DNA of 64,000 bases from Bdellovibrionota bacterium (lineage in GTDB: Bacteria; Bdellovibrionota; Bdellovibrionia; Bdellovibrionales; JAEYZS01): positions 85,464-149,463 of the forward strand of contig JAZKEU010000017.1 of the NCBI GenBank assembly GCA_040386775.1, given 5' to 3'. Shown piece by piece: positions 1-64,000 of this stretch. The position numbers and the translations under genes are program-made. The notes below the pieces were generated by a model. The model ran no database searches, was not told the origin of the DNA, and saw only the letters and a list, made by a program, of their open reading frames with translations. Every line of letters begins with the position of its first letter. The first letter of the stretch is position 1.

Positions 1-179
1 AGCTCGGGAAAAATCCTGAAGTTTTTGAGCCACCAAGAGAATACGACAGCATTATGGAATTCATCACTTCCAACCAAGAAGAATCTCGATCCGAAAATAA
101 AGCCATCAACATTATGACAAATCAATTGAAGATGATGGGGCAACCGCTATTTATGATGAAGGGAACTTTCGGTGAATAA
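1..179 (+). CDS. 3' end of an unidentified CDS entering from the left window edge (partial)
   Basis: One frame is open from the window edge to TAA at 177-179 (...NQLKMMGQPLFMMKGTFGE*). Its stop overlaps the GTG start of the next gene. No recognisable motif. Confidence 0.3.
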   Translation, partial: LGKNPEVFEPPREYDSIMEFITSNQEESRSENKAINIMTNQLKMMGQPLFMMKGTFGE

Positions 180-714
180 TCGTACAAGTGGTCTTGGGGC
201 AAGGCTTTCAATTTTATTTAGACCCGACCGTTGGAAATACATTAAGCGTACCGATGCAGATAAAGAATGCGTTTTCTGCCAAGCGGGGAGACTTGAAAGT
301 TCTTTTGATACACTGACAGTTTATAAAACAAATTATTCGATGATTGTTTTAAATAAATATCCTTACAATACAGGGCACATCTTAGTTATTCCAAAGCGTC
401 ACGAAGGTGATTATTTAACACTCACGCAAAGTGAATTTGAAGATCTACACAACACTCTAAGACTTGCTGTAAAAGCAGTAAAAGATGTTTATGAAGCTCA
501 CGGCACGAACTTGGGACTAAATTTAGATAAAGCAGCAGGCGCGGGAATTCCCGATCATTTGCACTACCATGTGGTTCCAAGATTTAGAGGTGACATGAAT
601 TTCTTCCCATTGATTGCAGAAACAAAGGTAGTTCCTGAAGCTCTAGAGGAAACTTACCGTAAACTCAGTGCGTACTTTAGAAATAAGGCGAATATCATGG
701 GAGCTAAAGGTTAA
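172..714 (+). CDS. HIT family hydrolase (histidine triad protein)
   Basis: ORF track 180 aa. Histidine-triad motif DHLHYHVVPR near the C-terminus and an N-terminal ECVFCQ segment, as in HIT/Ap4A-phosphorylase-like proteins. GTG start. Confidence 0.85.
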   Translation: MNNRTSGLGARLSILFRPDRWKYIKRTDADKECVFCQAGRLESSFDTLTVYKTNYSMIVLNKYPYNTGHILVIPKRHEGDYLTLTQSEFEDLHNTLRLAVKAVKDVYEAHGTNLGLNLDKAAGAGIPDHLHYHVVPRFRGDMNFFPLIAETKVVPEALEETYRKLSAYFRNKANIMGAKG

Positions 715-1148
715 TGAGACCAGGTTTTGAAATAGATCATATTGGTGTAGCAGTTGAAAGCCTCGAAAAAGGTTTTGAATTCTACAAGCATATGGGTTGG
801 ACAAAAATGGACACTGAAGTTGTTGCTTCAGAAAAAGTAAAAGTTGGATTTATCCAATTTGAAAACAATGTTTCTGTAGAGTTGCTTGAGCCGACTTCGC
901 CGGAGAGTGCTGTTGCTAAATTTTTAGCAAAAAGAGGTCCAGGAATTCACCATATTTGTTACCGAGTTAAAAACATTGAAAAAGTAATGGAAAAACTCAA
1001 AAATGAAGGAGTCAGACTTATTCATGAGAAACCCTTCAAAGGTGCCCATAATTGCAAAGTCTGTTTTATTCATCCTGCAAGTTGCAGTGGCGTTCTCGTA
1101 GAATTAAGTGAGAAGATGTTAAGTGAAAAAATGGCGGAGGAGAAATAA
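714..1148 (+). CDS. mce: Methylmalonyl-CoA epimerase-like VOC (glyoxalase fold) protein
   Basis: 144 aa. IDHIGVAV start of a VOC domain, GIHHICY and VLVEL motifs and a length typical of methylmalonyl-CoA epimerase. ATG overlaps the upstream stop (TAATG). Confidence 0.7.
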   Translation: MRPGFEIDHIGVAVESLEKGFEFYKHMGWTKMDTEVVASEKVKVGFIQFENNVSVELLEPTSPESAVAKFLAKRGPGIHHICYRVKNIEKVMEKLKNEGVRLIHEKPFKGAHNCKVCFIHPASCSGVLVELSEKMLSEKMAEEK

Positions 1149-1912
1149 TGAGAAATGCAGGCTATGGTGGTGGACAGCCGACAGTCATGCCCCTCACAAA
1201 AGTTGTGAAGTACCTCATTATTGCAAACGTTGCTATTTGGTTGGTTCTTCAGGTCATTGTTGAAGGATATATTTTTCCATCACTCGATTTATCCCTTTAT
1301 TTTGGATTGGTTCCGCAAAATATTTTCTTGAACTTCTTTGTTTGGGAATTTGCTTCTTACATGTTCCTACATGATGTTTCTAATCCCATGCACTTGGTGT
1401 TCAACATGTTCACCCTATGGATGATCGGAGGAGAGCTAGAGCAAAAGTGGGGATCGAAGGGTTTTCTTAAATACTACTTAGCCTCTGGTGTTGGCGCTGC
1501 AATCATCTATTTCATCGGCGTTGTGGGTTACTATGCTATTACAGGTCACATCACTCCGCTTCAAATTCCGGTCATTGGAGCTTCAGGTGCTATCTTTGGA
1601 TTGCTACTGGCTTATGGTATTTTATTTGGTGAAAGACAGATGCTTTTCATGTTTATCTTTCCCATAAAGGCCAAGTGGTTCGTGACCATTATTGGTGTTA
1701 TTGAGCTCTCAATGCTCATGAGTCGCGGCATTGCTGGCGGTCAAGCTGCAAACCTTGCTCATCTGGGCGGAATCGTTGCTGGCTTCTTATACCTCACCAT
1801 TTGGGCTAATCGCGAAAAACGCAACAAAGGCAGCGGCGGTGATGGCGGCGGAAAAAAGAAGTCCAACCTAAAACTCATCGTCAACAACGACAAACCCAAA
1901 TACTGGAACTAA
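1148..1912 (+). CDS. Rhomboid family intramembrane serine protease
   Basis: Multi-TM protein with the catalytic Ser motif GASGAIFGLL and a downstream His motif LAHLGGIVAG. ATG overlaps the upstream stop. Confidence 0.85.
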   Translation: MRNAGYGGGQPTVMPLTKVVKYLIIANVAIWLVLQVIVEGYIFPSLDLSLYFGLVPQNIFLNFFVWEFASYMFLHDVSNPMHLVFNMFTLWMIGGELEQKWGSKGFLKYYLASGVGAAIIYFIGVVGYYAITGHITPLQIPVIGASGAIFGLLLAYGILFGERQMLFMFIFPIKAKWFVTIIGVIELSMLMSRGIAGGQAANLAHLGGIVAGFLYLTIWANREKRNKGSGGDGGGKKKSNLKLIVNNDKPKYWN

Positions 1913-1930
1913 AGGTGAGCCGCACCTTTT
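1911..1930 (+). terminator. Putative intrinsic terminator after the rhomboid gene
   Basis: AAAGGTG-agccg-CACCTTT hairpin followed by T residues, immediately after the stop at 1910-1912. Confidence 0.45.
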
Positions 1931-2012
1931 CCACAGATGTGCGTCATAATAAGCTTGAAATATTCGGTGATTGAACGTATTAATTGTCCTTTAAATCTTT
2001 AAAGAGGTGAAT

Positions 2013-2204
2013 ATGAGTTTAAGTGATGCAATGAAGAAGTTAAAGTACGACAAACGTTTAACTGAGAATCTCATGAAGTATGGTGAATTGACTCAAAAAG
2101 ATCTCGATAAACACCTTGAAACTCTTGAAGATGTTGCAAGCAATTCAGAAACTCTGAATCTTTTTGATTTAGACGACGAAGATCGTTCAGCACAATCTCA
2201 TTAG
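2013..2204 (+). CDS. Small acidic hypothetical protein
   Basis: ORF track 2007-2204. The ATG at 2013 sits 7 nt after AGAGGTG. No family recognised. Its 3' end overlaps the convergent L,D-transpeptidase stop. Confidence 0.4.
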   Translation: MSLSDAMKKLKYDKRLTENLMKYGELTQKDLDKHLETLEDVASNSETLNLFDLDDEDRSAQSH

Positions 2205-3262
2205 TTCTTTGTTGTTGTGAGTTTTCTATCAAGATTAGTGCAACAACTGAAGTTTGCAGCATCGTACTGAGCAATCGCGATAGACGATGTTGTAACATCA
2301 AAATCTTCCGCAATAATTTTTAAGTTCTCAATCGTAGTCCCTTTGATAAACAAAGTCTTGTGACCGAAATCTTCGTACTTATCAGATTTATATTTTTGAA
2401 TGAACTGCACAACCCATTCATCTCTGAAGTGAATGATTCGGGGTTCAGAAATCGAGATATTGATTTCACCATAAGTTGTAGCCAATCCTGATTTATACTC
2501 TTTCCACTGATCCCAATTCATCCGTTTAGAGCGGAAAGATTTGTCGAAGTAGCTCATGTAACTATCTAAATTTTTCGATTGCCATGACTCGAGCCATTTT
2601 TTAAGCCAAGCCACCATTAATTCTCTTTGTACTTCGATTTCTTTTGGAGAAACGTACTTCACTTCATCATGGACCATGATCGGAGTGTTATTGAGCTTGA
2701 TGAGTTTCATGGCTTCATCAAAATCATTATTTCGGATTACAACGCAACCACGAGATCCCCTGGTGAGCGGAGTATTGTCTGGCAAAGTGTGGAGCCAAAT
2801 TCCATATCCTGTTTTTCCGTCTCTACGATCGAAAAGGTTGGGATAGTTCATGGGAAAGGCTCTTACGTCATGCATTCCGTATTCTTGGAAATTCAATTTT
2901 GCTTTATCTAGGTAAGACGGGAAAAAGTAAATCCCTTCTGGAGTTTTGTGGTCTCCCACAGAAACTTTGTCACCCATGGTTCTGCCAAAGTCTGCATTGA
3001 TTTCTTTGATCTTGTAATAGCCTTTGTCGGATTGTTCCCAAACATTCAAAGTGCGTCTTGATTTATCCACCACAAAAACATGGTTGGAATAAAAAGGACC
3101 TTTTCCTAAATTGATAAGACTATCAGGAACTAATTTTTCGAACTGCGGTTGTGTCTGTGGCTCTTTCTGCGGTTCTTCGGCATTGAGATTCTGCGAAGCC
3201 GGCGACAATACTGCGCCAACGAAAGCCAAGCTTAGGAGTGGTGTTCTGAAATTTATCTTCAC
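2201..3262 (-). CDS. L,D-transpeptidase (YkuD domain), secreted
   Basis: Signal peptide (LLSLAFVGAVLSPA) and the YkuD catalytic signature GIWLHTLPDNTPLTRGSRGCVVI (His ... Ser-x-Gly-Cys). Confidence 0.85.
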   Translation of the reverse strand: MKINFRTPLLSLAFVGAVLSPASQNLNAEEPQKEPQTQPQFEKLVPDSLINLGKGPFYSNHVFVVDKSRRTLNVWEQSDKGYYKIKEINADFGRTMGDKVSVGDHKTPEGIYFFPSYLDKAKLNFQEYGMHDVRAFPMNYPNLFDRRDGKTGYGIWLHTLPDNTPLTRGSRGCVVIRNNDFDEAMKLIKLNNTPIMVHDEVKYVSPKEIEVQRELMVAWLKKWLESWQSKNLDSYMSYFDKSFRSKRMNWDQWKEYKSGLATTYGEINISISEPRIIHFRDEWVVQFIQKYKSDKYEDFGHKTLFIKGTTIENLKIIAEDFDVTTSSIAIAQYDAANFSCCTNLDRKLTTTKN

Positions 3263-3454
3263 ACTTTATTGTCATGAATTTTAGGGGTTTTTGTCAAGTC
3301 ACGGATAGGTCCTAATTTAGCTCTGCAATTGCTAGTGATTTCTTAGTTTTACCCTCGAGCGTGCCCTGAAACTTCTTAAAAATGTTTAATTCTTGGCCAT
3401 TTTAATTTTTCGAGAAGAATCTATGTCTCACGGTGAGAATCTCTCTCTAAGAGT

Positions 3455-3481
3455 TAAGACCTTTGTCTGCTACTCCGATAG
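3455..3481 (+). promoter_or_regulatory. Candidate sigma-28 (FliA) type promoter for fliL
   Basis: TAAG-N15-TCCGATAG compared with the consensus TAAA-N15-GCCGATAA. The spacing is exactly 15 nt and the -10 element ends 47 nt upstream of the ATG at 3528. Confidence 0.4.
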
Positions 3482-3527
3482 GACTAATGTAGAGTGTAGA
3501 GACCAATTGTGGGTCGGGGTAAACTAT

Positions 3528-3989
3528 ATGAAAAAAATGGTTAAACTAGGTTTTGTCGGAATAAATGTGGCATCAATGTGTGTGGGCCTAGGTCTTGTGT
3601 ATGCTTCAACCATGGGTGGAGAATCTCCAGTCATCAGAGAAGAGCAAGAAATCAAAAAACTAGAGGAAGCCCGAGATAAAAGGGATGAAACTCCCCACGT
3701 CTACACAATGGATAAATTTACGGTGAATCTTGATGGATACCCAAGAAGAATCGTGCAGACGGAAATCAACCTAGAACTCTTAGATAAAACCGGATACGAA
3801 CAAGTTATTAGATTGGGATCAAAAGGCAGAGATGCTGTCGTTAGAATCCTAAATGGAAAGCAGTTTGATGATATCGAAACCCTTCAAGGCAAGCTCCGTC
3901 TGAAGGAGCAAATCTCGACCACTCTGAATGACCTTATGGTTGATGGGGTGATCAAGAATGTTTACTTTACGGAATTGATTGTAAAATAA
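3528..3989 (+). CDS. fliL: Flagellar basal-body-associated protein FliL
   Basis: Single N-terminal TM followed by the FliL pattern: DKFTVNLDG ... RIVQTEINLEL ... RDAVVRIL ... LKEQISTTLN ... IKNVYFTELIV. The track ORF starts at 3393, but the M at 3528 precedes the TM segment and lies downstream of the sigma-28-like promoter. Confidence 0.8.
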   Translation: MKKMVKLGFVGINVASMCVGLGLVYASTMGGESPVIREEQEIKKLEEARDKRDETPHVYTMDKFTVNLDGYPRRIVQTEINLELLDKTGYEQVIRLGSKGRDAVVRILNGKQFDDIETLQGKLRLKEQISTTLNDLMVDGVIKNVYFTELIVK

Positions 3990-3999
3990 ATATTTTATT

Positions 4000-5535
4000 T
4001 TAATTTCTAGGTCTGCAAATATGTATCGTGTTTGTAGCGCAATGTAGATTGCCTCCGCCCAAATGAGCGTAATCAAAGGTGTCTATAAATTCTGATTTCA
4101 AACCTCTTTTTTCGTATTCGACTTGGAGGTATTTTCTAAAGATATCGTTTGCAGGTTCCGGTGAAATTATGGTTTCAGCAACGGCAACGGAATTGGTGGG
4201 ACTGGGTAAGAATGATTTAGCCATGCCATGGGGTAGAATATATTTATTTTTTGATGTTTTGACGGGTTGGCCTCCGTAAAATATATTTGGAACATCTAAA
4301 GCATCTATTTTGCACGCAGGAAGTGCTTTTTGCAATTTGGCGAGAACATCCTTTTTTAGATTATCTATCTGTTCTTGAATAAGTTGGTTATAGATCTTCA
4401 GTTCTGAATCTTCAGTCAAAATTCTGTAAACATCTTTATTGCTCAGGTTTTCACAATTTTCTAGAGCCGGAGATTCTGCAAAAGCTTTATTTAATAGTAT
4501 GTCTCTTAAGTTAAGTAGTTGCGAAACTCCTTGCGATGAAGGATTCTTTTTTTGGTCATATTGGAGTTGGATTTTTTTGCGACACAAAAGATTGAGGCCT
4601 TGATGGTGGGTTACTCTTCTGATGAAAGTGTCATTAAGAGATTCCGTATTTTTTTTCTTAAAATTTATAAATGATCCTTCAGGATTTACCTTTAAAAGTT
4701 CGAGGGCCTTATTGGGGCTTGCAAAAGTTATTGAAAAATCGCAAGGTGCGGGATTATTTTTGTTTCTTATCACCTTGATGACTTCGTCGGTATGCCCAAC
4801 TTGCAACCAAGATGTAGGAACTTTTATTCTATTTTTTGGACTTTTATCACAAACTTCAGAAGCATAGTTTTCCCATTCTTGACCTTGAAAGTTATCACTC
4901 CCCAGAAGGCATATGCCAGTGGGAAGGGTGCCAATATTTCCCGCGGAATGACCAGAGCGAAGAGAGTCGGTAGCTGGAGAGGTGAGAGGTGGTCCTTCTA
5001 GAAATCCACATTTCTTGCTGGCTTCGGTGATTCCCCTAAAGCTGCCCTTATCAAATTTATTTTTTCGTACCGCAGAAGAGTAATTGGAAACTTCTCTCAA
5101 AGAAATTTGACCGCTTTGGGGGTTTACAAAGGCTTGCATATAGTCCTTTTGCCAAGTGTAACTTTTAACGGGCACTTGTTGTAGCAGCGCTTTGAATTTC
5201 TTTTTTTTGGCTTCGGAAATTTTTAAAGAATCAATGGAGTTGTTTATTCTTTCCATGGTTGCGTCAGATACGGGGAGCACAATCAAGGGAGGATTTTCTC
5301 CTGCGGCCAGCAAAGTTTTTTCAACAAGTTCACTTGCGAATTGGCTATCCCTTTCGTATGACCCACTATCAGATACGACCACCGCTGCCACGGGATATGT
5401 TTCGGGAACAAGTTGTCCTTTCTCAGGGCACAGGGGAAGATTGGATTTATTGCTAATCCATTCGGGGCAGGCTGCATAACTTTTAAGGGAGCTTATGAAT
5501 ATAAAATAAAATATGTATATGAGGCGCAGTCTCAT
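4000..5535 (-). CDS. Secreted protein-arginine deiminase (PADI-type, PF03068-like) homologue
   Basis: Signal peptide (FIFISSLKSYA). Three motifs align to the remembered PADI active-site segments: YTWQKDYMQ (PADI W-x-Q-D-E-M), VGHTDEVIKVI (PADI G-H-V-D-E-F) and C-terminal GGGNLHCATN (PADI G-E-V-H-C-G-T-N, catalytic Cys, codon at 4039-4041). Confidence 0.7.
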   Translation of the reverse strand: MRLRLIYIFYFIFISSLKSYAACPEWISNKSNLPLCPEKGQLVPETYPVAAVVVSDSGSYERDSQFASELVEKTLLAAGENPPLIVLPVSDATMERINNSIDSLKISEAKKKKFKALLQQVPVKSYTWQKDYMQAFVNPQSGQISLREVSNYSSAVRKNKFDKGSFRGITEASKKCGFLEGPPLTSPATDSLRSGHSAGNIGTLPTGICLLGSDNFQGQEWENYASEVCDKSPKNRIKVPTSWLQVGHTDEVIKVIRNKNNPAPCDFSITFASPNKALELLKVNPEGSFINFKKKNTESLNDTFIRRVTHHQGLNLLCRKKIQLQYDQKKNPSSQGVSQLLNLRDILLNKAFAESPALENCENLSNKDVYRILTEDSELKIYNQLIQEQIDNLKKDVLAKLQKALPACKIDALDVPNIFYGGQPVKTSKNKYILPHGMAKSFLPSPTNSVAVAETIISPEPANDIFRKYLQVEYEKRGLKSEFIDTFDYAHLGGGNLHCATNTIHICRPRN

Positions 5536-5620
5536 CTTTTAATTATCCGAAAAATAGGAGCTAAATTCAATGGAGGTTATGTCCTCTAGACGATAGTCAG
5601 GACTTTAGATGATTACCAGC

Positions 5621-6424
5621 TTAATACTCAAAGAAGTCTATATTCAAACACCGAACTATCTCTGAATCCGAGTCCACCACCCATTTGTTGATCTTCTCAA
5701 TAAAGGCAGGCAATTCTTGTCGTATCTTTTGGGCGGCTTCTTTCGATAAAGACATGGGAGCAGTATAAAAGAGGTTCTTGTCCTCAGCAAAGATCATCTT
5801 ATTAAAACCCTGCATGCGCCAATTCTGGTGATGCTTAGTCACAAGAGGGGAATCGTTGCCTAGGTGAGTTCTCTTGGCTCCGACTAGGTATTTATTTTGT
5901 TTCAGCTCACACAATCCACTTTCCAGTAAAAAATCTAAAATCTTTTGAATTTGATTTCGAGGAATCTGAAGTCTTTGCGAAATGGAATCAATCGTAAGAC
6001 TTGTATCCGTCGCAATTAAATTTCTAATCCCGCTATAAATCCATGAAGAATAAAACGTGGCTTTATCATGATCTGTAAGTTCTTTGTCTTTCTCTAATCG
6101 TTCCTTAAGAACCGATGCTTGGATTTTTAATCTTTCAATCTTCTTTTTTAATTTTTGTTTTAAGCGGTGAGTGCCGGCTCTTTCAAACTCAACAAGTAGA
6201 AAAAAATAATCCGTTTCTTTTTCGTTGAGCCCAAGGTAGTCACAAAGATCGGAAGCGAGCTCTAAGTTGAAATTCTTTTCGCCATTTAGCACTTGGCTGA
6301 TCATGGTTGTGCTGATTCCCAAAGCCTCGGCAATACGACGGCTTTCGCCGTGACCTTTCTTCGGGAGAGCTTTTAACCAGGCCTTTAAATACGTTTTATA
6401 GCTAATAAACTCATAAATATTCAT
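5621..6424 (-). CDS. TIGR02147-family HTH protein (DUF4423-type), paralogue 1
   Basis: N-terminus YKTYLKAWLKALPKKGHGESRRIAEALGISTTMISQVLNGEKNF is the TIGR02147 signature (Xre-like HTH). 267 aa, the typical length. Confidence 0.8.
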   Translation of the reverse strand: MNIYEFISYKTYLKAWLKALPKKGHGESRRIAEALGISTTMISQVLNGEKNFNLELASDLCDYLGLNEKETDYFFLLVEFERAGTHRLKQKLKKKIERLKIQASVLKERLEKDKELTDHDKATFYSSWIYSGIRNLIATDTSLTIDSISQRLQIPRNQIQKILDFLLESGLCELKQNKYLVGAKRTHLGNDSPLVTKHHQNWRMQGFNKMIFAEDKNLFYTAPMSLSKEAAQKIRQELPAFIEKINKWVVDSDSEIVRCLNIDFFEY

Positions 6425-6462
6425 ATTTGCATCCTACTAATAATACTTCGGTATTTTAATAT

Positions 6463-6500
6463 ATTTACTTAATAGTAAATTATTTTATTAGTTATTTACT
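6463..6500. promoter_or_regulatory. Candidate operator: ATTTACT-taat-AGTAAAT palindrome plus a third ATTTACT half-site
   Basis: Perfect 7-bp inverted repeat at 6463-6480 and a direct copy of ATTTACT at 6494-6500. Both lie in the divergent promoter gap between the TIGR02147 gene (start 6424) and the 6597 gene. Confidence 0.35.
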
Positions 6501-6596
6501 AAACAAATCTATCGATAATTAATGCTCAAGGTCATAATGCATTCATCAATACGAACAATAACGAAACGTGAACAGAAAAAACCAATCAGAGGTATT

Positions 6597-7058
6597 ATGA
6601 AAATTTTAATTCTTGCATTTATATTGATGTTATCTCTTCAAGCCGTTGCGGCCCCTAGAGCTTACTACAGTAGTGATAAGAACAATTTTTTGATCAATGG
6701 AAGAGAAGCTTCAGGTCAAATTTGGGGATTCGGTTATCGAGTTCCTGGGGAATTTTCAAATAATATTAATGCTCATGAAATTTATAAAGACTATGTGATC
6801 GCAAAAAATTGGTCCGGCGTACTTTTGTGGGTTGGTTTCCCTTCATACATGATAGGGGCCTTTGATAATAATGATCGACTTTATATTGGTGGAGCAGCGG
6901 CATTTATTGTTGGAGCATTTTTGTCTCGTAGCGCTAACTTAAAGCTGCAAAAAGCCATTAATATTTACAATGGCGTGCCGTCAGATTTAGCAATTAAGAC
7001 TCGAGAGGAAAGATCTAATAATACTAATTATGCTCTCGGATGGAAATTTGAATTTTAG
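6597..7058 (+). CDS. Hypothetical secreted/membrane protein
   Basis: The M at 6597 is preceded by CAGAGG and followed by a signal peptide (MKILILAFILMLSLQAVAAP). Two internal hydrophobic segments. Ends GWKFEF. Confidence 0.5.
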   Translation: MKILILAFILMLSLQAVAAPRAYYSSDKNNFLINGREASGQIWGFGYRVPGEFSNNINAHEIYKDYVIAKNWSGVLLWVGFPSYMIGAFDNNDRLYIGGAAAFIVGAFLSRSANLKLQKAINIYNGVPSDLAIKTREERSNNTNYALGWKFEF

Positions 7059-7134
7059 AATTTTTTAACAACAATTTAGCAACTATTAAAAAAATAACTG
7101 GCACTGTATGTGCTCTATAAAAAGGAACAAACTT

Positions 7135-8400
7135 ATGAAACACTTATATTCATTCTTAATAGTACTTATCGTCGTATCTTTAATCGCTTGTGGCAAAAAT
7201 AGTCCTAAGAGTGGACTTGCGTCACAGAATGCGAGTGGTTCAAACCCAAGTGGAACTATTGACGGCGGTGGTGGTAATAGCTTTAAAGATAAAATGTTTG
7301 AAAGTTATATCGTAAAACCCAAAGATCTTTCGGGATATGAAATTCTTGAGCCATTACTGAAATCTTTAAGAAAAATCTTGAATGAAGACAGTCTAGATTT
7401 TACTGAGACAGGCTTTCCATATTATCAATTAGTAAATTCTGTTTTAGAAAAATCTTGGTATCTGGTTCCTACAGATCTTCAAACAATAGCAAACGAAAAA
7501 ATAGGTGTACCTTTATCTCAAGGAACGATCCAAGTGGCATTTCAAACCTTTGATGCTGTTTGGATTAACGAAAAGGCATTTGAAAAAATGGTCCCTGAAG
7601 AAAAAGCCAAACTTATTTTACATGAAATTGTTATGGGGCTAAAAATTTTGAAATTTGAATCTGATGCAAAATTCAATCAAATTTTTGGTGTGATTGGCTA
7701 TAAAGCTGAGGATGAGGCAATAGTTCACCCAGAAAGATTGACTTTAAAGATTACTGCAGAAGATGTATCTCAAGTTAGAACCGTTACAAGAAAATTTTGG
7801 GAGCTTTTAAATTTTGTAGATCAAAAATCTAATTTTAAAAATGGTTTTAACAAAAAAGATTTTGCCGCGATTATGGAAGAATTTAATTTCGAAAGAATCT
7901 TATATCGATCTAAGACCAATGGAAACTCTTATGGACTTTATCAGCTAGGAGCTGGCCATATGGTCAAGAACATTGCATCAATTTTTGAAGGTATAAATAA
8001 TAGACATCAATTCTTAGTTGAAGACTTTTCTAAAGCCAGCTGCGAATTATCTGTTAAAAAAATTACCGATTCTCAAGCGGAAGTTGAATTAAAAATTGAA
8101 GGTAAGAAGTACTCTAAATTTAAAGTGAATCTTCCTAAAAAAATCTATTATACTTTTGGACAAAGAATCATAAACGATTCGCAAAATCCTAAAATTGATC
8201 TTATCGGACCAGGAAGTTATCCAGATTCAAGAAAGATACTTACTCTTTATTTTGAATCAAATGAACTTGAAGGTCTTGAAGTCCAAGAGCTAGCAATTGA
8301 AAATTTTAAAAACTCAGATGGTCATCCTGTAGCTTCAGGCACAGCTTTTGGAGAGCAGATTCTATGCAACAAACTGGGAACCCAAAGCACCGACGATTAG
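7135..8400 (+). CDS. Lipoprotein of unknown function (polyGly ... HE motif family)
   Basis: The ATG at 7135 follows AAAGGA. Lipobox VSLIAC, then DGGGGN after the signal, and EEKAKLILHEIVMGL about 140 aa later. The same layout occurs in the 13380-14075 protein. Confidence 0.6.
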   Translation: MKHLYSFLIVLIVVSLIACGKNSPKSGLASQNASGSNPSGTIDGGGGNSFKDKMFESYIVKPKDLSGYEILEPLLKSLRKILNEDSLDFTETGFPYYQLVNSVLEKSWYLVPTDLQTIANEKIGVPLSQGTIQVAFQTFDAVWINEKAFEKMVPEEKAKLILHEIVMGLKILKFESDAKFNQIFGVIGYKAEDEAIVHPERLTLKITAEDVSQVRTVTRKFWELLNFVDQKSNFKNGFNKKDFAAIMEEFNFERILYRSKTNGNSYGLYQLGAGHMVKNIASIFEGINNRHQFLVEDFSKASCELSVKKITDSQAEVELKIEGKKYSKFKVNLPKKIYYTFGQRIINDSQNPKIDLIGPGSYPDSRKILTLYFESNELEGLEVQELAIENFKNSDGHPVASGTAFGEQILCNKLGTQSTDD

Positions 8401-8420
8401 TTTTAGAATTTTAAAAACCA

Positions 8421-8490
8421 TTTTAGGCAAAAAAAAGCCAACCAGGAGAGGATCTTGGTCGGCTTTTCTAAATCGTGGAGCGATTTAAAG
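8421..8490 (+). repeat. Direct repeat copy 1 (about 70 bp) containing a terminator-like hairpin
   Basis: TTTTAGGCAAAAAAAAGCCAACCAGGAGAGGATCTTGGTCGGCTTTTCTAAATCGTGGAGCGATTTAAAG. The stem is GCCAACCAGGA/TCTTGGTCGGC followed by TTTT. It recurs at 9085-9155 with 3 substitutions and 1 extra A. Confidence 0.85.
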
Positions 8491-8622
8491 GCATTAAATC
8501 ATCTTTAATGTTAACTTTCCCTTCTGTATAAATTGAAACTACAGCTCCGCCAGTTAAGATTACATCAATATTATCTTTTTTGAGCTGGGATGCCACATAG
8601 AAAGCGAAATCTTTTATAGACA
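8467..8622 (-). pseudogene. Truncated remnant of a nucleotidyltransferase-like partner gene (51 codons)
   Basis: Hand translation gives MSIKDFAFYVASQLKKDNIDVILTGGAVVSIYTEGKVNIKDDLMPLNRSTI*. It resembles the N-terminus of nucleotidyltransferase-fold proteins that usually follow this kind of wHTH gene. The reading frame runs into repeat copy 1 and stops there. It is below the 60-aa cut-off of the ORF track. Confidence 0.35.
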
Positions 8623-8640
8623 TTTTTTTGTTAATAGAAT

Positions 8641-8970
8641 TCACAGCTCTTTACCTGTTCTTCTTGGGCGTCGACGTTGTCTGTAATACTTTTCTATTTC
8701 TTTAGAGCTAAGTAAGCCCAGAGCTTTTTCAAGTAGAGTTAATAATTCTTTTTTAAAAGAATACCTAGGATTAATTTGAAACATTTTGCTGTTACCGGCA
8801 AAGCGAGCAACTAGTATCCCTCCTTTTTCCAGTCTCAGTATTTGTTTTCTGACTTGAGACTTTGAAATACCAAATGTGTCAGCTATACCTGAAATATGAC
8901 CTTCGCCATAATTAGCTATATATAAAAGAACTTTTTCGGCTGTTGAATTTCCCACTAAGCTTTCAATCAT
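8641..8970 (-). CDS. Winged-helix (ArsR/MarR-like) DNA-binding protein, probable antitoxin-like regulator
   Basis: 109 aa. AEKVLLYIANYGEGHISGIADTFGISKSQVRKQILRLEKGGILV is a wHTH, followed by a basic tail RQRRRPRRTGKEL. Confidence 0.75.
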   Translation of the reverse strand: MIESLVGNSTAEKVLLYIANYGEGHISGIADTFGISKSQVRKQILRLEKGGILVARFAGNSKMFQINPRYSFKKELLTLLEKALGLLSSKEIEKYYRQRRRPRRTGKEL

Positions 8971-8990
8971 ATAAACCTTCAGTATCTAAA

Positions 8991-9018
8991 GTAGAACGAT
9001 CGTACTACTAAATAGTAC
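8991..9018. promoter_or_regulatory. Overlapping imperfect palindromes upstream of the wHTH gene (candidate operator)
   Basis: GTAGAACGATCGTACTAC (18-bp palindrome with 2 mismatches) overlaps GTACTA-ctaaa-TAGTAC. Both lie 20-50 bp upstream of the start at 8970. Confidence 0.3.
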
Positions 9019-9084
9019 ATTATAAAATCGGTAGTTTAAATGAGTTTCTTAAGCAGTTAGAGAATCATGGAATAGTAAGATCGA

Positions 9085-9155
9085 TTTTAGGCAAAAAAAA
9101 AGCCAACCAGGAGGGGATCTCGGTCGGCTTTTCTAAATCGTGGGGCGATTTAAAG
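9085..9155 (+). repeat. Direct repeat copy 2 (about 71 bp)
   Basis: TTTTAGGCAAAAAAAAAGCCAACCAGGAGGGGATCTCGGTCGGCTTTTCTAAATCGTGGGGCGATTTAAAG, near-identical to 8421-8490. Confidence 0.85.
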
Positions 9156-9485
9156 AGGGGTAACTGATTTCTATATATAGCAACCTTCGTGCCATCTACA
9201 ACAATTCTGCAACTATTTTTAAAATATCATGTAAAATCAAATATTTATCCTAACGATTTCCTAACTATTTAGAGATATGCTTTAATTAGCTTTTTGGTTC
9301 CAATTTGGGTATGAGTTTTTGGTTTTACATAACATTGTGAGCTACAGAAAAACAAAAACTTTAGTGATTCTAGTAAATTCGAGGCTTAACATATCCTAAG
9401 TGCCATCGTGAGACCTAAAACCAAACTAGACCCACCGTGAACCCGATGAATAACGGTAAAAGGTGCACCTAAAAGGATATCATCT

Positions 9486-10829
9486 ATGAGAATTCTGCTT
9501 ACTGTATTATTCCTATTCTCCTTCCCAGCTCTTGCTGCCGAAGGACTCTCAAGTTTAAAATTTGAGGTCGAAAAATACCAACTGCCAAATGGCTTAACGG
9601 TGCTTCTTCACGAAGATCACTCTGTTCCTCTTGTGAGTTATCATACTTGGTTCCGTGTGGGCTCTAAGGATGAAGAATTAGGATACACCGGAATTGCGCA
9701 TCTCTTTGAGCACATGATGTTTAAAGGAACGCAAAAATATTCCAACAAAGATTACGAAAGAACACTGAGAGAAAATGGGGCATCCAATAACGCCTTCACA
9801 TCTCGTGATTACACGGGTTACTACGTGAATGGACCAAGTTCAAAATTAGAAACCATTATGGATTTAGAGTCCGATAGAATTGAACATCTCAATCTAACTC
9901 AAGCCAATTTGGATTCGGAAAGAGAAGTTGTAAAAGAAGAGAGACGTTTCCGTGTAGAAAATCGAGTGATGGGTTTGCTTATGGAAAAAATCAACGATGT
10001 GGTTTACAAAGTTCATTCCTATAGATGGCCCGTGATTGGCTACATGAAGGATCTTGGAAATATCACAGTAGAAAAAGCTCAAAGCTTTTATAAAACTTTT
10101 TATTCTCCTAATAATGCAGTCTTGGTGATCGCTGGAGATTTCAATTCTGGAAAAGTTAAAAAATTAATCGAAAAGTATTACGGACATATGAAGTCTCAAG
10201 ATATCAAGAGACCAAAGGTGAATCCAGAGCCTCCGCAAAAATCGATTAGAAATGAAGTGTTCTATAAAGACATTCAAAATGATTATTTAAGTATTTCATT
10301 CCCAGTGCCAAGTGCATTGTCGTTGGAACTGGCTCCGCTTGAATTGGCTTCGCATATTTTGGGTGAAGGGAACTCAAGCCGTCTCCACTCAAAACTTGTC
10401 TATAAGCAGGAGATTGCGACATCTGTGATGACATACATCATGAGCAATCAAGAATCCTCGGTGTTTCAAATTATCGTTGCCCTAAAGCCTCAGAAATCTA
10501 AAGCCCAAGCAGATAAAATTCTAGAGCAAGCTAAAAAAGAAATTTACTCTGAACTTTTCAACTTAAGAAATAAATCTGTTTCATTAGACGAAGTTTCTAA
10601 AGCGCAAAACCAAGCGGCGAAGTCTTTCATTGATGCTCTTAAAACTATCGATGGAAGAGCTTATTCTTTGGCCTCCAATGAAATCGTTGTGGGATCTTAT
10701 GAGAAACTCTTTACTGATCTTGAAAATTACATGCGCGTCAAGCCTGCGGAAATCAAAGGTGTATCAGAAAAATATCTAAAAAACACTCAAGCTAACGTTG
10801 TTGTTGCAAGACCGGAGAGATTCAAATGA
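9486..10829 (+). CDS. M16 (pitrilysin) family zinc peptidase, active subunit
   Basis: Signal peptide. Inverted zincin motif HLFEHMMFKGT (HxxEH). 447 aa. Confidence 0.9.
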   Translation: MRILLTVLFLFSFPALAAEGLSSLKFEVEKYQLPNGLTVLLHEDHSVPLVSYHTWFRVGSKDEELGYTGIAHLFEHMMFKGTQKYSNKDYERTLRENGASNNAFTSRDYTGYYVNGPSSKLETIMDLESDRIEHLNLTQANLDSEREVVKEERRFRVENRVMGLLMEKINDVVYKVHSYRWPVIGYMKDLGNITVEKAQSFYKTFYSPNNAVLVIAGDFNSGKVKKLIEKYYGHMKSQDIKRPKVNPEPPQKSIRNEVFYKDIQNDYLSISFPVPSALSLELAPLELASHILGEGNSSRLHSKLVYKQEIATSVMTYIMSNQESSVFQIIVALKPQKSKAQADKILEQAKKEIYSELFNLRNKSVSLDEVSKAQNQAAKSFIDALKTIDGRAYSLASNEIVVGSYEKLFTDLENYMRVKPAEIKGVSEKYLKNTQANVVVARPERFK

Positions 10830-12232
10830 TCACTAAAATGAGAAAAATATTAAATATTTTATTTGTATTAACATTGATTGTAGCAGCAGTGGGTTGTGCG
10901 ACTTTGGGTTTAAAGTCTAATGGAAGTCTTAAGCCTTATAAAACTTCAAAGTTAGATAATGGTTTAAACATTCTCTATGTGAATGATGAAAAGCTACCAT
11001 ATATTTCGACATCGCTTGTGATCATGAGTGGTTTTGCAGCGGACCCAAAAGATCAAACGGGATTAACGGCAGCAGCACTTGAACTTTTGAATAAAGGAAC
11101 GCTCACGAAATCCGCAGAACAAATCGCAGCAGAGATTGAACAGATGGGCGCAGAATACGATGCTAACATTACAGCAGACTACTCTATGATCTCTCTGGAT
11201 GGATTGGCTTGGCAGGAAGATAAGATTCTATCTATTTTATCTGAGCTTATCCTAAAACCAAAATTTGATGATCAAGAGATTAATCGCTACAAATCAAGAA
11301 CGCTTGCGGTAGTTCAACAACGCTTGGATCAAGTGTCTTATTTGGCCTCAGAAATTTTTGAGAGTTTCTATTACAAGAATCATCCCTATGGCCATAGAGA
11401 TATCGGCACCATGGCCGATATCAAAAAATTAAATAAAACTTCAATTCAAAATCAATTTGGAATGATTGCTAGACCGAACAACACTTGGCTTGTGGTTGTT
11501 GGAAAATATTCTGGTGACATAGAAGATAGAATTGAAAAATATTTTGGTGGTTGGAAGAATCAAGCTGTTGCGCAAACACAGTATCCTGCCATTGAGGCTT
11601 TTCAAGGCAGAAAGATTCTCCTTGTAAATAAGCCTGATGCAGCTCAGGCAGAAATTCGTATTGGACACAAAGGAACTGACAGAAGAGATCCTGCGCACGT
11701 TGCAACGACAATTGCGAACTCCATATTGGGTCAAGGTTTCACCAGCCGTCTTGTGGATCGCATCCGTGATCAATTGGGCCTCACTTACAGCATCAGCAGC
11801 TCTACTGATTTTAGACTCCAAGGGAGTGTATTTGAAATCCGCACCTTCACTCAAAGCCCAAAAGTAGGACAAACTATTTCTGAGGTCTTGAAAGTGTATG
11901 ATGATTTCCATAAAAATGGAATTACAGACACGGAGTTGAAAACTGCGCAAAAATACATGATCGGAGTATTCCCAAGTCTCGTGGAAACAGCCGAGAAGAC
12001 CGCATATAATTTGATTATCTTAAGAATCTTTGGCGTAGCAGATGACTATCTTTTAGATTACCAAAAGAACATCGCAAAAGCGACATTGGCAGAAGTGAAT
12101 AGCTCGATCCAAAAAAATTACGACCCTAGCAATTTAAAAGTAGTGATCGTAGCTCCTAAAGATAAAGTTCTCTCGCAATTGAAGAGCCTAGGAGAAGTAG
12201 AAGTCGTCGAAGCCTCAACATTCTTAAAATAA
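10826..12232 (+). CDS. M16 family peptidase-like lipoprotein (non-catalytic partner)
   Basis: 4-nt overlap with the upstream M16 gene. Lipobox AAVGCA. M16 N- and C-domain length and pattern, but no HxxEH motif. Confidence 0.85.
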   Translation: MITKMRKILNILFVLTLIVAAVGCATLGLKSNGSLKPYKTSKLDNGLNILYVNDEKLPYISTSLVIMSGFAADPKDQTGLTAAALELLNKGTLTKSAEQIAAEIEQMGAEYDANITADYSMISLDGLAWQEDKILSILSELILKPKFDDQEINRYKSRTLAVVQQRLDQVSYLASEIFESFYYKNHPYGHRDIGTMADIKKLNKTSIQNQFGMIARPNNTWLVVVGKYSGDIEDRIEKYFGGWKNQAVAQTQYPAIEAFQGRKILLVNKPDAAQAEIRIGHKGTDRRDPAHVATTIANSILGQGFTSRLVDRIRDQLGLTYSISSSTDFRLQGSVFEIRTFTQSPKVGQTISEVLKVYDDFHKNGITDTELKTAQKYMIGVFPSLVETAEKTAYNLIILRIFGVADDYLLDYQKNIAKATLAEVNSSIQKNYDPSNLKVVIVAPKDKVLSQLKSLGEVEVVEASTFLK

Positions 12233-12237
12233 AAAAA

Positions 12238-12262
12238 GGGACGGAAAATTAAATTCCGTCCC
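12238..12262. terminator. Bidirectional intrinsic terminator between convergent genes
   Basis: GGGACGGAA-aattaaa-TTCCGTCCC, flanked by an A7 run on the left and TCGATTTT on the right. Confidence 0.6.
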
Positions 12263-12297
12263 TCGATTTTAAATGCCTTATTTGTCAGGATATCTGT

Positions 12298-12582
12298 CTA
12301 GTTGGAAGAGCAACTGTCTTCGTGGTACTGTATACAATCTCCATTGTCTCTACGGACTCTACAGTTTTCTACGCAAATAGGATTTATTCCGCAATAATCA
12401 GAATGATATTGTATGCAACTTCCATCATCTCTACGAACTCGGCACCAGGGCACGCATGTTGTAGGCGTATTCTCTTGGTCAGATGTACAGGAATGTCTTT
12501 CGCCATGGCTATAGTCGTAATAATCATGAGCTTGAATATTTAATGTAGAAAAAATGATCATAAAAAATAAAGTTATCTTCAT
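12298..12582 (-). CDS. Small secreted cysteine-rich protein with an internal tandem duplication
   Basis: The ATG at 12582 follows AAGGA with 7-nt spacing. Signal peptide MKITLFFMIIFSTLNIQA. The mature part contains two copies of C-x3-C-RVRRD(D/N)G-x-C-IQYH-x-D-x-C. The track ORF (to 12648) adds an unlikely N-terminal extension. Confidence 0.6.
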   Translation of the reverse strand: MKITLFFMIIFSTLNIQAHDYYDYSHGERHSCTSDQENTPTTCVPWCRVRRDDGSCIQYHSDYCGINPICVENCRVRRDNGDCIQYHEDSCSSN

Positions 12583-12638
12583 TTTGTTTTCCTTTTTGTT
12601 ATCGCAAATGTTAATTTCAAGATTTATCAGATCAAATC

Positions 12639-13217
12639 TTAGTCCCAAAATATTTCTGACTTCAATTTCTTAGTAGCCGGCAGGCAATACATAGTAGCCT
12701 CATATCCACCTTCAAAAAAGACATCATCATTAGATCTTTTGCTGTCGATACTCCAATGAAGCAGAAGGTTATCTTTTCCTGCTTTTCTGATTCGCAAACT
12801 AAACTTATCGGCTTTCTTAATATATGCTTCTGGCATCTTAGGGAAAGTATCAGATCCAAGAATCTCTCCATCTAGATCAGAAACTCTTTCAATCGGAACA
12901 ACTGTAGGCCAGCCGTAACTTCTGTCAGCACCATCACCCAGGTCCTTAGACGGTTTCGTGTACAGGGTATATAAGTCGTTGAAGCTCTCAAACCGTACTA
13001 TAAAATTTCTGATAAACATAATTTGATCTTCATTGACTGAGCAATACCAAAGCTTGCCAGCTTTAAGATCCTTAGTGTTATTGACGGCTATCGAGGTTTT
13101 AAAAATATAGGGGATAAGTTCACTTGGCGGAAGAGATTGCGTAGGCTCGGCCAAAGCGCTTAACGAAACTGTAAATAACCCTAAGAACATCGCTATAGAA
13201 CGACATATTTTCAACAT
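12639..13217 (-). CDS. Hypothetical secreted protein
   Basis: 192-aa ORF with a signal peptide (IAMFLGLFTVSLSALAEP). No family recognised. Confidence 0.55.
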   Translation of the reverse strand: MLKICRSIAMFLGLFTVSLSALAEPTQSLPPSELIPYIFKTSIAVNNTKDLKAGKLWYCSVNEDQIMFIRNFIVRFESFNDLYTLYTKPSKDLGDGADRSYGWPTVVPIERVSDLDGEILGSDTFPKMPEAYIKKADKFSLRIRKAGKDNLLLHWSIDSKRSNDDVFFEGGYEATMYCLPATKKLKSEIFWD

Positions 13218-13320
13218 AAAATCTCCTTAACTGAAAAGCTTTGTTCAATGACAAAGATGGTTTGTAGAATGAGCATATTAACAAATTACGTTGAAAAAAT
13301 AAAATTTTTGACAGAGATAG

Positions 13321-13373
13321 TGTGGCAAGATCTTTGCCACGAGAGGATTTTATATGTGGCGAAGTATGCCACA
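13321..13373. promoter_or_regulatory. Two TGTGGC/GCCAC(A) inverted-repeat sites (candidate operator or sigma-54-like -24/-12 element)
   Basis: TGTGGC-aagatcttt-GCCACg at 13321-13341 (N9 spacer) and TGTGGC-gaagtat-GCCACA at 13355-13373. They lie about 105-155 bp upstream of the start at 13217. Read on the minus strand, the first site gives TGGCAA-N5-TTGC with GG/GC spacing as in sigma-54 promoters. Confidence 0.4.
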
Positions 13374-13379
13374 GGAGTA

Positions 13380-14075
13380 TTATTTAAAGTTGATAGCGCG
13401 TTTTGTTTCTTGGCAAAGCTCACGAATATCTTTGTAACAAGTTTGAATGCAAGAATCCGCGTGTTTATTTATTTGCGAGATAACGCTATTTATTTCTGGA
13501 TCTTCGAATTTTTGTTGAGCAACTAATTCATGAAACTGACTCATGCTTTGAGAGAGGAAATTTTGATTTTCCTGGCATATTGCATATTCAGCACTCTCGC
13601 TCCCTTGAGCTATACCTAGAATACGCTTTGCTAGGCCTCTAGAATAATAAAAATTTGTATCGTCATAAGTGGGAGACCACCACAGTAATTCGTGAATGGC
13701 GTATTTTATTTTTCCTTCTTGATCGAGCGATGTCCATCCTCTTGCTTTGTTAGGATCGCAGTAAAGTTCTAGTCTATTTTTCTTTGGATGACTGCAGGCA
13801 ATTGGATTGTCAGTGTTTGGACACTTCTCGATTGGTTTTTCTTTTACGACGATCACAAAGTCCGGATTCCTTGACGGCTCTGCTACATTGAAAGCCTCTA
13901 GTAAGATTCTTAGATCTGTCGGTGTGGTGTTGTGCGAAGGTGCAGAAGATATCCAGGCCAAGGTATTCATAAAATCTTCTTTGCATGGATGGCCACCGCC
14001 GCCTCCCTCGTTAGCGCGATTTGCAAATGCAAATGATGTAGATAAACAAATAGCGATAAATATTATTTTTTTCAT
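13380..14075 (-). CDS. Secreted protein of unknown function (polyGly ... HE motif family)
   Basis: Signal peptide, then NEGGGGGH, and later QEGKIKYAIHELLWW. This parallels the 7135-8400 lipoprotein. 4-nt overlap with the upstream TIGR02147 gene. Confidence 0.65.
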   Translation of the reverse strand: MKKIIFIAICLSTSFAFANRANEGGGGGHPCKEDFMNTLAWISSAPSHNTTPTDLRILLEAFNVAEPSRNPDFVIVVKEKPIEKCPNTDNPIACSHPKKNRLELYCDPNKARGWTSLDQEGKIKYAIHELLWWSPTYDDTNFYYSRGLAKRILGIAQGSESAEYAICQENQNFLSQSMSQFHELVAQQKFEDPEINSVISQINKHADSCIQTCYKDIRELCQETKRAINFK

Positions 14076-14836
14076 GCAGGTTCTCTTTTTTCTAAAGACG
14101 TTACTGGATAAAGTTGTACAGCCAGATGGAAAACAGCATCGCCGTCACCATCTTCCATAAAAGCCGCTAATTCACGGCGGAATTTCTTAATTACATCTTT
14201 TACTTCAATTAATTTCTTGGAGTTCCCAGCAATAGTCATAGAAGTAATATCTTTTAAATCTTGTGGGCAGCCATCAATTGCGTGTAAAGATTTTTCTACA
14301 ATTTGTCTTTGGTATTCTTTATGAGCAGCGGAAGTGTCGCCTTCTTTATAATTTGAAAAACTCATTTGAGTTTTTACCAATTTGCTATCTTGTTCTGCTA
14401 AAAGCTCCAAGCGTTTTAAGCGATCTATAGCTATTGAAACTTCGGTCACGGAAATTCCTAACTGTTGTGCAATCCAAGACGGGTTGCTATCAAAGTTTTT
14501 TAATAATGTTAAATCCAAAATGGCGAAGTGATACCAATCAGATATTGCTGCAAATAAATCTTTGCTCAAGAGAGAGTATTTTTTCCCCATACTCTGTTGC
14601 AAATTTTCCGAATCAAAAACAAATGCCATTCCGATTTTACTCTCGATTTTTTCTAACATTGATTGTGATACTTTTCGCTTACCAGACAACATTTGTGAAA
14701 CTGTAGATGGGTCAAGTGCCAAACTTTTTGCGAAAGCTCTTAAAGAATAGCGAGAGTTCACTCTGCAGCGACGTGTGAATTCTTCTTGTAACCAAATTTT
14801 AAAATAACTAAGTTCGATAGGGCTTAAGTTTTTCAT
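14072..14836 (-). CDS. TIGR02147-family HTH protein (DUF4423-type), paralogue 2
   Basis: SYFKIWLQEEFTRRCRVNSRYSLRAFAKSLALDPSTVSQMLSGKRKVS matches the family signature. 254 aa. Confidence 0.8.
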   Translation of the reverse strand: MKNLSPIELSYFKIWLQEEFTRRCRVNSRYSLRAFAKSLALDPSTVSQMLSGKRKVSQSMLEKIESKIGMAFVFDSENLQQSMGKKYSLLSKDLFAAISDWYHFAILDLTLLKNFDSNPSWIAQQLGISVTEVSIAIDRLKRLELLAEQDSKLVKTQMSFSNYKEGDTSAAHKEYQRQIVEKSLHAIDGCPQDLKDITSMTIAGNSKKLIEVKDVIKKFRRELAAFMEDGDGDAVFHLAVQLYPVTSLEKREPA

Positions 14837-14883
14837 AGTGCTGCGCAGTATGAATGATTCGGCCTTTTATTTAAAGAAAAAAA

Positions 14884-14916
14884 GCCACAATGTGTGGCAT
14901 GAGACATGCCACACAT
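14884..14916. promoter_or_regulatory. GCCACA-atg-TGTGGC-atgagacat-GCCACA composite palindrome (candidate operator)
   Basis: ATGTGTGGCAT-gagac-ATGCCACACAT is a perfect 11-bp inverted repeat. It contains TGTGGC-N9-GCCACA, the same half-sites and spacing as at 13321-13341. It lies 50-80 bp upstream of the TIGR02147 start at 14836. Confidence 0.45.
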
Positions 14917-15024
14917 TTAAAATGCTGATTTTATTTAAATATTTAAAAATTAGATTCAGGTATTTTTTCCATGAACAGGATCAATACAGTCAAGATCAAC
15001 TCACTAAAGACTTACAAGGAGTTC

Positions 15025-15747
15025 TTACTGTTTTTTCTTACGTTGTTTGAGAAAAAAGTAGAGTCCTACGGCGATGAGGATGATTCCTAATCCGAAAATC
15101 TTTTCTTTCATTCCAGAGGCGCCTCCCTGTTCGTCGGGATATTCTAAGCCCTCATCCACCAGCATATCGCCTGGGAATGCGCCACCGATTGGCGCACCCA
15201 AAGATTCTGAGCCTGGTCTAATGGGAGCTAAGCCAGTGCCGATTTTATTGGGAGCATTCACTTTCAAACTTAAGATGGCTTTAAAGAAATCATTACTGAA
15301 TTTGGTATAAACTTTTTTGTGTGCACTGAAGGTGACAAGGACTGCGATGCTTTGTTTTGTCGTTGCTAAGTATCTCGTGTAGTAAGTTGAGATTTCGCTA
15401 CCGAGTTGTAGACCGTCAATCCAATCATGATCATTGATTTTGCGAGTCTTAACGCCTTTCAGTTGAGAGGGAATTGGTTTTCCTCCCGGGCCAGGGATGG
15501 ATTTTAATTGTTTAAGGTAGGCGTCGTAGTGTTGAAGAGAGTCGGTGGGTCCAACCTCTTTTGCAGTTAAAATAATGATCGCAGTTTGTGCATCAGATTT
15601 TTGTTCTGATCTGCAAATCCATTCTGTTGCTTCAGATTGGCAATCCCATTTTGCGGGTAATTCGAAACTCACGTATGAGTTTGAAAAAAGTTTTGCGTGA
15701 GAATTTAAAGAAAAGAATACGATGAATAAAACGAAGATGTGTTTCAT
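15025..15747 (-). CDS. Hypothetical secreted protein with a C-terminal membrane anchor
   Basis: Signal peptide (FVLFIVFFSLNSHA) and a C-terminal TM followed by a basic tail (IFGLGIILIAVGLYFFLKQRKKKQ). Confidence 0.6.
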   Translation of the reverse strand: MKHIFVLFIVFFSLNSHAKLFSNSYVSFELPAKWDCQSEATEWICRSEQKSDAQTAIIILTAKEVGPTDSLQHYDAYLKQLKSIPGPGGKPIPSQLKGVKTRKINDHDWIDGLQLGSEISTYYTRYLATTKQSIAVLVTFSAHKKVYTKFSNDFFKAILSLKVNAPNKIGTGLAPIRPGSESLGAPIGGAFPGDMLVDEGLEYPDEQGGASGMKEKIFGLGIILIAVGLYFFLKQRKKKQ

Positions 15748-15831
15748 TGCTATATTCTGTCAAAAACAAATGAGTCTGTTAATAGTTATAGTGATTTGTG
15801 ACGGGAAACATATGACCTAGGTCGTGAGAAG

Positions 15832-15851
15832 GGGGATCGAAATCGATCCCC
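15832..15851 (-). terminator. Hairpin downstream of the S8 protease gene
   Basis: Perfect GGGGATCGA-aa-TCGATCCCC stem 9 bp past the stop. There is only a weak U-run on the minus strand. Confidence 0.3.
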
Positions 15852-15859
15852 GGAGTCAT

Positions 15860-17638
15860 TTATTGAGCAACTGCGCTCAACATGATTGAAGGATTACTTG
15901 CGGCTCTTACCGCGGCAGCAGCATCAACAACTTTTCCAGAAGTCAGTTTGCTTCTTAGGGCAGCAGATGATCTTCCTGAGTTCATGATGATTGCTTTCAC
16001 TTGTTCAGCTGTCAGATCTGGGTTTACAGACTTCACTAACGCTGCGATACCAGTAACTACAGGAGAAGCCATCGACGTTCCAGGGTAAGCAATGTAACTG
16101 CTAAGATCAGTCTGAGCGTATGTTGACCATAATGGACGCTCTCTTGTTCCACCTGGAGCAGCGATATCTACTGTTTTCAAACCGTAGTTTGAGTACTCAG
16201 TGAGAGAATCAGCTTCATCTGTTGCAGCTACTGCCAAAACATTTGATCCATCTTTGGAAGTTAAGAAAGATTCCACAGCATCCGTATTTGTAGTTTCATT
16301 TCCTGATGCCGCTACGATGAGGATTCCTTTTTGTTGTGCTTTTTTGATAGCGGCAAGAACCATTGGGCTCGCTTTTCCTTCGCCACCTAAAGACATGTTG
16401 ATCACATCTACATCCTGTTTAACAGCGTAGTATATTGCTGATACGATGGATGCTAAAGACCCACTTCCACTTGGCAACATCGCTTTTACAGGAAGGATTT
16501 TTGCTTTCTTTGCAATTCCAGATACGGAAGAGGCTGCTAATCCCGCAACGTGAGTTCCGTGCGATTCATCATCATATGGATATTGATCACCGATTGCGAA
16601 ATCCCAACCGTAGACGTCATCAATAAATCCGTTTTTGTCGTCGTCAACGCCGTTTCCTGCCACTTCTTTTTCATTGATTTTGATATTTTCACTTAAATCA
16701 GGGTGATTGTAGTTCACGCCTGAATCGATGATGGCGATGGTGACGCCTTCACCTTGAGTTGTTTGCCAAGCTTCTTCACCATTTACTAGCGGAACATGAA
16801 AGTATTTTTGGGCATTGTATTGTCCTTTATTTCCAATTCCTCCGACGAATTTTTTGTTGTGAGTAGCTCCAACCATCACTCCCGCAAGATCGCAAGCTTT
16901 TGTACTTGTGTCTTGTGCGATAAGTGCCACGAAGTAACCGCCTGGGCGATCTGGATTTACAGAAATCTTTGAGCCAGTTGCTTCTGCAAGAGTTGTAGAT
17001 CCAGGAGGGGCTTCAACGACCCAACTCAATTTTATGCTGGAAGCTGCTGCTTCCGGTGCAGTAGCGAATGGATTTTTAAATAAACCTTTTAATGGGTTCC
17101 AAATGCTGGATCCTTCTTCTGAAGTTTGCTGAGCGGCTTGAGTGAGTGTACCTTCGCCTCGAAACTCTAGAGCTACGCTTCCAACTTCGACAGTGTTTTG
17201 TGCCACCAAGTTGACTTCATTCGTCAATTGTAGCTTTGCAGCTGGGCCACCCAATGGAAGAAGTTTGCAGTCTAATTTATACAAAGCTTCTTCGATAGAT
17301 GCTCTCTTTGAAAAAGTCTCTCTGTTGTTCACATCGAAACCAGGATCTTTCATATTAATGTAGATATCTTCTTCTGCGTATGCAGCTGGCATTCTTTCTT
17401 GAACATCAACTAGCTTTGCATCTTGAATTTGATAGATGTTGTCTTCGCGACTCACAATAGTCACTTTGTTTGCTGGAAACAAAGCTTGAACCTCTTCTTG
17501 TGATTTAGATTCTGTTTGAACAACTACGCCATTTGATTTTTTGTTGAAAGGTCTTTGAGCCTTCCCGCAACCAACCTGCGCACTTACTCCCATTACACTT
17601 AGCACTAATAAAAGTGCACGTCCCCCAGTAGTAGCCAT
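15860..17638 (-). CDS. S8 family (subtilisin-like) serine protease lipoprotein
   Basis: Catalytic triad motifs AIIDSGVNYNHPD, HGTHVAG and GTSMASP. Lipoprotein-type signal LSVMGVSAQVGC. Confidence 0.9.
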   Translation of the reverse strand: MATTGGRALLLVLSVMGVSAQVGCGKAQRPFNKKSNGVVVQTESKSQEEVQALFPANKVTIVSREDNIYQIQDAKLVDVQERMPAAYAEEDIYINMKDPGFDVNNRETFSKRASIEEALYKLDCKLLPLGGPAAKLQLTNEVNLVAQNTVEVGSVALEFRGEGTLTQAAQQTSEEGSSIWNPLKGLFKNPFATAPEAAASSIKLSWVVEAPPGSTTLAEATGSKISVNPDRPGGYFVALIAQDTSTKACDLAGVMVGATHNKKFVGGIGNKGQYNAQKYFHVPLVNGEEAWQTTQGEGVTIAIIDSGVNYNHPDLSENIKINEKEVAGNGVDDDKNGFIDDVYGWDFAIGDQYPYDDESHGTHVAGLAASSVSGIAKKAKILPVKAMLPSGSGSLASIVSAIYYAVKQDVDVINMSLGGEGKASPMVLAAIKKAQQKGILIVAASGNETTNTDAVESFLTSKDGSNVLAVAATDEADSLTEYSNYGLKTVDIAAPGGTRERPLWSTYAQTDLSSYIAYPGTSMASPVVTGIAALVKSVNPDLTAEQVKAIIMNSGRSSAALRSKLTSGKVVDAAAAVRAASNPSIMLSAVAQ

Positions 17639-17810
17639 TTTTCCCCCCTGCTAACTCGACCCTTGCCTAGACACCCCCGTGTCTTCGTCCGGTTAACCTC
17701 CCTCAAGGTTCACTGGACTTATCGCTTTGTCGTTTGGCTCATGACTTCGTGAGCTGTTTCGACTCCGCTGTAGGCTGGACTTACGTCCGGTCTCGCTTCC
17801 TAATTCAAAG
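17639..17810 (-). promoter_or_regulatory. Long GC-rich structured 5' leader of the S8 protease gene (unclassified cis-regulatory RNA candidate)
   Basis: About 56% G+C by hand count over 17641-17800, against a very AT-rich flank. Hairpins include GGAC-GUAA-GUCC and GACAC-GGGG-GUGUC. The complementary motifs CCGGACG and UAAGUCCAG are each duplicated. Confidence 0.4.
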
Positions 17811-17833
17811 TTTTTAGTAGCTAAAAGTAGTTA

Positions 17834-17844
17834 TTACAATGTAA
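17834..17844. promoter_or_regulatory. TTACA-A-TGTAA palindrome in the LysR/protease divergent promoter (candidate LysR box)
   Basis: Perfect 11-bp palindrome inside ATTACAATGTAAT (T-N11-A-like). It lies between the protease leader and the LysR start. Confidence 0.35.
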
Positions 17845-17913
17845 ATTTTTTTCGGTGAACTATAAGCAAATCTTATGTTAGAAAGGCTTACCTCAGAAAA
17901 TTGGAAGGTTAGA

Positions 17914-18807
17914 ATGAATTTTCAGCACTTAATCACGTTTTGTACTGTTCTAATGGAAAAAAGTATGACCGCTGCGGCGCAGAAACTATTTCTTACTCAG
18001 CCCGCTGTAAGCCAACAAATTCGACAACTCGAAGAATACTTGGGAGTTGAACTTTTAGTTCGTGGTGTAAGACAAATTCAATCCAGTCCACAAGGACATT
18101 TGCTCTTCGAATATGCACAAAAAATCATTCGTCTCTCGAAGGAAGCTGAAGTTGCAATTCAAACTATGGGCGGTGAAGTTACGGGGCCATTGAGAGTTGC
18201 AACATTGAACTCACTTGGTCTTCATTTATTGGGCCCAGTGTTCGCTCTATTTTTAAAAAATAATAAGAATGTAAAATTGCATCTCGAGTACGCTAAAGGC
18301 CAAGATCTCATCAACGGCGTGGTGAAGGGTGATTTTGATATTATCCTACTTCCAGACGCGGAAAAAGAGTATGGCGAAGATCCAAAAGATTGTAAGAAAA
18401 TAAAAATTTCTTATGACGAGATGTGGTTAGTAGTTTCTTCAAGAGCAGAAGTTCCGGCACAAATTAAGCTCAAAGATATCATGGCTCATCCGTTTGTAAG
18501 CATCATTGGAGAGTACCCAGGATTTGAATCATTACTCAGTAAATCTTTAAGAAAAGAAGATCAAAAGATCACTTCAGTGTTTGAGTCTTCAAACGTTGGA
18601 ACACTTAAGAGAATCATCGAAGCAGGTCTTGGTTGGGGATTTTTGCCTTCTCACAGTATCAAAAAGCAAATTGAGGCGGGAAGACTCAAAAGAATCCAAA
18701 TTCAAGATTTTGAATACACAATGGATTTGTGCTGTTACGTGAACAAAACTAGAAGTCAGCTCAAGTCTACAGAAGTATTCTTAAAAGCTTTGGAACAGCA
18801 ACGTTAG
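17914..18807 (+). CDS. LysR family transcriptional regulator
   Basis: The N-terminal HTH MTAAAQKLFLTQPAVSQQIRQLEEYLGVELL begins 14 aa after the M at 17914 (GGAAGG 5 nt upstream). LysR substrate-binding domain length. The track ORF starts at 17875. Confidence 0.9.
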   Translation: MNFQHLITFCTVLMEKSMTAAAQKLFLTQPAVSQQIRQLEEYLGVELLVRGVRQIQSSPQGHLLFEYAQKIIRLSKEAEVAIQTMGGEVTGPLRVATLNSLGLHLLGPVFALFLKNNKNVKLHLEYAKGQDLINGVVKGDFDIILLPDAEKEYGEDPKDCKKIKISYDEMWLVVSSRAEVPAQIKLKDIMAHPFVSIIGEYPGFESLLSKSLRKEDQKITSVFESSNVGTLKRIIEAGLGWGFLPSHSIKKQIEAGRLKRIQIQDFEYTMDLCCYVNKTRSQLKSTEVFLKALEQQR

Positions 18808-18830
18808 ACTAATTCTTCTGCTTAACTTTT

Positions 18831-19664
18831 CTAAAATATTTCTTCTTTGACCCCGAAGCGTTTAGAAATAATTTTGATTATCTCTGAAGCGGTTTCTTCT
18901 AAAGCTCTCGATGTAACATCGAAGACGGGCCATTTTTTATTTTTCTTATAGAGTTCATCTGCAAATTGGATTTCGTCTAAAACGTGTTGCAGGCTTGCGT
19001 AATCAGAATTTCCGTCTCCAAGTTTTGAAAGGCGATTTGCTCTAATCAAGGAAAGTTTATCAGGATCAATCGTAAGGGCGATAACTTTTCGTTGGTCGGC
19101 CTCAAAAATTTCTTTGGGTGGAGGCACATTCACTACAAGAGGAACATTTGCTACCTTCCAACCTTTGTGGCTTAAGAAAATCGAAAGTGGGGTTTTACTA
19201 GTTCTGCTGATTCCCACCAGAATGATTTCGGCGTTTTCTAAATCTCTTAACTCTTTTCCATCATCGTGCTTTACTGTGAATTCGATTGCATCGATTCTTT
19301 TAAAATATTTTTCATCGACAGCTCTCAAGATACCAGCCTGCATGGGTTTATGAATATCAAAGTAATTGTCCAAGCCGCCAAGAAGGGGGCCGAGTAAATC
19401 CACATGAGGAATATTTTGAGCTATAGCTTGCTTTTGAATTTCGGTTCTTAGATCTTGTGAAACCACAGTATAAACAATAAAGCCTTGATTTGCTATAGCT
19501 TCATCGATGATTGATTTGACTTGGTCTGGAGCCCTTACATTTTTGAAGCGCACTAAGCTTGCATCAACGCCCTTGTACTGAACGAGAGCGGCCTTGGTCA
19601 TCAGCGATGCGGTCTCACCTGTACCATCTGAAATGATATATATGATGCTTTTAGAAGTTCTCAT
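18831..19664 (-). CDS. Pyruvate,phosphate dikinase / PEP synthase regulatory protein (DUF299 kinase-pyrophosphorylase)
   Basis: IYIISDGTGETA N-terminus and P-loop-like VGISRTSKTPLS. 277 aa. Confidence 0.88.
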   Translation of the reverse strand: MRTSKSIIYIISDGTGETASLMTKAALVQYKGVDASLVRFKNVRAPDQVKSIIDEAIANQGFIVYTVVSQDLRTEIQKQAIAQNIPHVDLLGPLLGGLDNYFDIHKPMQAGILRAVDEKYFKRIDAIEFTVKHDDGKELRDLENAEIILVGISRTSKTPLSIFLSHKGWKVANVPLVVNVPPPKEIFEADQRKVIALTIDPDKLSLIRANRLSKLGDGNSDYASLQHVLDEIQFADELYKKNKKWPVFDVTSRALEETASEIIKIISKRFGVKEEIF

Positions 19665-20143
19665 GTGTGAGTGGGACTCACGTCTTCAACGACCGTCACT
19701 TGTAGTTCTTCAAAATCATCCTTCATTATTTTCATAAACTGATTCACATCAACACCTTTTGGTAAAAAAATCCGCGCTGTGCGAGGTTTCAGTTGTTTTA
19801 AGCCCAACATAATCTGATCTGTCCATGATTTGATATCTTGAAAATTTCTGATCATTACTGTCGAAGTGTTTGGAAGATAGTTTTGTGTAGAAAGAAGAGT
19901 CTGTTCATATTGAGTTTTAAGATTGATATCGAAATGAATGTCTTCCTCAGTTAAAATTCCTTTGAGAGTTCCAGAAAGATCTCTTCTTGTTTTCTGATTG
20001 CACCGGTCGTTGCTAAGTGCGATCAGAAAATTGATATGCCAATCTAGAAATCTAGTCCAACCGCTGATATTTTTTTCTGGAATAAACCAAACCTGTGAGC
20101 CTGACTTAAGAGCATGAAATGGATGAAGTTTTTCGATCGCCAT
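19661..20143 (-). CDS. Hypothetical protein
   Basis: 160-aa ORF whose 3' end overlaps the start of the downstream regulatory-protein gene (18831-19664) by 4 nt. No family recognised. Confidence 0.5.
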   Translation of the reverse strand: MAIEKLHPFHALKSGSQVWFIPEKNISGWTRFLDWHINFLIALSNDRCNQKTRRDLSGTLKGILTEEDIHFDINLKTQYEQTLLSTQNYLPNTSTVMIRNFQDIKSWTDQIMLGLKQLKPRTARIFLPKGVDVNQFMKIMKDDFEELQVTVVEDVSPTHT

Positions 20144-20248
20144 AACTAAAAGGTACCCTGCACCTTTTTGTGTCGCAAGTGCATAAATTAAAATTTAACG
20201 CATGAGCGATACGGAAAGGTGCACATGGAAAGACTACCAGGGCCTTTT

Positions 20249-20656
20249 TTAGAGAGATTTTGAGATTTGATCTAATATGCCGTTGATGAAGTGGCTTGAG
20301 TCCTCTGATCCAAACTTTTTGGCGATCTCGATGGCTTCGTTAATGGATGCGTTTTTAGGCACCTCGTCTTGAAGGTGAGTCATTTCAAAGATACTAAGTC
20401 TAATGATGTTTCTGTCCACATGAGACATTCTTGAAATTTTCCAGTTGATGGAAAATTTTTGAATTGTTTCATCGATTTGATTTTGATGTTCTTTGATTCC
20501 ATTAATTAGCTTTTCAGAATAGTCCATTGAAAGTTGATCATTTTTAAAATGATCTTCGTACTGTCTCAATCCTTGAACTGGGGTCAGAGCTGTATCGAAT
20601 TCCATTTGATATAGAACTTGAAGTGCAATTTCTCTCGAGACTCTTCTGTTTTTCAT
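20249..20656 (-). CDS. nusB: Transcription antitermination factor NusB
   Basis: 135 aa. RRVSREIALQVLYQMEF N-terminus and EAIEIAKKFGSEDSSHFINGILD C-terminal pattern. Confidence 0.9.
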   Translation of the reverse strand: MKNRRVSREIALQVLYQMEFDTALTPVQGLRQYEDHFKNDQLSMDYSEKLINGIKEHQNQIDETIQKFSINWKISRMSHVDRNIIRLSIFEMTHLQDEVPKNASINEAIEIAKKFGSEDSSHFINGILDQISKSL

Positions 20657-21144
20657 GACTCTTCTTTAGTTAGAAAGTTAGAATTGGAAATATCGTCATC
20701 TTGCTTTGGGGCAAGAGTGTTGACGAACTCATTTACATCTGTGAACGTTCTGTAAACGCTGGCAAAGCGAATATAAGCTACGTCGTCGATATTTTTAAGC
20801 TCATCCATGATATGTTGTCCAATCATTTGTGAAGAGACTTCTTTTTCTGGAAGTTCTAGAGCCCATTGACTAATTTTTTCAACAATTTGATCGATATGCG
20901 CGAGGGGCACAGGTCGTTTTTGGCAAGCCATCTGCACCCCGTTTGAAATTTTCGTTTTAATGAAAGACTCTTTTCTGCCATCTTTTTTTACTACGTTTGG
21001 ATAATTGAGGATGAGAGACTCTTGTGTGGTAAAACGATGTTTGCATTCCAAGCACTCACGACGTCTTTTGATGAGTTCGCCTTCTTTTTGGATTCTAGTG
21101 TCAAGGACACGATCTTCTTGGTGATGACAAACTGGACAACGCAT
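20653..21144 (-). CDS. nrdR: Transcriptional repressor NrdR
   Basis: MRCPVCHHQEDRVLDTR ... CLECKHRFTT zinc ribbon followed by an ATP-cone. 4-nt overlap with nusB. Confidence 0.92.
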   Translation of the reverse strand: MRCPVCHHQEDRVLDTRIQKEGELIKRRRECLECKHRFTTQESLILNYPNVVKKDGRKESFIKTKISNGVQMACQKRPVPLAHIDQIVEKISQWALELPEKEVSSQMIGQHIMDELKNIDDVAYIRFASVYRTFTDVNEFVNTLAPKQDDDISNSNFLTKEES

Positions 21145-21292
21145 ATCAAAATCCTTTAGGCTAAACCCTCTTAATTGGATGCCAAATCTCTACGTTACTT
21201 GAATCTATGTCAAGATTGATTTTAGGTTTGCAAAAATCCTCTAAAACGTTAATGATAGGTATGTCATCAACAGGCCAAATTAGGATAACCAA

Positions 21293-21988
21293 ATGAAATT
21301 TTTAGTTTATATTCTGACTTTAAGCTTATCTATTCCATTGCTTGCTCAAAAAGTAGAGCTCAGTGATGATCCGCAAACCGTTGAAGTGACTGAGGAACCA
21401 ACCTACAGAAACAATCCAGACAAAGAGCAGCCGACAGGTAAAGGTGCTGCTCAGAAATTTTTCAACAAAAATAAATCAGAATCTTCTTCGTCAACATCTT
21501 CAGGTGCGGAAGATCATTACTTAATGTTCGGTTTGGGTTCTTTTGTAAACAGCAAATCCTATAAGTGGGGTCCGAAAAGTCGCGATGACGATCCAGGAGA
21601 ATTCAATGCAGGAGTGACTTACCGTTTTGGTGAGTGGGTTAACTCTATGGATTTTATGCTTCGTGTGGAATATCAAACCTATGATGTTGAGGCGAGCACA
21701 GACCCTAAAAAATTCAGTATTGTTCCTATGCTTATTTTCCCCGATGCAAGAAGTGGTTTTCCAGTTTACTTCGGTGCCGGTGTAGGGATTGGTGTTTTTG
21801 TTGATCAACCAGATGATGAATCAAGTTTGTCTTTAGACTATCAAATTGTTCTAGGCGGTAGAATTCTTGATGTGTTCAACTCAGTAGGATTTTTTGCGGA
21901 AACTGGAATTAAAAATCATGTTCACCTCCTTAGCAGCGGTCAGTTTGACGGTGTATTCTTCACTGTCGGATCTGTATTTACATTCTAA
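21293..21988 (+). CDS. Putative outer-membrane beta-barrel protein
   Basis: Signal peptide, alternating beta-strand pattern, and a C-terminal aromatic signature ending VFTF. Confidence 0.55.
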   Translation: MKFLVYILTLSLSIPLLAQKVELSDDPQTVEVTEEPTYRNNPDKEQPTGKGAAQKFFNKNKSESSSSTSSGAEDHYLMFGLGSFVNSKSYKWGPKSRDDDPGEFNAGVTYRFGEWVNSMDFMLRVEYQTYDVEASTDPKKFSIVPMLIFPDARSGFPVYFGAGVGIGVFVDQPDDESSLSLDYQIVLGGRILDVFNSVGFFAETGIKNHVHLLSSGQFDGVFFTVGSVFTF

Positions 21989-23199
21989 TGAAAATTCATA
22001 AACATATTCTTCTTGATGTTTTAGATTCTCTGGAAATTATTTTTGGAGAGCAGAAGCATGCGGATAAAGTCATTGAAAAAGCTCTGAAGTCTCACAACAA
22101 ATGGGGTGGGCGAGATCGAAAATTTTTTGCTGAGAGTGTTTATGAGATCGTAAGAAACTGGCGTTATCTTTGGTTCTTACTAAATAAAGATGTAAGCCTT
22201 CACCGAGAAGATCTTTTTGAGATCTTTGGTGTATGGTGGTTTGTTCAACATCGAGATATCCTAACTTATCCGGAACTTGCAGAGCTGAAGGCTTCTAAAC
22301 TTTTAGAGCGCATAGAAAAAGCTAAAAAGCTTCCAGCCATCGAACAGTCATTTCAAGATTGGACGTATGAGAGACTGCAAAAAGAATTGGGTGACGAAAC
22401 TCCTGACCTTATGAAAGCACTCAATCAAAAAGCTGAAGTGGTTCTGCGAGTGAATTTACTAAAAACTAATCTCTTAGCGCTTCAAGAAAGACTCTTGGCT
22501 GACGGAATAGAAACCGAAGTCTTAGGTGCTGATTATCCGGATGGAATTGCATTAAAAATTAGAAAAAATGTTTTCATCACTGGCGCTTTCAAAGAAGGTC
22601 ACTTTGAAATGCAAGATGGATCTTCGCAAAAAGTAGCGCACTTTATGAAAATTGAACCCGGCATGAGGATCATCGACGCCTGCGCGGGAGCGGGTGGTAA
22701 AACGCTTCATATTGCCTCGCTAATGAAAAATAAAGGCAAGATCATCGCTATGGACATAGAGGATTTTAAGCTCACAGAAATGAAAAGACGCTTAAGACGT
22801 GCGGGTGTAGATATTGCCGAAACAAAACTCATTGATTCCACAAAAGTGATTAAAAGACTGGAGGGTACGGCAGACCGTGTGCTTCTGGATGTTCCATGTT
22901 CTGGTCTTGGAGTTCTTAGAAGAAACCCTGATACAAAATGGAAAATCACCGTAGATAGATTGGAAGAGTTGAGAGAAATTCAAAAAGAAATTTTAAAGGA
23001 TTATTCAAAGATGGTAAAAAAAGGTGGCTATTTGATTTATGCCACGTGCAGTCTTCTTCCTTCTGAAAATCGCGAACAAGTGGATTGGTTCTTAGAGCAA
23101 AATCCTGGGCACTGGGAATTAGAAGAAGATCTTAAATTATTCCCCAACAAAGATCGCTTCGATGGATTCTATGTTTCTAGAATGAAGCGTTTAAGCTAA
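21988..23199 (+). CDS. RsmB/RsmF-like rRNA cytosine-C5 methyltransferase (NOL1/NOP2/Sun family)
   Basis: NusB-like N-domain, SAM motif IIDACAGAGGKT, and catalytic cysteines in LDVPCSGLGVLRRNPD and YATCSL. Confidence 0.85.
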   Translation: MKIHKHILLDVLDSLEIIFGEQKHADKVIEKALKSHNKWGGRDRKFFAESVYEIVRNWRYLWFLLNKDVSLHREDLFEIFGVWWFVQHRDILTYPELAELKASKLLERIEKAKKLPAIEQSFQDWTYERLQKELGDETPDLMKALNQKAEVVLRVNLLKTNLLALQERLLADGIETEVLGADYPDGIALKIRKNVFITGAFKEGHFEMQDGSSQKVAHFMKIEPGMRIIDACAGAGGKTLHIASLMKNKGKIIAMDIEDFKLTEMKRRLRRAGVDIAETKLIDSTKVIKRLEGTADRVLLDVPCSGLGVLRRNPDTKWKITVDRLEELREIQKEILKDYSKMVKKGGYLIYATCSLLPSENREQVDWFLEQNPGHWELEEDLKLFPNKDRFDGFYVSRMKRLS

Positions 23200-23200
23200 A

Positions 23201-24139
23201 ATGAAAAACGATCGTATTGAAAAATTCTTGCAGGTTGATGGAATGATTAGGGCATCAGCTATTATCGCAACAGATGTTGTAGAGGAAATGCGTACCACTC
23301 TCAATTCCTACGAGCTTGCGACTATTACCTTGGGAAGATCTATGATCGGAGCGCTTCTTATGGCTTCGCATCTTAAAAAAGGTGAAAACGTAGGTGTTTA
23401 CTTTCGTGGAAATGGTCCTTTAGGAGCTATTTTTGCAGAAGGTGATCACACCGGCGCAACAAGAGCCTATACTCCATTTCCTCACGCTGAACTTCCATTA
23501 AAAGATAACAGGCCAGATATTGGTAGCGGAATTGGTATTGGAATTATGGAAGTGGTGAGAAGTTCTGCTTACAACAATGCTTTAAGTCGAGGTGCCGTGG
23601 AAATCAGAACCGGCCAAGTCGGAGACGATATAGCTTACTATCTTTTTCAGAGTCATCAGATTCCATCTGTCGTTGCGCTTTCAGTAGAGCTTCATCCTGA
23701 TGGCCGAGTGAGGTCAGCAGGTGGAGTTTTGATTGAGCTTATGCCGGGTGCCGATGAAGATATCATTGGAAAAATTGAAAAGAAAGTGATTGAGAACAAC
23801 AAGCAAGGTGTAAACCTTGGAGATATGATTGCTTCTGGTGCAACTCCTGCGCAATTGGTCAATCAATTCTTAAGTGACTTTAAAATCGTGCAAATTGCTC
23901 ATAAAGCAGAGGTAAAATATCAATGCCGTTGCTCGCTCGATAGAGTGAAGCGTGCGTTGATGCTTCTTGGACATCAAGAGCTGGATGAGCTTATAAATGA
24001 CTCTAAAGGAGACTCTCAAGGAAAAGATGCAAAAGGTTCTCATGATATCAATTGTGACTTTTGTGGACGCAAGTACACCTTGACCATAGGCGAGATTCAG
24101 GAAATCCGAGACAAGGCTTTCAAAAATTCATTAAACTAA
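23201..24139 (+). CDS. hslO: Redox-regulated chaperone Hsp33
   Basis: Hsp33 length and the C-terminal zinc centre YQCRCS ... NCDFCGRKY. Confidence 0.9.
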   Translation: MKNDRIEKFLQVDGMIRASAIIATDVVEEMRTTLNSYELATITLGRSMIGALLMASHLKKGENVGVYFRGNGPLGAIFAEGDHTGATRAYTPFPHAELPLKDNRPDIGSGIGIGIMEVVRSSAYNNALSRGAVEIRTGQVGDDIAYYLFQSHQIPSVVALSVELHPDGRVRSAGGVLIELMPGADEDIIGKIEKKVIENNKQGVNLGDMIASGATPAQLVNQFLSDFKIVQIAHKAEVKYQCRCSLDRVKRALMLLGHQELDELINDSKGDSQGKDAKGSHDINCDFCGRKYTLTIGEIQEIRDKAFKNSLN

Positions 24140-24188
24140 TCACCTCATTCACTGTTAAAATTTATCTTACATCGTAAGAGAGATAACA

Positions 24189-26033
24189 TTGGAAAAATAC
24201 ATCGCATTGAACGCCCTTAATACCTTCAAAGAAAAAGCTTTAGAAAACTGGAAGCTTGTGATTCTTGTTTTGGTAGGCGCTATTTTTGCTAATCTTTATT
24301 ACGTAAAAGAAAATATCATCAGCAATCAAATTTTTAGTGGGATCTATCCCAGTCAAGCCCCAGTCTTTAGAACCTACAAGACTACGGGAAATACTTTTTA
24401 TCAGAAAAAGGATTCAAGAAAATGGTTGTTCTTAAGTGGAGAAGAAATACTTTCGAATGGAAGTGAAATTCAAACAGACGCTGATTCCCATGCGATTCTT
24501 TCTTTTGTGGGGCAAAGCGGAAGAGTAGAGCTTTCTGAAAAAACTCATGTTGGAGTAATTAAAAACGGAAACGACACCACTATTGATTTTAAAAAAGGCG
24601 AGATTTACATCAATTATCAAGCAGGAAGTGCTCAGAAACCTCTTTTTGTTAAAATTGATCAAAAAGTTTTTAAAATGACGAATTCCGATCTCTATATTTC
24701 TGGCGATCTTGAAGATCAGGTACAAGTTTCGGTAGAATATGGGAAGACTACGATGGCTCTTGGTCAGCAAGTGAGCACTCTTGAGAAAGGGCAGTCGGTT
24801 TTCTTTAGGAGTGACAGAGACTACACAGTTGAAGATTCAAAATTTAAAATTAAAAACCCTTTCAATTATGATCGATACAACCTTGAAAAAAATGAATACA
24901 GAGTTCGTTTTGCTTTTGAGCCTTTTTCAGAAAACTACCAAGTTCAACTCATGGTGGGGTCTTCTCTTGAAACTATGACTCCGCACTTTGCTCAACCGCA
25001 GACTTTTCCGCCGAATCTTCCTGAAGTAGAATTTGGAATTCCTTTTAAAAAAGGATCTTACTATTGGCAACTGGTGGCATTCGAAGGAGCTAAGCCTATT
25101 TTTTTGTCTCATGTAAAAAGATTTTTTGTAGAACCTCAGTCTGCGATTCAATTGGTAAAACCTCTGGTCAATTCAAAGTTCCAATTGATAGATGGTAAAG
25201 CAGATGTACAGTTTCAGTGGGATAATCCTTCTCAATTGGAAAAAGCCTTCATAGAAATTTCAGATCGCAGAGATTTTTCGAAAACTCTCGTTCATGAATC
25301 CATTCCAGAGAATAACTATTTCAATCAAGAATTTAGAGAAGTTGGAGATTATTATTGGAGGGTGAGTGGTTTTCCATTTGGCACTTCAGATCTTGTCGCG
25401 AGTGCAGTAGGCAAGTTGAGTATAGTCAATGATGTTGTTCCTCAGCAGGTGAGAGTGATTTTTCCAAAGGGTAAGACAGTTCTTACAACATTATCACTAA
25501 AAAATTCGGACATTACTTTTCAGTGGACTAAAAATTCGGCGACCTCAGTTTATCAGGTGGAAATTAAATCTCTGAAAGACAATAAAATATTCGAATTTAC
25601 AACCGAAGATACACAAATCAAGGTCAAGGATCTTAACCCAGGAAAATACAGTTGGAAGGTCTCTGATAAAAAATCGAATTTGGTTTCCACAACGGAAGAA
25701 TTCAGTGTGGTCCATACGAAAAGGCTGAACTTTTTGTCGAATCTCTCTAAAGGTTCTGAGGAGTTTGGATTTTTAAGCTGGCAGCAAGGACCCAAGGGGA
25801 CTGTTCAGTACCGGGTGGAAGTGCTAAGGATTGGCTCGAGGTCAGATTTCAATGCTTTCTTTGATGAAAAGAGCAGCACCAAGAGAAGTCTCGAAATCAA
25901 AGGAGATAGAATCAGTTACAAGAATTTTTCAGATGGAATTTATGCATTTAAAGTTTATGCGTTAGATTCAGAGAAAAATATTTTAGCAGATTCTAATTTA
26001 AAATTTTTAAAAGTTGGAAATCCTAAAAAGTAA
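24189..26033 (+). CDS. Membrane-anchored hypothetical protein with a FecR-like domain and repeated beta-sandwich-like modules
   Basis: TTG start per the track. One N-terminal TM. The DADSHAILSFVGQSGRVELSEKTHV segment is FecR-like. At least three modules of about 90 aa share the pattern F(Q)W ... Y ... EI ... G-x-Y-x-W-x-VS. Confidence 0.55.
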   Translation: MEKYIALNALNTFKEKALENWKLVILVLVGAIFANLYYVKENIISNQIFSGIYPSQAPVFRTYKTTGNTFYQKKDSRKWLFLSGEEILSNGSEIQTDADSHAILSFVGQSGRVELSEKTHVGVIKNGNDTTIDFKKGEIYINYQAGSAQKPLFVKIDQKVFKMTNSDLYISGDLEDQVQVSVEYGKTTMALGQQVSTLEKGQSVFFRSDRDYTVEDSKFKIKNPFNYDRYNLEKNEYRVRFAFEPFSENYQVQLMVGSSLETMTPHFAQPQTFPPNLPEVEFGIPFKKGSYYWQLVAFEGAKPIFLSHVKRFFVEPQSAIQLVKPLVNSKFQLIDGKADVQFQWDNPSQLEKAFIEISDRRDFSKTLVHESIPENNYFNQEFREVGDYYWRVSGFPFGTSDLVASAVGKLSIVNDVVPQQVRVIFPKGKTVLTTLSLKNSDITFQWTKNSATSVYQVEIKSLKDNKIFEFTTEDTQIKVKDLNPGKYSWKVSDKKSNLVSTTEEFSVVHTKRLNFLSNLSKGSEEFGFLSWQQGPKGTVQYRVEVLRIGSRSDFNAFFDEKSSTKRSLEIKGDRISYKNFSDGIYAFKVYALDSEKNILADSNLKFLKVGNPKK

Positions 26034-26034
26034 A

Positions 26035-27051
26035 TTATTTTTTCTTTCGCAATTCATCGGCAAGTCTTGCCACTTCTTCTTCGGTTGTTGAGAGTTCATC
26101 GGTTTTTGAGAGATCAAACCGTAAGCTGTAATCCTTTTGAGATACTTTGCGAATGTTTCCCTCAATGGCGCCGAGTCTTTGTTGAAATTTTAGATACAAT
26201 ATGTGAAGTGCTAATAAAATTATGATCGAGATAGCAAAGAAATTAAAAACTCCAATTTCTATAAAGGTATATAGAAATGCATTAGCACGAGGTTTAGTAA
26301 AGCCTAGCATGTAAAGGTTCTTTAGAACTTTATAGTTAAAAACATTTCTATTATCAAATTGGCTTAGAGACACTTCAGCAACACCGGAGGATTTTGATTC
26401 GTTTTGCAGTGTTCTTAAGAAAGAAGATTCATCGACAAGTTTTTCTTGAATTAAGAAATTTCCTTTTGTATCCATCAAGCTCAGCTGGCACTTTTCATCC
26501 GAATGGAGAGTGGAAACAAATTGATCAGTAAAGAGCGTGATTCTAATCAAGTGTTTTGAGGTAAAGCTTGTGATGTTATTGGGAATATCGAGCACTAGAA
26601 CAGGCATGTCTGAAATTTTACTTTCTTGTAGGGTGATCTGCTCAGAGTTTGCGCTAGGGGCTATGAGTCCTTGATCGACCTTGATGTATTCGCTCTGTGC
26701 AATTTTATAAATATCGACAACGACATCATTTAATTTAAAATCTTTGAGAACCCATTCTTTTCCATCGTGTTCGTAATAACTGATCGCAAACCACTTGGAA
26801 TCAAAGAAGGTATTTTCACTGTTTTCAATCCAGAGTTTAGAGTTGTTCACATTTTCTAGTAATAGCTGCTTAATCTGATAGGACTTGTCCTTTAAGTGAT
26901 AGATACAGGACTGAGAAACCTCGGTGTTGAGTTTCTCTGGAATGATTGAGGTTCCAACAAAAATAAAACTCGCAAGCATCAAGAGTAGCGTTAGAAAAGC
27001 TACGGCAAAAATTCTGAGAGAATAATAATTTTTTTGGTTAGACATCATCAT
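26035..27051 (-). CDS. Membrane sensor-like protein: extracytoplasmic domain plus HAMP-like segment, no output domain
   Basis: Two TMs flank a domain of about 230 aa. The C-terminus LGAIEGNIRKVSQKDYSLRFDLSKTDELSTTEEEVARLADEL looks like a HAMP helix pair. The protein ends 30 aa later. Confidence 0.5.
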   Translation of the reverse strand: MMMSNQKNYYSLRIFAVAFLTLLLMLASFIFVGTSIIPEKLNTEVSQSCIYHLKDKSYQIKQLLLENVNNSKLWIENSENTFFDSKWFAISYYEHDGKEWVLKDFKLNDVVVDIYKIAQSEYIKVDQGLIAPSANSEQITLQESKISDMPVLVLDIPNNITSFTSKHLIRITLFTDQFVSTLHSDEKCQLSLMDTKGNFLIQEKLVDESSFLRTLQNESKSSGVAEVSLSQFDNRNVFNYKVLKNLYMLGFTKPRANAFLYTFIEIGVFNFFAISIIILLALHILYLKFQQRLGAIEGNIRKVSQKDYSLRFDLSKTDELSTTEEEVARLADELRKKK

Positions 27052-27569
27052 GTCTTATATCGACACGTTAAGAGGGAGAAATTAGGCTAGAAATTTTTGA
27101 GCACAAAAGGATTGGGTGGGAGGGTTTTCCTCTCCGCCCCCAAGCTAGGACTGTTTGATTTTGGTCTTTGTCGTCCCGGGTCTCCACGATCGCGGAAGGG
27201 ACAAGCGATTTACACAGTTCTATAGAGCAAGGTGTGTGCCATAGGTCTAGCGAGATGGTGTGGCAGTATTTTGGATTTGATCGCGGCGAGAAAAATAGGT
27301 CAGTGTCATTGTAACACCTGTCGTATACAACTGTGAATTTTGGTGAATGACTTCATCCGTGAATGTCACCACTATGCTGTTTTTTAATGTGAGAGATAAG
27401 GCGCGCTTATTGTAATTTCTCGAGAGAAAATTTGAATTTTACATCACAAATTATTATTTCATGGATAAATCATTCTTTGTTTGTGAGAGAAAATTTTTTT
27501 ATGAAAATGGTTGGAGGAATTTTTGTGGAACTTGTTTTTTTTGGGAATTTAATTTTTTTAGAAGTGCGG

Positions 27570-27746
27570 AGAAGGAAGGCATCCTGCCTGCTGAGAGCAC
27601 TGCTCTCAGACTCTCGCTTCTGCCGGCCATCGTGGCCGTCAGATATTTATTAAAAAATATTAAAGCTAAGATCGGCTGGCCACGATGGCCAGACGAAACG
27701 GGTTCAAAAGGGCAGTTGCCCTTTTCAGGCAGGATGCCTTTCTTCT
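27570..27746. other. Nested inverted-repeat element predicted to fold as a closed four-helix junction (ncRNA or MITE-like element, unclassified)
   Basis: 21-bp closing helix 27570-27590/27726-27746 with one G-T position. Inner helices are 27591-27598/27602-27609 (8 bp), 27625-27637/27678-27690 (13 bp, perfect, 40-nt AT-rich loop) and 27706-27714/27717-27725. The linkers are 0/15/15/0 nt. Confidence 0.5.
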
Positions 27747-28016
27747 GAATGACGCAGTCTCAGTACGGAAAACTAGGGGGTACCTTTTTTTGGTCACTTT
27801 GCGGTTTTAGCGTGTTTAGAGTTTTGACAGGCTTTTTTTATTGTGATTTCAGATAGTTAGTGGTGGGTTAGATTAAGTGAGTTTTAAAACTTTATATCTT
27901 TAGTCGCGGTGTTTGTTGGTTAGGCAGTTTATAGGTTTTAAAATATCAGTGATTTCAGTAGCTTGTATTTATACCCAAATCTAGGTTTGGGTCTTTTTCT
28001 TGTAATGTATAATAGT

Positions 28017-28646
28017 ATGAGAGCCCTTCCTAAATTAAGGACCCTAGTCCTATCCATTCTAATAGCTTCATCGGTAGCACTTGTAGCGTGTCAGCCTAAG
28101 CTTCAGCCAGAAGAGGATTGTAACTTTGTAATGAGCTCTGACATTCAGCGTGTATCGTGGAAGAACAAACTGCCTGTGAAGCTTTATATCTCACCAGAGG
28201 TGCCTACAGAGCTTAGAGAATCAATTAGAATTGCCGCATCTAAATGGAACCTTGAAATTGGTAAAGAAGCTCTATTAATCTATGAGTCAGATAACATTCC
28301 TTCAACGGTTCAAAAAGACGGTATCAACGTAATCTATTGGGAAGAATCTTGGAGTTCAGGTAAAGCTTCGGAGCAAGCGCGTACCACCATCACTTGGAGA
28401 GGCGATACCATCAATGAAGCGGACATCCTCGTAAATGCAAAAGATCACAAATTCTCAGCGTTTGGAGAGATTGCGCCTGGTAAAATCGATTTCACAAGTT
28501 TGATGGTTCATGAGTTAGGGCATGTTTTAGGTTTACAACACGTATCAGGTGAGCCAAGCGTAATGGCGCCAACGCTCGCAGAAAATACGCCGCGGCTTAC
28601 AATTGAAGAAGTGGACGTTAACTCATTGAAATGTGAATACAATTAG
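28017..28646 (+). CDS. Matrixin-like (M10 family) zinc metalloprotease lipoprotein
   Basis: MVHELGHVLGLQHV is HExxHxxGxxH, followed by the SVM Met-turn. The M at 28017 precedes the lipobox SSVALVAC. The track ORF starts at 27963. Confidence 0.8.
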   Translation: MRALPKLRTLVLSILIASSVALVACQPKLQPEEDCNFVMSSDIQRVSWKNKLPVKLYISPEVPTELRESIRIAASKWNLEIGKEALLIYESDNIPSTVQKDGINVIYWEESWSSGKASEQARTTITWRGDTINEADILVNAKDHKFSAFGEIAPGKIDFTSLMVHELGHVLGLQHVSGEPSVMAPTLAENTPRLTIEEVDVNSLKCEYN

Positions 28647-28780
28647 GAGTCATATCTAAAGCGTAATGTAAGAGTTCCAAAATGGAACTGAGAAGAATGA
28701 AAGAAAATTTATAGAAAAATTATTTTTGCTATTGTGAAAGAATAAAAAAAAGTTAGAATCAATAAATCAGAGAGGTATAA

Positions 28781-29050
28781 ATGTCGATTAAAATAAGCTC
28801 TAAATCTTTAGGAAATGCTCAAGCGAGCAAGAAAAACTTGTTCTCCAAGTTACAGAGCTTAACATTCAGTAACTTTGTACCTTCAACTTTTGCTTCTTCA
28901 AGACTTGAAGAGAGAGAGGGTCATCTAGATTTAGAGTCACAAGAGATCTTATCTCTTCTTAAAGGCAATATTGAAAAATTAGCTGACGCTAGCTCAAGAG
29001 TTGAATTTATGATGGGCGAAATTTCTCACTTAATGAAAAAAGGTATTTGA
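28781..29050 (+). CDS. Small hypothetical protein
   Basis: 89-aa ORF preceded by AGAGAGG. No family recognised. Confidence 0.4.
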   Translation: MSIKISSKSLGNAQASKKNLFSKLQSLTFSNFVPSTFASSRLEEREGHLDLESQEILSLLKGNIEKLADASSRVEFMMGEISHLMKKGI

Positions 29051-29052
29051 TT

Positions 29053-29715
29053 CTATTCTTTTACTTCATTGTTCATATATTCTTCGTCAATCAATGTGAA
29101 TTTTTTTAGCTTATCAGAATATACAAAAACATTTGCGTTATTGATATCAAACCACCAACCATGAATACCTAAGGTTCCTGCTTCTATGCGCTCTCTTACG
29201 AGAGGATAGGTTTTTACGTGTTCAATCTGTTGTAAAACATGGGCTTGAGAAATTTGGTTGTGCTCAGGCAATTCATTATTATCAATATCATGTCTATGAA
29301 AGCGCTGAAGGCTTGCCGCACCATATTTCAGCCAAGATTTCAAGTGTGGGTGAGTGGGTGGAAGATTATCAATTCCATTGCAAATGGCATTGATAGCACC
29401 GCATTCAGCATGACCGCAGATTATAATATTTTTCACATTTAAAGTTTGAATAGCATATTCAAAAGCTGCGATCTCCGATTCATCGCCCATAGAATATCCG
29501 CTACTAGAAGGTGGGATAATGTTTCCCACATTTCGGATCACAAAAAGATCTCCGGGGTTTGTAGAGGCAAAAGCATTAGGTGCGACCCTGCTGTCTGAGC
29601 AGCAAATAAAAAGAGCGTCGGGTTTTTGTTCTAAAGCGAGTTTTGCAAATTTCTCACGGTAACTATCTTGAGTGTTTTTTCTAAACTCGATAATACCGTT
29701 AATTAATTTTTTCAT
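29053..29715 (-). CDS. Beta-class carbonic anhydrase
   Basis: Zinc-ligand motifs CSDSRV and GHAECGA. 220 aa. Confidence 0.9.
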   Translation of the reverse strand: MKKLINGIIEFRKNTQDSYREKFAKLALEQKPDALFICCSDSRVAPNAFASTNPGDLFVIRNVGNIIPPSSSGYSMGDESEIAAFEYAIQTLNVKNIIICGHAECGAINAICNGIDNLPPTHPHLKSWLKYGAASLQRFHRHDIDNNELPEHNQISQAHVLQQIEHVKTYPLVRERIEAGTLGIHGWWFDINNANVFVYSDKLKKFTLIDEEYMNNEVKE

Positions 29716-29748
29716 TTATTTGATTCCCCAAGGATGTCGTAATTTATC

Positions 29749-31269
29749 CTATGCTTTAGGAATTACAACTTTTAATATGCCGTCTCGATAGGTTCTTACG
29801 ACGGCTTTCTCTTTAATCGCTTTTTCAATAGGGAATTCTTCTCTTACGGTCTCGTATCTATTTGTAGACGTTTTAACGCCTTCCTGTACATTGTCGTCTT
29901 TCCACGAGCGGTTACCGGTGACTACGAGTTTGTCTTTTTGCACAATGACATCAAAGTTCTTGGCTTCATGCTGAGGAACTTTCACCGTCACCATGTAGGA
30001 GTCGTCGTTATCTGCAAAGTTCGCATTGATTTTTGACATGGAGTAGAAGGGGTCATTTTCTTTTTCAGAGTATTTGTTGAGTTGCTTAACGTTGTTGGTT
30101 TTTGCGGCTTCGAGTTCTCTGTTGAAAACGGCTCTTTGGTTTCCAAGGGCGTCTTTATAATGCTGCTCATTCTTTGTGTACTTCTCGATATGTTCCGCTT
30201 TTTGGCGATCCATATCTTGCTTGTAAAGAACTTCCTGTTTTGATTTTTGCTGTTGATGATTTTTAAGAGATTCTTGTTTTTTACTCTCATGTTGAGCTTC
30301 GGCTTCAGTCATCTCTACTTTTTGATAGTTTTTTTGCTTTACTTGATGTTTTTCGAATCTTTGATTTTCTTCTGCTAAAGCTTGATCACCTTTTTTGTGT
30401 GTTTCTGCTAATTCTTTTCTGTATTGCTCTTTATCTCTCTTAGATTTTGTAGCGTGCAATTCATTTTGTGCTTGGAGGTCAGATTCATTTTGCTTTTGAT
30501 TTGTCTCTATTTTCTTTTGCCCTTGCTCACGGATTTCTTTGTAGTTTTTAGTGTATTCATTTTGAATCTTTGAAAGGTTCTGGTTGCTTTGGTCTTGCTC
30601 AGCTTTTATAGAAGCTTGGTTTTTTTCTTGAACCATTTGGATTTCTTTTTTAGCTTTTTCCTGCTCTGCTTTCATTCTTCCTTCAAAGAAAGCGTCTTGT
30701 TCGCTGAGCGTTGAACTTTGCTGACCTTGGTTTTTTTGAAGCTGCTCACGGTTGGCGATATTCATCTTTTTGATTTTTTCGCTAGACTCCGATTCAATTC
30801 TTTGAATTTCCATATTGGATCTATTCTGGATATCAGAAACCCGTTTTTCGCTCTGCTGTTGTTCCTTAGAAAGAGTTTCAGAATATGTATTTTTTAAATT
30901 TCTATATTGATCATTGTATCTTTTTGTTTCTTGAGAAATTTGTTTTTGATTTTGATCTTTTATGTAGTTTGTTCTTTTAGCTTCTTCTTCTTGGGTAGAC
31001 TTGATGGCTTCATTTTTTTGGTCTACTGCAGATTTAAGATTTTTTTCTTTTTCTTTGCCTTGAGCAAGGAGATTGACTTCGCGATCTCTATTGGAAGTTC
31101 GGATGTGATTGACGGCCGCTTCACCAGAATCTTTTTCGGTCTCGGCTTTGTTGTCGTAACTTTCGCGTAAATTTTTAATGCGTTCTTCTTCAGATTTTAC
31201 AATCTGTTCGCGCTGTTGAGCATAGCGTTCGGCAAGCTTGGCATTGGAATCATTGTTCACGGAACTCAT
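29749..31269 (-). CDS. Hsp20/alpha-crystallin-domain protein with a roughly 400-aa K/E/Q-rich N-terminal extension
   Basis: The C-terminal 100 aa or so (SYMVTVKVPQHEAKNFDVIVQKDKLVVTGNR ... FPIEKAIKEKAVVRTYRDGILKVVIPKA) fits the ACD fold. The preceding region is low-complexity, charged and coiled-coil-like. Confidence 0.75.
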   Translation of the reverse strand: MSSVNNDSNAKLAERYAQQREQIVKSEEERIKNLRESYDNKAETEKDSGEAAVNHIRTSNRDREVNLLAQGKEKEKNLKSAVDQKNEAIKSTQEEEAKRTNYIKDQNQKQISQETKRYNDQYRNLKNTYSETLSKEQQQSEKRVSDIQNRSNMEIQRIESESSEKIKKMNIANREQLQKNQGQQSSTLSEQDAFFEGRMKAEQEKAKKEIQMVQEKNQASIKAEQDQSNQNLSKIQNEYTKNYKEIREQGQKKIETNQKQNESDLQAQNELHATKSKRDKEQYRKELAETHKKGDQALAEENQRFEKHQVKQKNYQKVEMTEAEAQHESKKQESLKNHQQQKSKQEVLYKQDMDRQKAEHIEKYTKNEQHYKDALGNQRAVFNRELEAAKTNNVKQLNKYSEKENDPFYSMSKINANFADNDDSYMVTVKVPQHEAKNFDVIVQKDKLVVTGNRSWKDDNVQEGVKTSTNRYETVREEFPIEKAIKEKAVVRTYRDGILKVVIPKA

Positions 31270-31296
31270 GCTTAAATTCTAGCATGAGTTTGTCTC

Positions 31297-31608
31297 TTAT
31301 GGAGATGCGATTTTGCGCTGAGCTGGGCTTTGGCTGGGTGTTGATTGACGGGAAGGTTTTTCGCAGTACTTTTTATGATAACTGGAGTCGCCCCAGCACA
31401 TCCAAGTATCACGGTACATAACGATTTCTCCTTGGCCAAGGTCGTAGTATCCTGGGTATTGGAGTGGATCTAAAGAGCTGATCACGATGCGTTCGCTTTT
31501 GGTTTCTTGATTTTGAATTACCAATTCAAAAACACGGTATTCGGCGAATGCTGAATTCACGAATATAAAAGACATTATCGTGATGAATAAAAAGAGGAGT
31601 ATTCTCAT
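31297..31608 (-). CDS. Small hypothetical secreted protein
   Basis: Signal peptide MRILLFLFITIMSFIFVNSAFA. 103 aa. No family recognised. Confidence 0.5.
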   Translation of the reverse strand: MRILLFLFITIMSFIFVNSAFAEYRVFELVIQNQETKSERIVISSLDPLQYPGYYDLGQGEIVMYRDTWMCWGDSSYHKKYCEKPSRQSTPSQSPAQRKIASP

Positions 31609-31680
31609 ACTCCTCTTTTCGGATTATTTTACTTTAGTATTTAGTGTCCGAATCGTAAAAACCAGTAAGGCACTTTTGAT

Positions 31681-34600
31681 TTAGAAGCAGGTTGGTCCTA
31701 CTCGGCACTCATAAGTTCTAGATTTATCTGATGGACAAGGAGCTACAGGCTGTGAAGCTGTGTCTCCAACAGGGGTACACGGTGTGCCAGTAAGGATTGG
31801 CCCAGGTATACCGCAGCCATAGTCTTCAAGTCCTGCGAAGCACCAGACTCCCATTACAACAGGAGGAGATGCGCTGCAACCTGCGTTGCTGCCGCCTCCA
31901 GAGCCATTGCAGTTCCAATTCCATGGGCCTGACCCCGTCACAGCAGAAGCTGTCCCACTTGAACAAAGATTTGTGGTTGGGGCTGAAGCAACCGTAGTTC
32001 CATTCGCTGTTCCGCATGCACCATTCACCATTGCTCCTACGCTAGCAGAACAGCCAGCATCTCCGCCTCCCCCTGAGCCCTCACAGCTCCAACTCCATGG
32101 GCCAGCGCCAGTCACTGCAGAGGCTGTCCCACTCGAACAAAGATTTGTGGTTGGGGCCGATGCAACGGCAGTCCCATCGGCAGTTCCGCAAACGCCGTTG
32201 ATGACAGGGATAGAATAAGATTTACTACAATCAGCGCTGGTGCCGCTTCCAGTTCCTGCACATGACCATGTCCAAGGGCCAGAGCCTGACACAGCAGAAG
32301 CTGTTCCTGCATTACACAATGAGGTAGGCGCTGTAGGGCCAGAGGTTCCATGATCACTGCCGCAAGCTCCGTTTGTTCCTCCGCATGTAATGCATTCGAT
32401 GTTTCCTTGGGTGCATACTACTCCAATCGGTAGAAGCCTTTGGAAATACTGTTGGTCTCCAACATTTGTACATGCAGTTCCGATTAAGTTAGGAACTCCA
32501 TGTGCCGTAGTATAACCATTGTAACCGCAGCCGCTAGATGGCCCCGGAGAGCACTCGGCGTTTGATCCGAAGCAGCTCCAGCAACCGGCAGTACATGCGC
32601 CAACAGAGCAGTTTTGATTTGTGAATGAACCGCTTAAAACCCCATTGGTGCAAGTTCGGTTTTCTGAAATGCAAGTGCTCGCGCAGGCTACGGAACTTGT
32701 CTGATAAGCTGTAACGCTAGTTCCATTTGGAATCTCAGTTCCCCAAGGTGTTTGGCAGTCAGTACATGGCGTTGTACTCGCAGGCATTGGTCCAATACAG
32801 CAAGATGTTGGACAATTTACAGTTCGAGTTCTCACTGCACCAACGCAAGCACCCCATGCACCGACGTTCCAGTTTGAACATGGTGTGCAACTTGTCGGCC
32901 CTTGTGGGCTGCCAATTCCTGAAGTGCAGGAGTTAAGAGCTGGACAATAAACCGGAGAGCAATCGTTTGCGGCAGGAGAGCTGTTATTCGTAGGACATGT
33001 ACAAATATTCCCTGTGCAAGTAGGGCCTCCAGCTTCTGCAGAAGTTACGCCGTAACTTGGATCTTCGCAGTCAACTGCAGTTGTGCAGGCGGTACCTTCT
33101 TTGGCGCAAGTGTTGAAACACTTTCCTGTTCTTGAACAATAAGATCCTGCTTCGCAAACATTTCCGCCTCTTTGTGTTCCGCCGTAACGGAAGCAATGAT
33201 TGGCCGCGGGGGGGAATGTATGAGGAACGCTGGTTAGAGGTGTCGAGTATCTCATCGGAGGAGTCGTGTTCTGTTGATATCTACCACAAGGATCTACGAC
33301 AATGGCGCAAAAATTACCGGAAGGATCTTGGGTGCAACCAGAGTTGGTCATGCTATTCCATCCGCCTGTACCACATACTGTTCCTAGTGTAGGAGTAAAA
33401 GTTGCATCCAAATTAGGACATAATGTAGAAACCCCACAAGCTTTGGCAGGTGCAGTAGCCGCGGTAATGACCGATGCAAAACTTGGAATCGGTGTCGAAA
33501 AATTTTCTGCCGGTGAGTAAGTTGCACCAACGGTAGCTGTGGAATCCAAGCACCAACTTTGCACAGGTATCGCCTGAAGTGTTCCACAATTATTTTCAGC
33601 AGAGAGAGAAAGTGTATAACCACCTTCCGAAGCCACGGCAGGAAGTCTTGCGGTACAATCTACTCCTACACAGTTACAGCCGGGAATTACACCCGGAGCG
33701 GCACTTGGTATTATTGTTGTAGCACCACTGGGACTTGTTAATAAGCCGCTGCAATTATGTGAGATTGAAGAGGGGCCTGGTGGTAACGGTGGAGTATAAA
33801 CAACACTTCCTATGAATACTGGCGCTCCACCTTGACATTGAAATTTGCCTCCTGCAAATGCAACCATAGCGTCCGTATATTTTGGTGCAGATGTTCCAGT
33901 TAGACTTGGTGCAAAGCTTCCCACAGCATTTCCCGCATTTGCAACGTGATTTGTATTGTCAGATATAGGGCCCATGACAGGAACTGAATCAATGATGGAG
34001 AAGTGGGCCGGTGAAGCAGAAGAGCAACTTGGAGATCCATTGGCTGGATTACAAAAAGAAGGTCCAACATTTCCAGATGTATCAACAGTTCTTACATCGA
34101 CAACATAACCTTTCATAGAGCGAAGGCCTGAGAGAGTCAGAATTGCATTTGCTGTTCTTTGTGTATTGCCATTGCCAGAGACAAGGGGCTGATACGATAT
34201 TGAAACATTTCCTGCCGTAGTGCCATCAGAGTCTTTCACAGTTGCATTTTCGCAAGGTTCCCATACGTTCGCATTGGTAGGATCATCAAACCAAGTTTTT
34301 TCTCCAATTCTACATAGGAAAGCAGTTCCTGGTTCTGACTCTAGACAAGCAGCACACGCAGCATTATTGAATGAATCAAATAAATCCGGTCCGGCCCCGG
34401 TGGCATCAGAACATGTTGTAGAGTTAATCTGTTGTTGGCAGTTTGTTTGGCAGGCAGTTCCTGCATTGCTTTTGAAAGTTCTTATCGCAATTTGTACAGG
34501 CGCAGGAGCTCCGCAAATCGCAGGGGATATAATTCCAGGTCCACAGAGATTTTGGTATTGAATCAGAGTCAATGCAGGAGTTGTATCCATTGTTCTTTGG

Positions 34601-35322
34601 ACAGTTCCTGTTCCAGTGCAAGATTTTTCTTGATCGGTTCCTCGTTGGATGGTTACACGCACTTTAAATTCTGCTCGTGTAGTGTCTTGTGAGCTAGGGA
34701 GGTCGGCCATGGCAAGTCTTCGAGCTGTACAAGGGATACCATCAAAATCTACAGCAAGATCTATTTCTACGTTTCTATCTGTGATTGTAAATCCTGGTCT
34801 GGGAGTGGAATCGTCGTAGAATCTTTCACCGCAGTTGGGGCCCATGTCCAGGCCATTGCAGCAGAAGTTTCCGCTGGCCGCTAGGGCAATGAGTCTATTC
34901 GTAGAATTTTTAATGTTGAGATAGTTAAAATATTTCCATGGAGGAGGAATTTGAGTTGCTGTTGGTGGTAAACTCAATGTACCTGTTCCGGTGTATATAG
35001 GAATGGGCGTAGAGGTGAATCTAAATCTATCAATGCCATCGTCAGTTTGATCAAGGCCTTGTGGAAAATCTACGCCGCCAGCAGGACCATATGAAGAAAT
35101 AAACAGAGAGGTTTCATCTTTTTTGATATATTCCACAAGAGAGTTTGCAATATTTTGGCAGCTCCCTGCAATCTCGATTCTTTTTGAAAGTCTACTCTGA
35201 TCGCTAACAACATAGGCAACAGTCATTGCTATTGTTATGACCAATGCGGCGGCGATAAGTGCCCCCACTAAACCAACCCCACGTTGATTTAAAAATAATG
35301 TAATTAATTTATTTTTCTTCAT
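31681..35322 (-). CDS. Giant cysteine-rich surface protein with a PilX_N-like N-terminal anchor
   Basis: 1213-aa ORF. The N-terminus NQRGVGLVGALIAAALVITIAMTVAYVV resembles the PilX N-terminal / pseudopilin-like anchor (no Glu at +5). About 82 Cys by hand count. The rest is rich in G, T, S, P and A. Three C-terminal tandem repeats. Confidence 0.75.
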   Translation of the reverse strand: MKKNKLITLFLNQRGVGLVGALIAAALVITIAMTVAYVVSDQSRLSKRIEIAGSCQNIANSLVEYIKKDETSLFISSYGPAGGVDFPQGLDQTDDGIDRFRFTSTPIPIYTGTGTLSLPPTATQIPPPWKYFNYLNIKNSTNRLIALAASGNFCCNGLDMGPNCGERFYDDSTPRPGFTITDRNVEIDLAVDFDGIPCTARRLAMADLPSSQDTTRAEFKVRVTIQRGTDQEKSCTGTGTVQRTMDTTPALTLIQYQNLCGPGIISPAICGAPAPVQIAIRTFKSNAGTACQTNCQQQINSTTCSDATGAGPDLFDSFNNAACAACLESEPGTAFLCRIGEKTWFDDPTNANVWEPCENATVKDSDGTTAGNVSISYQPLVSGNGNTQRTANAILTLSGLRSMKGYVVDVRTVDTSGNVGPSFCNPANGSPSCSSASPAHFSIIDSVPVMGPISDNTNHVANAGNAVGSFAPSLTGTSAPKYTDAMVAFAGGKFQCQGGAPVFIGSVVYTPPLPPGPSSISHNCSGLLTSPSGATTIIPSAAPGVIPGCNCVGVDCTARLPAVASEGGYTLSLSAENNCGTLQAIPVQSWCLDSTATVGATYSPAENFSTPIPSFASVITAATAPAKACGVSTLCPNLDATFTPTLGTVCGTGGWNSMTNSGCTQDPSGNFCAIVVDPCGRYQQNTTPPMRYSTPLTSVPHTFPPAANHCFRYGGTQRGGNVCEAGSYCSRTGKCFNTCAKEGTACTTAVDCEDPSYGVTSAEAGGPTCTGNICTCPTNNSSPAANDCSPVYCPALNSCTSGIGSPQGPTSCTPCSNWNVGAWGACVGAVRTRTVNCPTSCCIGPMPASTTPCTDCQTPWGTEIPNGTSVTAYQTSSVACASTCISENRTCTNGVLSGSFTNQNCSVGACTAGCWSCFGSNAECSPGPSSGCGYNGYTTAHGVPNLIGTACTNVGDQQYFQRLLPIGVVCTQGNIECITCGGTNGACGSDHGTSGPTAPTSLCNAGTASAVSGSGPWTWSCAGTGSGTSADCSKSYSIPVINGVCGTADGTAVASAPTTNLCSSGTASAVTGAGPWSWSCEGSGGGGDAGCSASVGAMVNGACGTANGTTVASAPTTNLCSSGTASAVTGSGPWNWNCNGSGGGSNAGCSASPPVVMGVWCFAGLEDYGCGIPGPILTGTPCTPVGDTASQPVAPCPSDKSRTYECRVGPTCF
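31867..32382 (-). repeat. Three tandem 54-60-aa four-cysteine repeats at the C-terminus of the giant protein
   Basis: The repeat is NG-x-CG-x-A-x-G ... P-T-x-x-LC-x-x-GTASAV-x-G-x-GPW-x-W-x-C-x-G-x-G ... C-S. Units 2 and 3 share the identical stretch VASAPTTNLCSSGTASAVTG. Confidence 0.8.
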
Positions 35323-35592
35323 ATTAATACTTTCTTAATAGAATAAGATTTTGTCAGCTTAAATTATATACTTATCGGCTGTCTATACCGCTGGACATAA
35401 GTCTTGCTGAATTTTCTCTGAATAATAATCTGTATTCTAATAAGACAGGGAGACGTTTGGAGTGTCTCATATTGAAACGCACTAAAGAAGATGAGTGCTA
35501 ATTATTAAAAGAATAGGCTGCCACTCACGAAAGATAAATATCTTAGTGGAAAATAATATGAGTATTTAGAATTTACTTTTTAAAGTTTAAGC

Positions 35593-35964
35593 CTAATGTT
35601 TAAACTTCGCAGATTCTAAAATCGCATTATCTACGATGTTGAAGTACGTACGAACCAAAAGTTCATAGGCCTCTTCATCTAGATTTTTTAAGAACTTCTG
35701 CTTTTCGACAATGGATTTTTGAGAGATAAAATCACTCAAAATTCCTTGAACTCTTTTAACATTATCAAAGTTAAAAAAGTCGATGTCCTCTGTTGGTGTC
35801 TTCAAAATTTTGCCAATAATCTTATTGTCAAAAAGAAGATGCAATCCCTGAATGGATTGCGAAAGTAGATACTCTATTTCGCTCAATTTATCTGCTGATA
35901 TTTGTATGACATTGCGTCCTTGCAAAGCCATCCCCCCTGTTGAAGTTTTTGGTGCTGTTTTCAT
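35593..35964 (-). CDS. Hypothetical protein
   Basis: 123-aa ORF with no antisense competitor of similar length. No family recognised. Confidence 0.45.
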   Translation of the reverse strand: MKTAPKTSTGGMALQGRNVIQISADKLSEIEYLLSQSIQGLHLLFDNKIIGKILKTPTEDIDFFNFDNVKRVQGILSDFISQKSIVEKQKFLKNLDEEAYELLVRTYFNIVDNAILESAKFKH

Positions 35965-36014
35965 CCGAATGTACTAATTTCCCCTACCTTTATTTCAAGC
36001 GCCATTAAGTCTCT

Positions 36015-36926
36015 TTGCAACAAAAATCAATTGTGTTTGACATGCGCAGTCAGACGCGAGTGAATAGTAAGGTGAGCGGTAAAAAGAAAAAATCTAAAAA
36101 ATCAAGAGACTCTCAAGGACAAAGAACTCCAATCATCATCGATGAAAGTCGAGGTTGGATTTTTAATGACGAAAATGATGTGGTTGCGCACTTCAGAGAG
36201 CAAATCGAAATTCTCGAAAAAGAATATCATGAGTGGCGTCCTGAAACCGACATCAACTTGGATGAGATCGAAAACATTGATCAGCATCTCTCTGAACTTT
36301 TACAAGAACCCGATGAGGTCTGGTTGTCGACAACAACTCTTAAAGGAATTTCTTTAGGAACTTTTGTTGGATATTTTGAGGCTGAAGAAGAAGACATTAG
36401 TTTTTATTATATCACGCTGACATACTTTGTAGATAATATTCCGCGTTTTGTGTTCTTGCATTTTGCGACAACAGATTTAAATCTTGTAAAAAAATATCAA
36501 CGTGGTGAAAAAATTTATGATCGTAATAATCAAGAGATTCAATCTGATGAAGAAGCCGTGGATGCTTTGACGGAAGGTGATGAATTGGCGGTTGGTCTTT
36601 ATGGTGCGATGTTAAAGCTGAGAAATCAAACGGATATTCCTGAGAATGAATTTCCGAGCTACATCAAGCACCGCGAGGAAACAATTGAAGAGCCCGATGA
36701 GATCTGGAGAAAAATTGATTCTGAAGGTCGTATTTTAGTGAGTTTTGTTAAATCCATCGAAGATGCTGGAGATGTAAAATACATTGTTGTGACCACTGAA
36801 GATGAAGCTTCGGAAAGCCAATACTTATTATTTTCATTCCCAACAAAAGATCCAAATCTAGTGGATAGATACAAGCAGGGCGAATCGGTAGATGCAGCTT
36901 CATATACTCGGGAAGAATCGCATTAG
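36015..36926 (+). CDS. Hypothetical acidic protein
   Basis: 303-aa ORF (TTG per the track, alternative ATG at 36042). Basic N-terminal tail followed by a highly acidic body. No family recognised. Confidence 0.5.
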   Translation: MQQKSIVFDMRSQTRVNSKVSGKKKKSKKSRDSQGQRTPIIIDESRGWIFNDENDVVAHFREQIEILEKEYHEWRPETDINLDEIENIDQHLSELLQEPDEVWLSTTTLKGISLGTFVGYFEAEEEDISFYYITLTYFVDNIPRFVFLHFATTDLNLVKKYQRGEKIYDRNNQEIQSDEEAVDALTEGDELAVGLYGAMLKLRNQTDIPENEFPSYIKHREETIEEPDEIWRKIDSEGRILVSFVKSIEDAGDVKYIVVTTEDEASESQYLLFSFPTKDPNLVDRYKQGESVDAASYTREESH

Positions 36927-36937
36927 GGAATTAGTAT

Positions 36938-37387
36938 TTATCTGAATTCGCCGCGAAGTACCTCGTTGGTATTATCAAGGTTTCCTAGGTTGTCGTCTTC
37001 GTAAATTACAAACCAAGCGTCGCTGCTATTGAAGACCACCGAAAAACTATCGCCAGGTCTTAGGCCATCGGTTAAATGCGCAAGTCGTACATCGGTTGCT
37101 GTATTTAGGGTTGCAATGTCTGATTCCACTTGAACGCCATAGATAGAAACTTCGCTTCCGAGAAAAGTATCATTGTAGCAAACTTGGAAGTTGAATTCGT
37201 TGAGTGAGCCTACCAAGAAAGTCACTCGCATGCCAACACCACCTTGGATAAAGTTTGGTGTGCAATAAGAGCTTGCTCCATTACCACAGGAGATCACAAA
37301 CGATAATAAAATCGCAATAGATGCAAGTAAGCTAGTTCTTAGAGCTTTGCTCGCTATATTAAGCATTGCCAGGGAGCTGTGTTTCAT
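36938..37387 (-). CDS. Hypothetical lipoprotein
   Basis: Lipobox LSFVISCG after a hydrophobic N-terminus. 149 aa. Confidence 0.5.
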   Translation of the reverse strand: MKHSSLAMLNIASKALRTSLLASIAILLSFVISCGNGASSYCTPNFIQGGVGMRVTFLVGSLNEFNFQVCYNDTFLGSEVSIYGVQVESDIATLNTATDVRLAHLTDGLRPGDSFSVVFNSSDAWFVIYEDDNLGNLDNTNEVLRGEFR

Positions 37388-37418
37388 AAGATAATTATAA
37401 ATGAGAGAGAGCCTAAAT

Positions 37419-38279
37419 ATGAAGCTTATTTTAAAGATGTTAATTTTATTTGTCAGTGGGTTGGGATTAATTTCATGCTCACTGTCTCAAAAAGAGACAA
37501 ACGGTCCGATTTCCTTAAGCCTAGAAGGCATTCCTGGGCACAAAGACAATTATGCAATTCACTCTCAAACTCTCGTTGAAAATGTAAGCACAGATAAACT
37601 TCTTCATCAGAAAATCGAAATTGTAGAATTTGATGTAGCAACAGAGATCTCTAAAATCGATAAAAAAAATTCTACAGTTGCGATTGATACAAAGACCACA
37701 AAAAAAGAAGGATCATTAAGTCTTCATGATATGGCTTATCCGGAGCTTGATGAAACAATTCATTTTGTTTTTGATTCTCGCGGAAGAGTGATTCAAGCAG
37801 GGAAACATAATCCCGGAACGATTTTTTTTGTATCGCCATTACCACTTCCAGATAAAATTGTAAAAGTCGGCGACACTTGGACCTACAAAACGGAATGGGT
37901 CACGCTCGAAAGTCAAATGCCAATGAAACTGGAGCTTGTGATGGTTCTTAAAAAAGCCATTAAATGTTTTGGCAACGAATACTGTGCTGAAATTGAGTGG
38001 TCTGGAAAAGTATTCCCTGATCAAATCAAGATGCCAATCGAAAGTAAAATCTCAGGCTATTCACTCTATCGTCCAAAAACAGGAAGTCAGATTTGGACCT
38101 GGTCAAGAAACGAAGAAACTCTCGAACTTCAGGGTGTGAAAATGAAAGTATCAACCTGTATCCAATCCATCTTAAAATCTGAAAAATCAAAAATCAATCC
38201 CTTCGCTGGAAGAGCTCCGGTGTGTGATCCTGCCGATGCCAATGGCCCATTACCAAATGTCGCAAAAGTAAAAATCTAA
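37419..38279 (+). CDS. Hypothetical lipoprotein
   Basis: MKLILKMLILFVSGLGLISC lipobox directly after the ATG at 37419. The track ORF starts at 37401. Confidence 0.55.
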   Translation: MKLILKMLILFVSGLGLISCSLSQKETNGPISLSLEGIPGHKDNYAIHSQTLVENVSTDKLLHQKIEIVEFDVATEISKIDKKNSTVAIDTKTTKKEGSLSLHDMAYPELDETIHFVFDSRGRVIQAGKHNPGTIFFVSPLPLPDKIVKVGDTWTYKTEWVTLESQMPMKLELVMVLKKAIKCFGNEYCAEIEWSGKVFPDQIKMPIESKISGYSLYRPKTGSQIWTWSRNEETLELQGVKMKVSTCIQSILKSEKSKINPFAGRAPVCDPADANGPLPNVAKVKI

Positions 38280-38294
38280 AAAAAGGTGCTCCTT

Positions 38295-40610
38295 TTAGCT
38301 GAGGTCGGCCCAGGTGTAGCCGTCGTCGTTGGAGGATTCGCTGCCGGCTTGCCACTTTTGGATGTAGACACTTCTTGATAAGTATTTTCTTACAGATTTT
38401 TTTAATGCCTCAGTGCCGTGGCCGTGAATGATTTTTACTCGGTCCACTTGCTCTTGAAGAGCTTTGTCGAAAGATTTTTCTAGTTCTTCAATGGCTTGAT
38501 CTGTAGACATTCCACGAATATCAATTTCGATTTCATCTTGAGGAAGTTTGATTTTGGATTTTTTCTGTTGCTGTACAGGATGTTGGATATTCGGCGCATT
38601 TGCAGCTCTCACATCTTTCCAATGAATTTGTAGTCTCATAGATTTAGAAAGTACAGTCACTTCACCTTTAGAGTTAGGAAGTCCTTGGATGATTCCATCT
38701 TGTCCTAAATTTGATAAATAGGCTGTGCTTCCGGGCGGAAACTGTCTGGAGAACTCTTCTACTGAGGTTACCGAAGGAGTCGAGCCTGTAGACTTTACGA
38801 TTTCTGGAAATTGTGCTTTAACCTTAGAAACATTGGGATTAGCTCTAAATTCTTCGATGATTTTTTCGATTTTCTTCTCAGCACGATCTACAGCTTTAGA
38901 AATATGATGGTTTTTTTCGGACTCGAATTTTTTAAGAACGTCTTTGTATTTGTTCTTTTCCGTTTCCATCATGCGTGTTTCAAGTTCAAGTTTTCTGGAA
39001 AGCTCGACAACTTTTTCTTTGTATTGGTCGAGTTCGTTGAGTTTTTCTTCACGCACGCGGGTTTCCGTAGACAAGTAGCTCATAGCTTTTTGAATAATGC
39101 TCTCAGGAACCCCCGCAGCTTTAGCTGTTTTCAAAGCAAAGGATCTTCCGTGAATTCCCATAAAGAGTTTGTAAGTAGGATGATCTGTAAATTCCATGCT
39201 TCCACAGGTGATTGGAGATTCTTTTGGCCAAATTTGTTTTAGTGGGCCCAAGTGACTTGTGATAACTCCAAAGACATCGTTTTCAGCATAATGCTCGATA
39301 AAACTTTTAGCAATAGCAGCGCCTTCTTCGGGATCCGTAGACCCGCAAATTTCATCCACTAAGATTAAATTATCTTTTCCTTTCGCTGTGAGCGCCTTAC
39401 TCAGAGTATTGAGATGAGCGGCGAAAGTACTCATGTGTTCATCCACACTCTGTGTGTCACCAATGGCGACAAAGATAGTTTTAAAAAAAGGAATTTTTGA
39501 TTCTTCAGCTGCAGGAACTAAAAGTCCGCATCTTGCCATATGGCAAGTGAGGCCGATAGCCTTCAATAATACTGTTTTTCCCCCAGCATTGGGACCAGAG
39601 AGAATTAGAACTTTCTTTCCATCATCAAACTCTACATTATTTGAAATGACTTCTTTGATATTTTGAAATGAGAGCAAAGGATGTCGTACTTCTTTTAAGA
39701 AAAACTCATTGTCTGTAAATTCAAAAGTACTTGAATTTGTTTTAAGTGCAAATTGTGCCTGAGCCAATCGTTGATCACACTCAAGCATCTTGTGGTAAGC
39801 TCTTAAGAGTTCATTGCATGATCCGGCGACAAAGTGGGTGAGTTGAGTGAGAAGTTTTTCAATTTCCGCTTCAATTTCACTCTCGGCTTCTTTTAATCGA
39901 TTATTGATCGCGATAATTTCTTTAGGTTCCATGAAAACAGTTTGTTTTGTTTGAGAAGAATCATGAATGATCCCGTCAAACTGACGCTGTTTGCCACTTC
40001 GGATAGGCAATACCCAACGTCCCTCACGATTTGTCACATAACGGTCTTGAAGAAGTGTTTCCATCTCGTGAGTCTTAACGAATTTATCCAGCGTTGTTCT
40101 GATCTGTCTTTCTAGATTTTTCTTTTCGTTATAAAGATTATGAAGTGTTTCACTGGCGTCAACTCGGATGTCGCCTTCAAAGGTAATTATTTGGTCTATG
40201 GCAGAATGAATTTTCGTAGTGTCCATCAATTGCGCAAGAGATGAGGTCGTCCAATCATTGGTTGTTTGCGATAGAGTTTTCTGAAGATTAAAAATATCAA
40301 AGCAAAACCTTCTTACTTCTTGGAATTCAGAAGTCTTAAGTACCGCTTTTCTTTTTAAACGTTCAAACCAACTAAAGAAAAGATCGAGAGAGTCTAATCT
40401 TGGGCGAAAATCTAAGGAGACAACTGCTTTCGCTTGATAAATTTCATTCACTTGTTTTTGAGATTCTTCCTTGGTTTTGAAAGGAGCGGTCTTGGCAATT
40501 AAATCTTTTGCAGTAGAGCTGGTGGAGTAATTTTTAATTTTCTCCAAAGTATCATGCCAATCTAAATTTTTAAATTGGTCTTTTTTGTTGTGCTCTAGGC
40601 TATTACTCAT
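38295..40610 (-). CDS. mutS2: Endonuclease MutS2 (MutS domain V plus C-terminal Smr)
   Basis: Walker A GPNAGGKTVLLK, DEICGSTDPEEG, and a C-terminal Smr domain (EIDIRGMSTDQA ... IIHGHGTEALKKSVRKYL). Confidence 0.92.
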   Translation of the reverse strand: MSNSLEHNKKDQFKNLDWHDTLEKIKNYSTSSTAKDLIAKTAPFKTKEESQKQVNEIYQAKAVVSLDFRPRLDSLDLFFSWFERLKRKAVLKTSEFQEVRRFCFDIFNLQKTLSQTTNDWTTSSLAQLMDTTKIHSAIDQIITFEGDIRVDASETLHNLYNEKKNLERQIRTTLDKFVKTHEMETLLQDRYVTNREGRWVLPIRSGKQRQFDGIIHDSSQTKQTVFMEPKEIIAINNRLKEAESEIEAEIEKLLTQLTHFVAGSCNELLRAYHKMLECDQRLAQAQFALKTNSSTFEFTDNEFFLKEVRHPLLSFQNIKEVISNNVEFDDGKKVLILSGPNAGGKTVLLKAIGLTCHMARCGLLVPAAEESKIPFFKTIFVAIGDTQSVDEHMSTFAAHLNTLSKALTAKGKDNLILVDEICGSTDPEEGAAIAKSFIEHYAENDVFGVITSHLGPLKQIWPKESPITCGSMEFTDHPTYKLFMGIHGRSFALKTAKAAGVPESIIQKAMSYLSTETRVREEKLNELDQYKEKVVELSRKLELETRMMETEKNKYKDVLKKFESEKNHHISKAVDRAEKKIEKIIEEFRANPNVSKVKAQFPEIVKSTGSTPSVTSVEEFSRQFPPGSTAYLSNLGQDGIIQGLPNSKGEVTVLSKSMRLQIHWKDVRAANAPNIQHPVQQQKKSKIKLPQDEIEIDIRGMSTDQAIEELEKSFDKALQEQVDRVKIIHGHGTEALKKSVRKYLSRSVYIQKWQAGSESSNDDGYTWADLS

Positions 40611-42216
40611 TTTCTTTTTTGCTCCACCTTTTTAATTTATATGGCTTCAATTTATATAGCTTTAGAAGATAGATGAGGGCAAGTATTACTGCGAAATAGT
40701 CAAGATATAGAAAACGTGAATAGATTGTCTTGGGTGCATTCTTTAAATAAGGAACCACTACGGTTTTAGCCCACTCTTGTTTTTGTGGAGAAATTTCTAT
40801 AACTTTTCCGCTGGCTAAAATCACAGAGGAGATTCCGGTGTTGGTCACGCGAATCATGGGACGTCTAAATTCCACGGACCTCATCAGCGTCATATAGAGA
40901 TGCTGATAAGATTCAAAGGTATGTCCGAACCAAGAGTCGTTTGTAATATTCACGAAAATATCCGCGCCATCATCAACTAATCCTTTTGAAAACCAAGGAT
41001 GTAATCCTTCGTAACAAATTTGTGGACCCAGTTGAACCTCTTCGGATGTTTGGGGTTTTGTAATACTAAGGACATGAGGGCCTACGCCTCTTTCAAAATC
41101 AGCTATGGTTGGAAGTAATTTTAAAAGAAATGGAAAGTGATCAGAGAAGGGCAAATATTCACCAAAAGCGAGGAGAATATGCTTTTGGTAAACGCCAGTA
41201 TTTTTTCCGGTCGTATCAAAGGTGAAGATGGCATTGCTTTGTCTTCGAGTTTTGCTGTCTTCCGTGAAAGCGCCAGTAAACAAATTGATTTGGTTTGATT
41301 TTACATAATTCAAAACAGATTTGACAGCTTTTACACGGTAGAATCTGGGCTCCATAAATTCTGGAATAGAAGTTTCTGGCCAAATGATCAGATCAGGCTT
41401 GTTGACTAACTCCGGAGTAGTTAAATCAAAATGCTTTTGTACAGTTTTGCTTTTGAACTCTGGTCCAAAGATTTCCCATTGCTTTTCTTGATTTCCAATA
41501 TTGGGTTGAACCATAAGGGCTTTGATTTCTGTGTCTGTTTTTTCCCAAACATGTTGCTTGTAGAGACCGATTGCATTGATAATTGCAAAAAATAAAACAA
41601 AATAAGTCACTTGTTTTTTAAATACCGGACGATCTTTGATATTGAGATAAATATACAAAATCCATCCATTGATAATCAAGGTCAGAGAGCTGAGGCCAGT
41701 AACACCAATTGTGTCTGCCAATTGATAAGCAGGAAAATCTCCGTAGAACCAAGAATATCCAAAGTACCAAGGAAAAATCTGAGGGTTGAGTTTTTCGAAT
41801 AAAGCTGTAAGTAGGGCTAGAACAAAAATGGATTTTCCTTGAGAGAAAGAAAGTTTTTGATTGAGGCGATACCAAACCACCGCTGCTAAAGGAAAATGCA
41901 GATTTGTGAAAGAAGCAAAGGCAATAAGACCAATCGCTCCAGCAAAGGCAGGCATGTGGCCAAATTCCATAATTGTGTGTGGAATCCAATGAAATCCAAT
42001 GATCGTAAAAACAAAAGGGGTGAGCCAGCTATAGAAGAAGATTTTCTTTAGGCTGGATTCTTTAAGTAAGACTGTCCAAAGAGGACAAAGGGAAAAGAAC
42101 AAGGCCCAAGGGGGAAAAGGAATATAACTTGTTCCAAACATGATCCCCGAGAGTATGCATAGCCTTAGCGGTTTCGAAAGCGTAAAAAATGATGTCAGTC
42201 TCGAGAAGAAAGTCAT
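40603..42216 (-). CDS. lnt: Apolipoprotein N-acyltransferase
   Basis: Multi-TM N-terminal half plus a CN-hydrolase domain with IIWPETS and ICYEG catalytic motifs. 8-nt overlap with mutS2. Confidence 0.9.
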   Translation of the reverse strand: MTFFSRLTSFFTLSKPLRLCILSGIMFGTSYIPFPPWALFFSLCPLWTVLLKESSLKKIFFYSWLTPFVFTIIGFHWIPHTIMEFGHMPAFAGAIGLIAFASFTNLHFPLAAVVWYRLNQKLSFSQGKSIFVLALLTALFEKLNPQIFPWYFGYSWFYGDFPAYQLADTIGVTGLSSLTLIINGWILYIYLNIKDRPVFKKQVTYFVLFFAIINAIGLYKQHVWEKTDTEIKALMVQPNIGNQEKQWEIFGPEFKSKTVQKHFDLTTPELVNKPDLIIWPETSIPEFMEPRFYRVKAVKSVLNYVKSNQINLFTGAFTEDSKTRRQSNAIFTFDTTGKNTGVYQKHILLAFGEYLPFSDHFPFLLKLLPTIADFERGVGPHVLSITKPQTSEEVQLGPQICYEGLHPWFSKGLVDDGADIFVNITNDSWFGHTFESYQHLYMTLMRSVEFRRPMIRVTNTGISSVILASGKVIEISPQKQEWAKTVVVPYLKNAPKTIYSRFLYLDYFAVILALIYLLKLYKLKPYKLKRWSKKENE

Positions 42217-42265
42217 TGATATTTTCCTTTAAACATTCGAACATTATAGATAGGAATTTATACTT

Positions 42266-42721
42266 ATGGAACACTTTTCTTGTCCTGAATGTGGTTATGA
42301 AAATCCCAAGGGCAGCGTATCTTGTAAACGCTGTCTGCTGATCTTTGAAAAATACGAAAAAAAGAACATGAAGGTAAATTCTCAGGTGAATGGCTCTAAA
42401 AAGCTAGATGAGAAATGGCGCGAGCTTCTTACTGAGTACGATAACAAGGACAAACATGAGGCCTTTATTGCTGATGCCCTCAAAGAAAAGAATCTTCAGT
42501 ACGCCTCTCAGCAATATCGCAAAATGCTCGATATGAACGGTGCAGACGAAACTGCCAAAAGAATGATCGATAAGATCATTCAGATCGCAACACTGACTTA
42601 TGTTCCACCTTTTAGAAAGGAACCACCCAAAAACACAAGATGGATCACGCTTTCCATCTTAGCATTGATAGTTATTGGTGTGATAGCTATGACCTTAATG
42701 TTCATGTCGAGAAGACCCTAA
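42266..42721 (+). CDS. Zinc-ribbon protein with a C-terminal transmembrane anchor
   Basis: N-terminal CPECG ... CKRC ribbon and C-terminal TM WITLSILALIVIGVIAMTLMF. Confidence 0.5.
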   Translation: MEHFSCPECGYENPKGSVSCKRCLLIFEKYEKKNMKVNSQVNGSKKLDEKWRELLTEYDNKDKHEAFIADALKEKNLQYASQQYRKMLDMNGADETAKRMIDKIIQIATLTYVPPFRKEPPKNTRWITLSILALIVIGVIAMTLMFMSRRP

Positions 42722-42735
42722 TCCAATCAGTTGAA

Positions 42736-44085
42736 TCAGTTAAGAGTCTTTTCATTTTTATCTGCGATTGTATTTAAAAGTTGGTTCAACTGATTCAGTT
42801 GTTGTGAGAGAGCTGGGTTACGGTTGTTGTTGTCCACAACGGCTGTTGTGTTTGATAAAATTTGATTCGAAGTTGGAGCTGCGATTCCACTCACCGGAAC
42901 TGCTGGATGGATTGCAAGAGCTGCCCAAGAATTTAAAATCCCTGAGGTCTGAGTTTTGGTGAACATGGTAGCTCTTGTGTCTGCTGTTGCTAAAATTTGA
43001 TTCTTAATTTGTTTGAAATCCATATCTGAATTGTTGGCCTTAAGTAATGCAGCCACACCGCTCACGAAAGCGGTTGCTTGTGATGTTCCTGTCATTGTCC
43101 CGTATCTGCTTCCTGGGAGTGTAGAATAAATTCCTTCGCCTGGAGCCGCGATATGCACAGTCTTCATTCCATAATTGCTACTTTGTAAAACATTGGCGTC
43201 AGCATTGATTGCAGTCACAGAGATGATATTTGGTAAATTGTAGTTTGCAGGGTAGTAGTGAGCCTTATCTGAATTTGACTTTTCATTGCCGGCTGCTGCC
43301 ACAAAGATAATTCCAGCATCGTTAGCTCTTTTTACTGCATCATATTCTGTTTGAGAATAATCAAGTCCGCCACCAGAGTAATTGATGATATCGACTTTTT
43401 TGTCTACGGCGTAGTGAATAGATTTGATTGTGTTTTTTAGGTTGTCTGTTCCTGGAGCTTTTGGATCATAATATTTTAAGATCATAAGGCTGACTTTTGG
43501 TGAAACTCCGCTGATACCGATTCCGTTTCCGCCTTCGGCACCTACGATACCAGCAATGTGTGTCCCGTGACCGTGGTTATCAGTAAGATTTCCAGTTCCT
43601 GTGATGAAATTACAACCATGGATATCGTCAATACAACCATTCTGATCGTCGTCAATTCCAGTCTTACCATTTTTTTCTGCTTCGTTAACCCAAAGGTTAT
43701 TCTTGATATCAGGGTGATTAATATCGATACCTGTATCGATGATTGCTACCACTACTTTTCTTGAACCTGTAGTGATATTCCAAGCTTTGTCGACGTTGAT
43801 GTCTGATAAACCACCTGTTCCAAGTAGTCCCCAATTTTTCTTAATTGCGGGGTCATTTAAAAGTACGCTTTGTTCTTTTTTAATTTGTTTTACAACTTTT
43901 GGTGTACTGAGGGATGGAATTCTTAAAGACTCTTCGTTATAGAGCATTCCCATTTCAACGGTTTTCCAAACACAGAATGATCCAATAACTAAAGCTAAGC
44001 CTAAGCATGCAGCTTGAGTTCGACGATATTTCTTGTCGCTTAATCTTACGATGAATGCCTTTTTGTCTTTGAGTTGAAATGCCAT
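42736..44085 (-). CDS. S8 family (subtilisin-like) serine protease, membrane-anchored
   Basis: Triad motifs VAIIDTGIDINHPD, HGTHIAG and GTSQATA. A single N-terminal TM. Confidence 0.9.
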   Translation of the reverse strand: MAFQLKDKKAFIVRLSDKKYRRTQAACLGLALVIGSFCVWKTVEMGMLYNEESLRIPSLSTPKVVKQIKKEQSVLLNDPAIKKNWGLLGTGGLSDINVDKAWNITTGSRKVVVAIIDTGIDINHPDIKNNLWVNEAEKNGKTGIDDDQNGCIDDIHGCNFITGTGNLTDNHGHGTHIAGIVGAEGGNGIGISGVSPKVSLMILKYYDPKAPGTDNLKNTIKSIHYAVDKKVDIINYSGGGLDYSQTEYDAVKRANDAGIIFVAAAGNEKSNSDKAHYYPANYNLPNIISVTAINADANVLQSSNYGMKTVHIAAPGEGIYSTLPGSRYGTMTGTSQATAFVSGVAALLKANNSDMDFKQIKNQILATADTRATMFTKTQTSGILNSWAALAIHPAVPVSGIAAPTSNQILSNTTAVVDNNNRNPALSQQLNQLNQLLNTIADKNEKTLN

Positions 44086-44447
44086 ATATTAGTTGCCTCC
44101 ATCTGGGATAAATAAAGCGCCCAGATACAGGTATATAAAGCAATGTGCTTGCCAAAGTTAAACTATTGAAATTAATAAATAATCTCAGGTTAAAACGCAT
44201 GGTTTGTTGATCAATTTTTGAGCCCTTGTCAACTCTCTAGACAGCGTGGAAAATTCTTCTAAGGATGCGTATCGAAAGGAGAATTAGCTGATTTTTTGGG
44301 CAATAAAAACTAACTTTAATGGCAGTGGCTATGACGACCTTTTCTTGACGCAACTCTTGCCATTTAGTACCTCTAAATCCTTGCAGTTATACAATAAAAT
44401 AATAAAACTGAAAAACAAACTTGAAATAAACAAACTGAGGTACAACC

Positions 44448-46511
44448 GTGTTTAGTCAATCACTACTGATTTCACCAATTATTATCGGAGCTCTTGGGCT
44501 TCTAGTTGCGTTAGCTTTTTACATCCGTGTCATTCGCCAGCCTACTGGAAATGAATTAATGAATAAAATCGCAGGCTATATTCGAGAAGGTGCGATGGCA
44601 TTCCTTATGCGTGAATATAAAGTTCTTTTTGTTTATGCAATAGTTGTTGGTTTAGCGTTATGGTACGCACTCGGTTTAGTAGCGGCATGGAGCTTCTTGC
44701 TTGGAGCTGCATTATCACTTCTGGCTGGATTCTTCGGAATGAAAGCTGCGACTTACGCAAACGTAAGAACAACTCAAGCAGCATCTACAGGTTCAAAAGC
44801 CAAGGCATTACTTGTAGCACTTGATGGTGGTGCGGTGATGGGATTGTCAGTGGCAGGCTTAGCGTTGATTGGTCTTGGAGCTTTATATTTAATTTATCAA
44901 GGTACAGAAATCGTAAGTACGGTTCTTCATTCATTTGCTGTGGGCGCATCTTCAATTGCACTTTTTGCTCGTATTGGTGGCGGTATTTATACTAAGGCTG
45001 CGGATGTAGGAGCCGACATTGCCGGAAAAGTTGTTCAAGGAATTCCTGAAGACGATCCAAGAAATCCAGGCGTAGTTGCGGATAATGTTGGCGACAACGT
45101 CGGTGACGTTGCAGGTATGGGCGCGGATCTTTATGAATCCCTGGTTGCAGCAATTGTTTCAGCAATGGCGATTGCCTTTACGATTCCAGTGGCGAATCTT
45201 ACAAATTTAACGGTGGAAGGTACCGCTTACGCAGAAACAAGACTTGTGGGTGTTGTTGCACCATTACTTCTTTCGACTCTTGGACTTTTAATTTCTGTGG
45301 TGGTGATTTTTGCGGCACGTGCCTTCAGTGGTTCGAGCCCAGCAGCAGTTTTGAGAGGAGCGTTGATGGTTCCTCCAATTCTTTTAACCATTGCTAGTTA
45401 TATTTTAATGCCAATGTTTGGTTTAACCCAAAGTGTGACAGTGGCTTTAGCCGCGGGTGCCTTTGGTGGTGCGATCATTGGTTTGATCACGGAGTATTAC
45501 ACGGCGGCAAAACCAATTCGTTTGGTTGCAGAAGCATCTTTAACTGGTGCGGGAACAAACGTCATTCGTGGTTTAGCGGTGGGGATGGAATCCGTTGCAA
45601 TTCCACTGATCGTTGTGGTGATCGCAGCATACATTGCGGATCATGTTCTTGGAATTTACGGAGTGGCCTTGGCTGCGGTAGGAATGCTTGCCGGTACAGC
45701 AGTTGTGATGACAGTTGATGCTTACGGACCGATTGCAGATAACGCTGGTGGGATTTCTGAGATGTCAGGTCTTGGCCCCAACGTTCGTGAAATCACCGAT
45801 GAATTGGATGCTGTGGGAAATACCACTGCTGCCATTGGAAAAGGTTTTGCGATTGGTTCTGCGATCCTAACGGTTGTTGCTCTTTTTGGTGCTTTCAATA
45901 TGGAAGTGAATCACATTCGTGAATTGAATAATCTTGCAAAAATGTCTTTAGATTTAGCTTCGACACAAGTTCTTATCGGTATCTTGATCGGATCGATCTT
46001 GCCATTCCTTGTGGGCTCAACAACAATGACAGCCGTAGGGCGTGCGGCGCAAAAAATTGTGGTGGAGATTGCTCGTCAGTTCAAAGAAATTCCAGGATTG
46101 ATGCAAGGTAAAGCAGATCCTGAGCCCGCAAAGATCGTAGACATTGCGACGAAAGCGGCGTTAACAGAAATGATTTTACCGGGAATGATTGCCGTTGTTG
46201 CTCCGGTAGCAATTGGATTCTTAATGGGGCCGCAGGCGCTAGCGGGAATGTTAGCGGGTGCTTTAGCGGTGGGTGCAACGCTTTCTCTTTTCATGGCAAA
46301 TGCGGGTGGAGCTTGGGATAACGCTAAGAAATACATCGAAAAAGGAAATCTTGAAGGTCATAAGAAAGGTTCGGATGCTCACAAGGCAGCAGTAGTTGGA
46401 GACACAGTGGGTGACCCGTTCAAGGACACCTCAGGTCCCGGCATTGCAATTCTCATCAAGGTAATGAGCGTAGTTTCTTTATTGATCGCATCTCTCATTG
46501 CGCTGATCTAA
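44448..46511 (+). CDS. hppA: Membrane-bound proton/sodium-translocating pyrophosphatase
   Basis: 687 aa, polytopic. Signature motifs [27 protein letters not shown] and [16 protein letters not shown] start. Confidence 0.95.
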
Positions 46512-46533
46512 TCGAACCATTTTAATAAAGTTA

Positions 46534-46575
46534 GCGTCTGCGAATTTTGCAGACGCAATTTTTATCTTTTTTTTT
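46534..46575 (+). terminator. Intrinsic terminator of hppA
   Basis: GCGTCTGC-gaatttt-GCAGACGC followed by AATTTTTATCTTTTTTTTT. Confidence 0.75.
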
Positions 46576-46595
46576 AAATACCGTTTGTTAGAATG

Positions 46596-46688
46596 TCCGA
46601 GTAAAGGCACATGGATAATTCCACCGCCGATTCCTATCAAAGTACCGAGACATCCAATACTAAAGCCCAAAATAAAAATAAACTCACT
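46596..46688 (-). pseudogene. Remnant of the N-terminus of a TauE/SafE-type permease
   Basis: SEFIFILGFSIGCLGTLIGIGGGIIHVPLLG closely matches the N-terminus of the intact TauE gene at 52324-53118 (LLFFILGLSVGILGTLMGIGGGIILIPVLL). The frame then diverges and runs through the hppA terminator. Confidence 0.45.
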
Positions 46689-46837
46689 CTGTTTTATATC
46701 ATCTTTCACGGTTGGAATATTGGACTGATATTTTTGCAATTGATATTTATAGGTAGTTAAACAATTATAGTGTAATATCGTAAGTTCTAAACTTTGATAA
46801 GGTGGATAATCCACGCATAGTTATTTGAATTAAAGGG

Positions 46838-49800
46838 GTGCCTGTGTCTGGAGCTGTAGATCAACGGACGTTTCGTCAGATTTTATTTCGTAACATTATT
46901 TTACCGCTAGCACTTGGACTAGTGAGTTGTTCGATTTTTGTTAGTTTAATTATCTATATTATGAATCTTAATGGCTGGGTGTATCACACAAACATTATTC
47001 TCTTAAAAACTGGAAAAATAGAACGAACTTTTTCTAAGGCTGTTTCCTCTCTTAGAGGGTTTGTTTTGACGGAAAAAAAAGAATTCATCGAGCCTTACTA
47101 TGAATCTAAAGATATATATCAAGAACTTTTAAAGGAGCTAGAATCTAAGGTATCTGATAACGTTATGCAAACCCGCAGAGCTGTAGAAATAAAAAAACAA
47201 TATGATAATTGGGTATCATTTGCGGAAAAAACGTTAGAAATTCAAAGAAAAAATGGAAAGCGAGCCGCAACTGATCATATATTGGAAGGGCAAGGAAAAA
47301 AAATTGTCGATACTCTCTATGTACAATTCGGTGAATTTCGAGATGCCGAAGAAAGCCTGAGAAATAAGCGCGTTTATTCTCAACATCGTTTTGCACGTAT
47401 AGCAATGGGTGTGGCCATTGTATTGAGTTTGCTTTTTGGAATTTTGATTGCGGTTTATGGTCGTAGACAACTTTTAGGTCTTTCGACTTCTTATGAAGAC
47501 ATTCTAGAATTGCAAGTTAAGCAAAATGAAACGTTAAAAATACAAAATTGGATGAAGTCAGGGCAAGCAGAGCTGGGTATTGTAATGACCTCCGATATGC
47601 TTTTAAAAGATTTAAGTGAAAAAATTCTCCAGTATGTAGCGCAATTTGTAAAAGCAAAAATTGGGGTGATGTATATTGCCAACGATCATCAAGTGTTTGA
47701 AATAAAATCAACATACGCTCATGCTCAAGAAACATTTCCCCTGAAGAGCTTTAAAATTGGTGAAACGTTATTGGGACAAGTGGCCAGAGAAGGCGAGATT
47801 GTACAAACCAAAGACCTACCTCCTGAATACTTTAAAATCACATCTGGAGTGGGGGAGATGAGTCCTAAGCATGTTGTTATTGTTCCTATTTCTTACAATA
47901 AGCAGGTGAACTCGCTTATTGAACTTGGATTTATAGATGATGTGAATCCTCAATCTTTGGAATGGTTAAATCAAGTAGGCGAAAGTATCGGCACTGCTAT
48001 AAAGACAGCCAAGTACAAAGACCATCTTGAAGTTCTCCTGGAGGAAGTCCAAAATCAAGCGGAAGAACTTCAATCTCAACAAGAAGAGTTACGGGTCAAT
48101 AACGAAGAGTTAGAAGAACAAACGAAAATTTTAAAAGAAACTCAATCTCATTTAGAATCCCAACATGCAGAACTTGAACAAACCAACTCTCAGTTAGAAG
48201 AACAAACGCAAGCTCTAGAAAATCAAGCTGATATTTTGAATGAAAAGAATCAACAGCTGAATTTAGCTCAAGAAGATCTCAAGAAAAAAGCAGAGGAACT
48301 CAAGAAATCTAGCCAATATAAATCTGAATTTTTAGCAAACATGTCTCATGAATTGAGAACTCCACTGAATAGCTCGTTGATTCTAGCCAAATTGCTTGCA
48401 GACAATAAAGATAAGAATCTCACTGGGCAGCAGGTAGAGTATGCAGAACAGATTTTAAACTCTAGCAATGATCTATTGCATCTTATCAATGATATTTTGG
48501 ATTTATCAAAAGTCGAAGCTGGTAAGCTAGAAGTCTCTGCAGATAATATTCCATTAAAAAAATTCACTTCAAATTTAGAAAAAATGTTTTTACCTTTGGC
48601 AAAAGAAAAAAATTTGAATTTTGCAATCGACATATCTAACGATACACCTCAAGAAATTTTCACTGATTCATTGAGATTGGAGCAAGTACTTAAGAATTTA
48701 TTATCGAATGCTATCAAATTCACGAAGAAAGGTTCTGTCACTCTGACGATTTCTAAATCTAAAGATTATTCGTCCTTCCTTGATTTTTCTGTCGTAGATA
48801 CGGGGATCGGAATTGATTCGGATAAGCTAGAAGTTATTTTTGAAGCTTTTAAACAAGCCGATGGTACCACCAATAGAATGTACGGTGGAACGGGCCTAGG
48901 ATTATCAATTTCTAGAAATCTCGCTTATCTTTTGGGCGGAAAGATAAGCGTAAAAAGTGTAAAAGGTAAAGGCAGTACATTTACAGTTTTTATTCCCCAA
49001 AAGTTAAATGATATAGGAAAACAAGATGCCATTTCTCGTGATCTGCCAACTCAACCCGAATCAAAACCTGTGGTTGAGGAAGTAAGAAAACCTTTCGTCG
49101 TAGATGATAGAGACAAAATCACGGAGAACTCCAACGTAGTCTTGATTGTTGAAGATGATCCTAAATTTGCCAGAATACTTTATGGAATGGCCAAAGCTTC
49201 TAATTTTGAGTCTATTATTACGGATCATGCCTCGGATGCCTTAGAATTAGCTTTGACTATAAAGCCTCAAGCTATTTTGTTGGACGTAAAACTTCCGGAT
49301 CACAGCGGTCTTATCGTACTTGATCAATTGAAACACAATGTCTCCACAAAGCATATTCCTGTGCACATTATTTCAGGAATGGATTTCGTGAAGGATGCTT
49401 TAGAAATGGGTGCAGTAGGTTATGCAATAAAACCAGCAGGAGATGAAGAGCTAAAAAAAGTATTCTCACTCTTAAAAGAAAAAATTTTAGAAACTACGCA
49501 GAAAGTTTTGATTGTTGAGGATGATAAAACTCAGAGAATGGCCATAAGACATCTCATCCGAAACAATAAAGTGCAAACAGTTGCGGTAGGTTCAGGTACT
49601 GAAGCGCTGGAGGCTCTCACAAAAGAAGAATACAGTTGCATGATTGTAGATCTGAATCTTCCTGATATGACTGGGTTTGAGCTTTTGGAAAAAATTTCTG
49701 AGACCAAATTAGGCGGAAATCTTCCGGTGATTGTTTATACAGGGAGAGACCTCTCAATGACAGAAGAGGATAGGCTTAGAAAATATTCTAAATCTGTTAT

Positions 49801-50311
49801 TGTTAAAGGCGCAAAATCTCCAGAGCGATTGTTGAGTGAAGTTACGCTATTCTTACATCAAGTGGAAACAGAACTTGATCCTGATCGCCAAAAAGTACTT
49901 GAAGAACTAAGAAGTCGTGAAAAAATATTTGAATCCAAGAAAATTCTTATAGTTGATGATGACATGAGAAACGTATTTGCATTGACGGCAGCTTTTGAGC
50001 AAAAAGGAGCAAAGATAGTTGTTGCCAAAAATGGCCAAGAATCTTTGAAGAGACTTCAGGAGGATACGGTTGACATCGTATTGATGGATATCATGATGGG
50101 CATTATGGATGGCTATAAAGCCATACAGGAAATTCGAAAACAAAAGAAATTTGCAAAGCTTCCGATAATTGCTCTGACCGCAAAGGCAATGAAAGATGAT
50201 AGAGAGCTTTGCTTAAATGCCGGTGCTAATGATTACCTAACAAAGCCAATTGATATTGAAAAATTATTATCTTTGGTTCGAGTTTGGATATCTCACAGCG
50301 GGAGAGTCTAA
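46838..50311 (+). CDS. Hybrid sensor histidine kinase (CHASE3-like, GAF, coiled coil, HisKA/HATPase, three receiver domains)
   Basis: Two TMs flank a CHASE3-like segment (LRGFVLTEKKEFIEPYYES ...). GAF region. EELQSQQEELRVNNEELEEQ coiled coil. H-box MSHELRTPLN. HATPase motifs DTGIGI and GGTGLGLSI. Three REC domains (VLIVEDD..LLDVKLPD, VLIVEDD..IVDLNLPD, ILIVDDD..LMDIMM). GTG start. Confidence 0.9.
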   Translation: MPVSGAVDQRTFRQILFRNIILPLALGLVSCSIFVSLIIYIMNLNGWVYHTNIILLKTGKIERTFSKAVSSLRGFVLTEKKEFIEPYYESKDIYQELLKELESKVSDNVMQTRRAVEIKKQYDNWVSFAEKTLEIQRKNGKRAATDHILEGQGKKIVDTLYVQFGEFRDAEESLRNKRVYSQHRFARIAMGVAIVLSLLFGILIAVYGRRQLLGLSTSYEDILELQVKQNETLKIQNWMKSGQAELGIVMTSDMLLKDLSEKILQYVAQFVKAKIGVMYIANDHQVFEIKSTYAHAQETFPLKSFKIGETLLGQVAREGEIVQTKDLPPEYFKITSGVGEMSPKHVVIVPISYNKQVNSLIELGFIDDVNPQSLEWLNQVGESIGTAIKTAKYKDHLEVLLEEVQNQAEELQSQQEELRVNNEELEEQTKILKETQSHLESQHAELEQTNSQLEEQTQALENQADILNEKNQQLNLAQEDLKKKAEELKKSSQYKSEFLANMSHELRTPLNSSLILAKLLADNKDKNLTGQQVEYAEQILNSSNDLLHLINDILDLSKVEAGKLEVSADNIPLKKFTSNLEKMFLPLAKEKNLNFAIDISNDTPQEIFTDSLRLEQVLKNLLSNAIKFTKKGSVTLTISKSKDYSSFLDFSVVDTGIGIDSDKLEVIFEAFKQADGTTNRMYGGTGLGLSISRNLAYLLGGKISVKSVKGKGSTFTVFIPQKLNDIGKQDAISRDLPTQPESKPVVEEVRKPFVVDDRDKITENSNVVLIVEDDPKFARILYGMAKASNFESIITDHASDALELALTIKPQAILLDVKLPDHSGLIVLDQLKHNVSTKHIPVHIISGMDFVKDALEMGAVGYAIKPAGDEELKKVFSLLKEKILETTQKVLIVEDDKTQRMAIRHLIRNNKVQTVAVGSGTEALEALTKEEYSCMIVDLNLPDMTGFELLEKISETKLGGNLPVIVYTGRDLSMTEEDRLRKYSKSVIVKGAKSPERLLSEVTLFLHQVETELDPDRQKVLEELRSREKIFESKKILIVDDDMRNVFALTAAFEQKGAKIVVAKNGQESLKRLQEDTVDIVLMDIMMGIMDGYKAIQEIRKQKKFAKLPIIALTAKAMKDDRELCLNAGANDYLTKPIDIEKLLSLVRVWISHSGRV

Positions 50312-51132
50312 TGTGCTCTGAAGAGAATTTTGATATTGAAGTTAAACTTTTAATTGAGGCTATATATGAAAAGTATAGCTATGATTTTAGAAGTTACGCA
50401 ATGGCTTCAGTTAAGCGCAGATTGCATATGATTTTAAATAAATATAAGTTTAGAACGGTATCAAGGCTTCAAGAAAAAATTCTTTATGATCCGAATTTTT
50501 TCTTATCCGTTTTACAGTTTTTAACGATCACTACCACTGAAATGTTTAGGGATCCTTTTTATTATTTAACGATAAGAGAAAATGTTATTCCCATCTTAAA
50601 AACCTATCCTTCTCTTAAAATATGGATTGCGGGATGCAGTACAGGAGAAGAGGTGTATTCTTTTGCTATTCTTCTTCAGGAGGAAGGACTCTTAGAGTGC
50701 ACCACGATTTATGCAACGGATATCAATCCTGTAAGCATTAAAAAAGCTGAAGATGGGATTTTCTCAGCAGAGAATATTAAAGAATATGAATCCAACTATA
50801 AAAAAAGTGGGGGAAAGCAAAACTTTTCAGATTACTTTGTTGTGAGTTACGGAGCAGCACTCTTTGACAAATCCCTTAAGAAAAATATTGTTTTCGCAGA
50901 CCATAGCTTGGCAACGGATAGTGTTTTTTCGGAGATGCAAATGATTTCTTGCCGAAACGTATTGATTTACTTTAGTCGTGAATTGCAAGAACACGCTTTG
51001 GGTTTATTCTCTGGCAGTTTGTGCCGAAGTGGATTTCTAGGGTTGGGCTCTAAGGAAACCATTCGCTTCTCGAGTCACTTTCAATGTTTTAATGAATTTT
51101 CAAAACAAGAAAAAATTTATCAAAAAAAATAA
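50311..51132 (+). CDS. cheR: CheR-type protein-glutamate O-methyltransferase
   Basis: CheR N-domain followed by the SAM-binding motif KIWIAGCSTGEEVYSFAILL. The ATG at 50311 shares 1 nt with the kinase stop (TAATG) and follows GGAGAG. The track ORF starts at 50284. Confidence 0.85.
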   Translation: MCSEENFDIEVKLLIEAIYEKYSYDFRSYAMASVKRRLHMILNKYKFRTVSRLQEKILYDPNFFLSVLQFLTITTTEMFRDPFYYLTIRENVIPILKTYPSLKIWIAGCSTGEEVYSFAILLQEEGLLECTTIYATDINPVSIKKAEDGIFSAENIKEYESNYKKSGGKQNFSDYFVVSYGAALFDKSLKKNIVFADHSLATDSVFSEMQMISCRNVLIYFSRELQEHALGLFSGSLCRSGFLGLGSKETIRFSSHFQCFNEFSKQEKIYQKK

Positions 51133-51151
51133 ATTAATATTAGAGGTACAA

Positions 51152-52327
51152 ATGACATCGGAGTTACAATTGAACAATAAATTATTGATAAAATTATTGA
51201 TAGTGGACGATAGGAAAGAAAATATTTTTTCCTTGAAATCATTGCTCGAAGATACTGGCGCTGAAATTTTTTCTGCAAGCTCTGGTGCCGACGCTTTAGG
51301 TCTTATGATTGACAATGACTTTGCTTTGGCACTTGTAGATGTCCAAATGCCAGAAATGGATGGCTTCGAACTTGCCGAGCTTATGCATGGCGCAGATAAA
51401 ACAAAAAATATTCCGATTATATTTGTGACAGCCGCTTCAGAGTCTTCGGGATTCGCATTTAAAGGTTATGAAAGAGGTGCCGTTGACTTTATGTATAAGC
51501 CAATCAACCCAGCTATTCTTAAAAGCAAAGTTCGCATATTTATGGAGCTCGATGCCCAGAAAGAACTTCTTCAATTTAAAATGAAAGAGTTAAGGCATGC
51601 CAAGGAAGCTGCGGAAAATGCGAATCGATTAAAGTCTGCATTTTTAGCTAACATAAGTCATGAAATTAGAACTCCACTCAATGCGATTATAGGCTTCGCG
51701 GATATCTTGAGCGCTGAAAATATTGCCTCAGAAGAAAGAATCGAGTATTCGACAATTATTTCTCGCAATGGAAAATCATTGGTGTATATCATCAATGATA
51801 TTTTGGATTTATCTAAAGTAGAAGCTGGTCACATAGAAATAGAGAATATAAATTATTCTCCACAACAAGTAGTTAATGAAGCTTTAGATCTCATGATTGT
51901 AAAAGTAGACAAAAAAAATATCGCTTTAAAAATGAATGTTTCTAAAAATTTTCCGCAAACATCTGTAGCAGATCCGACGAGATTAAAACAAATTCTAACC
52001 AACATCATTGGCAATGCCATTAAATTCACGGAGAAAGGTAGCGTTACCGTGTCTCTTTCTTACTCAGAAGAAGACCAAATGCTCTCTTTTACAGTTGAAG
52101 ACACGGGGATGGGAATTGCTAATGACCAGGCAGAAAAGCTTTTCAAGCCTTTCATGCAGGCAGACAATTCTATTACCAGAAAATTTGGAGGCACGGGGTT
52201 AGGGTTAGTATTAGCAAAACGCCTAGCTCAACTTATGGGTGGTGATGTGGTACTTTTAAAAACCAATATCAACGAGGGAAGCTCTTTTGTTATCAAGATC
52301 AAACACTCTGATGGCAATTCTCTTTAA
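51152..52327 (+). CDS. Receiver-histidine kinase hybrid (REC, HisKA, HATPase)
   Basis: The ATG at 51152 follows AGAGG. REC domain (LLIVDDRKEN ... LVDVQMPEMDG ... YKP). H-box ISHEIRTPLN. HATPase motifs DTGMGI and GGTGLGL. Confidence 0.9.
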   Translation: MTSELQLNNKLLIKLLIVDDRKENIFSLKSLLEDTGAEIFSASSGADALGLMIDNDFALALVDVQMPEMDGFELAELMHGADKTKNIPIIFVTAASESSGFAFKGYERGAVDFMYKPINPAILKSKVRIFMELDAQKELLQFKMKELRHAKEAAENANRLKSAFLANISHEIRTPLNAIIGFADILSAENIASEERIEYSTIISRNGKSLVYIINDILDLSKVEAGHIEIENINYSPQQVVNEALDLMIVKVDKKNIALKMNVSKNFPQTSVADPTRLKQILTNIIGNAIKFTEKGSVTVSLSYSEEDQMLSFTVEDTGMGIANDQAEKLFKPFMQADNSITRKFGGTGLGLVLAKRLAQLMGGDVVLLKTNINEGSSFVIKIKHSDGNSL

Positions 52328-53118
52328 AAAAATACCAATCGTAGAGCTGCCAATATCAGAGCTACGCTCAAAAGTCTTACAATGGTTGTACCCTTCACCC
52401 GTGAAGATAATTTTGCTCCAAATGGTGCGCCTAGCGCAATTCCGGCTGCAATATAAAAGACCACCGGTTGATGAAAGGTTAAAGTTTGATTGATGTAGTG
52501 TTCAGCACTGGCCACAATTGTCGAGACTGCTAGTATAGTGTGCGAAGTTGCTACTGCAACGTGAGCAGGGAATTGAACTACTTCGATCAAAAAAGGGACG
52601 TGGATGATTCCACCACCAAGTCCCAAAACGCTTGCAAATATTCCAACAAAAAAACTCCCTATAGTGCCTAGAATGTAAGTTTTTCGATTCGGATTGAGTT
52701 GATGAGTATTGACGGTGGAACTTGGTTTTGGCTTCTTAATAAAAAGATAGACACCCATGATAAATAAAAAAGCACCAAAGGATGTCTCATAGGTATTTCT
52801 ATTTAGCATACCATTTAGTTGTACGCCTAGCCATGCGCCGGGAAGACTGGCCAGGGAAAATAAAGCGGCTGAGCGCAGATGGACTTTCTTTTTTATCAAA
52901 TAGGAAATGGAGCCCACCGTAGAATTAATTGCAACACAGAATAAACTTATGGCGGTAATATGCTGAGGGGGCAATTCAGGGTAAAGAGCGAGTAACACGG
53001 GAATCAAAATAATTCCTCCGCCAATACCCATGAGTGTTCCTAGAATTCCAACGCTTAAACCTAAAATAAAAAATAATAATAAACTCATTACGAATTCATA
53101 ATTACTTAACAGGGACAA
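52324..53118 (-). CDS. TauE/SafE family (sulfite exporter-like) permease
   Basis: 264 aa, polytopic. Duplicated motifs GTLMGIGGGIILIPV and VLGLGGGIIHVPF. The stop overlaps the convergent kinase gene by 4 nt. Confidence 0.85.
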   Translation of the reverse strand: MSLLSNYEFVMSLLLFFILGLSVGILGTLMGIGGGIILIPVLLALYPELPPQHITAISLFCVAINSTVGSISYLIKKKVHLRSAALFSLASLPGAWLGVQLNGMLNRNTYETSFGAFLFIMGVYLFIKKPKPSSTVNTHQLNPNRKTYILGTIGSFFVGIFASVLGLGGGIIHVPFLIEVVQFPAHVAVATSHTILAVSTIVASAEHYINQTLTFHQPVVFYIAAGIALGAPFGAKLSSRVKGTTIVRLLSVALILAALRLVFF

Positions 53119-53354
53119 TATTGGAATTAATATTTGTAGTTACTTAAACCTTATGATGCTAGAGTCCTAAAACTTGAAAAAATAGGACAAATTCACGCGG
53201 TGGGTTGGAACTCTGTTCTTTCAATAAACTTGCTTATTGTTCATTGCGATAATCACACAATCTTACGGTAGCTGCATTTTTTAGTGTAAGCTAAGGTATA
53301 ATCTTTGGAGGTCTTATTTCGCTCGAACTCAATCAAATATTTTTTATTATAATT

Positions 53355-55106
53355 ATGATGGGCGCACTTTATCTTTTCATTTCCGAGAAAGTGCGCGTTG
53401 ACGTGACAGCTGTCTTAGTGATTTTGGCCTTGGTCATAACTCGTATTTTAGATCCAAAAGAGGCATTGAGCGGTTTTTCAAGTGAACCCGCCATCATCGT
53501 GGCAGCTGTATTTGTACTCTCAGGAGCTCTAGCCACAACGGGCGTAACGGATTGGATTGGGGAAAAGGTCAGTCTCGCGGCAGGTAAAAGCGAGTGGAGA
53601 GCCATTTTGGTATTTATGTTTGTAGTGGCATCATTGTCGGCCTTTACTCATCATTTGATGATCACCGCGATGATGCTTCCTGTGGTGATGAAATTTTGTG
53701 AAGAAAAAAAAATAGCGTCTTCTAGAGTTCTTATACCTATGGCGACGGCCGCTTCTCTTGGAACCACCATGACCATCATCAGTGCTCCAGCATTTTTACT
53801 CGCGGCTAGTATTTTAAAAAGATCCGGTGAGCCGGCTTTAGGTGTGTTTTCTGTTTTTCCTCTGGGGATAACGCTCACTTTGATGAGCATTGTCTTTATT
53901 ATTTTAATTCGATGGATATTACCTAAAAGATCTGGAGAAAGTGGTTTAGAAAATAAATTTCAAATCGAGCAGTTCTACACAGAGCTGGTCATACCACAAA
54001 ATTCAAAATGGATTGGAGTGGAATACAAAGAATTTTCAGCCAGCACGGAAAAGCGTTTTGATGTCGTTGACTGGGTCAGGGAAGGGGCGACGAGAAGTCC
54101 TATTTCTTCCAGCCACACTATTAAGGAGGGAGATCTTTTTTTAGTCAAAGCTTCTCCTGAAGAGATAGTTTCTATTGATGAAAAGTTAGGGTTGGCTTTA
54201 AATCCCGTTAAAAAATATGCGCAGCAAATACAGACAGAAGAGGGTTCCAAAGAGCAACCCGCACTTTTGCAAGCTATAATTTCGCCCACTTCGCGACATA
54301 TAGGAAAAACTATAGCCAACATTAATTTTTTACGATTGTACGAACTGATCGTAGTTGGTGTATGGAGAAAAAATGGCTGGTTGAAAGAAAAACTTTCTGA
54401 AACAAAAGTTAGACCAAATGACTTGCTAGTATTTTGGGGAAAGAACAATGGCTTTGATCGACTTATTGCCTCTCAAGATTTTTTATTTTTAAATCCTTTG
54501 AGTGTTGCCGGAAAAAAACGTGCTAAAATCTGGGTGGCAGCCATAATCATGATTACGGCCATTGTTTCTGCTGCCTATGATTGGCTTCCCCCACATATTT
54601 CTTTTTTAGCTGGCGCCATTATGATGGTATTGACCGGTTGTGTTTCACTTGAAAAAGCTTATGAATCGATCGAAGTGAAAATTTTTGTTATGATTGCGGG
54701 AGTAATTCCGCTAGGTATAGCTATGGAAAAAACTGGGGTTGCAAATCTGATTGCTAGTAATTTATCTCAGATTATAGGCTCATGGTCGCCATTTTATGTG
54801 ATGCTCATGCTTTTCACGTGCGCAGCACTTCTCACACAAATTCTTTCCGATGCCGCGACCACTGTACTCTTGGCTCCGGTAGCGATCCTACTCGCTAATA
54901 AATTGCAGATCTCTCCAACTGCCGCTGTCATTACCACAACGGTTGGAGCAGTAGCTTCTTTCTTAACTCCTATTGGTCATCATGGAAATTTGTTGATTTT
55001 AAGTCCTGGTGATTATCGATTTGTGGATTTTTTAAAAGTTGGATTACCTCTGACTATTTTAATAGCAGTTGTAACCTCATATTTGAGTTTACAATTATTT
55101 AGTTAA
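53355..55106 (+). CDS. SLC13/DASS-type anion permease with two central TrkA-C (RCK_C) domains
   Basis: 583 aa. N- and C-terminal polytopic halves flank two soluble modules (... GDLFLVKASPEEIVSI ... and ... NDLLVFWGKNNGFDRL ...). No in-frame alternative start upstream. Confidence 0.8.
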   Translation: MMGALYLFISEKVRVDVTAVLVILALVITRILDPKEALSGFSSEPAIIVAAVFVLSGALATTGVTDWIGEKVSLAAGKSEWRAILVFMFVVASLSAFTHHLMITAMMLPVVMKFCEEKKIASSRVLIPMATAASLGTTMTIISAPAFLLAASILKRSGEPALGVFSVFPLGITLTLMSIVFIILIRWILPKRSGESGLENKFQIEQFYTELVIPQNSKWIGVEYKEFSASTEKRFDVVDWVREGATRSPISSSHTIKEGDLFLVKASPEEIVSIDEKLGLALNPVKKYAQQIQTEEGSKEQPALLQAIISPTSRHIGKTIANINFLRLYELIVVGVWRKNGWLKEKLSETKVRPNDLLVFWGKNNGFDRLIASQDFLFLNPLSVAGKKRAKIWVAAIIMITAIVSAAYDWLPPHISFLAGAIMMVLTGCVSLEKAYESIEVKIFVMIAGVIPLGIAMEKTGVANLIASNLSQIIGSWSPFYVMLMLFTCAALLTQILSDAATTVLLAPVAILLANKLQISPTAAVITTTVGAVASFLTPIGHHGNLLILSPGDYRFVDFLKVGLPLTILIAVVTSYLSLQLFS

Positions 55107-55611
55107 GCTCAGAAGTTCTTTGGCAGAAGGCTTTAGGCAAAGGAACCATTTCAAATTTATCGTCGCCTCCAGCCAGAGCTTCCAAGAAAAGAGTTTTTTC
55201 TTCGTTTCCGCAACCGCCTTCAATAACAAAACCTTTGTTTTCCAATATCAGGTTTCCACTTTTATTGAGGCTGACTTGAACACGTCCACCATCACATTCA
55301 ATTCCGCAATAATTGTCTTCTTCATTGCATAAAAAGAATCCGCGGTAGTTTTTAAATTCATGTTTTTTGCCTTTTAGGGTTACTTCAACTTCCATAATTC
55401 TAGTTTCATACTTAGAATCTGTACGTTTAGATCTTACAAATTTAGATTGGATTTTTTGTACAGTTTGTTTGTCATGAGATTTTAAGTAGTCAGCCCCATA
55501 TTCACGGCCGTAACAGGCAGGTTCATTCAGGTTTAATTTAGAAAATACACCGTCAGTTGCGAGTGAAGTTTGTGAAGCAAGAAGTGTAATGCCTATGATA
55601 ATATGTTTCAT
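55099..55611 (-). CDS. Hypothetical secreted cysteine-containing protein
   Basis: The ATG at 55611 follows AAGGA with 8-nt spacing. Signal peptide MKHIIIGITLLASQTSLA. The track ORF extends to 55662. Confidence 0.5.
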   Translation of the reverse strand: MKHIIIGITLLASQTSLATDGVFSKLNLNEPACYGREYGADYLKSHDKQTVQKIQSKFVRSKRTDSKYETRIMEVEVTLKGKKHEFKNYRGFFLCNEEDNYCGIECDGGRVQVSLNKSGNLILENKGFVIEGGCGNEEKTLFLEALAGGDDKFEMVPLPKAFCQRTSELN

Positions 55612-55818
55612 TTTTTTGTCCTTTGGGTTTTGGTGGTAGATACTTAGCATAAAACTGGGCAAATTGTCTTGTGTATAAAACCCAAATATTACTTTCTTTA
55701 TACTTTAAGGGCTTTAAGAGTAGCTTTAAACCTAATTTGGGCTATCTTAGATAGGATTACTATTGCTGTTGCGCAAAAATTGCTTTGCGAAACCTTTGAC
55801 AAGAATACCCATATCATA

Positions 55819-56397
55819 ATGAATAGTCGGATGCTAAAAATTCGCCCTTTTAAACAGGCAGATCTAAAGGCCATACGCCAGTTCACGGACCGTGAAATTG
55901 GAGCTGGTTATTACTCTGAAAAAGAAATTCAGAGCATTTTTGAGAGGTCGTCCAAAAATGGCGTTATGTGTTCTCTTCTTCTTGAGGACTCCAACGGTGA
56001 AATTCGCGGAGTTAGAATTTCTTATCCCCAAGGACAATGGAAGCATGGAAAAGGAAAAGGACTCTGTTCGGAAAAATGGCCGCACTCTCTTGAGGAAACT
56101 GCTTACTTCCAATCTTCATTCATTTCGACAGATCTCCAAGGACAGGGTTGGGGCGGAAAGATTGCGCAGGAAGCTCTCTTTGCGTTAAAGGAAGTTGGCG
56201 CTAAAGGTGTTGTTTGTCATTCTTGGAAAGAAAGCCCAAATGGTTCATCAACACGTTATTTAAAAAAAATAGGTTTTGAATTGATCAAAGAACATCCGGA
56301 GTATTGGAAAGAAGTGGATTACAACTGCACTCGTTGCGGAAAACCACCATGTCTTTGCACGGCTCAGGAGATGTATTTAAATTTAGAAAATATTTAG
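55819..56397 (+). CDS. GNAT family N-acetyltransferase
   Basis: LKIRPFKQADLKAIRQF start and a Q/RxxGxG/A-like segment LQGQGWGGKIAQEA. Start uncertain (55819 or 55831). The track ORF from 55669 adds an implausible leader. Confidence 0.65.
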   Translation: MNSRMLKIRPFKQADLKAIRQFTDREIGAGYYSEKEIQSIFERSSKNGVMCSLLLEDSNGEIRGVRISYPQGQWKHGKGKGLCSEKWPHSLEETAYFQSSFISTDLQGQGWGGKIAQEALFALKEVGAKGVVCHSWKESPNGSSTRYLKKIGFELIKEHPEYWKEVDYNCTRCGKPPCLCTAQEMYLNLENI

Positions 56398-56445
56398 AAT
56401 TATAGTGGTCATCACAGTGACCACTGAGATCAGAGGGGAAAAAGT

Positions 56446-57618
56446 ATGAGTACTTCATATTGGTTAGATCGCAGTCCGAATAAAGAAAAAAAAATTTACG
56501 ATGTTGTTATCGTAGGAGCTGGAATTTCTGGATTATCAACAGCCTATTGGATGAACAAAGAAGATCCTTCTTTAAAAATTGCAATCGTTGAGAAATCGAG
56601 ACTTACTTTTGGCGCTAGCGGAAGAAATGCCGGATTTGTAACTTGTGGATCTGTTGAACACTTCAACCGTATGATCGGCAAACATGGATTAGATCAAGCT
56701 GTAGACATCTGGAGATATTCAGAAACAAATCTTAAACTTTTACAAAGTGAAATCATTCAAGATAAAGCTGCGGCGCTCGAGTTCGAACAAAACGGTGCAT
56801 ACTCACTTGCGGCTCAAGAAAACGAATATGCGGAACTTGCTGAGGTTGCAAAGATTATGGCAGGTCTTGATATAAAAACCGAAACTTTCAATTCTGAACA
56901 AATTAAAAAACTTGTAGGTGCAACAAACTTTGTGGGCGGAATCAAGTATATGGATGATGCTTCAGTAAATCCGGTTAAACTTGTTAATGAAATGGCTTCC
57001 AAAGTAAAGGCTGATATTTTTGAGTTAACAGAAGGTTATGAGATTACGCAAACCGATGAAGGCACGAGAATTTTAAAGACAGACAATGGTGATTTTGAAG
57101 CTCCGATGATTGTTATCAACTTGAATGGTTATTCTTCAACATTGCATCCGTATTTCAAAGATAAAATTTATCCAACGCGTGGCCAATGCTTAATGATGGA
57201 GAGAGTTCCGAGATTTATGGAAGGTCCTTGTTATGCAAACTTCTACCTGGATTATTTCAGACAAATTCCGACTGGTGAATTATTGATTGGTGGATTTAGA
57301 CAAGTGGAAAAAGAAACAGAAACTGGTTGTTCAGATCATATCACTGATCCTATTCAAAACTCTTTGCATGATTTTGTGATGACTCATCTTCCCCAGTACA
57401 AAAACGCAAAAGTGACTCACAGATGGTCAGGAGTGATGGGCTTTTCTAAAGACGGCGAGCCAATGATTGGATCAATACCAGATGACAATCAAATTTTCTT
57501 TGCTGGTGGATACACGGGGCATGGAATCGGTATGGCATTCCATACTGGAAAATGTTTAACGGATCTCGTATTTGGTCGTGAAATTCCAAAATGGATTTCT
57601 GCGCGTAGATTTGCCTGA
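56446..57618 (+). CDS. FAD-dependent oxidoreductase (DAO / D-amino-acid oxidase-like family)
   Basis: N-terminal dinucleotide-binding motif DVVIVGAGISGLSTA. 390 aa. C-terminal GGYTGHGI pattern. Confidence 0.85.
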   Translation: MSTSYWLDRSPNKEKKIYDVVIVGAGISGLSTAYWMNKEDPSLKIAIVEKSRLTFGASGRNAGFVTCGSVEHFNRMIGKHGLDQAVDIWRYSETNLKLLQSEIIQDKAAALEFEQNGAYSLAAQENEYAELAEVAKIMAGLDIKTETFNSEQIKKLVGATNFVGGIKYMDDASVNPVKLVNEMASKVKADIFELTEGYEITQTDEGTRILKTDNGDFEAPMIVINLNGYSSTLHPYFKDKIYPTRGQCLMMERVPRFMEGPCYANFYLDYFRQIPTGELLIGGFRQVEKETETGCSDHITDPIQNSLHDFVMTHLPQYKNAKVTHRWSGVMGFSKDGEPMIGSIPDDNQIFFAGGYTGHGIGMAFHTGKCLTDLVFGREIPKWISARRFA

Positions 57619-57716
57619 TCCTAATACAGCGCTCGCTATGGCGAGCACTATTGAAACACAACTTGATTATACATAAAGGAGCATAGTGCTTGCCACAGCA
57701 AGCACTGAAATAGGAT

Positions 57717-60700
57717 ATGACTTTATCAGATCTCTCAATTAAAAAACCGGTTTTTGCATGGATGTTGATGTTTGGTCTGATCACTTTTGGTGCGATCAGC
57801 TTTACCCGTATGGGTGTGAGCGAGATGCCTGATGTGGAATTTCCAATCATCGCTTTGACTGCCAGGTATGAAGGCGCCGCTCCGGAAGTGATTGAAGCTG
57901 ACGTGGTAGATCCTTTAGAAGACGCTTTAGTCAGTATTCAAGGAGTCAAGAATGTCACTTCGAAGTCTAGAGTAGGTGTTGCAGAGATCACAGTGGAATT
58001 TGATTTGAATCGCAATATCGATGCTGCTTTTCAGGATGTTCAAGCCAAGATTTCTCAAATTCAAGATATGCTTCCAACAGAGATGGAGCCGATTTCCATT
58101 ATGAAAATCGCCATGTCTGAGTTTCCGATCATGTGGATTTCTGTTAAGAGCTCAACCATGCAGCTCAATGATCTTATGGTTTATGTGAAAAATGAAATCA
58201 GAGATCACATCACGACAGTCCCTGGTGTAGGGAATCTTTGGATGCCAGGATATTTAGAACCAAATCTTAGAGTTTGGGTAGACAATAAAGCTCTTCAAAA
58301 CTACGCGCTCTCGATCACGGACATTGTAAACACAATAAAAACTGAGCACACGGAACCGCCCTCAGGTCGCGCAGAATTTGACAAGAAAGAATATTCTTTG
58401 AGAACGTTAGGTGAAGAAAAAACTGTAGAGGGTTTTTCTAATATTCTTATTAATTCTCGTGGCGGCGGTCCGAACTACAATCCTGTTCCTCTCAGTCGAG
58501 TTGCAAAAGTGGAAGAGGGAACTGTTGATATCATGCAGTTTGCCAGAACCAATGGTGAAACAGCTGTGGGTCTTGGAGTTGTAAAGCAAAGAGGGGCGAA
58601 TGCCGTTAGCGTTGCAAAGGCAGTGAAAGCTAAAATTGCAGCTATTCAAAAGATTTTGCCTGAAGGTACGACGATGGTTGTAAACTTCGACGGAACAAAG
58701 TTCGTTGAAGAAGCTGTTCAGGAATTAATTTTAACTTTAATTCTTGCGGCCATTCTTACTTCTCTAGTTTGCTGGATATTTATTGGTTCTTGGGCTTCAA
58801 CGCTGAATGTTTTGCTAGCGATTCCAACCTCTGTTCTCGGAAGTTTTATTATTTTATCTTTTGCTGGCTTTACTTTAAATATTTTTACTCTTTTGGGTTT
58901 AAGTTTAGCGATTGGTATTGTTGTCGATGATGCCATTATGGTTTTAGAAAATATTATTCGTCATCGCGAGATGGGAAAACCTCGCAAGGAAGCTGCTATT
59001 TTTGGTGCGAGAGAAATTACTTTTGCAGCAATGGCGGCCTCGGTGGCTTTGGTTGCAATTTTTCTTCCGATTGCTTTTATGGAAGGAATTATCGGAAAAT
59101 TCTTGTACCAGTTTGGTGTTACGTTAAGTGCTGCCGTGATGATTTCATTGCTTGAAGCCTTAACTCTTACTCCCATGAGAGCGGCGCAATTTAAAGGAGA
59201 CATTGAACGTCATTCTAAATTTGGTAAATTCTTTGAAGCGAGTTTTGTAAAAGTAAAAGATTTTTATGAGAGAACTTTGACTTCCACTTTGAATCACCGT
59301 TGGAAAGTGTTAATTGCATCTCTTGTTTTCTTTGTATTGAGTTTTGGGTCCGTTGCTTTTTTAAAGGGCGAATTTCAACCAGCCCAGGATCAAAGTATGT
59401 TGATGATCCAAATGACAAATCCTCCCGGTTCGGCGATCACTCTGACGGATGAGAGAGCTAAGCTTGTAGAAAAATATTTGGCAGAACGTTCAGAAGTGAA
59501 TACATTCTTCTTAGCCGCTGGTGGTTTTACTGGTGGTGAGACTTATGCAGCAATTATATTCATTGAGATGAAGCCAAAAGGCAGTCGTGGAATTGATGCC
59601 AAGAGTGGCAAAGAATTAACTCAGCAAGAATTTATCGCAGTCGTCAGAGATTTCTTAAACGAAACCATTCCAGAATCAAAACCTCAAGTCCAAGATCCAT
59701 CCACTCAAGGTTTTGGAGGGAGTGGTAACGGATATCCTGTGGAATTTACGATTCAAGGACCAGATTGGATAAAGCTCAGTGAGTACGCTGAAAAAATCAT
59801 GGAAGAATTGAAAACTAAAAAATTAATGACTGATGTGAACTCAGATCTTTTAACTGGAGCTCCTGAAATTCACATTGTACCAAATCGTCAGAAAGCCTCT
59901 GAAAGAGGCGTCGATATTACATCTGTTGGAGCTGTCGTGAATGCAACAATGGGTGGGGCGATTGCTGGCTCTTATGAAAAAGGTGGGCATCGTTATGATA
60001 TCCGAGTTAAACTCACCGACGAAGCCAGATCTCCGGTAGAAAGAATCAAAGAACTTTATGTACGTAATAACCGCGGCGAGATGATTTCATTAGCAGATGT
60101 TGTAGATGTTAAAGAAGAAGTCGTAGCCTCATCGATCTCTAGAAAAAACAGGGAAAGAGCGATTACAATTTTTGGAAACCCTGGTGATAAATTAAGTCAG
60201 CAGGAAAGTTTAGTGAAGGCCGAAGAAACTGCAAAAAATGTTCTTCCAGAAGGTTACACATTCAACTTGAGCGGGTCAGCAGAAGAAATGGAAAGAAGTT
60301 TCTTGGGACTATTGATTGCAATGGGAATGGGATTCCTGGTTGCATACATGGTACTTGCTTCACAGTTTGATAGCTTTATCGATCCATTTACAGTGTTCGT
60401 AGCAATGCCATTCAGTTTCTCGGGAGCGTTCTTAGGACTTCTTATCGGAGGACAAACAATCAACTTATTCAGTATGATTGGTTTAGTGCTGCTGATGGGT
60501 ATTGTGAAAAAGAATTCCATCTTGCTTGTGGACTTTACAAATCAAGTGCGCGATCACGAGAAAAAAGATGTATTGTCATCGCTTCTAAAGGCTTGTCCAA
60601 ATCGCCTACGTCCAATTCTTATGACTTCGATTGCGACGATTGCAGGAGCTTTGCCAGCAGCAATGAGTTTTGGACCGGGAGCCGAGGCTCGTCAGCCTAT

Positions 60701-60827
60701 GGCAATTGCAGTGATTGGTGGTGTGTTGGTTTCAACATTATTAACACTGTATGTGGTTCCTATAGTGTATAGCTTATTCTCAAAATTTGATAAGAGATCT
60801 CGTCAAAAAGAAGAATTGGAGGCTTAG
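57717..60827 (+). CDS. RND family efflux permease (AcrB/HAE1-like)
   Basis: 1036 aa with the 12-TM/two-large-loop architecture and a typical N-terminus LSDLSIKKPVFAWMLM. Confidence 0.95.
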   Translation: MTLSDLSIKKPVFAWMLMFGLITFGAISFTRMGVSEMPDVEFPIIALTARYEGAAPEVIEADVVDPLEDALVSIQGVKNVTSKSRVGVAEITVEFDLNRNIDAAFQDVQAKISQIQDMLPTEMEPISIMKIAMSEFPIMWISVKSSTMQLNDLMVYVKNEIRDHITTVPGVGNLWMPGYLEPNLRVWVDNKALQNYALSITDIVNTIKTEHTEPPSGRAEFDKKEYSLRTLGEEKTVEGFSNILINSRGGGPNYNPVPLSRVAKVEEGTVDIMQFARTNGETAVGLGVVKQRGANAVSVAKAVKAKIAAIQKILPEGTTMVVNFDGTKFVEEAVQELILTLILAAILTSLVCWIFIGSWASTLNVLLAIPTSVLGSFIILSFAGFTLNIFTLLGLSLAIGIVVDDAIMVLENIIRHREMGKPRKEAAIFGAREITFAAMAASVALVAIFLPIAFMEGIIGKFLYQFGVTLSAAVMISLLEALTLTPMRAAQFKGDIERHSKFGKFFEASFVKVKDFYERTLTSTLNHRWKVLIASLVFFVLSFGSVAFLKGEFQPAQDQSMLMIQMTNPPGSAITLTDERAKLVEKYLAERSEVNTFFLAAGGFTGGETYAAIIFIEMKPKGSRGIDAKSGKELTQQEFIAVVRDFLNETIPESKPQVQDPSTQGFGGSGNGYPVEFTIQGPDWIKLSEYAEKIMEELKTKKLMTDVNSDLLTGAPEIHIVPNRQKASERGVDITSVGAVVNATMGGAIAGSYEKGGHRYDIRVKLTDEARSPVERIKELYVRNNRGEMISLADVVDVKEEVVASSISRKNRERAITIFGNPGDKLSQQESLVKAEETAKNVLPEGYTFNLSGSAEEMERSFLGLLIAMGMGFLVAYMVLASQFDSFIDPFTVFVAMPFSFSGAFLGLLIGGQTINLFSMIGLVLLMGIVKKNSILLVDFTNQVRDHEKKDVLSSLLKACPNRLRPILMTSIATIAGALPAAMSFGPGAEARQPMAIAVIGGVLVSTLLTLYVVPIVYSLFSKFDKRSRQKEELEA

Positions 60828-61223
60828 ATGTCAGTAGAATCAGCAAAGCATGTAGGTGGCTTAGCTTATGATATAAAATTGCCAGAATTTTTAATCCGTG
60901 TGGATGTTAAAGAAAAGCAAGGCGGTGCAAACTCTGCTCCTGATCCCCACGATTATTTGGAAGCGGCACTTGCAGGATGTACTGCCATCACAGTTCAGAT
61001 GTATGCAAATAGAAAGGGTATTCCTCTTGAAAGTGTAGACGTTAAAATTTCGATCACGAAAGAAGGCAAAGAGGGAAATGAAATTACAAGAGAAGTGAAG
61101 TTTAAAGGCAACCTCACCGAAGAACAAAAAACTATGTTGTTAGCTATTGCTGAAAAGTGCCCAATACACCACTTCCTAGTTCGTGGTGCGAATATTCGTA
61201 CCACGCAAATGGTTGAGTCATGA
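60828..61223 (+). CDS. OsmC family peroxiredoxin-like protein
   Basis: 131 aa. OsmC pattern with the conserved cysteines in LAGCTAIT and AEKCPIHH. Starts 1 nt after the RND stop. Confidence 0.85.
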   Translation: MSVESAKHVGGLAYDIKLPEFLIRVDVKEKQGGANSAPDPHDYLEAALAGCTAITVQMYANRKGIPLESVDVKISITKEGKEGNEITREVKFKGNLTEEQKTMLLAIAEKCPIHHFLVRGANIRTTQMVES

Positions 61224-62101
61224 GTGATTATATAATTAAAAGTAAAGAGAAAGACCTCGGTGGATTTTTAATTCACAGATCACTTCCGACAGCAAAGAAG
61301 AGGCAGTTAGGGCCTTTTGTATTCTTAGATCATATCGGACCTGTAAGTATTGATGAACAACATGCCATGGATGTTAGGCCTCATCCTCATATTGGTTTGG
61401 CTACAGTGACTTATTTTTTTAGTGGAAGAGGGTTTCACCGCGACAGCATTGGTTCTGAGCAATTAATCACGCCAGGAGATTTGAACTGGATGACGGCAGG
61501 AAGAGGAATTGTTCATTCAGAAAGAACACCGCAGGAAGATCGTCATGCTAGTGCCCAGGTGAATATGCATGGCGTGCAAATTTGGGTAGGACTTCCCAAA
61601 GATAAAGAAGAATGTGATCCTTATTTTACTCATTACCCGAAAGAAATATTACCCAACTTGCAGATTGTAGACGGCTTGAAAGTAAAGCTCATGATCGGGG
61701 AATACGGAAGCGTAAAGTCTCCTGTCACATGTGCTTCGCGAACTTTATTTATGGATATCTTGAGTGAAAAAAATTTAAAAACAAAACTTTCTTTCAATGA
61801 AGTTGAGGTCGGTCTATTTTTAGTTGCTGGAAAAGCCGTCGTGAACGATCAAGAAATGATCGTCGATGACTTAATGGTACTTACAGATCCAAGTAATGCA
61901 GAAATTCAATTCGAAAAGGGTACGCGATTTGTTGTCATAGGCGGAGATCCTTTTTTGGAGGAACGCTTTATGTGGTGGAACTTTGTGTCTTCAAGCAAAG
62001 AACGTTTAAGAAAGGCAGCTTTAGATTGGCAAGCGCAAAAATTTGGACAGGTTCCTGGAGAAGCAGAATGGATTCCTTTGCCTGAAGGACCGCTTCCTTA
62101 A
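61220..62101 (+). CDS. Pirin family protein
   Basis: Cupin metal motif RPHPHIGLATVTY ... GIVHSE. 293 aa. 4-nt overlap with the OsmC gene. Confidence 0.9.
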   Translation: MSDYIIKSKEKDLGGFLIHRSLPTAKKRQLGPFVFLDHIGPVSIDEQHAMDVRPHPHIGLATVTYFFSGRGFHRDSIGSEQLITPGDLNWMTAGRGIVHSERTPQEDRHASAQVNMHGVQIWVGLPKDKEECDPYFTHYPKEILPNLQIVDGLKVKLMIGEYGSVKSPVTCASRTLFMDILSEKNLKTKLSFNEVEVGLFLVAGKAVVNDQEMIVDDLMVLTDPSNAEIQFEKGTRFVVIGGDPFLEERFMWWNFVSSSKERLRKAALDWQAQKFGQVPGEAEWIPLPEGPLP

Positions 62102-62290
62102 TAAAAAATGTTTCAAATAAAATCAAAGAAAAACGTATCATTTTGATTACATCATATTTTGAGACGAATTCTCCTGTCTATTTCGTTTAAATTTTAATTT
62201 AATCTATTTCACCAGAAACTCTGGTAAACTATCGGTGCATCTAAAAAATTATTAATTGCTGAAGCGGTACGTATGAAGGAGAAACAGCAT

Positions 62291-62659
62291 ATGGGTAATA
62301 TAAGAAATCTTATATTTAGGTTACTTTCGTTGGTCTTTATTTCAATGATAGTAATTTCTTGTAACCAACAGGCTTTGCCAGATCAAGATTCTGACTCAGA
62401 ACCAATAGATTATGCTTATACACTGACTTTGGGTAGTCCGTTGCCTGGGGATACTATTCTAGCTGTAGATGGGGCCCATGGAGATTGCACAATATCCGCG
62501 GGTTTTGATGAAATCACATATACAAAAACGGATCTTGCATATACGGGAACAGATGTGTGTGGTTTCGTCGATTCGATTTGTTCTAATGGATTTGCAATTA
62601 ATTTTTCTGCCCCAGTACCTGCACTTGTTGGTACTGGAGCAAACTGTGCCTCTATTTAA
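62291..62659 (+). CDS. Hypothetical lipoprotein
   Basis: The ATG at 62291 lies 9 nt after AAGGAG. Lipobox MIVISC. The track ORF starts at 62273. Confidence 0.5.
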   Translation: MGNIRNLIFRLLSLVFISMIVISCNQQALPDQDSDSEPIDYAYTLTLGSPLPGDTILAVDGAHGDCTISAGFDEITYTKTDLAYTGTDVCGFVDSICSNGFAINFSAPVPALVGTGANCASI

Positions 62660-62672
62660 AAAGAACTAAATA

Positions 62673-63245
62673 CTACTCGAGTCTATCAGCGTATTCAGGC
62701 ATTTCTTTACGAATGAACTCCGCAATGCCGCCGGGCATATTCACGAGATAAATAAAAAGTTGTTCCTGCGAGCGAGCGCATTTTCGAAGATCATATGGAT
62801 TTTTGGCTTTAAGTACTCCGCCAGAGAAAATGGTTCTAAGAGCATTTTCTCCAATTTTTCCCGCCAATAAAGAATTTTTATTATTCAAAGCAATTTGCAA
62901 TTCCTCGATACTTCTTGCTGCAGTTTTCTCACACTCAATTCCATTAATTACGACAACATTGGGGTTCAATGTATTATAGATAGAAAGACTGGCGGTTTTA
63001 CAAGATGCGTATTCGGCATTATCGCTTGTTTTTAAAGCTAATTCCTGAATTTGGGTCATGGATGCTAGTGCTTTGCTTTCCGCTACCACGATTTCCGCAT
63101 CGGAGGAATATGGAGATAACTTGTTTGAAGAATGAAGATACGTTGTTATTGCAACCGATGCAATTTTCTCACAGCTTTCTTTAATGGAGTCTTCTGCCCA
63201 AGTTAAAGTCGAAAATAATGATATTATTAATACTAATGTTTTCAT
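62673..63245 (-). CDS. Hypothetical secreted protein
   Basis: Signal peptide MKTLVLIISLFSTLTWA. 190 aa. No family recognised. Confidence 0.5.
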   Translation of the reverse strand: MKTLVLIISLFSTLTWAEDSIKESCEKIASVAITTYLHSSNKLSPYSSDAEIVVAESKALASMTQIQELALKTSDNAEYASCKTASLSIYNTLNPNVVVINGIECEKTAARSIEELQIALNNKNSLLAGKIGENALRTIFSGGVLKAKNPYDLRKCARSQEQLFIYLVNMPGGIAEFIRKEMPEYADRLE

Positions 63246-63260
63246 AAAATACCTCTTCTT

Positions 63261-64000
63261 TTACTTTTGTAAATTGAAATTTAAGTAGGTGAGTGCCATA
63301 GCTAGGCTGTGGTTTCCTTCGTGATCATAAAAAGAAATTTTTGTAGAACTCAAAGCATCACGGTATACTTGATATACTTCGGTAGTGCTTTGATTGCTTA
63401 AAATTGCCAACCTTGTAAGGTTCATGGCAAATATAGGATCAATATCTCGATTGAGCATAGACAACTGACTTAAGGCTGTTCTATTAAAAATATCTACGAC
63501 TTCATCAAGGCTTTTGCCAGACTGAAGCTTTATGAAAACGATTTCATAAGCAAACTGATTCTCAGACAATTTTTTGCTTCTTTTTAAATGGCTATAATTG
63601 TGAGCGGAGTTGTAGAGACCAATAACTTGATCCAAAGTCTTTTCAAATAGCAAAGACAAAGTGGTCAATTGCATTGCTAACTCTGAATCTTGATGAGATC
63701 GCCTGTAAGCTGAGTTGAATGCTTGGATAGTATCATCGATAGATTTGCCAGAAGAAAAAGCCAGTTTCGTAAACTGTAAGCTATCCTGAACTCTTGTTGA
63801 GTGCTCGTCTCCTTTATGTGTTCTGACATAAAAATCTCTATAGAGAGAATAGACCTCATCGCGGGTCAGATTGTTTTCCAATGCTATTTCTGTTAATTTT
63901 ATGGCTAATTTTTCATTTCCGCCAATGAGATCAAAGAAGTCATTATGCAATTTTATAATAGCATCCACAGAAGTATTAAATTTAAAGTTAAGATAACTTA
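63261..64000 (-). CDS. Helical-repeat protein of unknown function (5' end probably beyond the window)
   Basis: At least six units of 35-42 aa with the pattern (L/F)A(M/I)-x-LT-x-LA ... S-x-(D/T)EV ... Y. The reading frame stays open from the track start (GTG at 63968) to the window edge, and the extra residues (...YLNFKFNTS) resemble the C-terminal YLNFNLQK. Confidence 0.5.
   Translation of the reverse strand, partial: SYLNFKFNTSVDAIIKLHNDFFDLIGGNEKLAIKLTEIALENNLTRDEVYSLYRDFYVRTHKGDEHSTRVQDSLQFTKLAFSSGKSIDDTIQAFNSAYRRSHQDSELAMQLTTLSLLFEKTLDQVIGLYNSAHNYSHLKRSKKLSENQFAYEIVFIKLQSGKSLDEVVDIFNRTALSQLSMLNRDIDPIFAMNLTRLAILSNQSTTEVYQVYRDALSSTKISFYDHEGNHSLAMALTYLNFNLQK

What the first reader, a model, noticed from the sequence alone, without database searches (positions are those of the whole stretch)
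31681..35322. 1213-aa protein with about 80 cysteines, anchored by a PilX_N/pseudopilin-like N-terminus and standing alone without pilus genes
This is the largest gene in the window.
- **N-terminus:** MKKNKLITLFLNQRGVGLVGALIAAALVITIAMTVAYVV. The R-G followed by a long hydrophobic helix resembles PilX N-terminal / minor-pilin-like anchors, but lacks the Glu5 of true type IV pilins.
- **Body:** G/T/S/P/A-rich with about 82 Cys by my count, often in CxC, CC and CxxC clusters.
- **Thrombospondin-like stretch:** CSNWNVGAWGACVGAVRTRTVNC recalls the W-x-x-W ... C ... R-x-R-x-C pattern of thrombospondin type-1 repeats. This is tentative.
- **C-terminus:** three tandem four-Cys repeats.

No pilin, secretin or ATPase genes are adjacent. 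In a predator-like genome, a disulfide-stabilised, pilus- or envelope-anchored giant protein is a plausible prey-recognition adhesin, but no characterised family fits.

It is followed on the same strand, with short gaps, by a small secreted protein, the ACD fusion protein and a carbonic anhydrase, so these may be co-transcribed.
Basis: partly seen in the sequence, partly recalled or inferred. Interest (0 to 1): 0.65.

Follow-up and report, generated by a model that had tools for sequence, protein, structure and literature searches.

The report
Giant cysteine-rich pilin-like surface protein
This 1213-residue, 82-cysteine protein from an uncultured Bdellovibrionota bacterium belongs to a small undescribed family whose N-terminus descends from type IV pilins, so it is most likely a bulky adhesin carried at a pilus tip, but that role is untested.

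Summary
The ORF lies at 31681-35322 on the minus strand and encodes 1213 aa with 82 Cys. It has the quoted N-terminus, a TSP1-like stretch and three 4-Cys repeats, and no pilus genes lie within about 15 kb.

The protein itself has no Pfam or NCBIfam match. It is identical to MES2769606.1, annotated "hypothetical protein" in a Bdellovibrionota MAG.

An exhaustive profile search found about 20 full-length relatives. The named ones are from Bdellovibrionales and Oligoflexia.
- Across the family the N-terminus grades from canonical prepilin signals (G|FSLIE, which pass TIGR02532 or PF07963) to the query's G|VGLVG.
- The Gly at -1 is invariant. Glu+5 is lost, as in the tip pilins GspK and PilX.
- AlphaFold2 (pLDDT 82) gives a single 50-residue helix straight after that Gly, followed by beta-rich and FN3-like domains.

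The C-terminal third is a shuffled set of modules: a shortened TSP1_ADAMTS-like unit (hhalign 96.5%), a widespread 4-Cys repeat also found on a canonical pilin, and a fast-diverging tail.

Best reading: a modular pilin-like protein lacking Glu5, displayed as an adhesin at the tip of a type IV filament. Processing, assembly and any role in prey binding are inferred, not shown.

It is a new variant of a known kind, of moderate interest.

The parts
31681..35322 (-). Whole gene: 1213-aa protein with 82 Cys. Identical to MES2769606.1, annotated 'hypothetical protein' in a Bdellovibrionota MAG.
35278..35322 (-). Leader, aa 1-15 (MKKNKLITLFLNQRG). It ends in Gly15, the putative -1 residue of a prepilin-peptidase site.
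   Evidence: Gly15 is invariant in 24 family sequences that are 25-97% identical to the query. A PDB profile search aligns it in register with the G|F site of the geopilin prepilin and with residue 1 of mature PilE1, but only at marginal E-values (0.03-0.07).
35122..35271 (-). Alpha1-like helix, aa 18-67. Its first part, aa 16-39, is an uncharged 24-residue hydrophobic segment with Gly, not Glu, at +5. It also holds the conserved Cys55 and the IANSxVEYIKKDE motif.
   Evidence: AlphaFold2 model mc6c39fdb7658 shows a single helix H18-67, with pLDDT about 67-69 for aa 20-50 and 88-90 for aa 51-70; alignments.
34348..35121 (-). N-terminal beta-rich domain(s), aa 68-325, with conserved Cys pairs. 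This is the candidate pilin head or first Ig-like domains.
   Evidence: Model pLDDT is mostly 83-92 (two 10-residue blocks are lower: 66 at aa 261-270, 57 at aa 301-310), with strands at 166-285. Foldseek found no significant PDB match.
33988..34347 (-). FN3-like beta-sandwich, aa 326-445 (motif YVVDVRxVDTxGNVG).
   Evidence: Model pLDDT is mostly 83-95 (one 10-residue block, aa 381-390, is 77). The profile matches FN3-type domains in the PDB weakly (8pn5, E 0.017; 2edy; 1k85). In one search, profile positions of about 380-470 hit repeated domains of large proteins.
32887..33987 (-). Rest of the conserved family core, aa 446-812. It contains further beta domains and a Cys-rich region (aa 700-812).
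   Evidence: It is conserved in all 9 close and about 10 distant relatives. The full-core model has low confidence here, although that model resembles chains of Ig/FN3 domains such as SiiE.
32755..32880 (-). Shortened TSP1_ADAMTS-like unit, aa 815-856, with 7 Cys in this range (6 from the WxxGxW motif onward).
   Evidence: BLASTP against L002 proteins. Those proteins pass PF19030. hhalign gives probability 96.5%, E 8e-10. Pfam itself does not hit the query.
32593..32754 (-). 'PWGxxIxNGxSVTAYQ...RTCxNGxLSG' module, aa 857-910. It is shared with other secreted proteins of the lineage and with P0034.
32371..32592 (-). Cys-rich linker module, aa 911-984. It is shared only with P0001 and P0002.
31876..32370 (-). 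Three tandem 4-Cys repeats (G-x-CG-x3-G...LC-x2-GT-x-S-x-V-x-G-x-GPW-x-W-x-C...C) at aa 985-1032, 1043-1091 and 1101-1149.
   Evidence: The repeat has no Pfam model. It is widespread in secreted proteins of candidate phyla radiation (CPR) bacteria and Proteobacteria, and it occurs on a canonical pilin, P0089.
31684..31863 (-). C-terminal 60-aa tail with 6 Cys, aa 1154-1213. This is the fastest-diverging part.
   Evidence: It is 40% identical to the ortholog, against 88-100% for the other regions, and BLASTN finds no match over 31681-31885.
31590..31619 (-). Conserved hairpin plus T-run between the gene and the next ORF. It looks like a terminator and encloses the ribosome-binding site and ATG of the 103-aa ORF.
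   Evidence: dG -24.8 kcal/mol, z -3.7; conserved in L004 while the flanks diverge
35113..35387 (-). A block of about 275 nt (65 nt upstream of the ATG plus the first 210 nt of coding sequence) that is 99.6% identical to the ortholog locus.
   Evidence: (dS 0.02 against 0.23-0.6 elsewhere)

Best explanation
The gene encodes a giant, disulfide-rich, modular pilin-like protein.

**Proposed mechanism.**
1. The N-terminus (a 15-residue polar leader ending in Gly, then a 24-residue hydrophobic stretch that begins a 50-residue helix) is a degenerate type IV pilin class III signal. It inserts the protein into the inner membrane with the bulk in the periplasm, where up to 41 disulfides can form.
2. 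A prepilin peptidase cuts after Gly15.
3. The alpha1 helix docks into a type IV filament (T4aP or a related machine encoded elsewhere in the genome).
4. Position +5 is Gly rather than Glu, as in the tip subunits GspK and PilX, and the ectodomain is about 120 kDa. The protein could therefore sit only as the first subunit, at the tip.
5. From the tip it would project a rod of beta-sandwich/FN3-like domains. That rod ends in exchangeable Cys-rich modules (TSP1-like unit, 4-Cys repeats, variable tail) that bind a ligand on another surface, possibly prey.

**Shown:** the pilin ancestry of the N-terminus, the long helix, the beta-rich and FN3-like core, the module sharing, purifying selection, and the absence of linked pilus genes.

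**Inferred:** cleavage, incorporation into a filament, tip location, adhesion and the nature of the ligand.
For: **Pilin ancestry of the N-terminus.**
- A profile of the 10 Glu5-less close relatives, searched against 1.84 billion proteins, finds about 20 full-length relatives plus shorter ones.
- Their N-termini form a graded series: G|FSLIE (P0023, P0025), G|FSLQE (P0024), G|IGLIE (P0020), G|LGLAE (P0019), G|FGLIE (P0031, P0034), G|FSLVE (P0039), G|xGLIA, G|VGLIQ and the query's G|VGLVG.
- P0023, P0025, P0031, P0034 and P0039 reach the TIGR02532 cut-off. P0031, P0034 and P0039 reach the PF07963 cut-off.

**Cleavage-site glycine.**
- Gly15 is one of only 7 invariant columns in a 24-sequence alignment that goes down to 25% identity.

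**Structure.**
- The AlphaFold2 model of aa 1-460 has mean pLDDT 82.2 and pTM 0.77. It shows a single helix at 18-67, then beta-rich domains and an FN3-like sandwich.
- A PDB profile search aligns the family N-terminus in register with the geopilin prepilin and mature PilE1, at marginal E-values of 0.03-0.07.

**Literature precedent.**
- GspK and PilX lack Glu5, are the largest pilins and sit at the filament tip (PMC7541494, PMC5207764).
- Modular pilins that carry adhesive modules are widespread and probably tip-exposed (PMC8179133).
- Predators use large, disulfide-rich minor pilins with variable C-terminal domains, encoded away from the machinery, as interchangeable pilus tips (PMC12075869).

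**Adhesin-like body.**
- FN3/Ig-like chain.
- TSP1_ADAMTS-like unit.
- A 4-Cys repeat that also occurs on a canonical FTLIELL pilin, P0089.
- C-terminal modules differ among paralogs and orthologs, and the tail is the most divergent part.

**A real, functional, native gene.**
- dN/dS is about 0.13 and GC3 equals the background.
Against: - The query itself matches no pilin model (PF07963, PF14341, TIGR02532) even at permissive E-values.
- It lacks Glu5 and has Gly at +2.
- No pilus machinery or partner minor pilins lie near the gene in the window or near 8 homolog loci.
- The presence of a prepilin peptidase and a pilus system in this genome could not be checked.
- Passage of a 120-kDa ectodomain with about 41 disulfides through a secretin is unproven.
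- The Thr-Val-Ala sequence at aa 34-36 would also fit the -3/-1 rule of signal peptidase I.
Confidence: 0.5

Rival explanations
1. The protein is a bitopic envelope protein. The pilin-derived N-terminus now serves only as an uncleaved inner-membrane signal-anchor. The Cys-rich ectodomain stays in the periplasm, for example as a structural or envelope-spanning scaffold, and never enters a filament.
For: - Glu5, which is needed for recruitment and assembly of most pilins, is lost (PMC5207764).
- No pilin HMM matches the query.
- No pilus genes are linked at any locus examined.
- No pilin head fold was detected.
Against: - Gly at -1 is invariant across the whole family although Glu5 varies. That is hard to explain if cleavage were irrelevant.
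- The body is built from modules typical of extracellular adhesins (FN3-like, TSP1-like, and a 4-Cys repeat shared with secreted proteins and a true pilin).
- The distal tail evolves fastest, which suggests contact with an outside ligand.
Confidence: 0.25
2. The protein is an ordinary Sec-secreted protein. The first 36 or so residues form a long but conventional signal peptide, removed by signal peptidase I after Thr-Val-Ala36. The mature Cys-rich protein is then released to the periplasm or exported by another route.
For: - The N-region is positively charged (KKNK).
- A small-residue pattern [T/V]-V-[A/S] at aa 34-36 recurs in many close relatives.
- No pilin HMM matches the query.
Against: - The hydrophobic stretch is 24 residues with no helix breaker before the putative site.
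- The model continues as one helix to residue 67.
- The -3 residue is Phe or Met in some relatives.
- Distant homologs carry canonical prepilin motifs at the aligned position.
- The invariant Gly lies before, not after, the hydrophobic core.
Confidence: 0.1
3. The protein is a GspK-like cap of a type II secretion pseudopilus, not a surface pilus adhesin. The bulky subunit lacking Glu5 would prime or limit a periplasmic pseudopilus.
For: - It lacks Glu5 and is large, as in the GspK family (PMC5207764).
- Distant relatives give weak NCBIfam hits to GspI, GspJ, GspH and XpsI N-termini.
Against: - It matches no GspK domain model.
- It is not in a gsp operon.
- There are two paralogs per genome with different C-terminal modules.
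- A 1200-aa rod with adhesin-type modules is far larger than needed for a pseudopilus cap.
Confidence: 0.1

Closest known systems
Modular type IV pilins (e.g. Streptococcus sanguinis PilB and PilC, ETEC CofB; Raynaud et al. 2021, PMC8179133)
   Same: A pilin-type N-terminus is followed by bulky non-pilin modules with likely ligand-binding roles. A tip location is expected. The same 4-Cys repeat is found grafted on a canonical pilin, P0089.
   Different: - The query is not detected by IPR012902-type models and lacks Glu5.
- It is larger (1213 aa) than the most extreme multi-domain example quoted in that survey (860 aa).
- It has 82 Cys and an 800-aa core matched by no Pfam or NCBIfam model.
- No pilus locus is nearby.
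GspK / PilX family of minor (pseudo)pilins lacking Glu5
   Same: It has a non-acidic residue at +5, would be larger than the other pilins of its system, and is inferred to be the first, tip-most subunit (PMC7541494, PMC5207764). The 'QRG' before the hydrophobic helix resembles PilX/GspK leaders; this last point is from my own knowledge, not a test.
   Different: - It has no HMM match to PilX_N or GspK domains.
- It is not encoded at the end of a minor-pilin operon.
- The family includes members that retain Glu5.
- The body is a long beta-sandwich rod, not an alpha-domain insertion.
KilN / TadG large minor pilins forming interchangeable 'Tips' on Tad/Kil pili of predatory bacteria (Herrou et al. 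2025, PMC12075869)
   Same: Both are large pilin-like proteins in a predatory lineage, with many predicted disulfides and a variable C-terminal domain. Both have several paralogs encoded away from the machinery and are proposed to tune target range.
   Different: - KilN has a TadE/G-type N-terminus and is encoded with KilL and KilM partners. Here the canonical relatives carry GF(S/G)L(I/V)E-type signals (PilD class), and the gene stands alone.
- No sequence similarity between the two was found.
PilY1 / PilC tip adhesins of T4aP
   Same: They are similar in size (about 1000-1200 aa), have variable modules and are presumed tip adhesins.
   Different: PilY1 is not a pilin. It has a type I signal and a C-terminal beta-propeller (IPR008707), and it needs PilX and other minor pilins for display. 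The query has neither the propeller nor a Sec-type signal; it would combine carrier and adhesin in one chain.
Thrombospondin type 1 repeats of the ADAMTS type (PF19030) in bacterial secreted proteins
   Same: Residues 815-856 align with Pfam-positive TSP1_ADAMTS domains of neighbouring genes in a related MAG (hhalign 96.5%). They keep WxxGxW, the TR(T/P) motif and 6 Cys.
   Different: Two deletions (6 and 8 residues) remove the CSxTCG segment and a loop. The stretch is below Pfam detection.

Membership tests
Type IV pilin / class III signal peptide proteins (PF07963 N_methyl, TIGR02532, IPR012902) | Short polar leader ending in Gly at -1 | tested here: met
   MKKNKLITLFLNQRG|V. Gly15 is invariant in 24 family sequences.
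Type IV pilin / class III signal peptide proteins (PF07963 N_methyl, TIGR02532, IPR012902) | About 20 uncharged hydrophobic residues directly after the Gly, forming the start of a helix of about 50 residues (alpha1) | tested here: met
   Residues 16-39 are uncharged. AlphaFold2 gives a single helix at 18-67.
Type IV pilin / class III signal peptide proteins (PF07963 N_methyl, TIGR02532, IPR012902) | Glu at position +5 of the mature protein | tested here: not met
   The query has Gly20. Close relatives have G or Q, others have A. Distant relatives P0019, P0020, P0023-25, P0029, P0031, P0034 and P0039 have Glu.
Type IV pilin / class III signal peptide proteins (PF07963 N_methyl, TIGR02532, IPR012902) | Score above the curated cut-off of the N-terminal methylation-motif models | tested here: not met
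   The query has no hit, even for the isolated 80-aa N-terminus at E<=10. Homologs P0023, P0025, P0031, P0034 and P0039 reach TIGR02532; P0031, P0034 and P0039 reach PF07963.
Type IV pilin / class III signal peptide proteins (PF07963 N_methyl, TIGR02532, IPR012902) | Globular head: antiparallel beta-sheet packed on the C-terminal half of alpha1 | tested here: inconclusive
Type IV pilin / class III signal peptide proteins (PF07963 N_methyl, TIGR02532, IPR012902) | Cleavage and N-methylation by a prepilin peptidase; polymerisation into a filament | not testable with these tools
   This needs a PilD processing assay and analysis of the pilus fraction.
Type IV pilin / class III signal peptide proteins (PF07963 N_methyl, TIGR02532, IPR012902) | Genetic linkage to type IV filament machinery or other pilins (usual, not obligatory) | tested here: not met
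   None were found in the window from 15.8 to 50.3 kb or at the loci of P0003, P0004, P0005, P0009, P0013, P0020, P0025, P0034 and P0039. The two ORFs after P0024 look pilin-like by eye only.
GspK / PilX tip minor pilins | Non-acidic residue at +5 and larger size than the other pilins | tested here: met
   Gly20; 1213 aa. The criterion comes from PMC5207764 and PMC7541494.
GspK / PilX tip minor pilins | Match to PilX_N (PF14341) or GspK domain models | tested here: not met
   No Pfam hit at E<=10 on the N-terminal 80 aa or on the whole protein.
GspK / PilX tip minor pilins | Encoded within a minor-pilin or gsp operon | tested here: not met
   It is a stand-alone gene.
TSP1_ADAMTS (PF19030) | Pfam model above the gathering score | tested here: not met
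   No hit on aa 685-980 at E<=10.
TSP1_ADAMTS (PF19030) | Homology to bona fide (Pfam-positive) domains; W-x-x-W, R-x-R and 6 Cys | tested here: met
   hhalign against 4 Pfam-positive bacterial domains gives probability 96.5%, E 8e-10, with two deletions. BLASTP gives E 4e-18 over 112 aa, including the adjacent module.
TadG / KilN large minor pilins of Tad pili | TadE-type N-terminus and a cluster with TadE/TadF-like genes | tested here: not met
   There is no TadE/Tad Pfam hit. Canonical relatives carry GFxLxE-type motifs. No neighbouring pilin genes were found.
Sec / signal peptidase I secreted proteins | Hydrophobic region of 7-15 residues followed by a helix-breaking c-region with small residues at -3 and -1 | tested here: inconclusive
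   The hydrophobic run is 24 residues and the helix continues to residue 67. T-V-A at 34-36 fits the -3/-1 rule but is not conserved. No signal-peptide predictor was available.

The most novel reading that the evidence does not exclude
The family is a Bdellovibrionota-specific set of single-chain pilus tips. Each protein would fuse the Glu5-less priming pilin (the PilX/GspK role) to its own adhesin (the PilY1/KilN role). Paralogs and orthologs would swap C-terminal Cys-rich modules (TSP1-like units, 4-Cys repeats, a hypervariable tail, and Hint/intein-like domains in some members) to retarget the pilus to different prey surfaces.
Probability: 0.2. Interest if true: 0.75.

Novelty: new variant of a known kind. 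Interest (0 to 1): 0.45.

Why it matters
If the reading is right, this family extends the modular-pilin idea in three ways. It reaches an extreme size (a 120-kDa body with about 41 disulfides). It combines carrier and adhesin in one chain. It occurs in an uncultured branch of a predatory phylum, where pili are known to be needed for prey attachment and entry but the molecules that touch the prey are poorly known.

It also shows that pilin-like proteins whose signal has drifted (Glu5 lost, Gly at +2) escape the standard models. Surveys based on IPR012902 or PF07963 therefore undercount them.

The graded series of N-termini within one family is a natural experiment on which residues of the class III signal are dispensable.

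If the reading is wrong, the gene is simply an unannotated Cys-rich envelope protein of a MAG.

Tried and rejected
- **Direct family searches.** Pfam and NCBIfam scans of the whole protein and of four segments gave nothing real. The only line was a 17-bit BspB hit far below its cut-off.
- **Horizontal transfer as the cause of the high G+C.** Rejected. The excess is all at codon position 2, and GC3 equals the background.
- **Recent DNA-level duplication of the repeats.** Rejected. TRF finds nothing, and repeats 2 and 3 are 72% identical in DNA.
- **Structural RNA in the near-identical 5' block or elsewhere in 31.0-36.1 kb.** No Rfam match at E<=1.
- **First structure prediction.** The full 812-aa core with a 10-sequence alignment was poor (pLDDT 54.5), so its fold matches are only indicative. 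The second, with 24 sequences and aa 1-460, was good but gave no significant PDB match.
- **Looking for pilus genes beside homologs.** None were found. The two ORFs after P0024 have pilin-looking N-termini (…KKAFSLVELAL…, …TRGGGATILLVFF…), but no HMM or hhalign support was found, so they remain a lead only.
- **Third word-indexed homolog search, using the family profile.** It added only an Oligoflexia fragment with a name.
- **Solved structures for the C-terminal 414 aa.** No match.

Full report
**1. Observation**

The ORF is real. It lies at 31681..35322 on the minus strand, starts with ATG and encodes 1213 aa. It is the longest ORF in the window.
- **Composition.** It has 82 Cys (6.8%), and G, T, S, A and P make up 51% of residues. 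Cys density is highest in residues 700-1000.
- **Public record.** The protein is identical to MES2769606.1, 'MAG: hypothetical protein [Bdellovibrionota bacterium]', on a 339-kb contig.
- **G+C.** The gene's G+C (47.7% against 39.1% for the window) is explained by amino-acid composition. GC2 is 0.62, but GC3 is 0.33 against 0.35 for 52 other ORFs. There is no sign of foreign origin.
- **Selection.** Against the 90%-identical ortholog in L004, dN/dS is about 0.13, so the gene is under purifying selection.

**2. No described family matches directly**

Pfam and NCBIfam give no meaningful hit. This holds for the whole protein, the isolated 80-aa N-terminus, the core and the C-terminal segments, even at E<=10.

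**3. The family**

- **Close relatives.** A word-indexed search of 5.8 billion proteins finds only nine true relatives. In one-genome-per-species GTDB, they occur in two 'Bdellovibrionales bacterium' MAGs with two paralogs each.
- **Conserved core.** Residues 1-812 form a conserved core with about 40 invariant Cys. The C-terminal parts differ in length and content.
- **Wider family.** An exhaustive HMMER search with a profile of that core against 1.84 billion representatives gives 43 hits. About 20 are full-length relatives down to E 1e-37. There are also shorter proteins that match only the first 80-250 positions.
- **Taxonomy.** One distant member, P0029, is labelled Oligoflexia, another class of Bdellovibrionota.
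- **Annotation.** Every source name is 'hypothetical protein'.

**4. The N-terminus descends from type IV pilins**

The N-termini, aligned on the invariant Gly, run as follows:

| Motif | Members |
|---|---|
| G\|VGLVG | query, P0001 |
| G\|IGLVG, G\|MGLIG, G\|FGIIG | close relatives |
| G\|VGLIQ | P0008 |
| G\|VGLIA, G\|MGLIA | P0013, P0015, P0017 |
| G\|LGLAE | P0019 |
| G\|IGLIE | P0020 |
| G\|LGISE | P0029 |
| G\|FSLQE | P0024 |
| G\|FSLIE | P0023, P0025 |
| G\|FGLIE | P0031, P0034 |
| G\|FSLVE | P0039 |

- **Model thresholds.** P0023, P0025, P0031, P0034 and P0039 reach the curated threshold of TIGR02532. P0031, P0034 and P0039 reach that of PF07963.
- **Not circular.** The profile that retrieved these proteins was built only from Glu5-less sequences. 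Its matches also extend through the conserved 'SC-x-x-IA-x-x-V-x-x-YI-K' segment after the hydrophobic stretch. This is homology, not hydrophobic bias.
- **Invariant glycine.** In a 24-sequence alignment reaching 25% identity, Gly15 is one of seven invariant columns.
- **PDB register.** A PDB profile search aligns the family N-terminus in register with the geopilin prepilin (…KKG|FTLIELL…) and with residue 1 of mature S. sanguinis PilE1. The E-values are only marginal, 0.03-0.07.
- **Conclusion.** The query carries a degenerate class III-type signal. The -1 Gly and the hydrophobic helix are kept, but Glu+5 is lost.

**5. Structure**

- **First model.** With 10 sequences, the 812-aa core modelled poorly (pLDDT 54.5). 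Its best PDB matches were chains of Ig/FN3 domains such as the adhesin SiiE.
- **Second model.** With 24 sequences, residues 1-460 gave mean pLDDT 82.2 and pTM 0.77. The model shows one uninterrupted helix at 18-67, a beta-rich region (aa 68-325, pLDDT mostly 83-92) and a beta-sandwich at 326-445.
- **FN3-like domain.** The motif 'Y-x-V-D-V-R-A-V-D-T-x-G-N' in that sandwich matches FN3-type domains weakly.
- **Helix length.** A 50-residue helix starting right after the conserved Gly is the hallmark of pilins.

**6. The C-terminal third is a cassette of shuffled extracellular modules**

- **TSP1-like unit.** Residues 815-856 align with TSP1_ADAMTS domains (PF19030-positive) of three secreted PKD-containing proteins that flank paralog P0003 in L002. 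BLASTP gives E 4e-18 over 112 aa. hhalign between the two small alignments gives probability 96.5%, E 8e-10, with two deletions.
- **PWG…LSG module.** The next module recurs in those proteins and in P0034.
- **4-Cys repeat.** It has no Pfam model. It is widespread in small secreted proteins of candidate phyla radiation (CPR) bacteria, Alphaproteobacteria and Desulfuromonadales. It co-occurs with fn3, CARDB and Flg_new_2 domains. It also occurs on P0089, a canonical FTLIELL pilin.
- **Hint domains.** P0004 and P0013 carry Hint/intein-like domains in this variable region.
- **Tail.** The last 60 residues (6 Cys) are only 40% identical between the query and its ortholog, against 88-100% for the other regions.

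**7. Genomic context**

- **Window.** No pilin, secretin, ATPase or peptidase gene lies between 15.8 and 50.3 kb. No other ORF in the window has a class-III-like start.
- **Homolog loci.** The loci of P0003, P0004, P0005, P0009, P0013, P0020, P0025, P0034 and P0039 also lack pilus genes. They fall into at least three unrelated syntenic settings.
- **A lead only.** After the distant member P0024 come two ORFs whose N-termini look pilin-like by eye. No HMM or hhalign result supports this.
- **Downstream hairpin.** A 12-13-bp hairpin with a T-run lies 62 nt downstream of the stop codon. It encloses the GAGGAG ribosome-binding site and ATG of the 103-aa ORF, and it is conserved in L004 while the flanks diverge. 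This argues for termination, or for occlusion of the next ORF's start, rather than simple co-transcription.

**8. Mechanism**

- **Literature.** GspK and PilX are the pilins that lack Glu5, are the largest of their sets and cap the filament. Lack of Glu5 plus bulk is proposed to restrict a subunit to the tip (PMC7541494, PMC5207764). Modular pilins with grafted adhesive modules are widespread and thought to be tip-exposed (PMC8179133). In predatory Myxococcus, large disulfide-rich minor pilins with variable C-terminal domains, encoded in several loci away from the machinery, form interchangeable pilus tips that set prey range (PMC12075869).
- **Best-supported reading.** This protein is a modular pilin-like subunit lacking Glu5. 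It would be cut after Gly15 and mounted as the first subunit of a type IV filament, presenting a beta-sandwich rod and Cys-rich distal modules as an adhesin.
- **Rivals that cannot be excluded.** (a) A pilin-derived, uncleaved membrane anchor that holds a periplasmic protein. (b) Cleavage by signal peptidase I near residue 36. (c) A cap on a T2SS pseudopilus.

**9. Verdict**

The query fails two membership criteria of type IV pilins (Glu5 and the HMM threshold), so it is not filed as a pilin. It is a divergent derivative that probably works like a tip pilin-adhesin: a new variant of a known kind.

Interest is moderate. It is not surprising in principle, since many modular pilins are known. It is, however, an undescribed, unusually large, Cys-rich family confined to an uncultured predatory lineage, and its function can be tested.

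Noticed in passing
window 31590-31619 (minus strand): A perfect 12-13-bp hairpin (AAAAGAGGAGTAT/ATACTCCTCTTTT) with a T-run lies between the giant gene and the 103-aa ORF. It contains that ORF's GAGGAG ribosome-binding site and its ATG. It is conserved in L004 while the flanks diverge (dG -24.8 kcal/mol, z -3.7). It could be a terminator, a translational occluder, or both.
   Followed up: partly
window 35113-35387: About 275 nt (65 nt upstream of the ATG plus the first 210 nt of coding sequence, i.e. leader and alpha1) are 99.6% identical to the ortholog locus L004. The rest of the gene has dS 0.23-0.6. Identity along the gene is mosaic, at 76-82% for nt 1800-2700. This suggests recombination or strong nucleotide-level constraint. 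There is no Rfam match.
   Followed up: partly
P0004 (JGI 3300050046) and P0013 (L015:10001-13633): Two family members carry Hint/intein-like domains (three in P0004) inside the variable Cys-rich C-terminal region, reminiscent of bacterial intein-like domains in variable secreted proteins. These two genes and P0003 are each followed by a Y1_Tnp-type transposase gene.
   Followed up: no
L002:3744-5657, 6790-9483, 13840-15600 (all minus strand): Three secreted proteins of a Bdellovibrionales MAG combine PKD, TSP1_ADAMTS (PF19030, above threshold) and the 4-Cys repeat, and they flank paralog P0003. Bacterial TSP1_ADAMTS domains in a predator lineage may deserve their own look.
   Followed up: partly
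L013:13277-14086 and 14133-14990: Directly after the distant family member P0024 (canonical G|FSLQE) lie two ORFs with N-termini that look pilin-like by eye (…NTRGGGATILLVFFVSVVFV… and …NKKAFSLVELALSMGG…). This may be a minor-pilin cluster, but neither ORF matched any Pfam or NCBIfam model (E<=1), and hhalign against the family profile was not significant.
   Followed up: partly
window 36015-36926 (+): The 303-aa protein has a PBECR2 domain (phage-Barnase-EndoU-ColicinE5/D-RelE-like nuclease 2, E 2.5e-12). In L004 a 448-aa and a 139-aa ORF are inserted next to its ortholog.
   Followed up: no
window 27963-28646 (+), 15860-17638 (-), 42736-44085 (-): A matrixin-like metalloprotease and two subtilases lie around the locus, which fits a secreted-hydrolase-rich, predator-like genome.
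   Followed up: no
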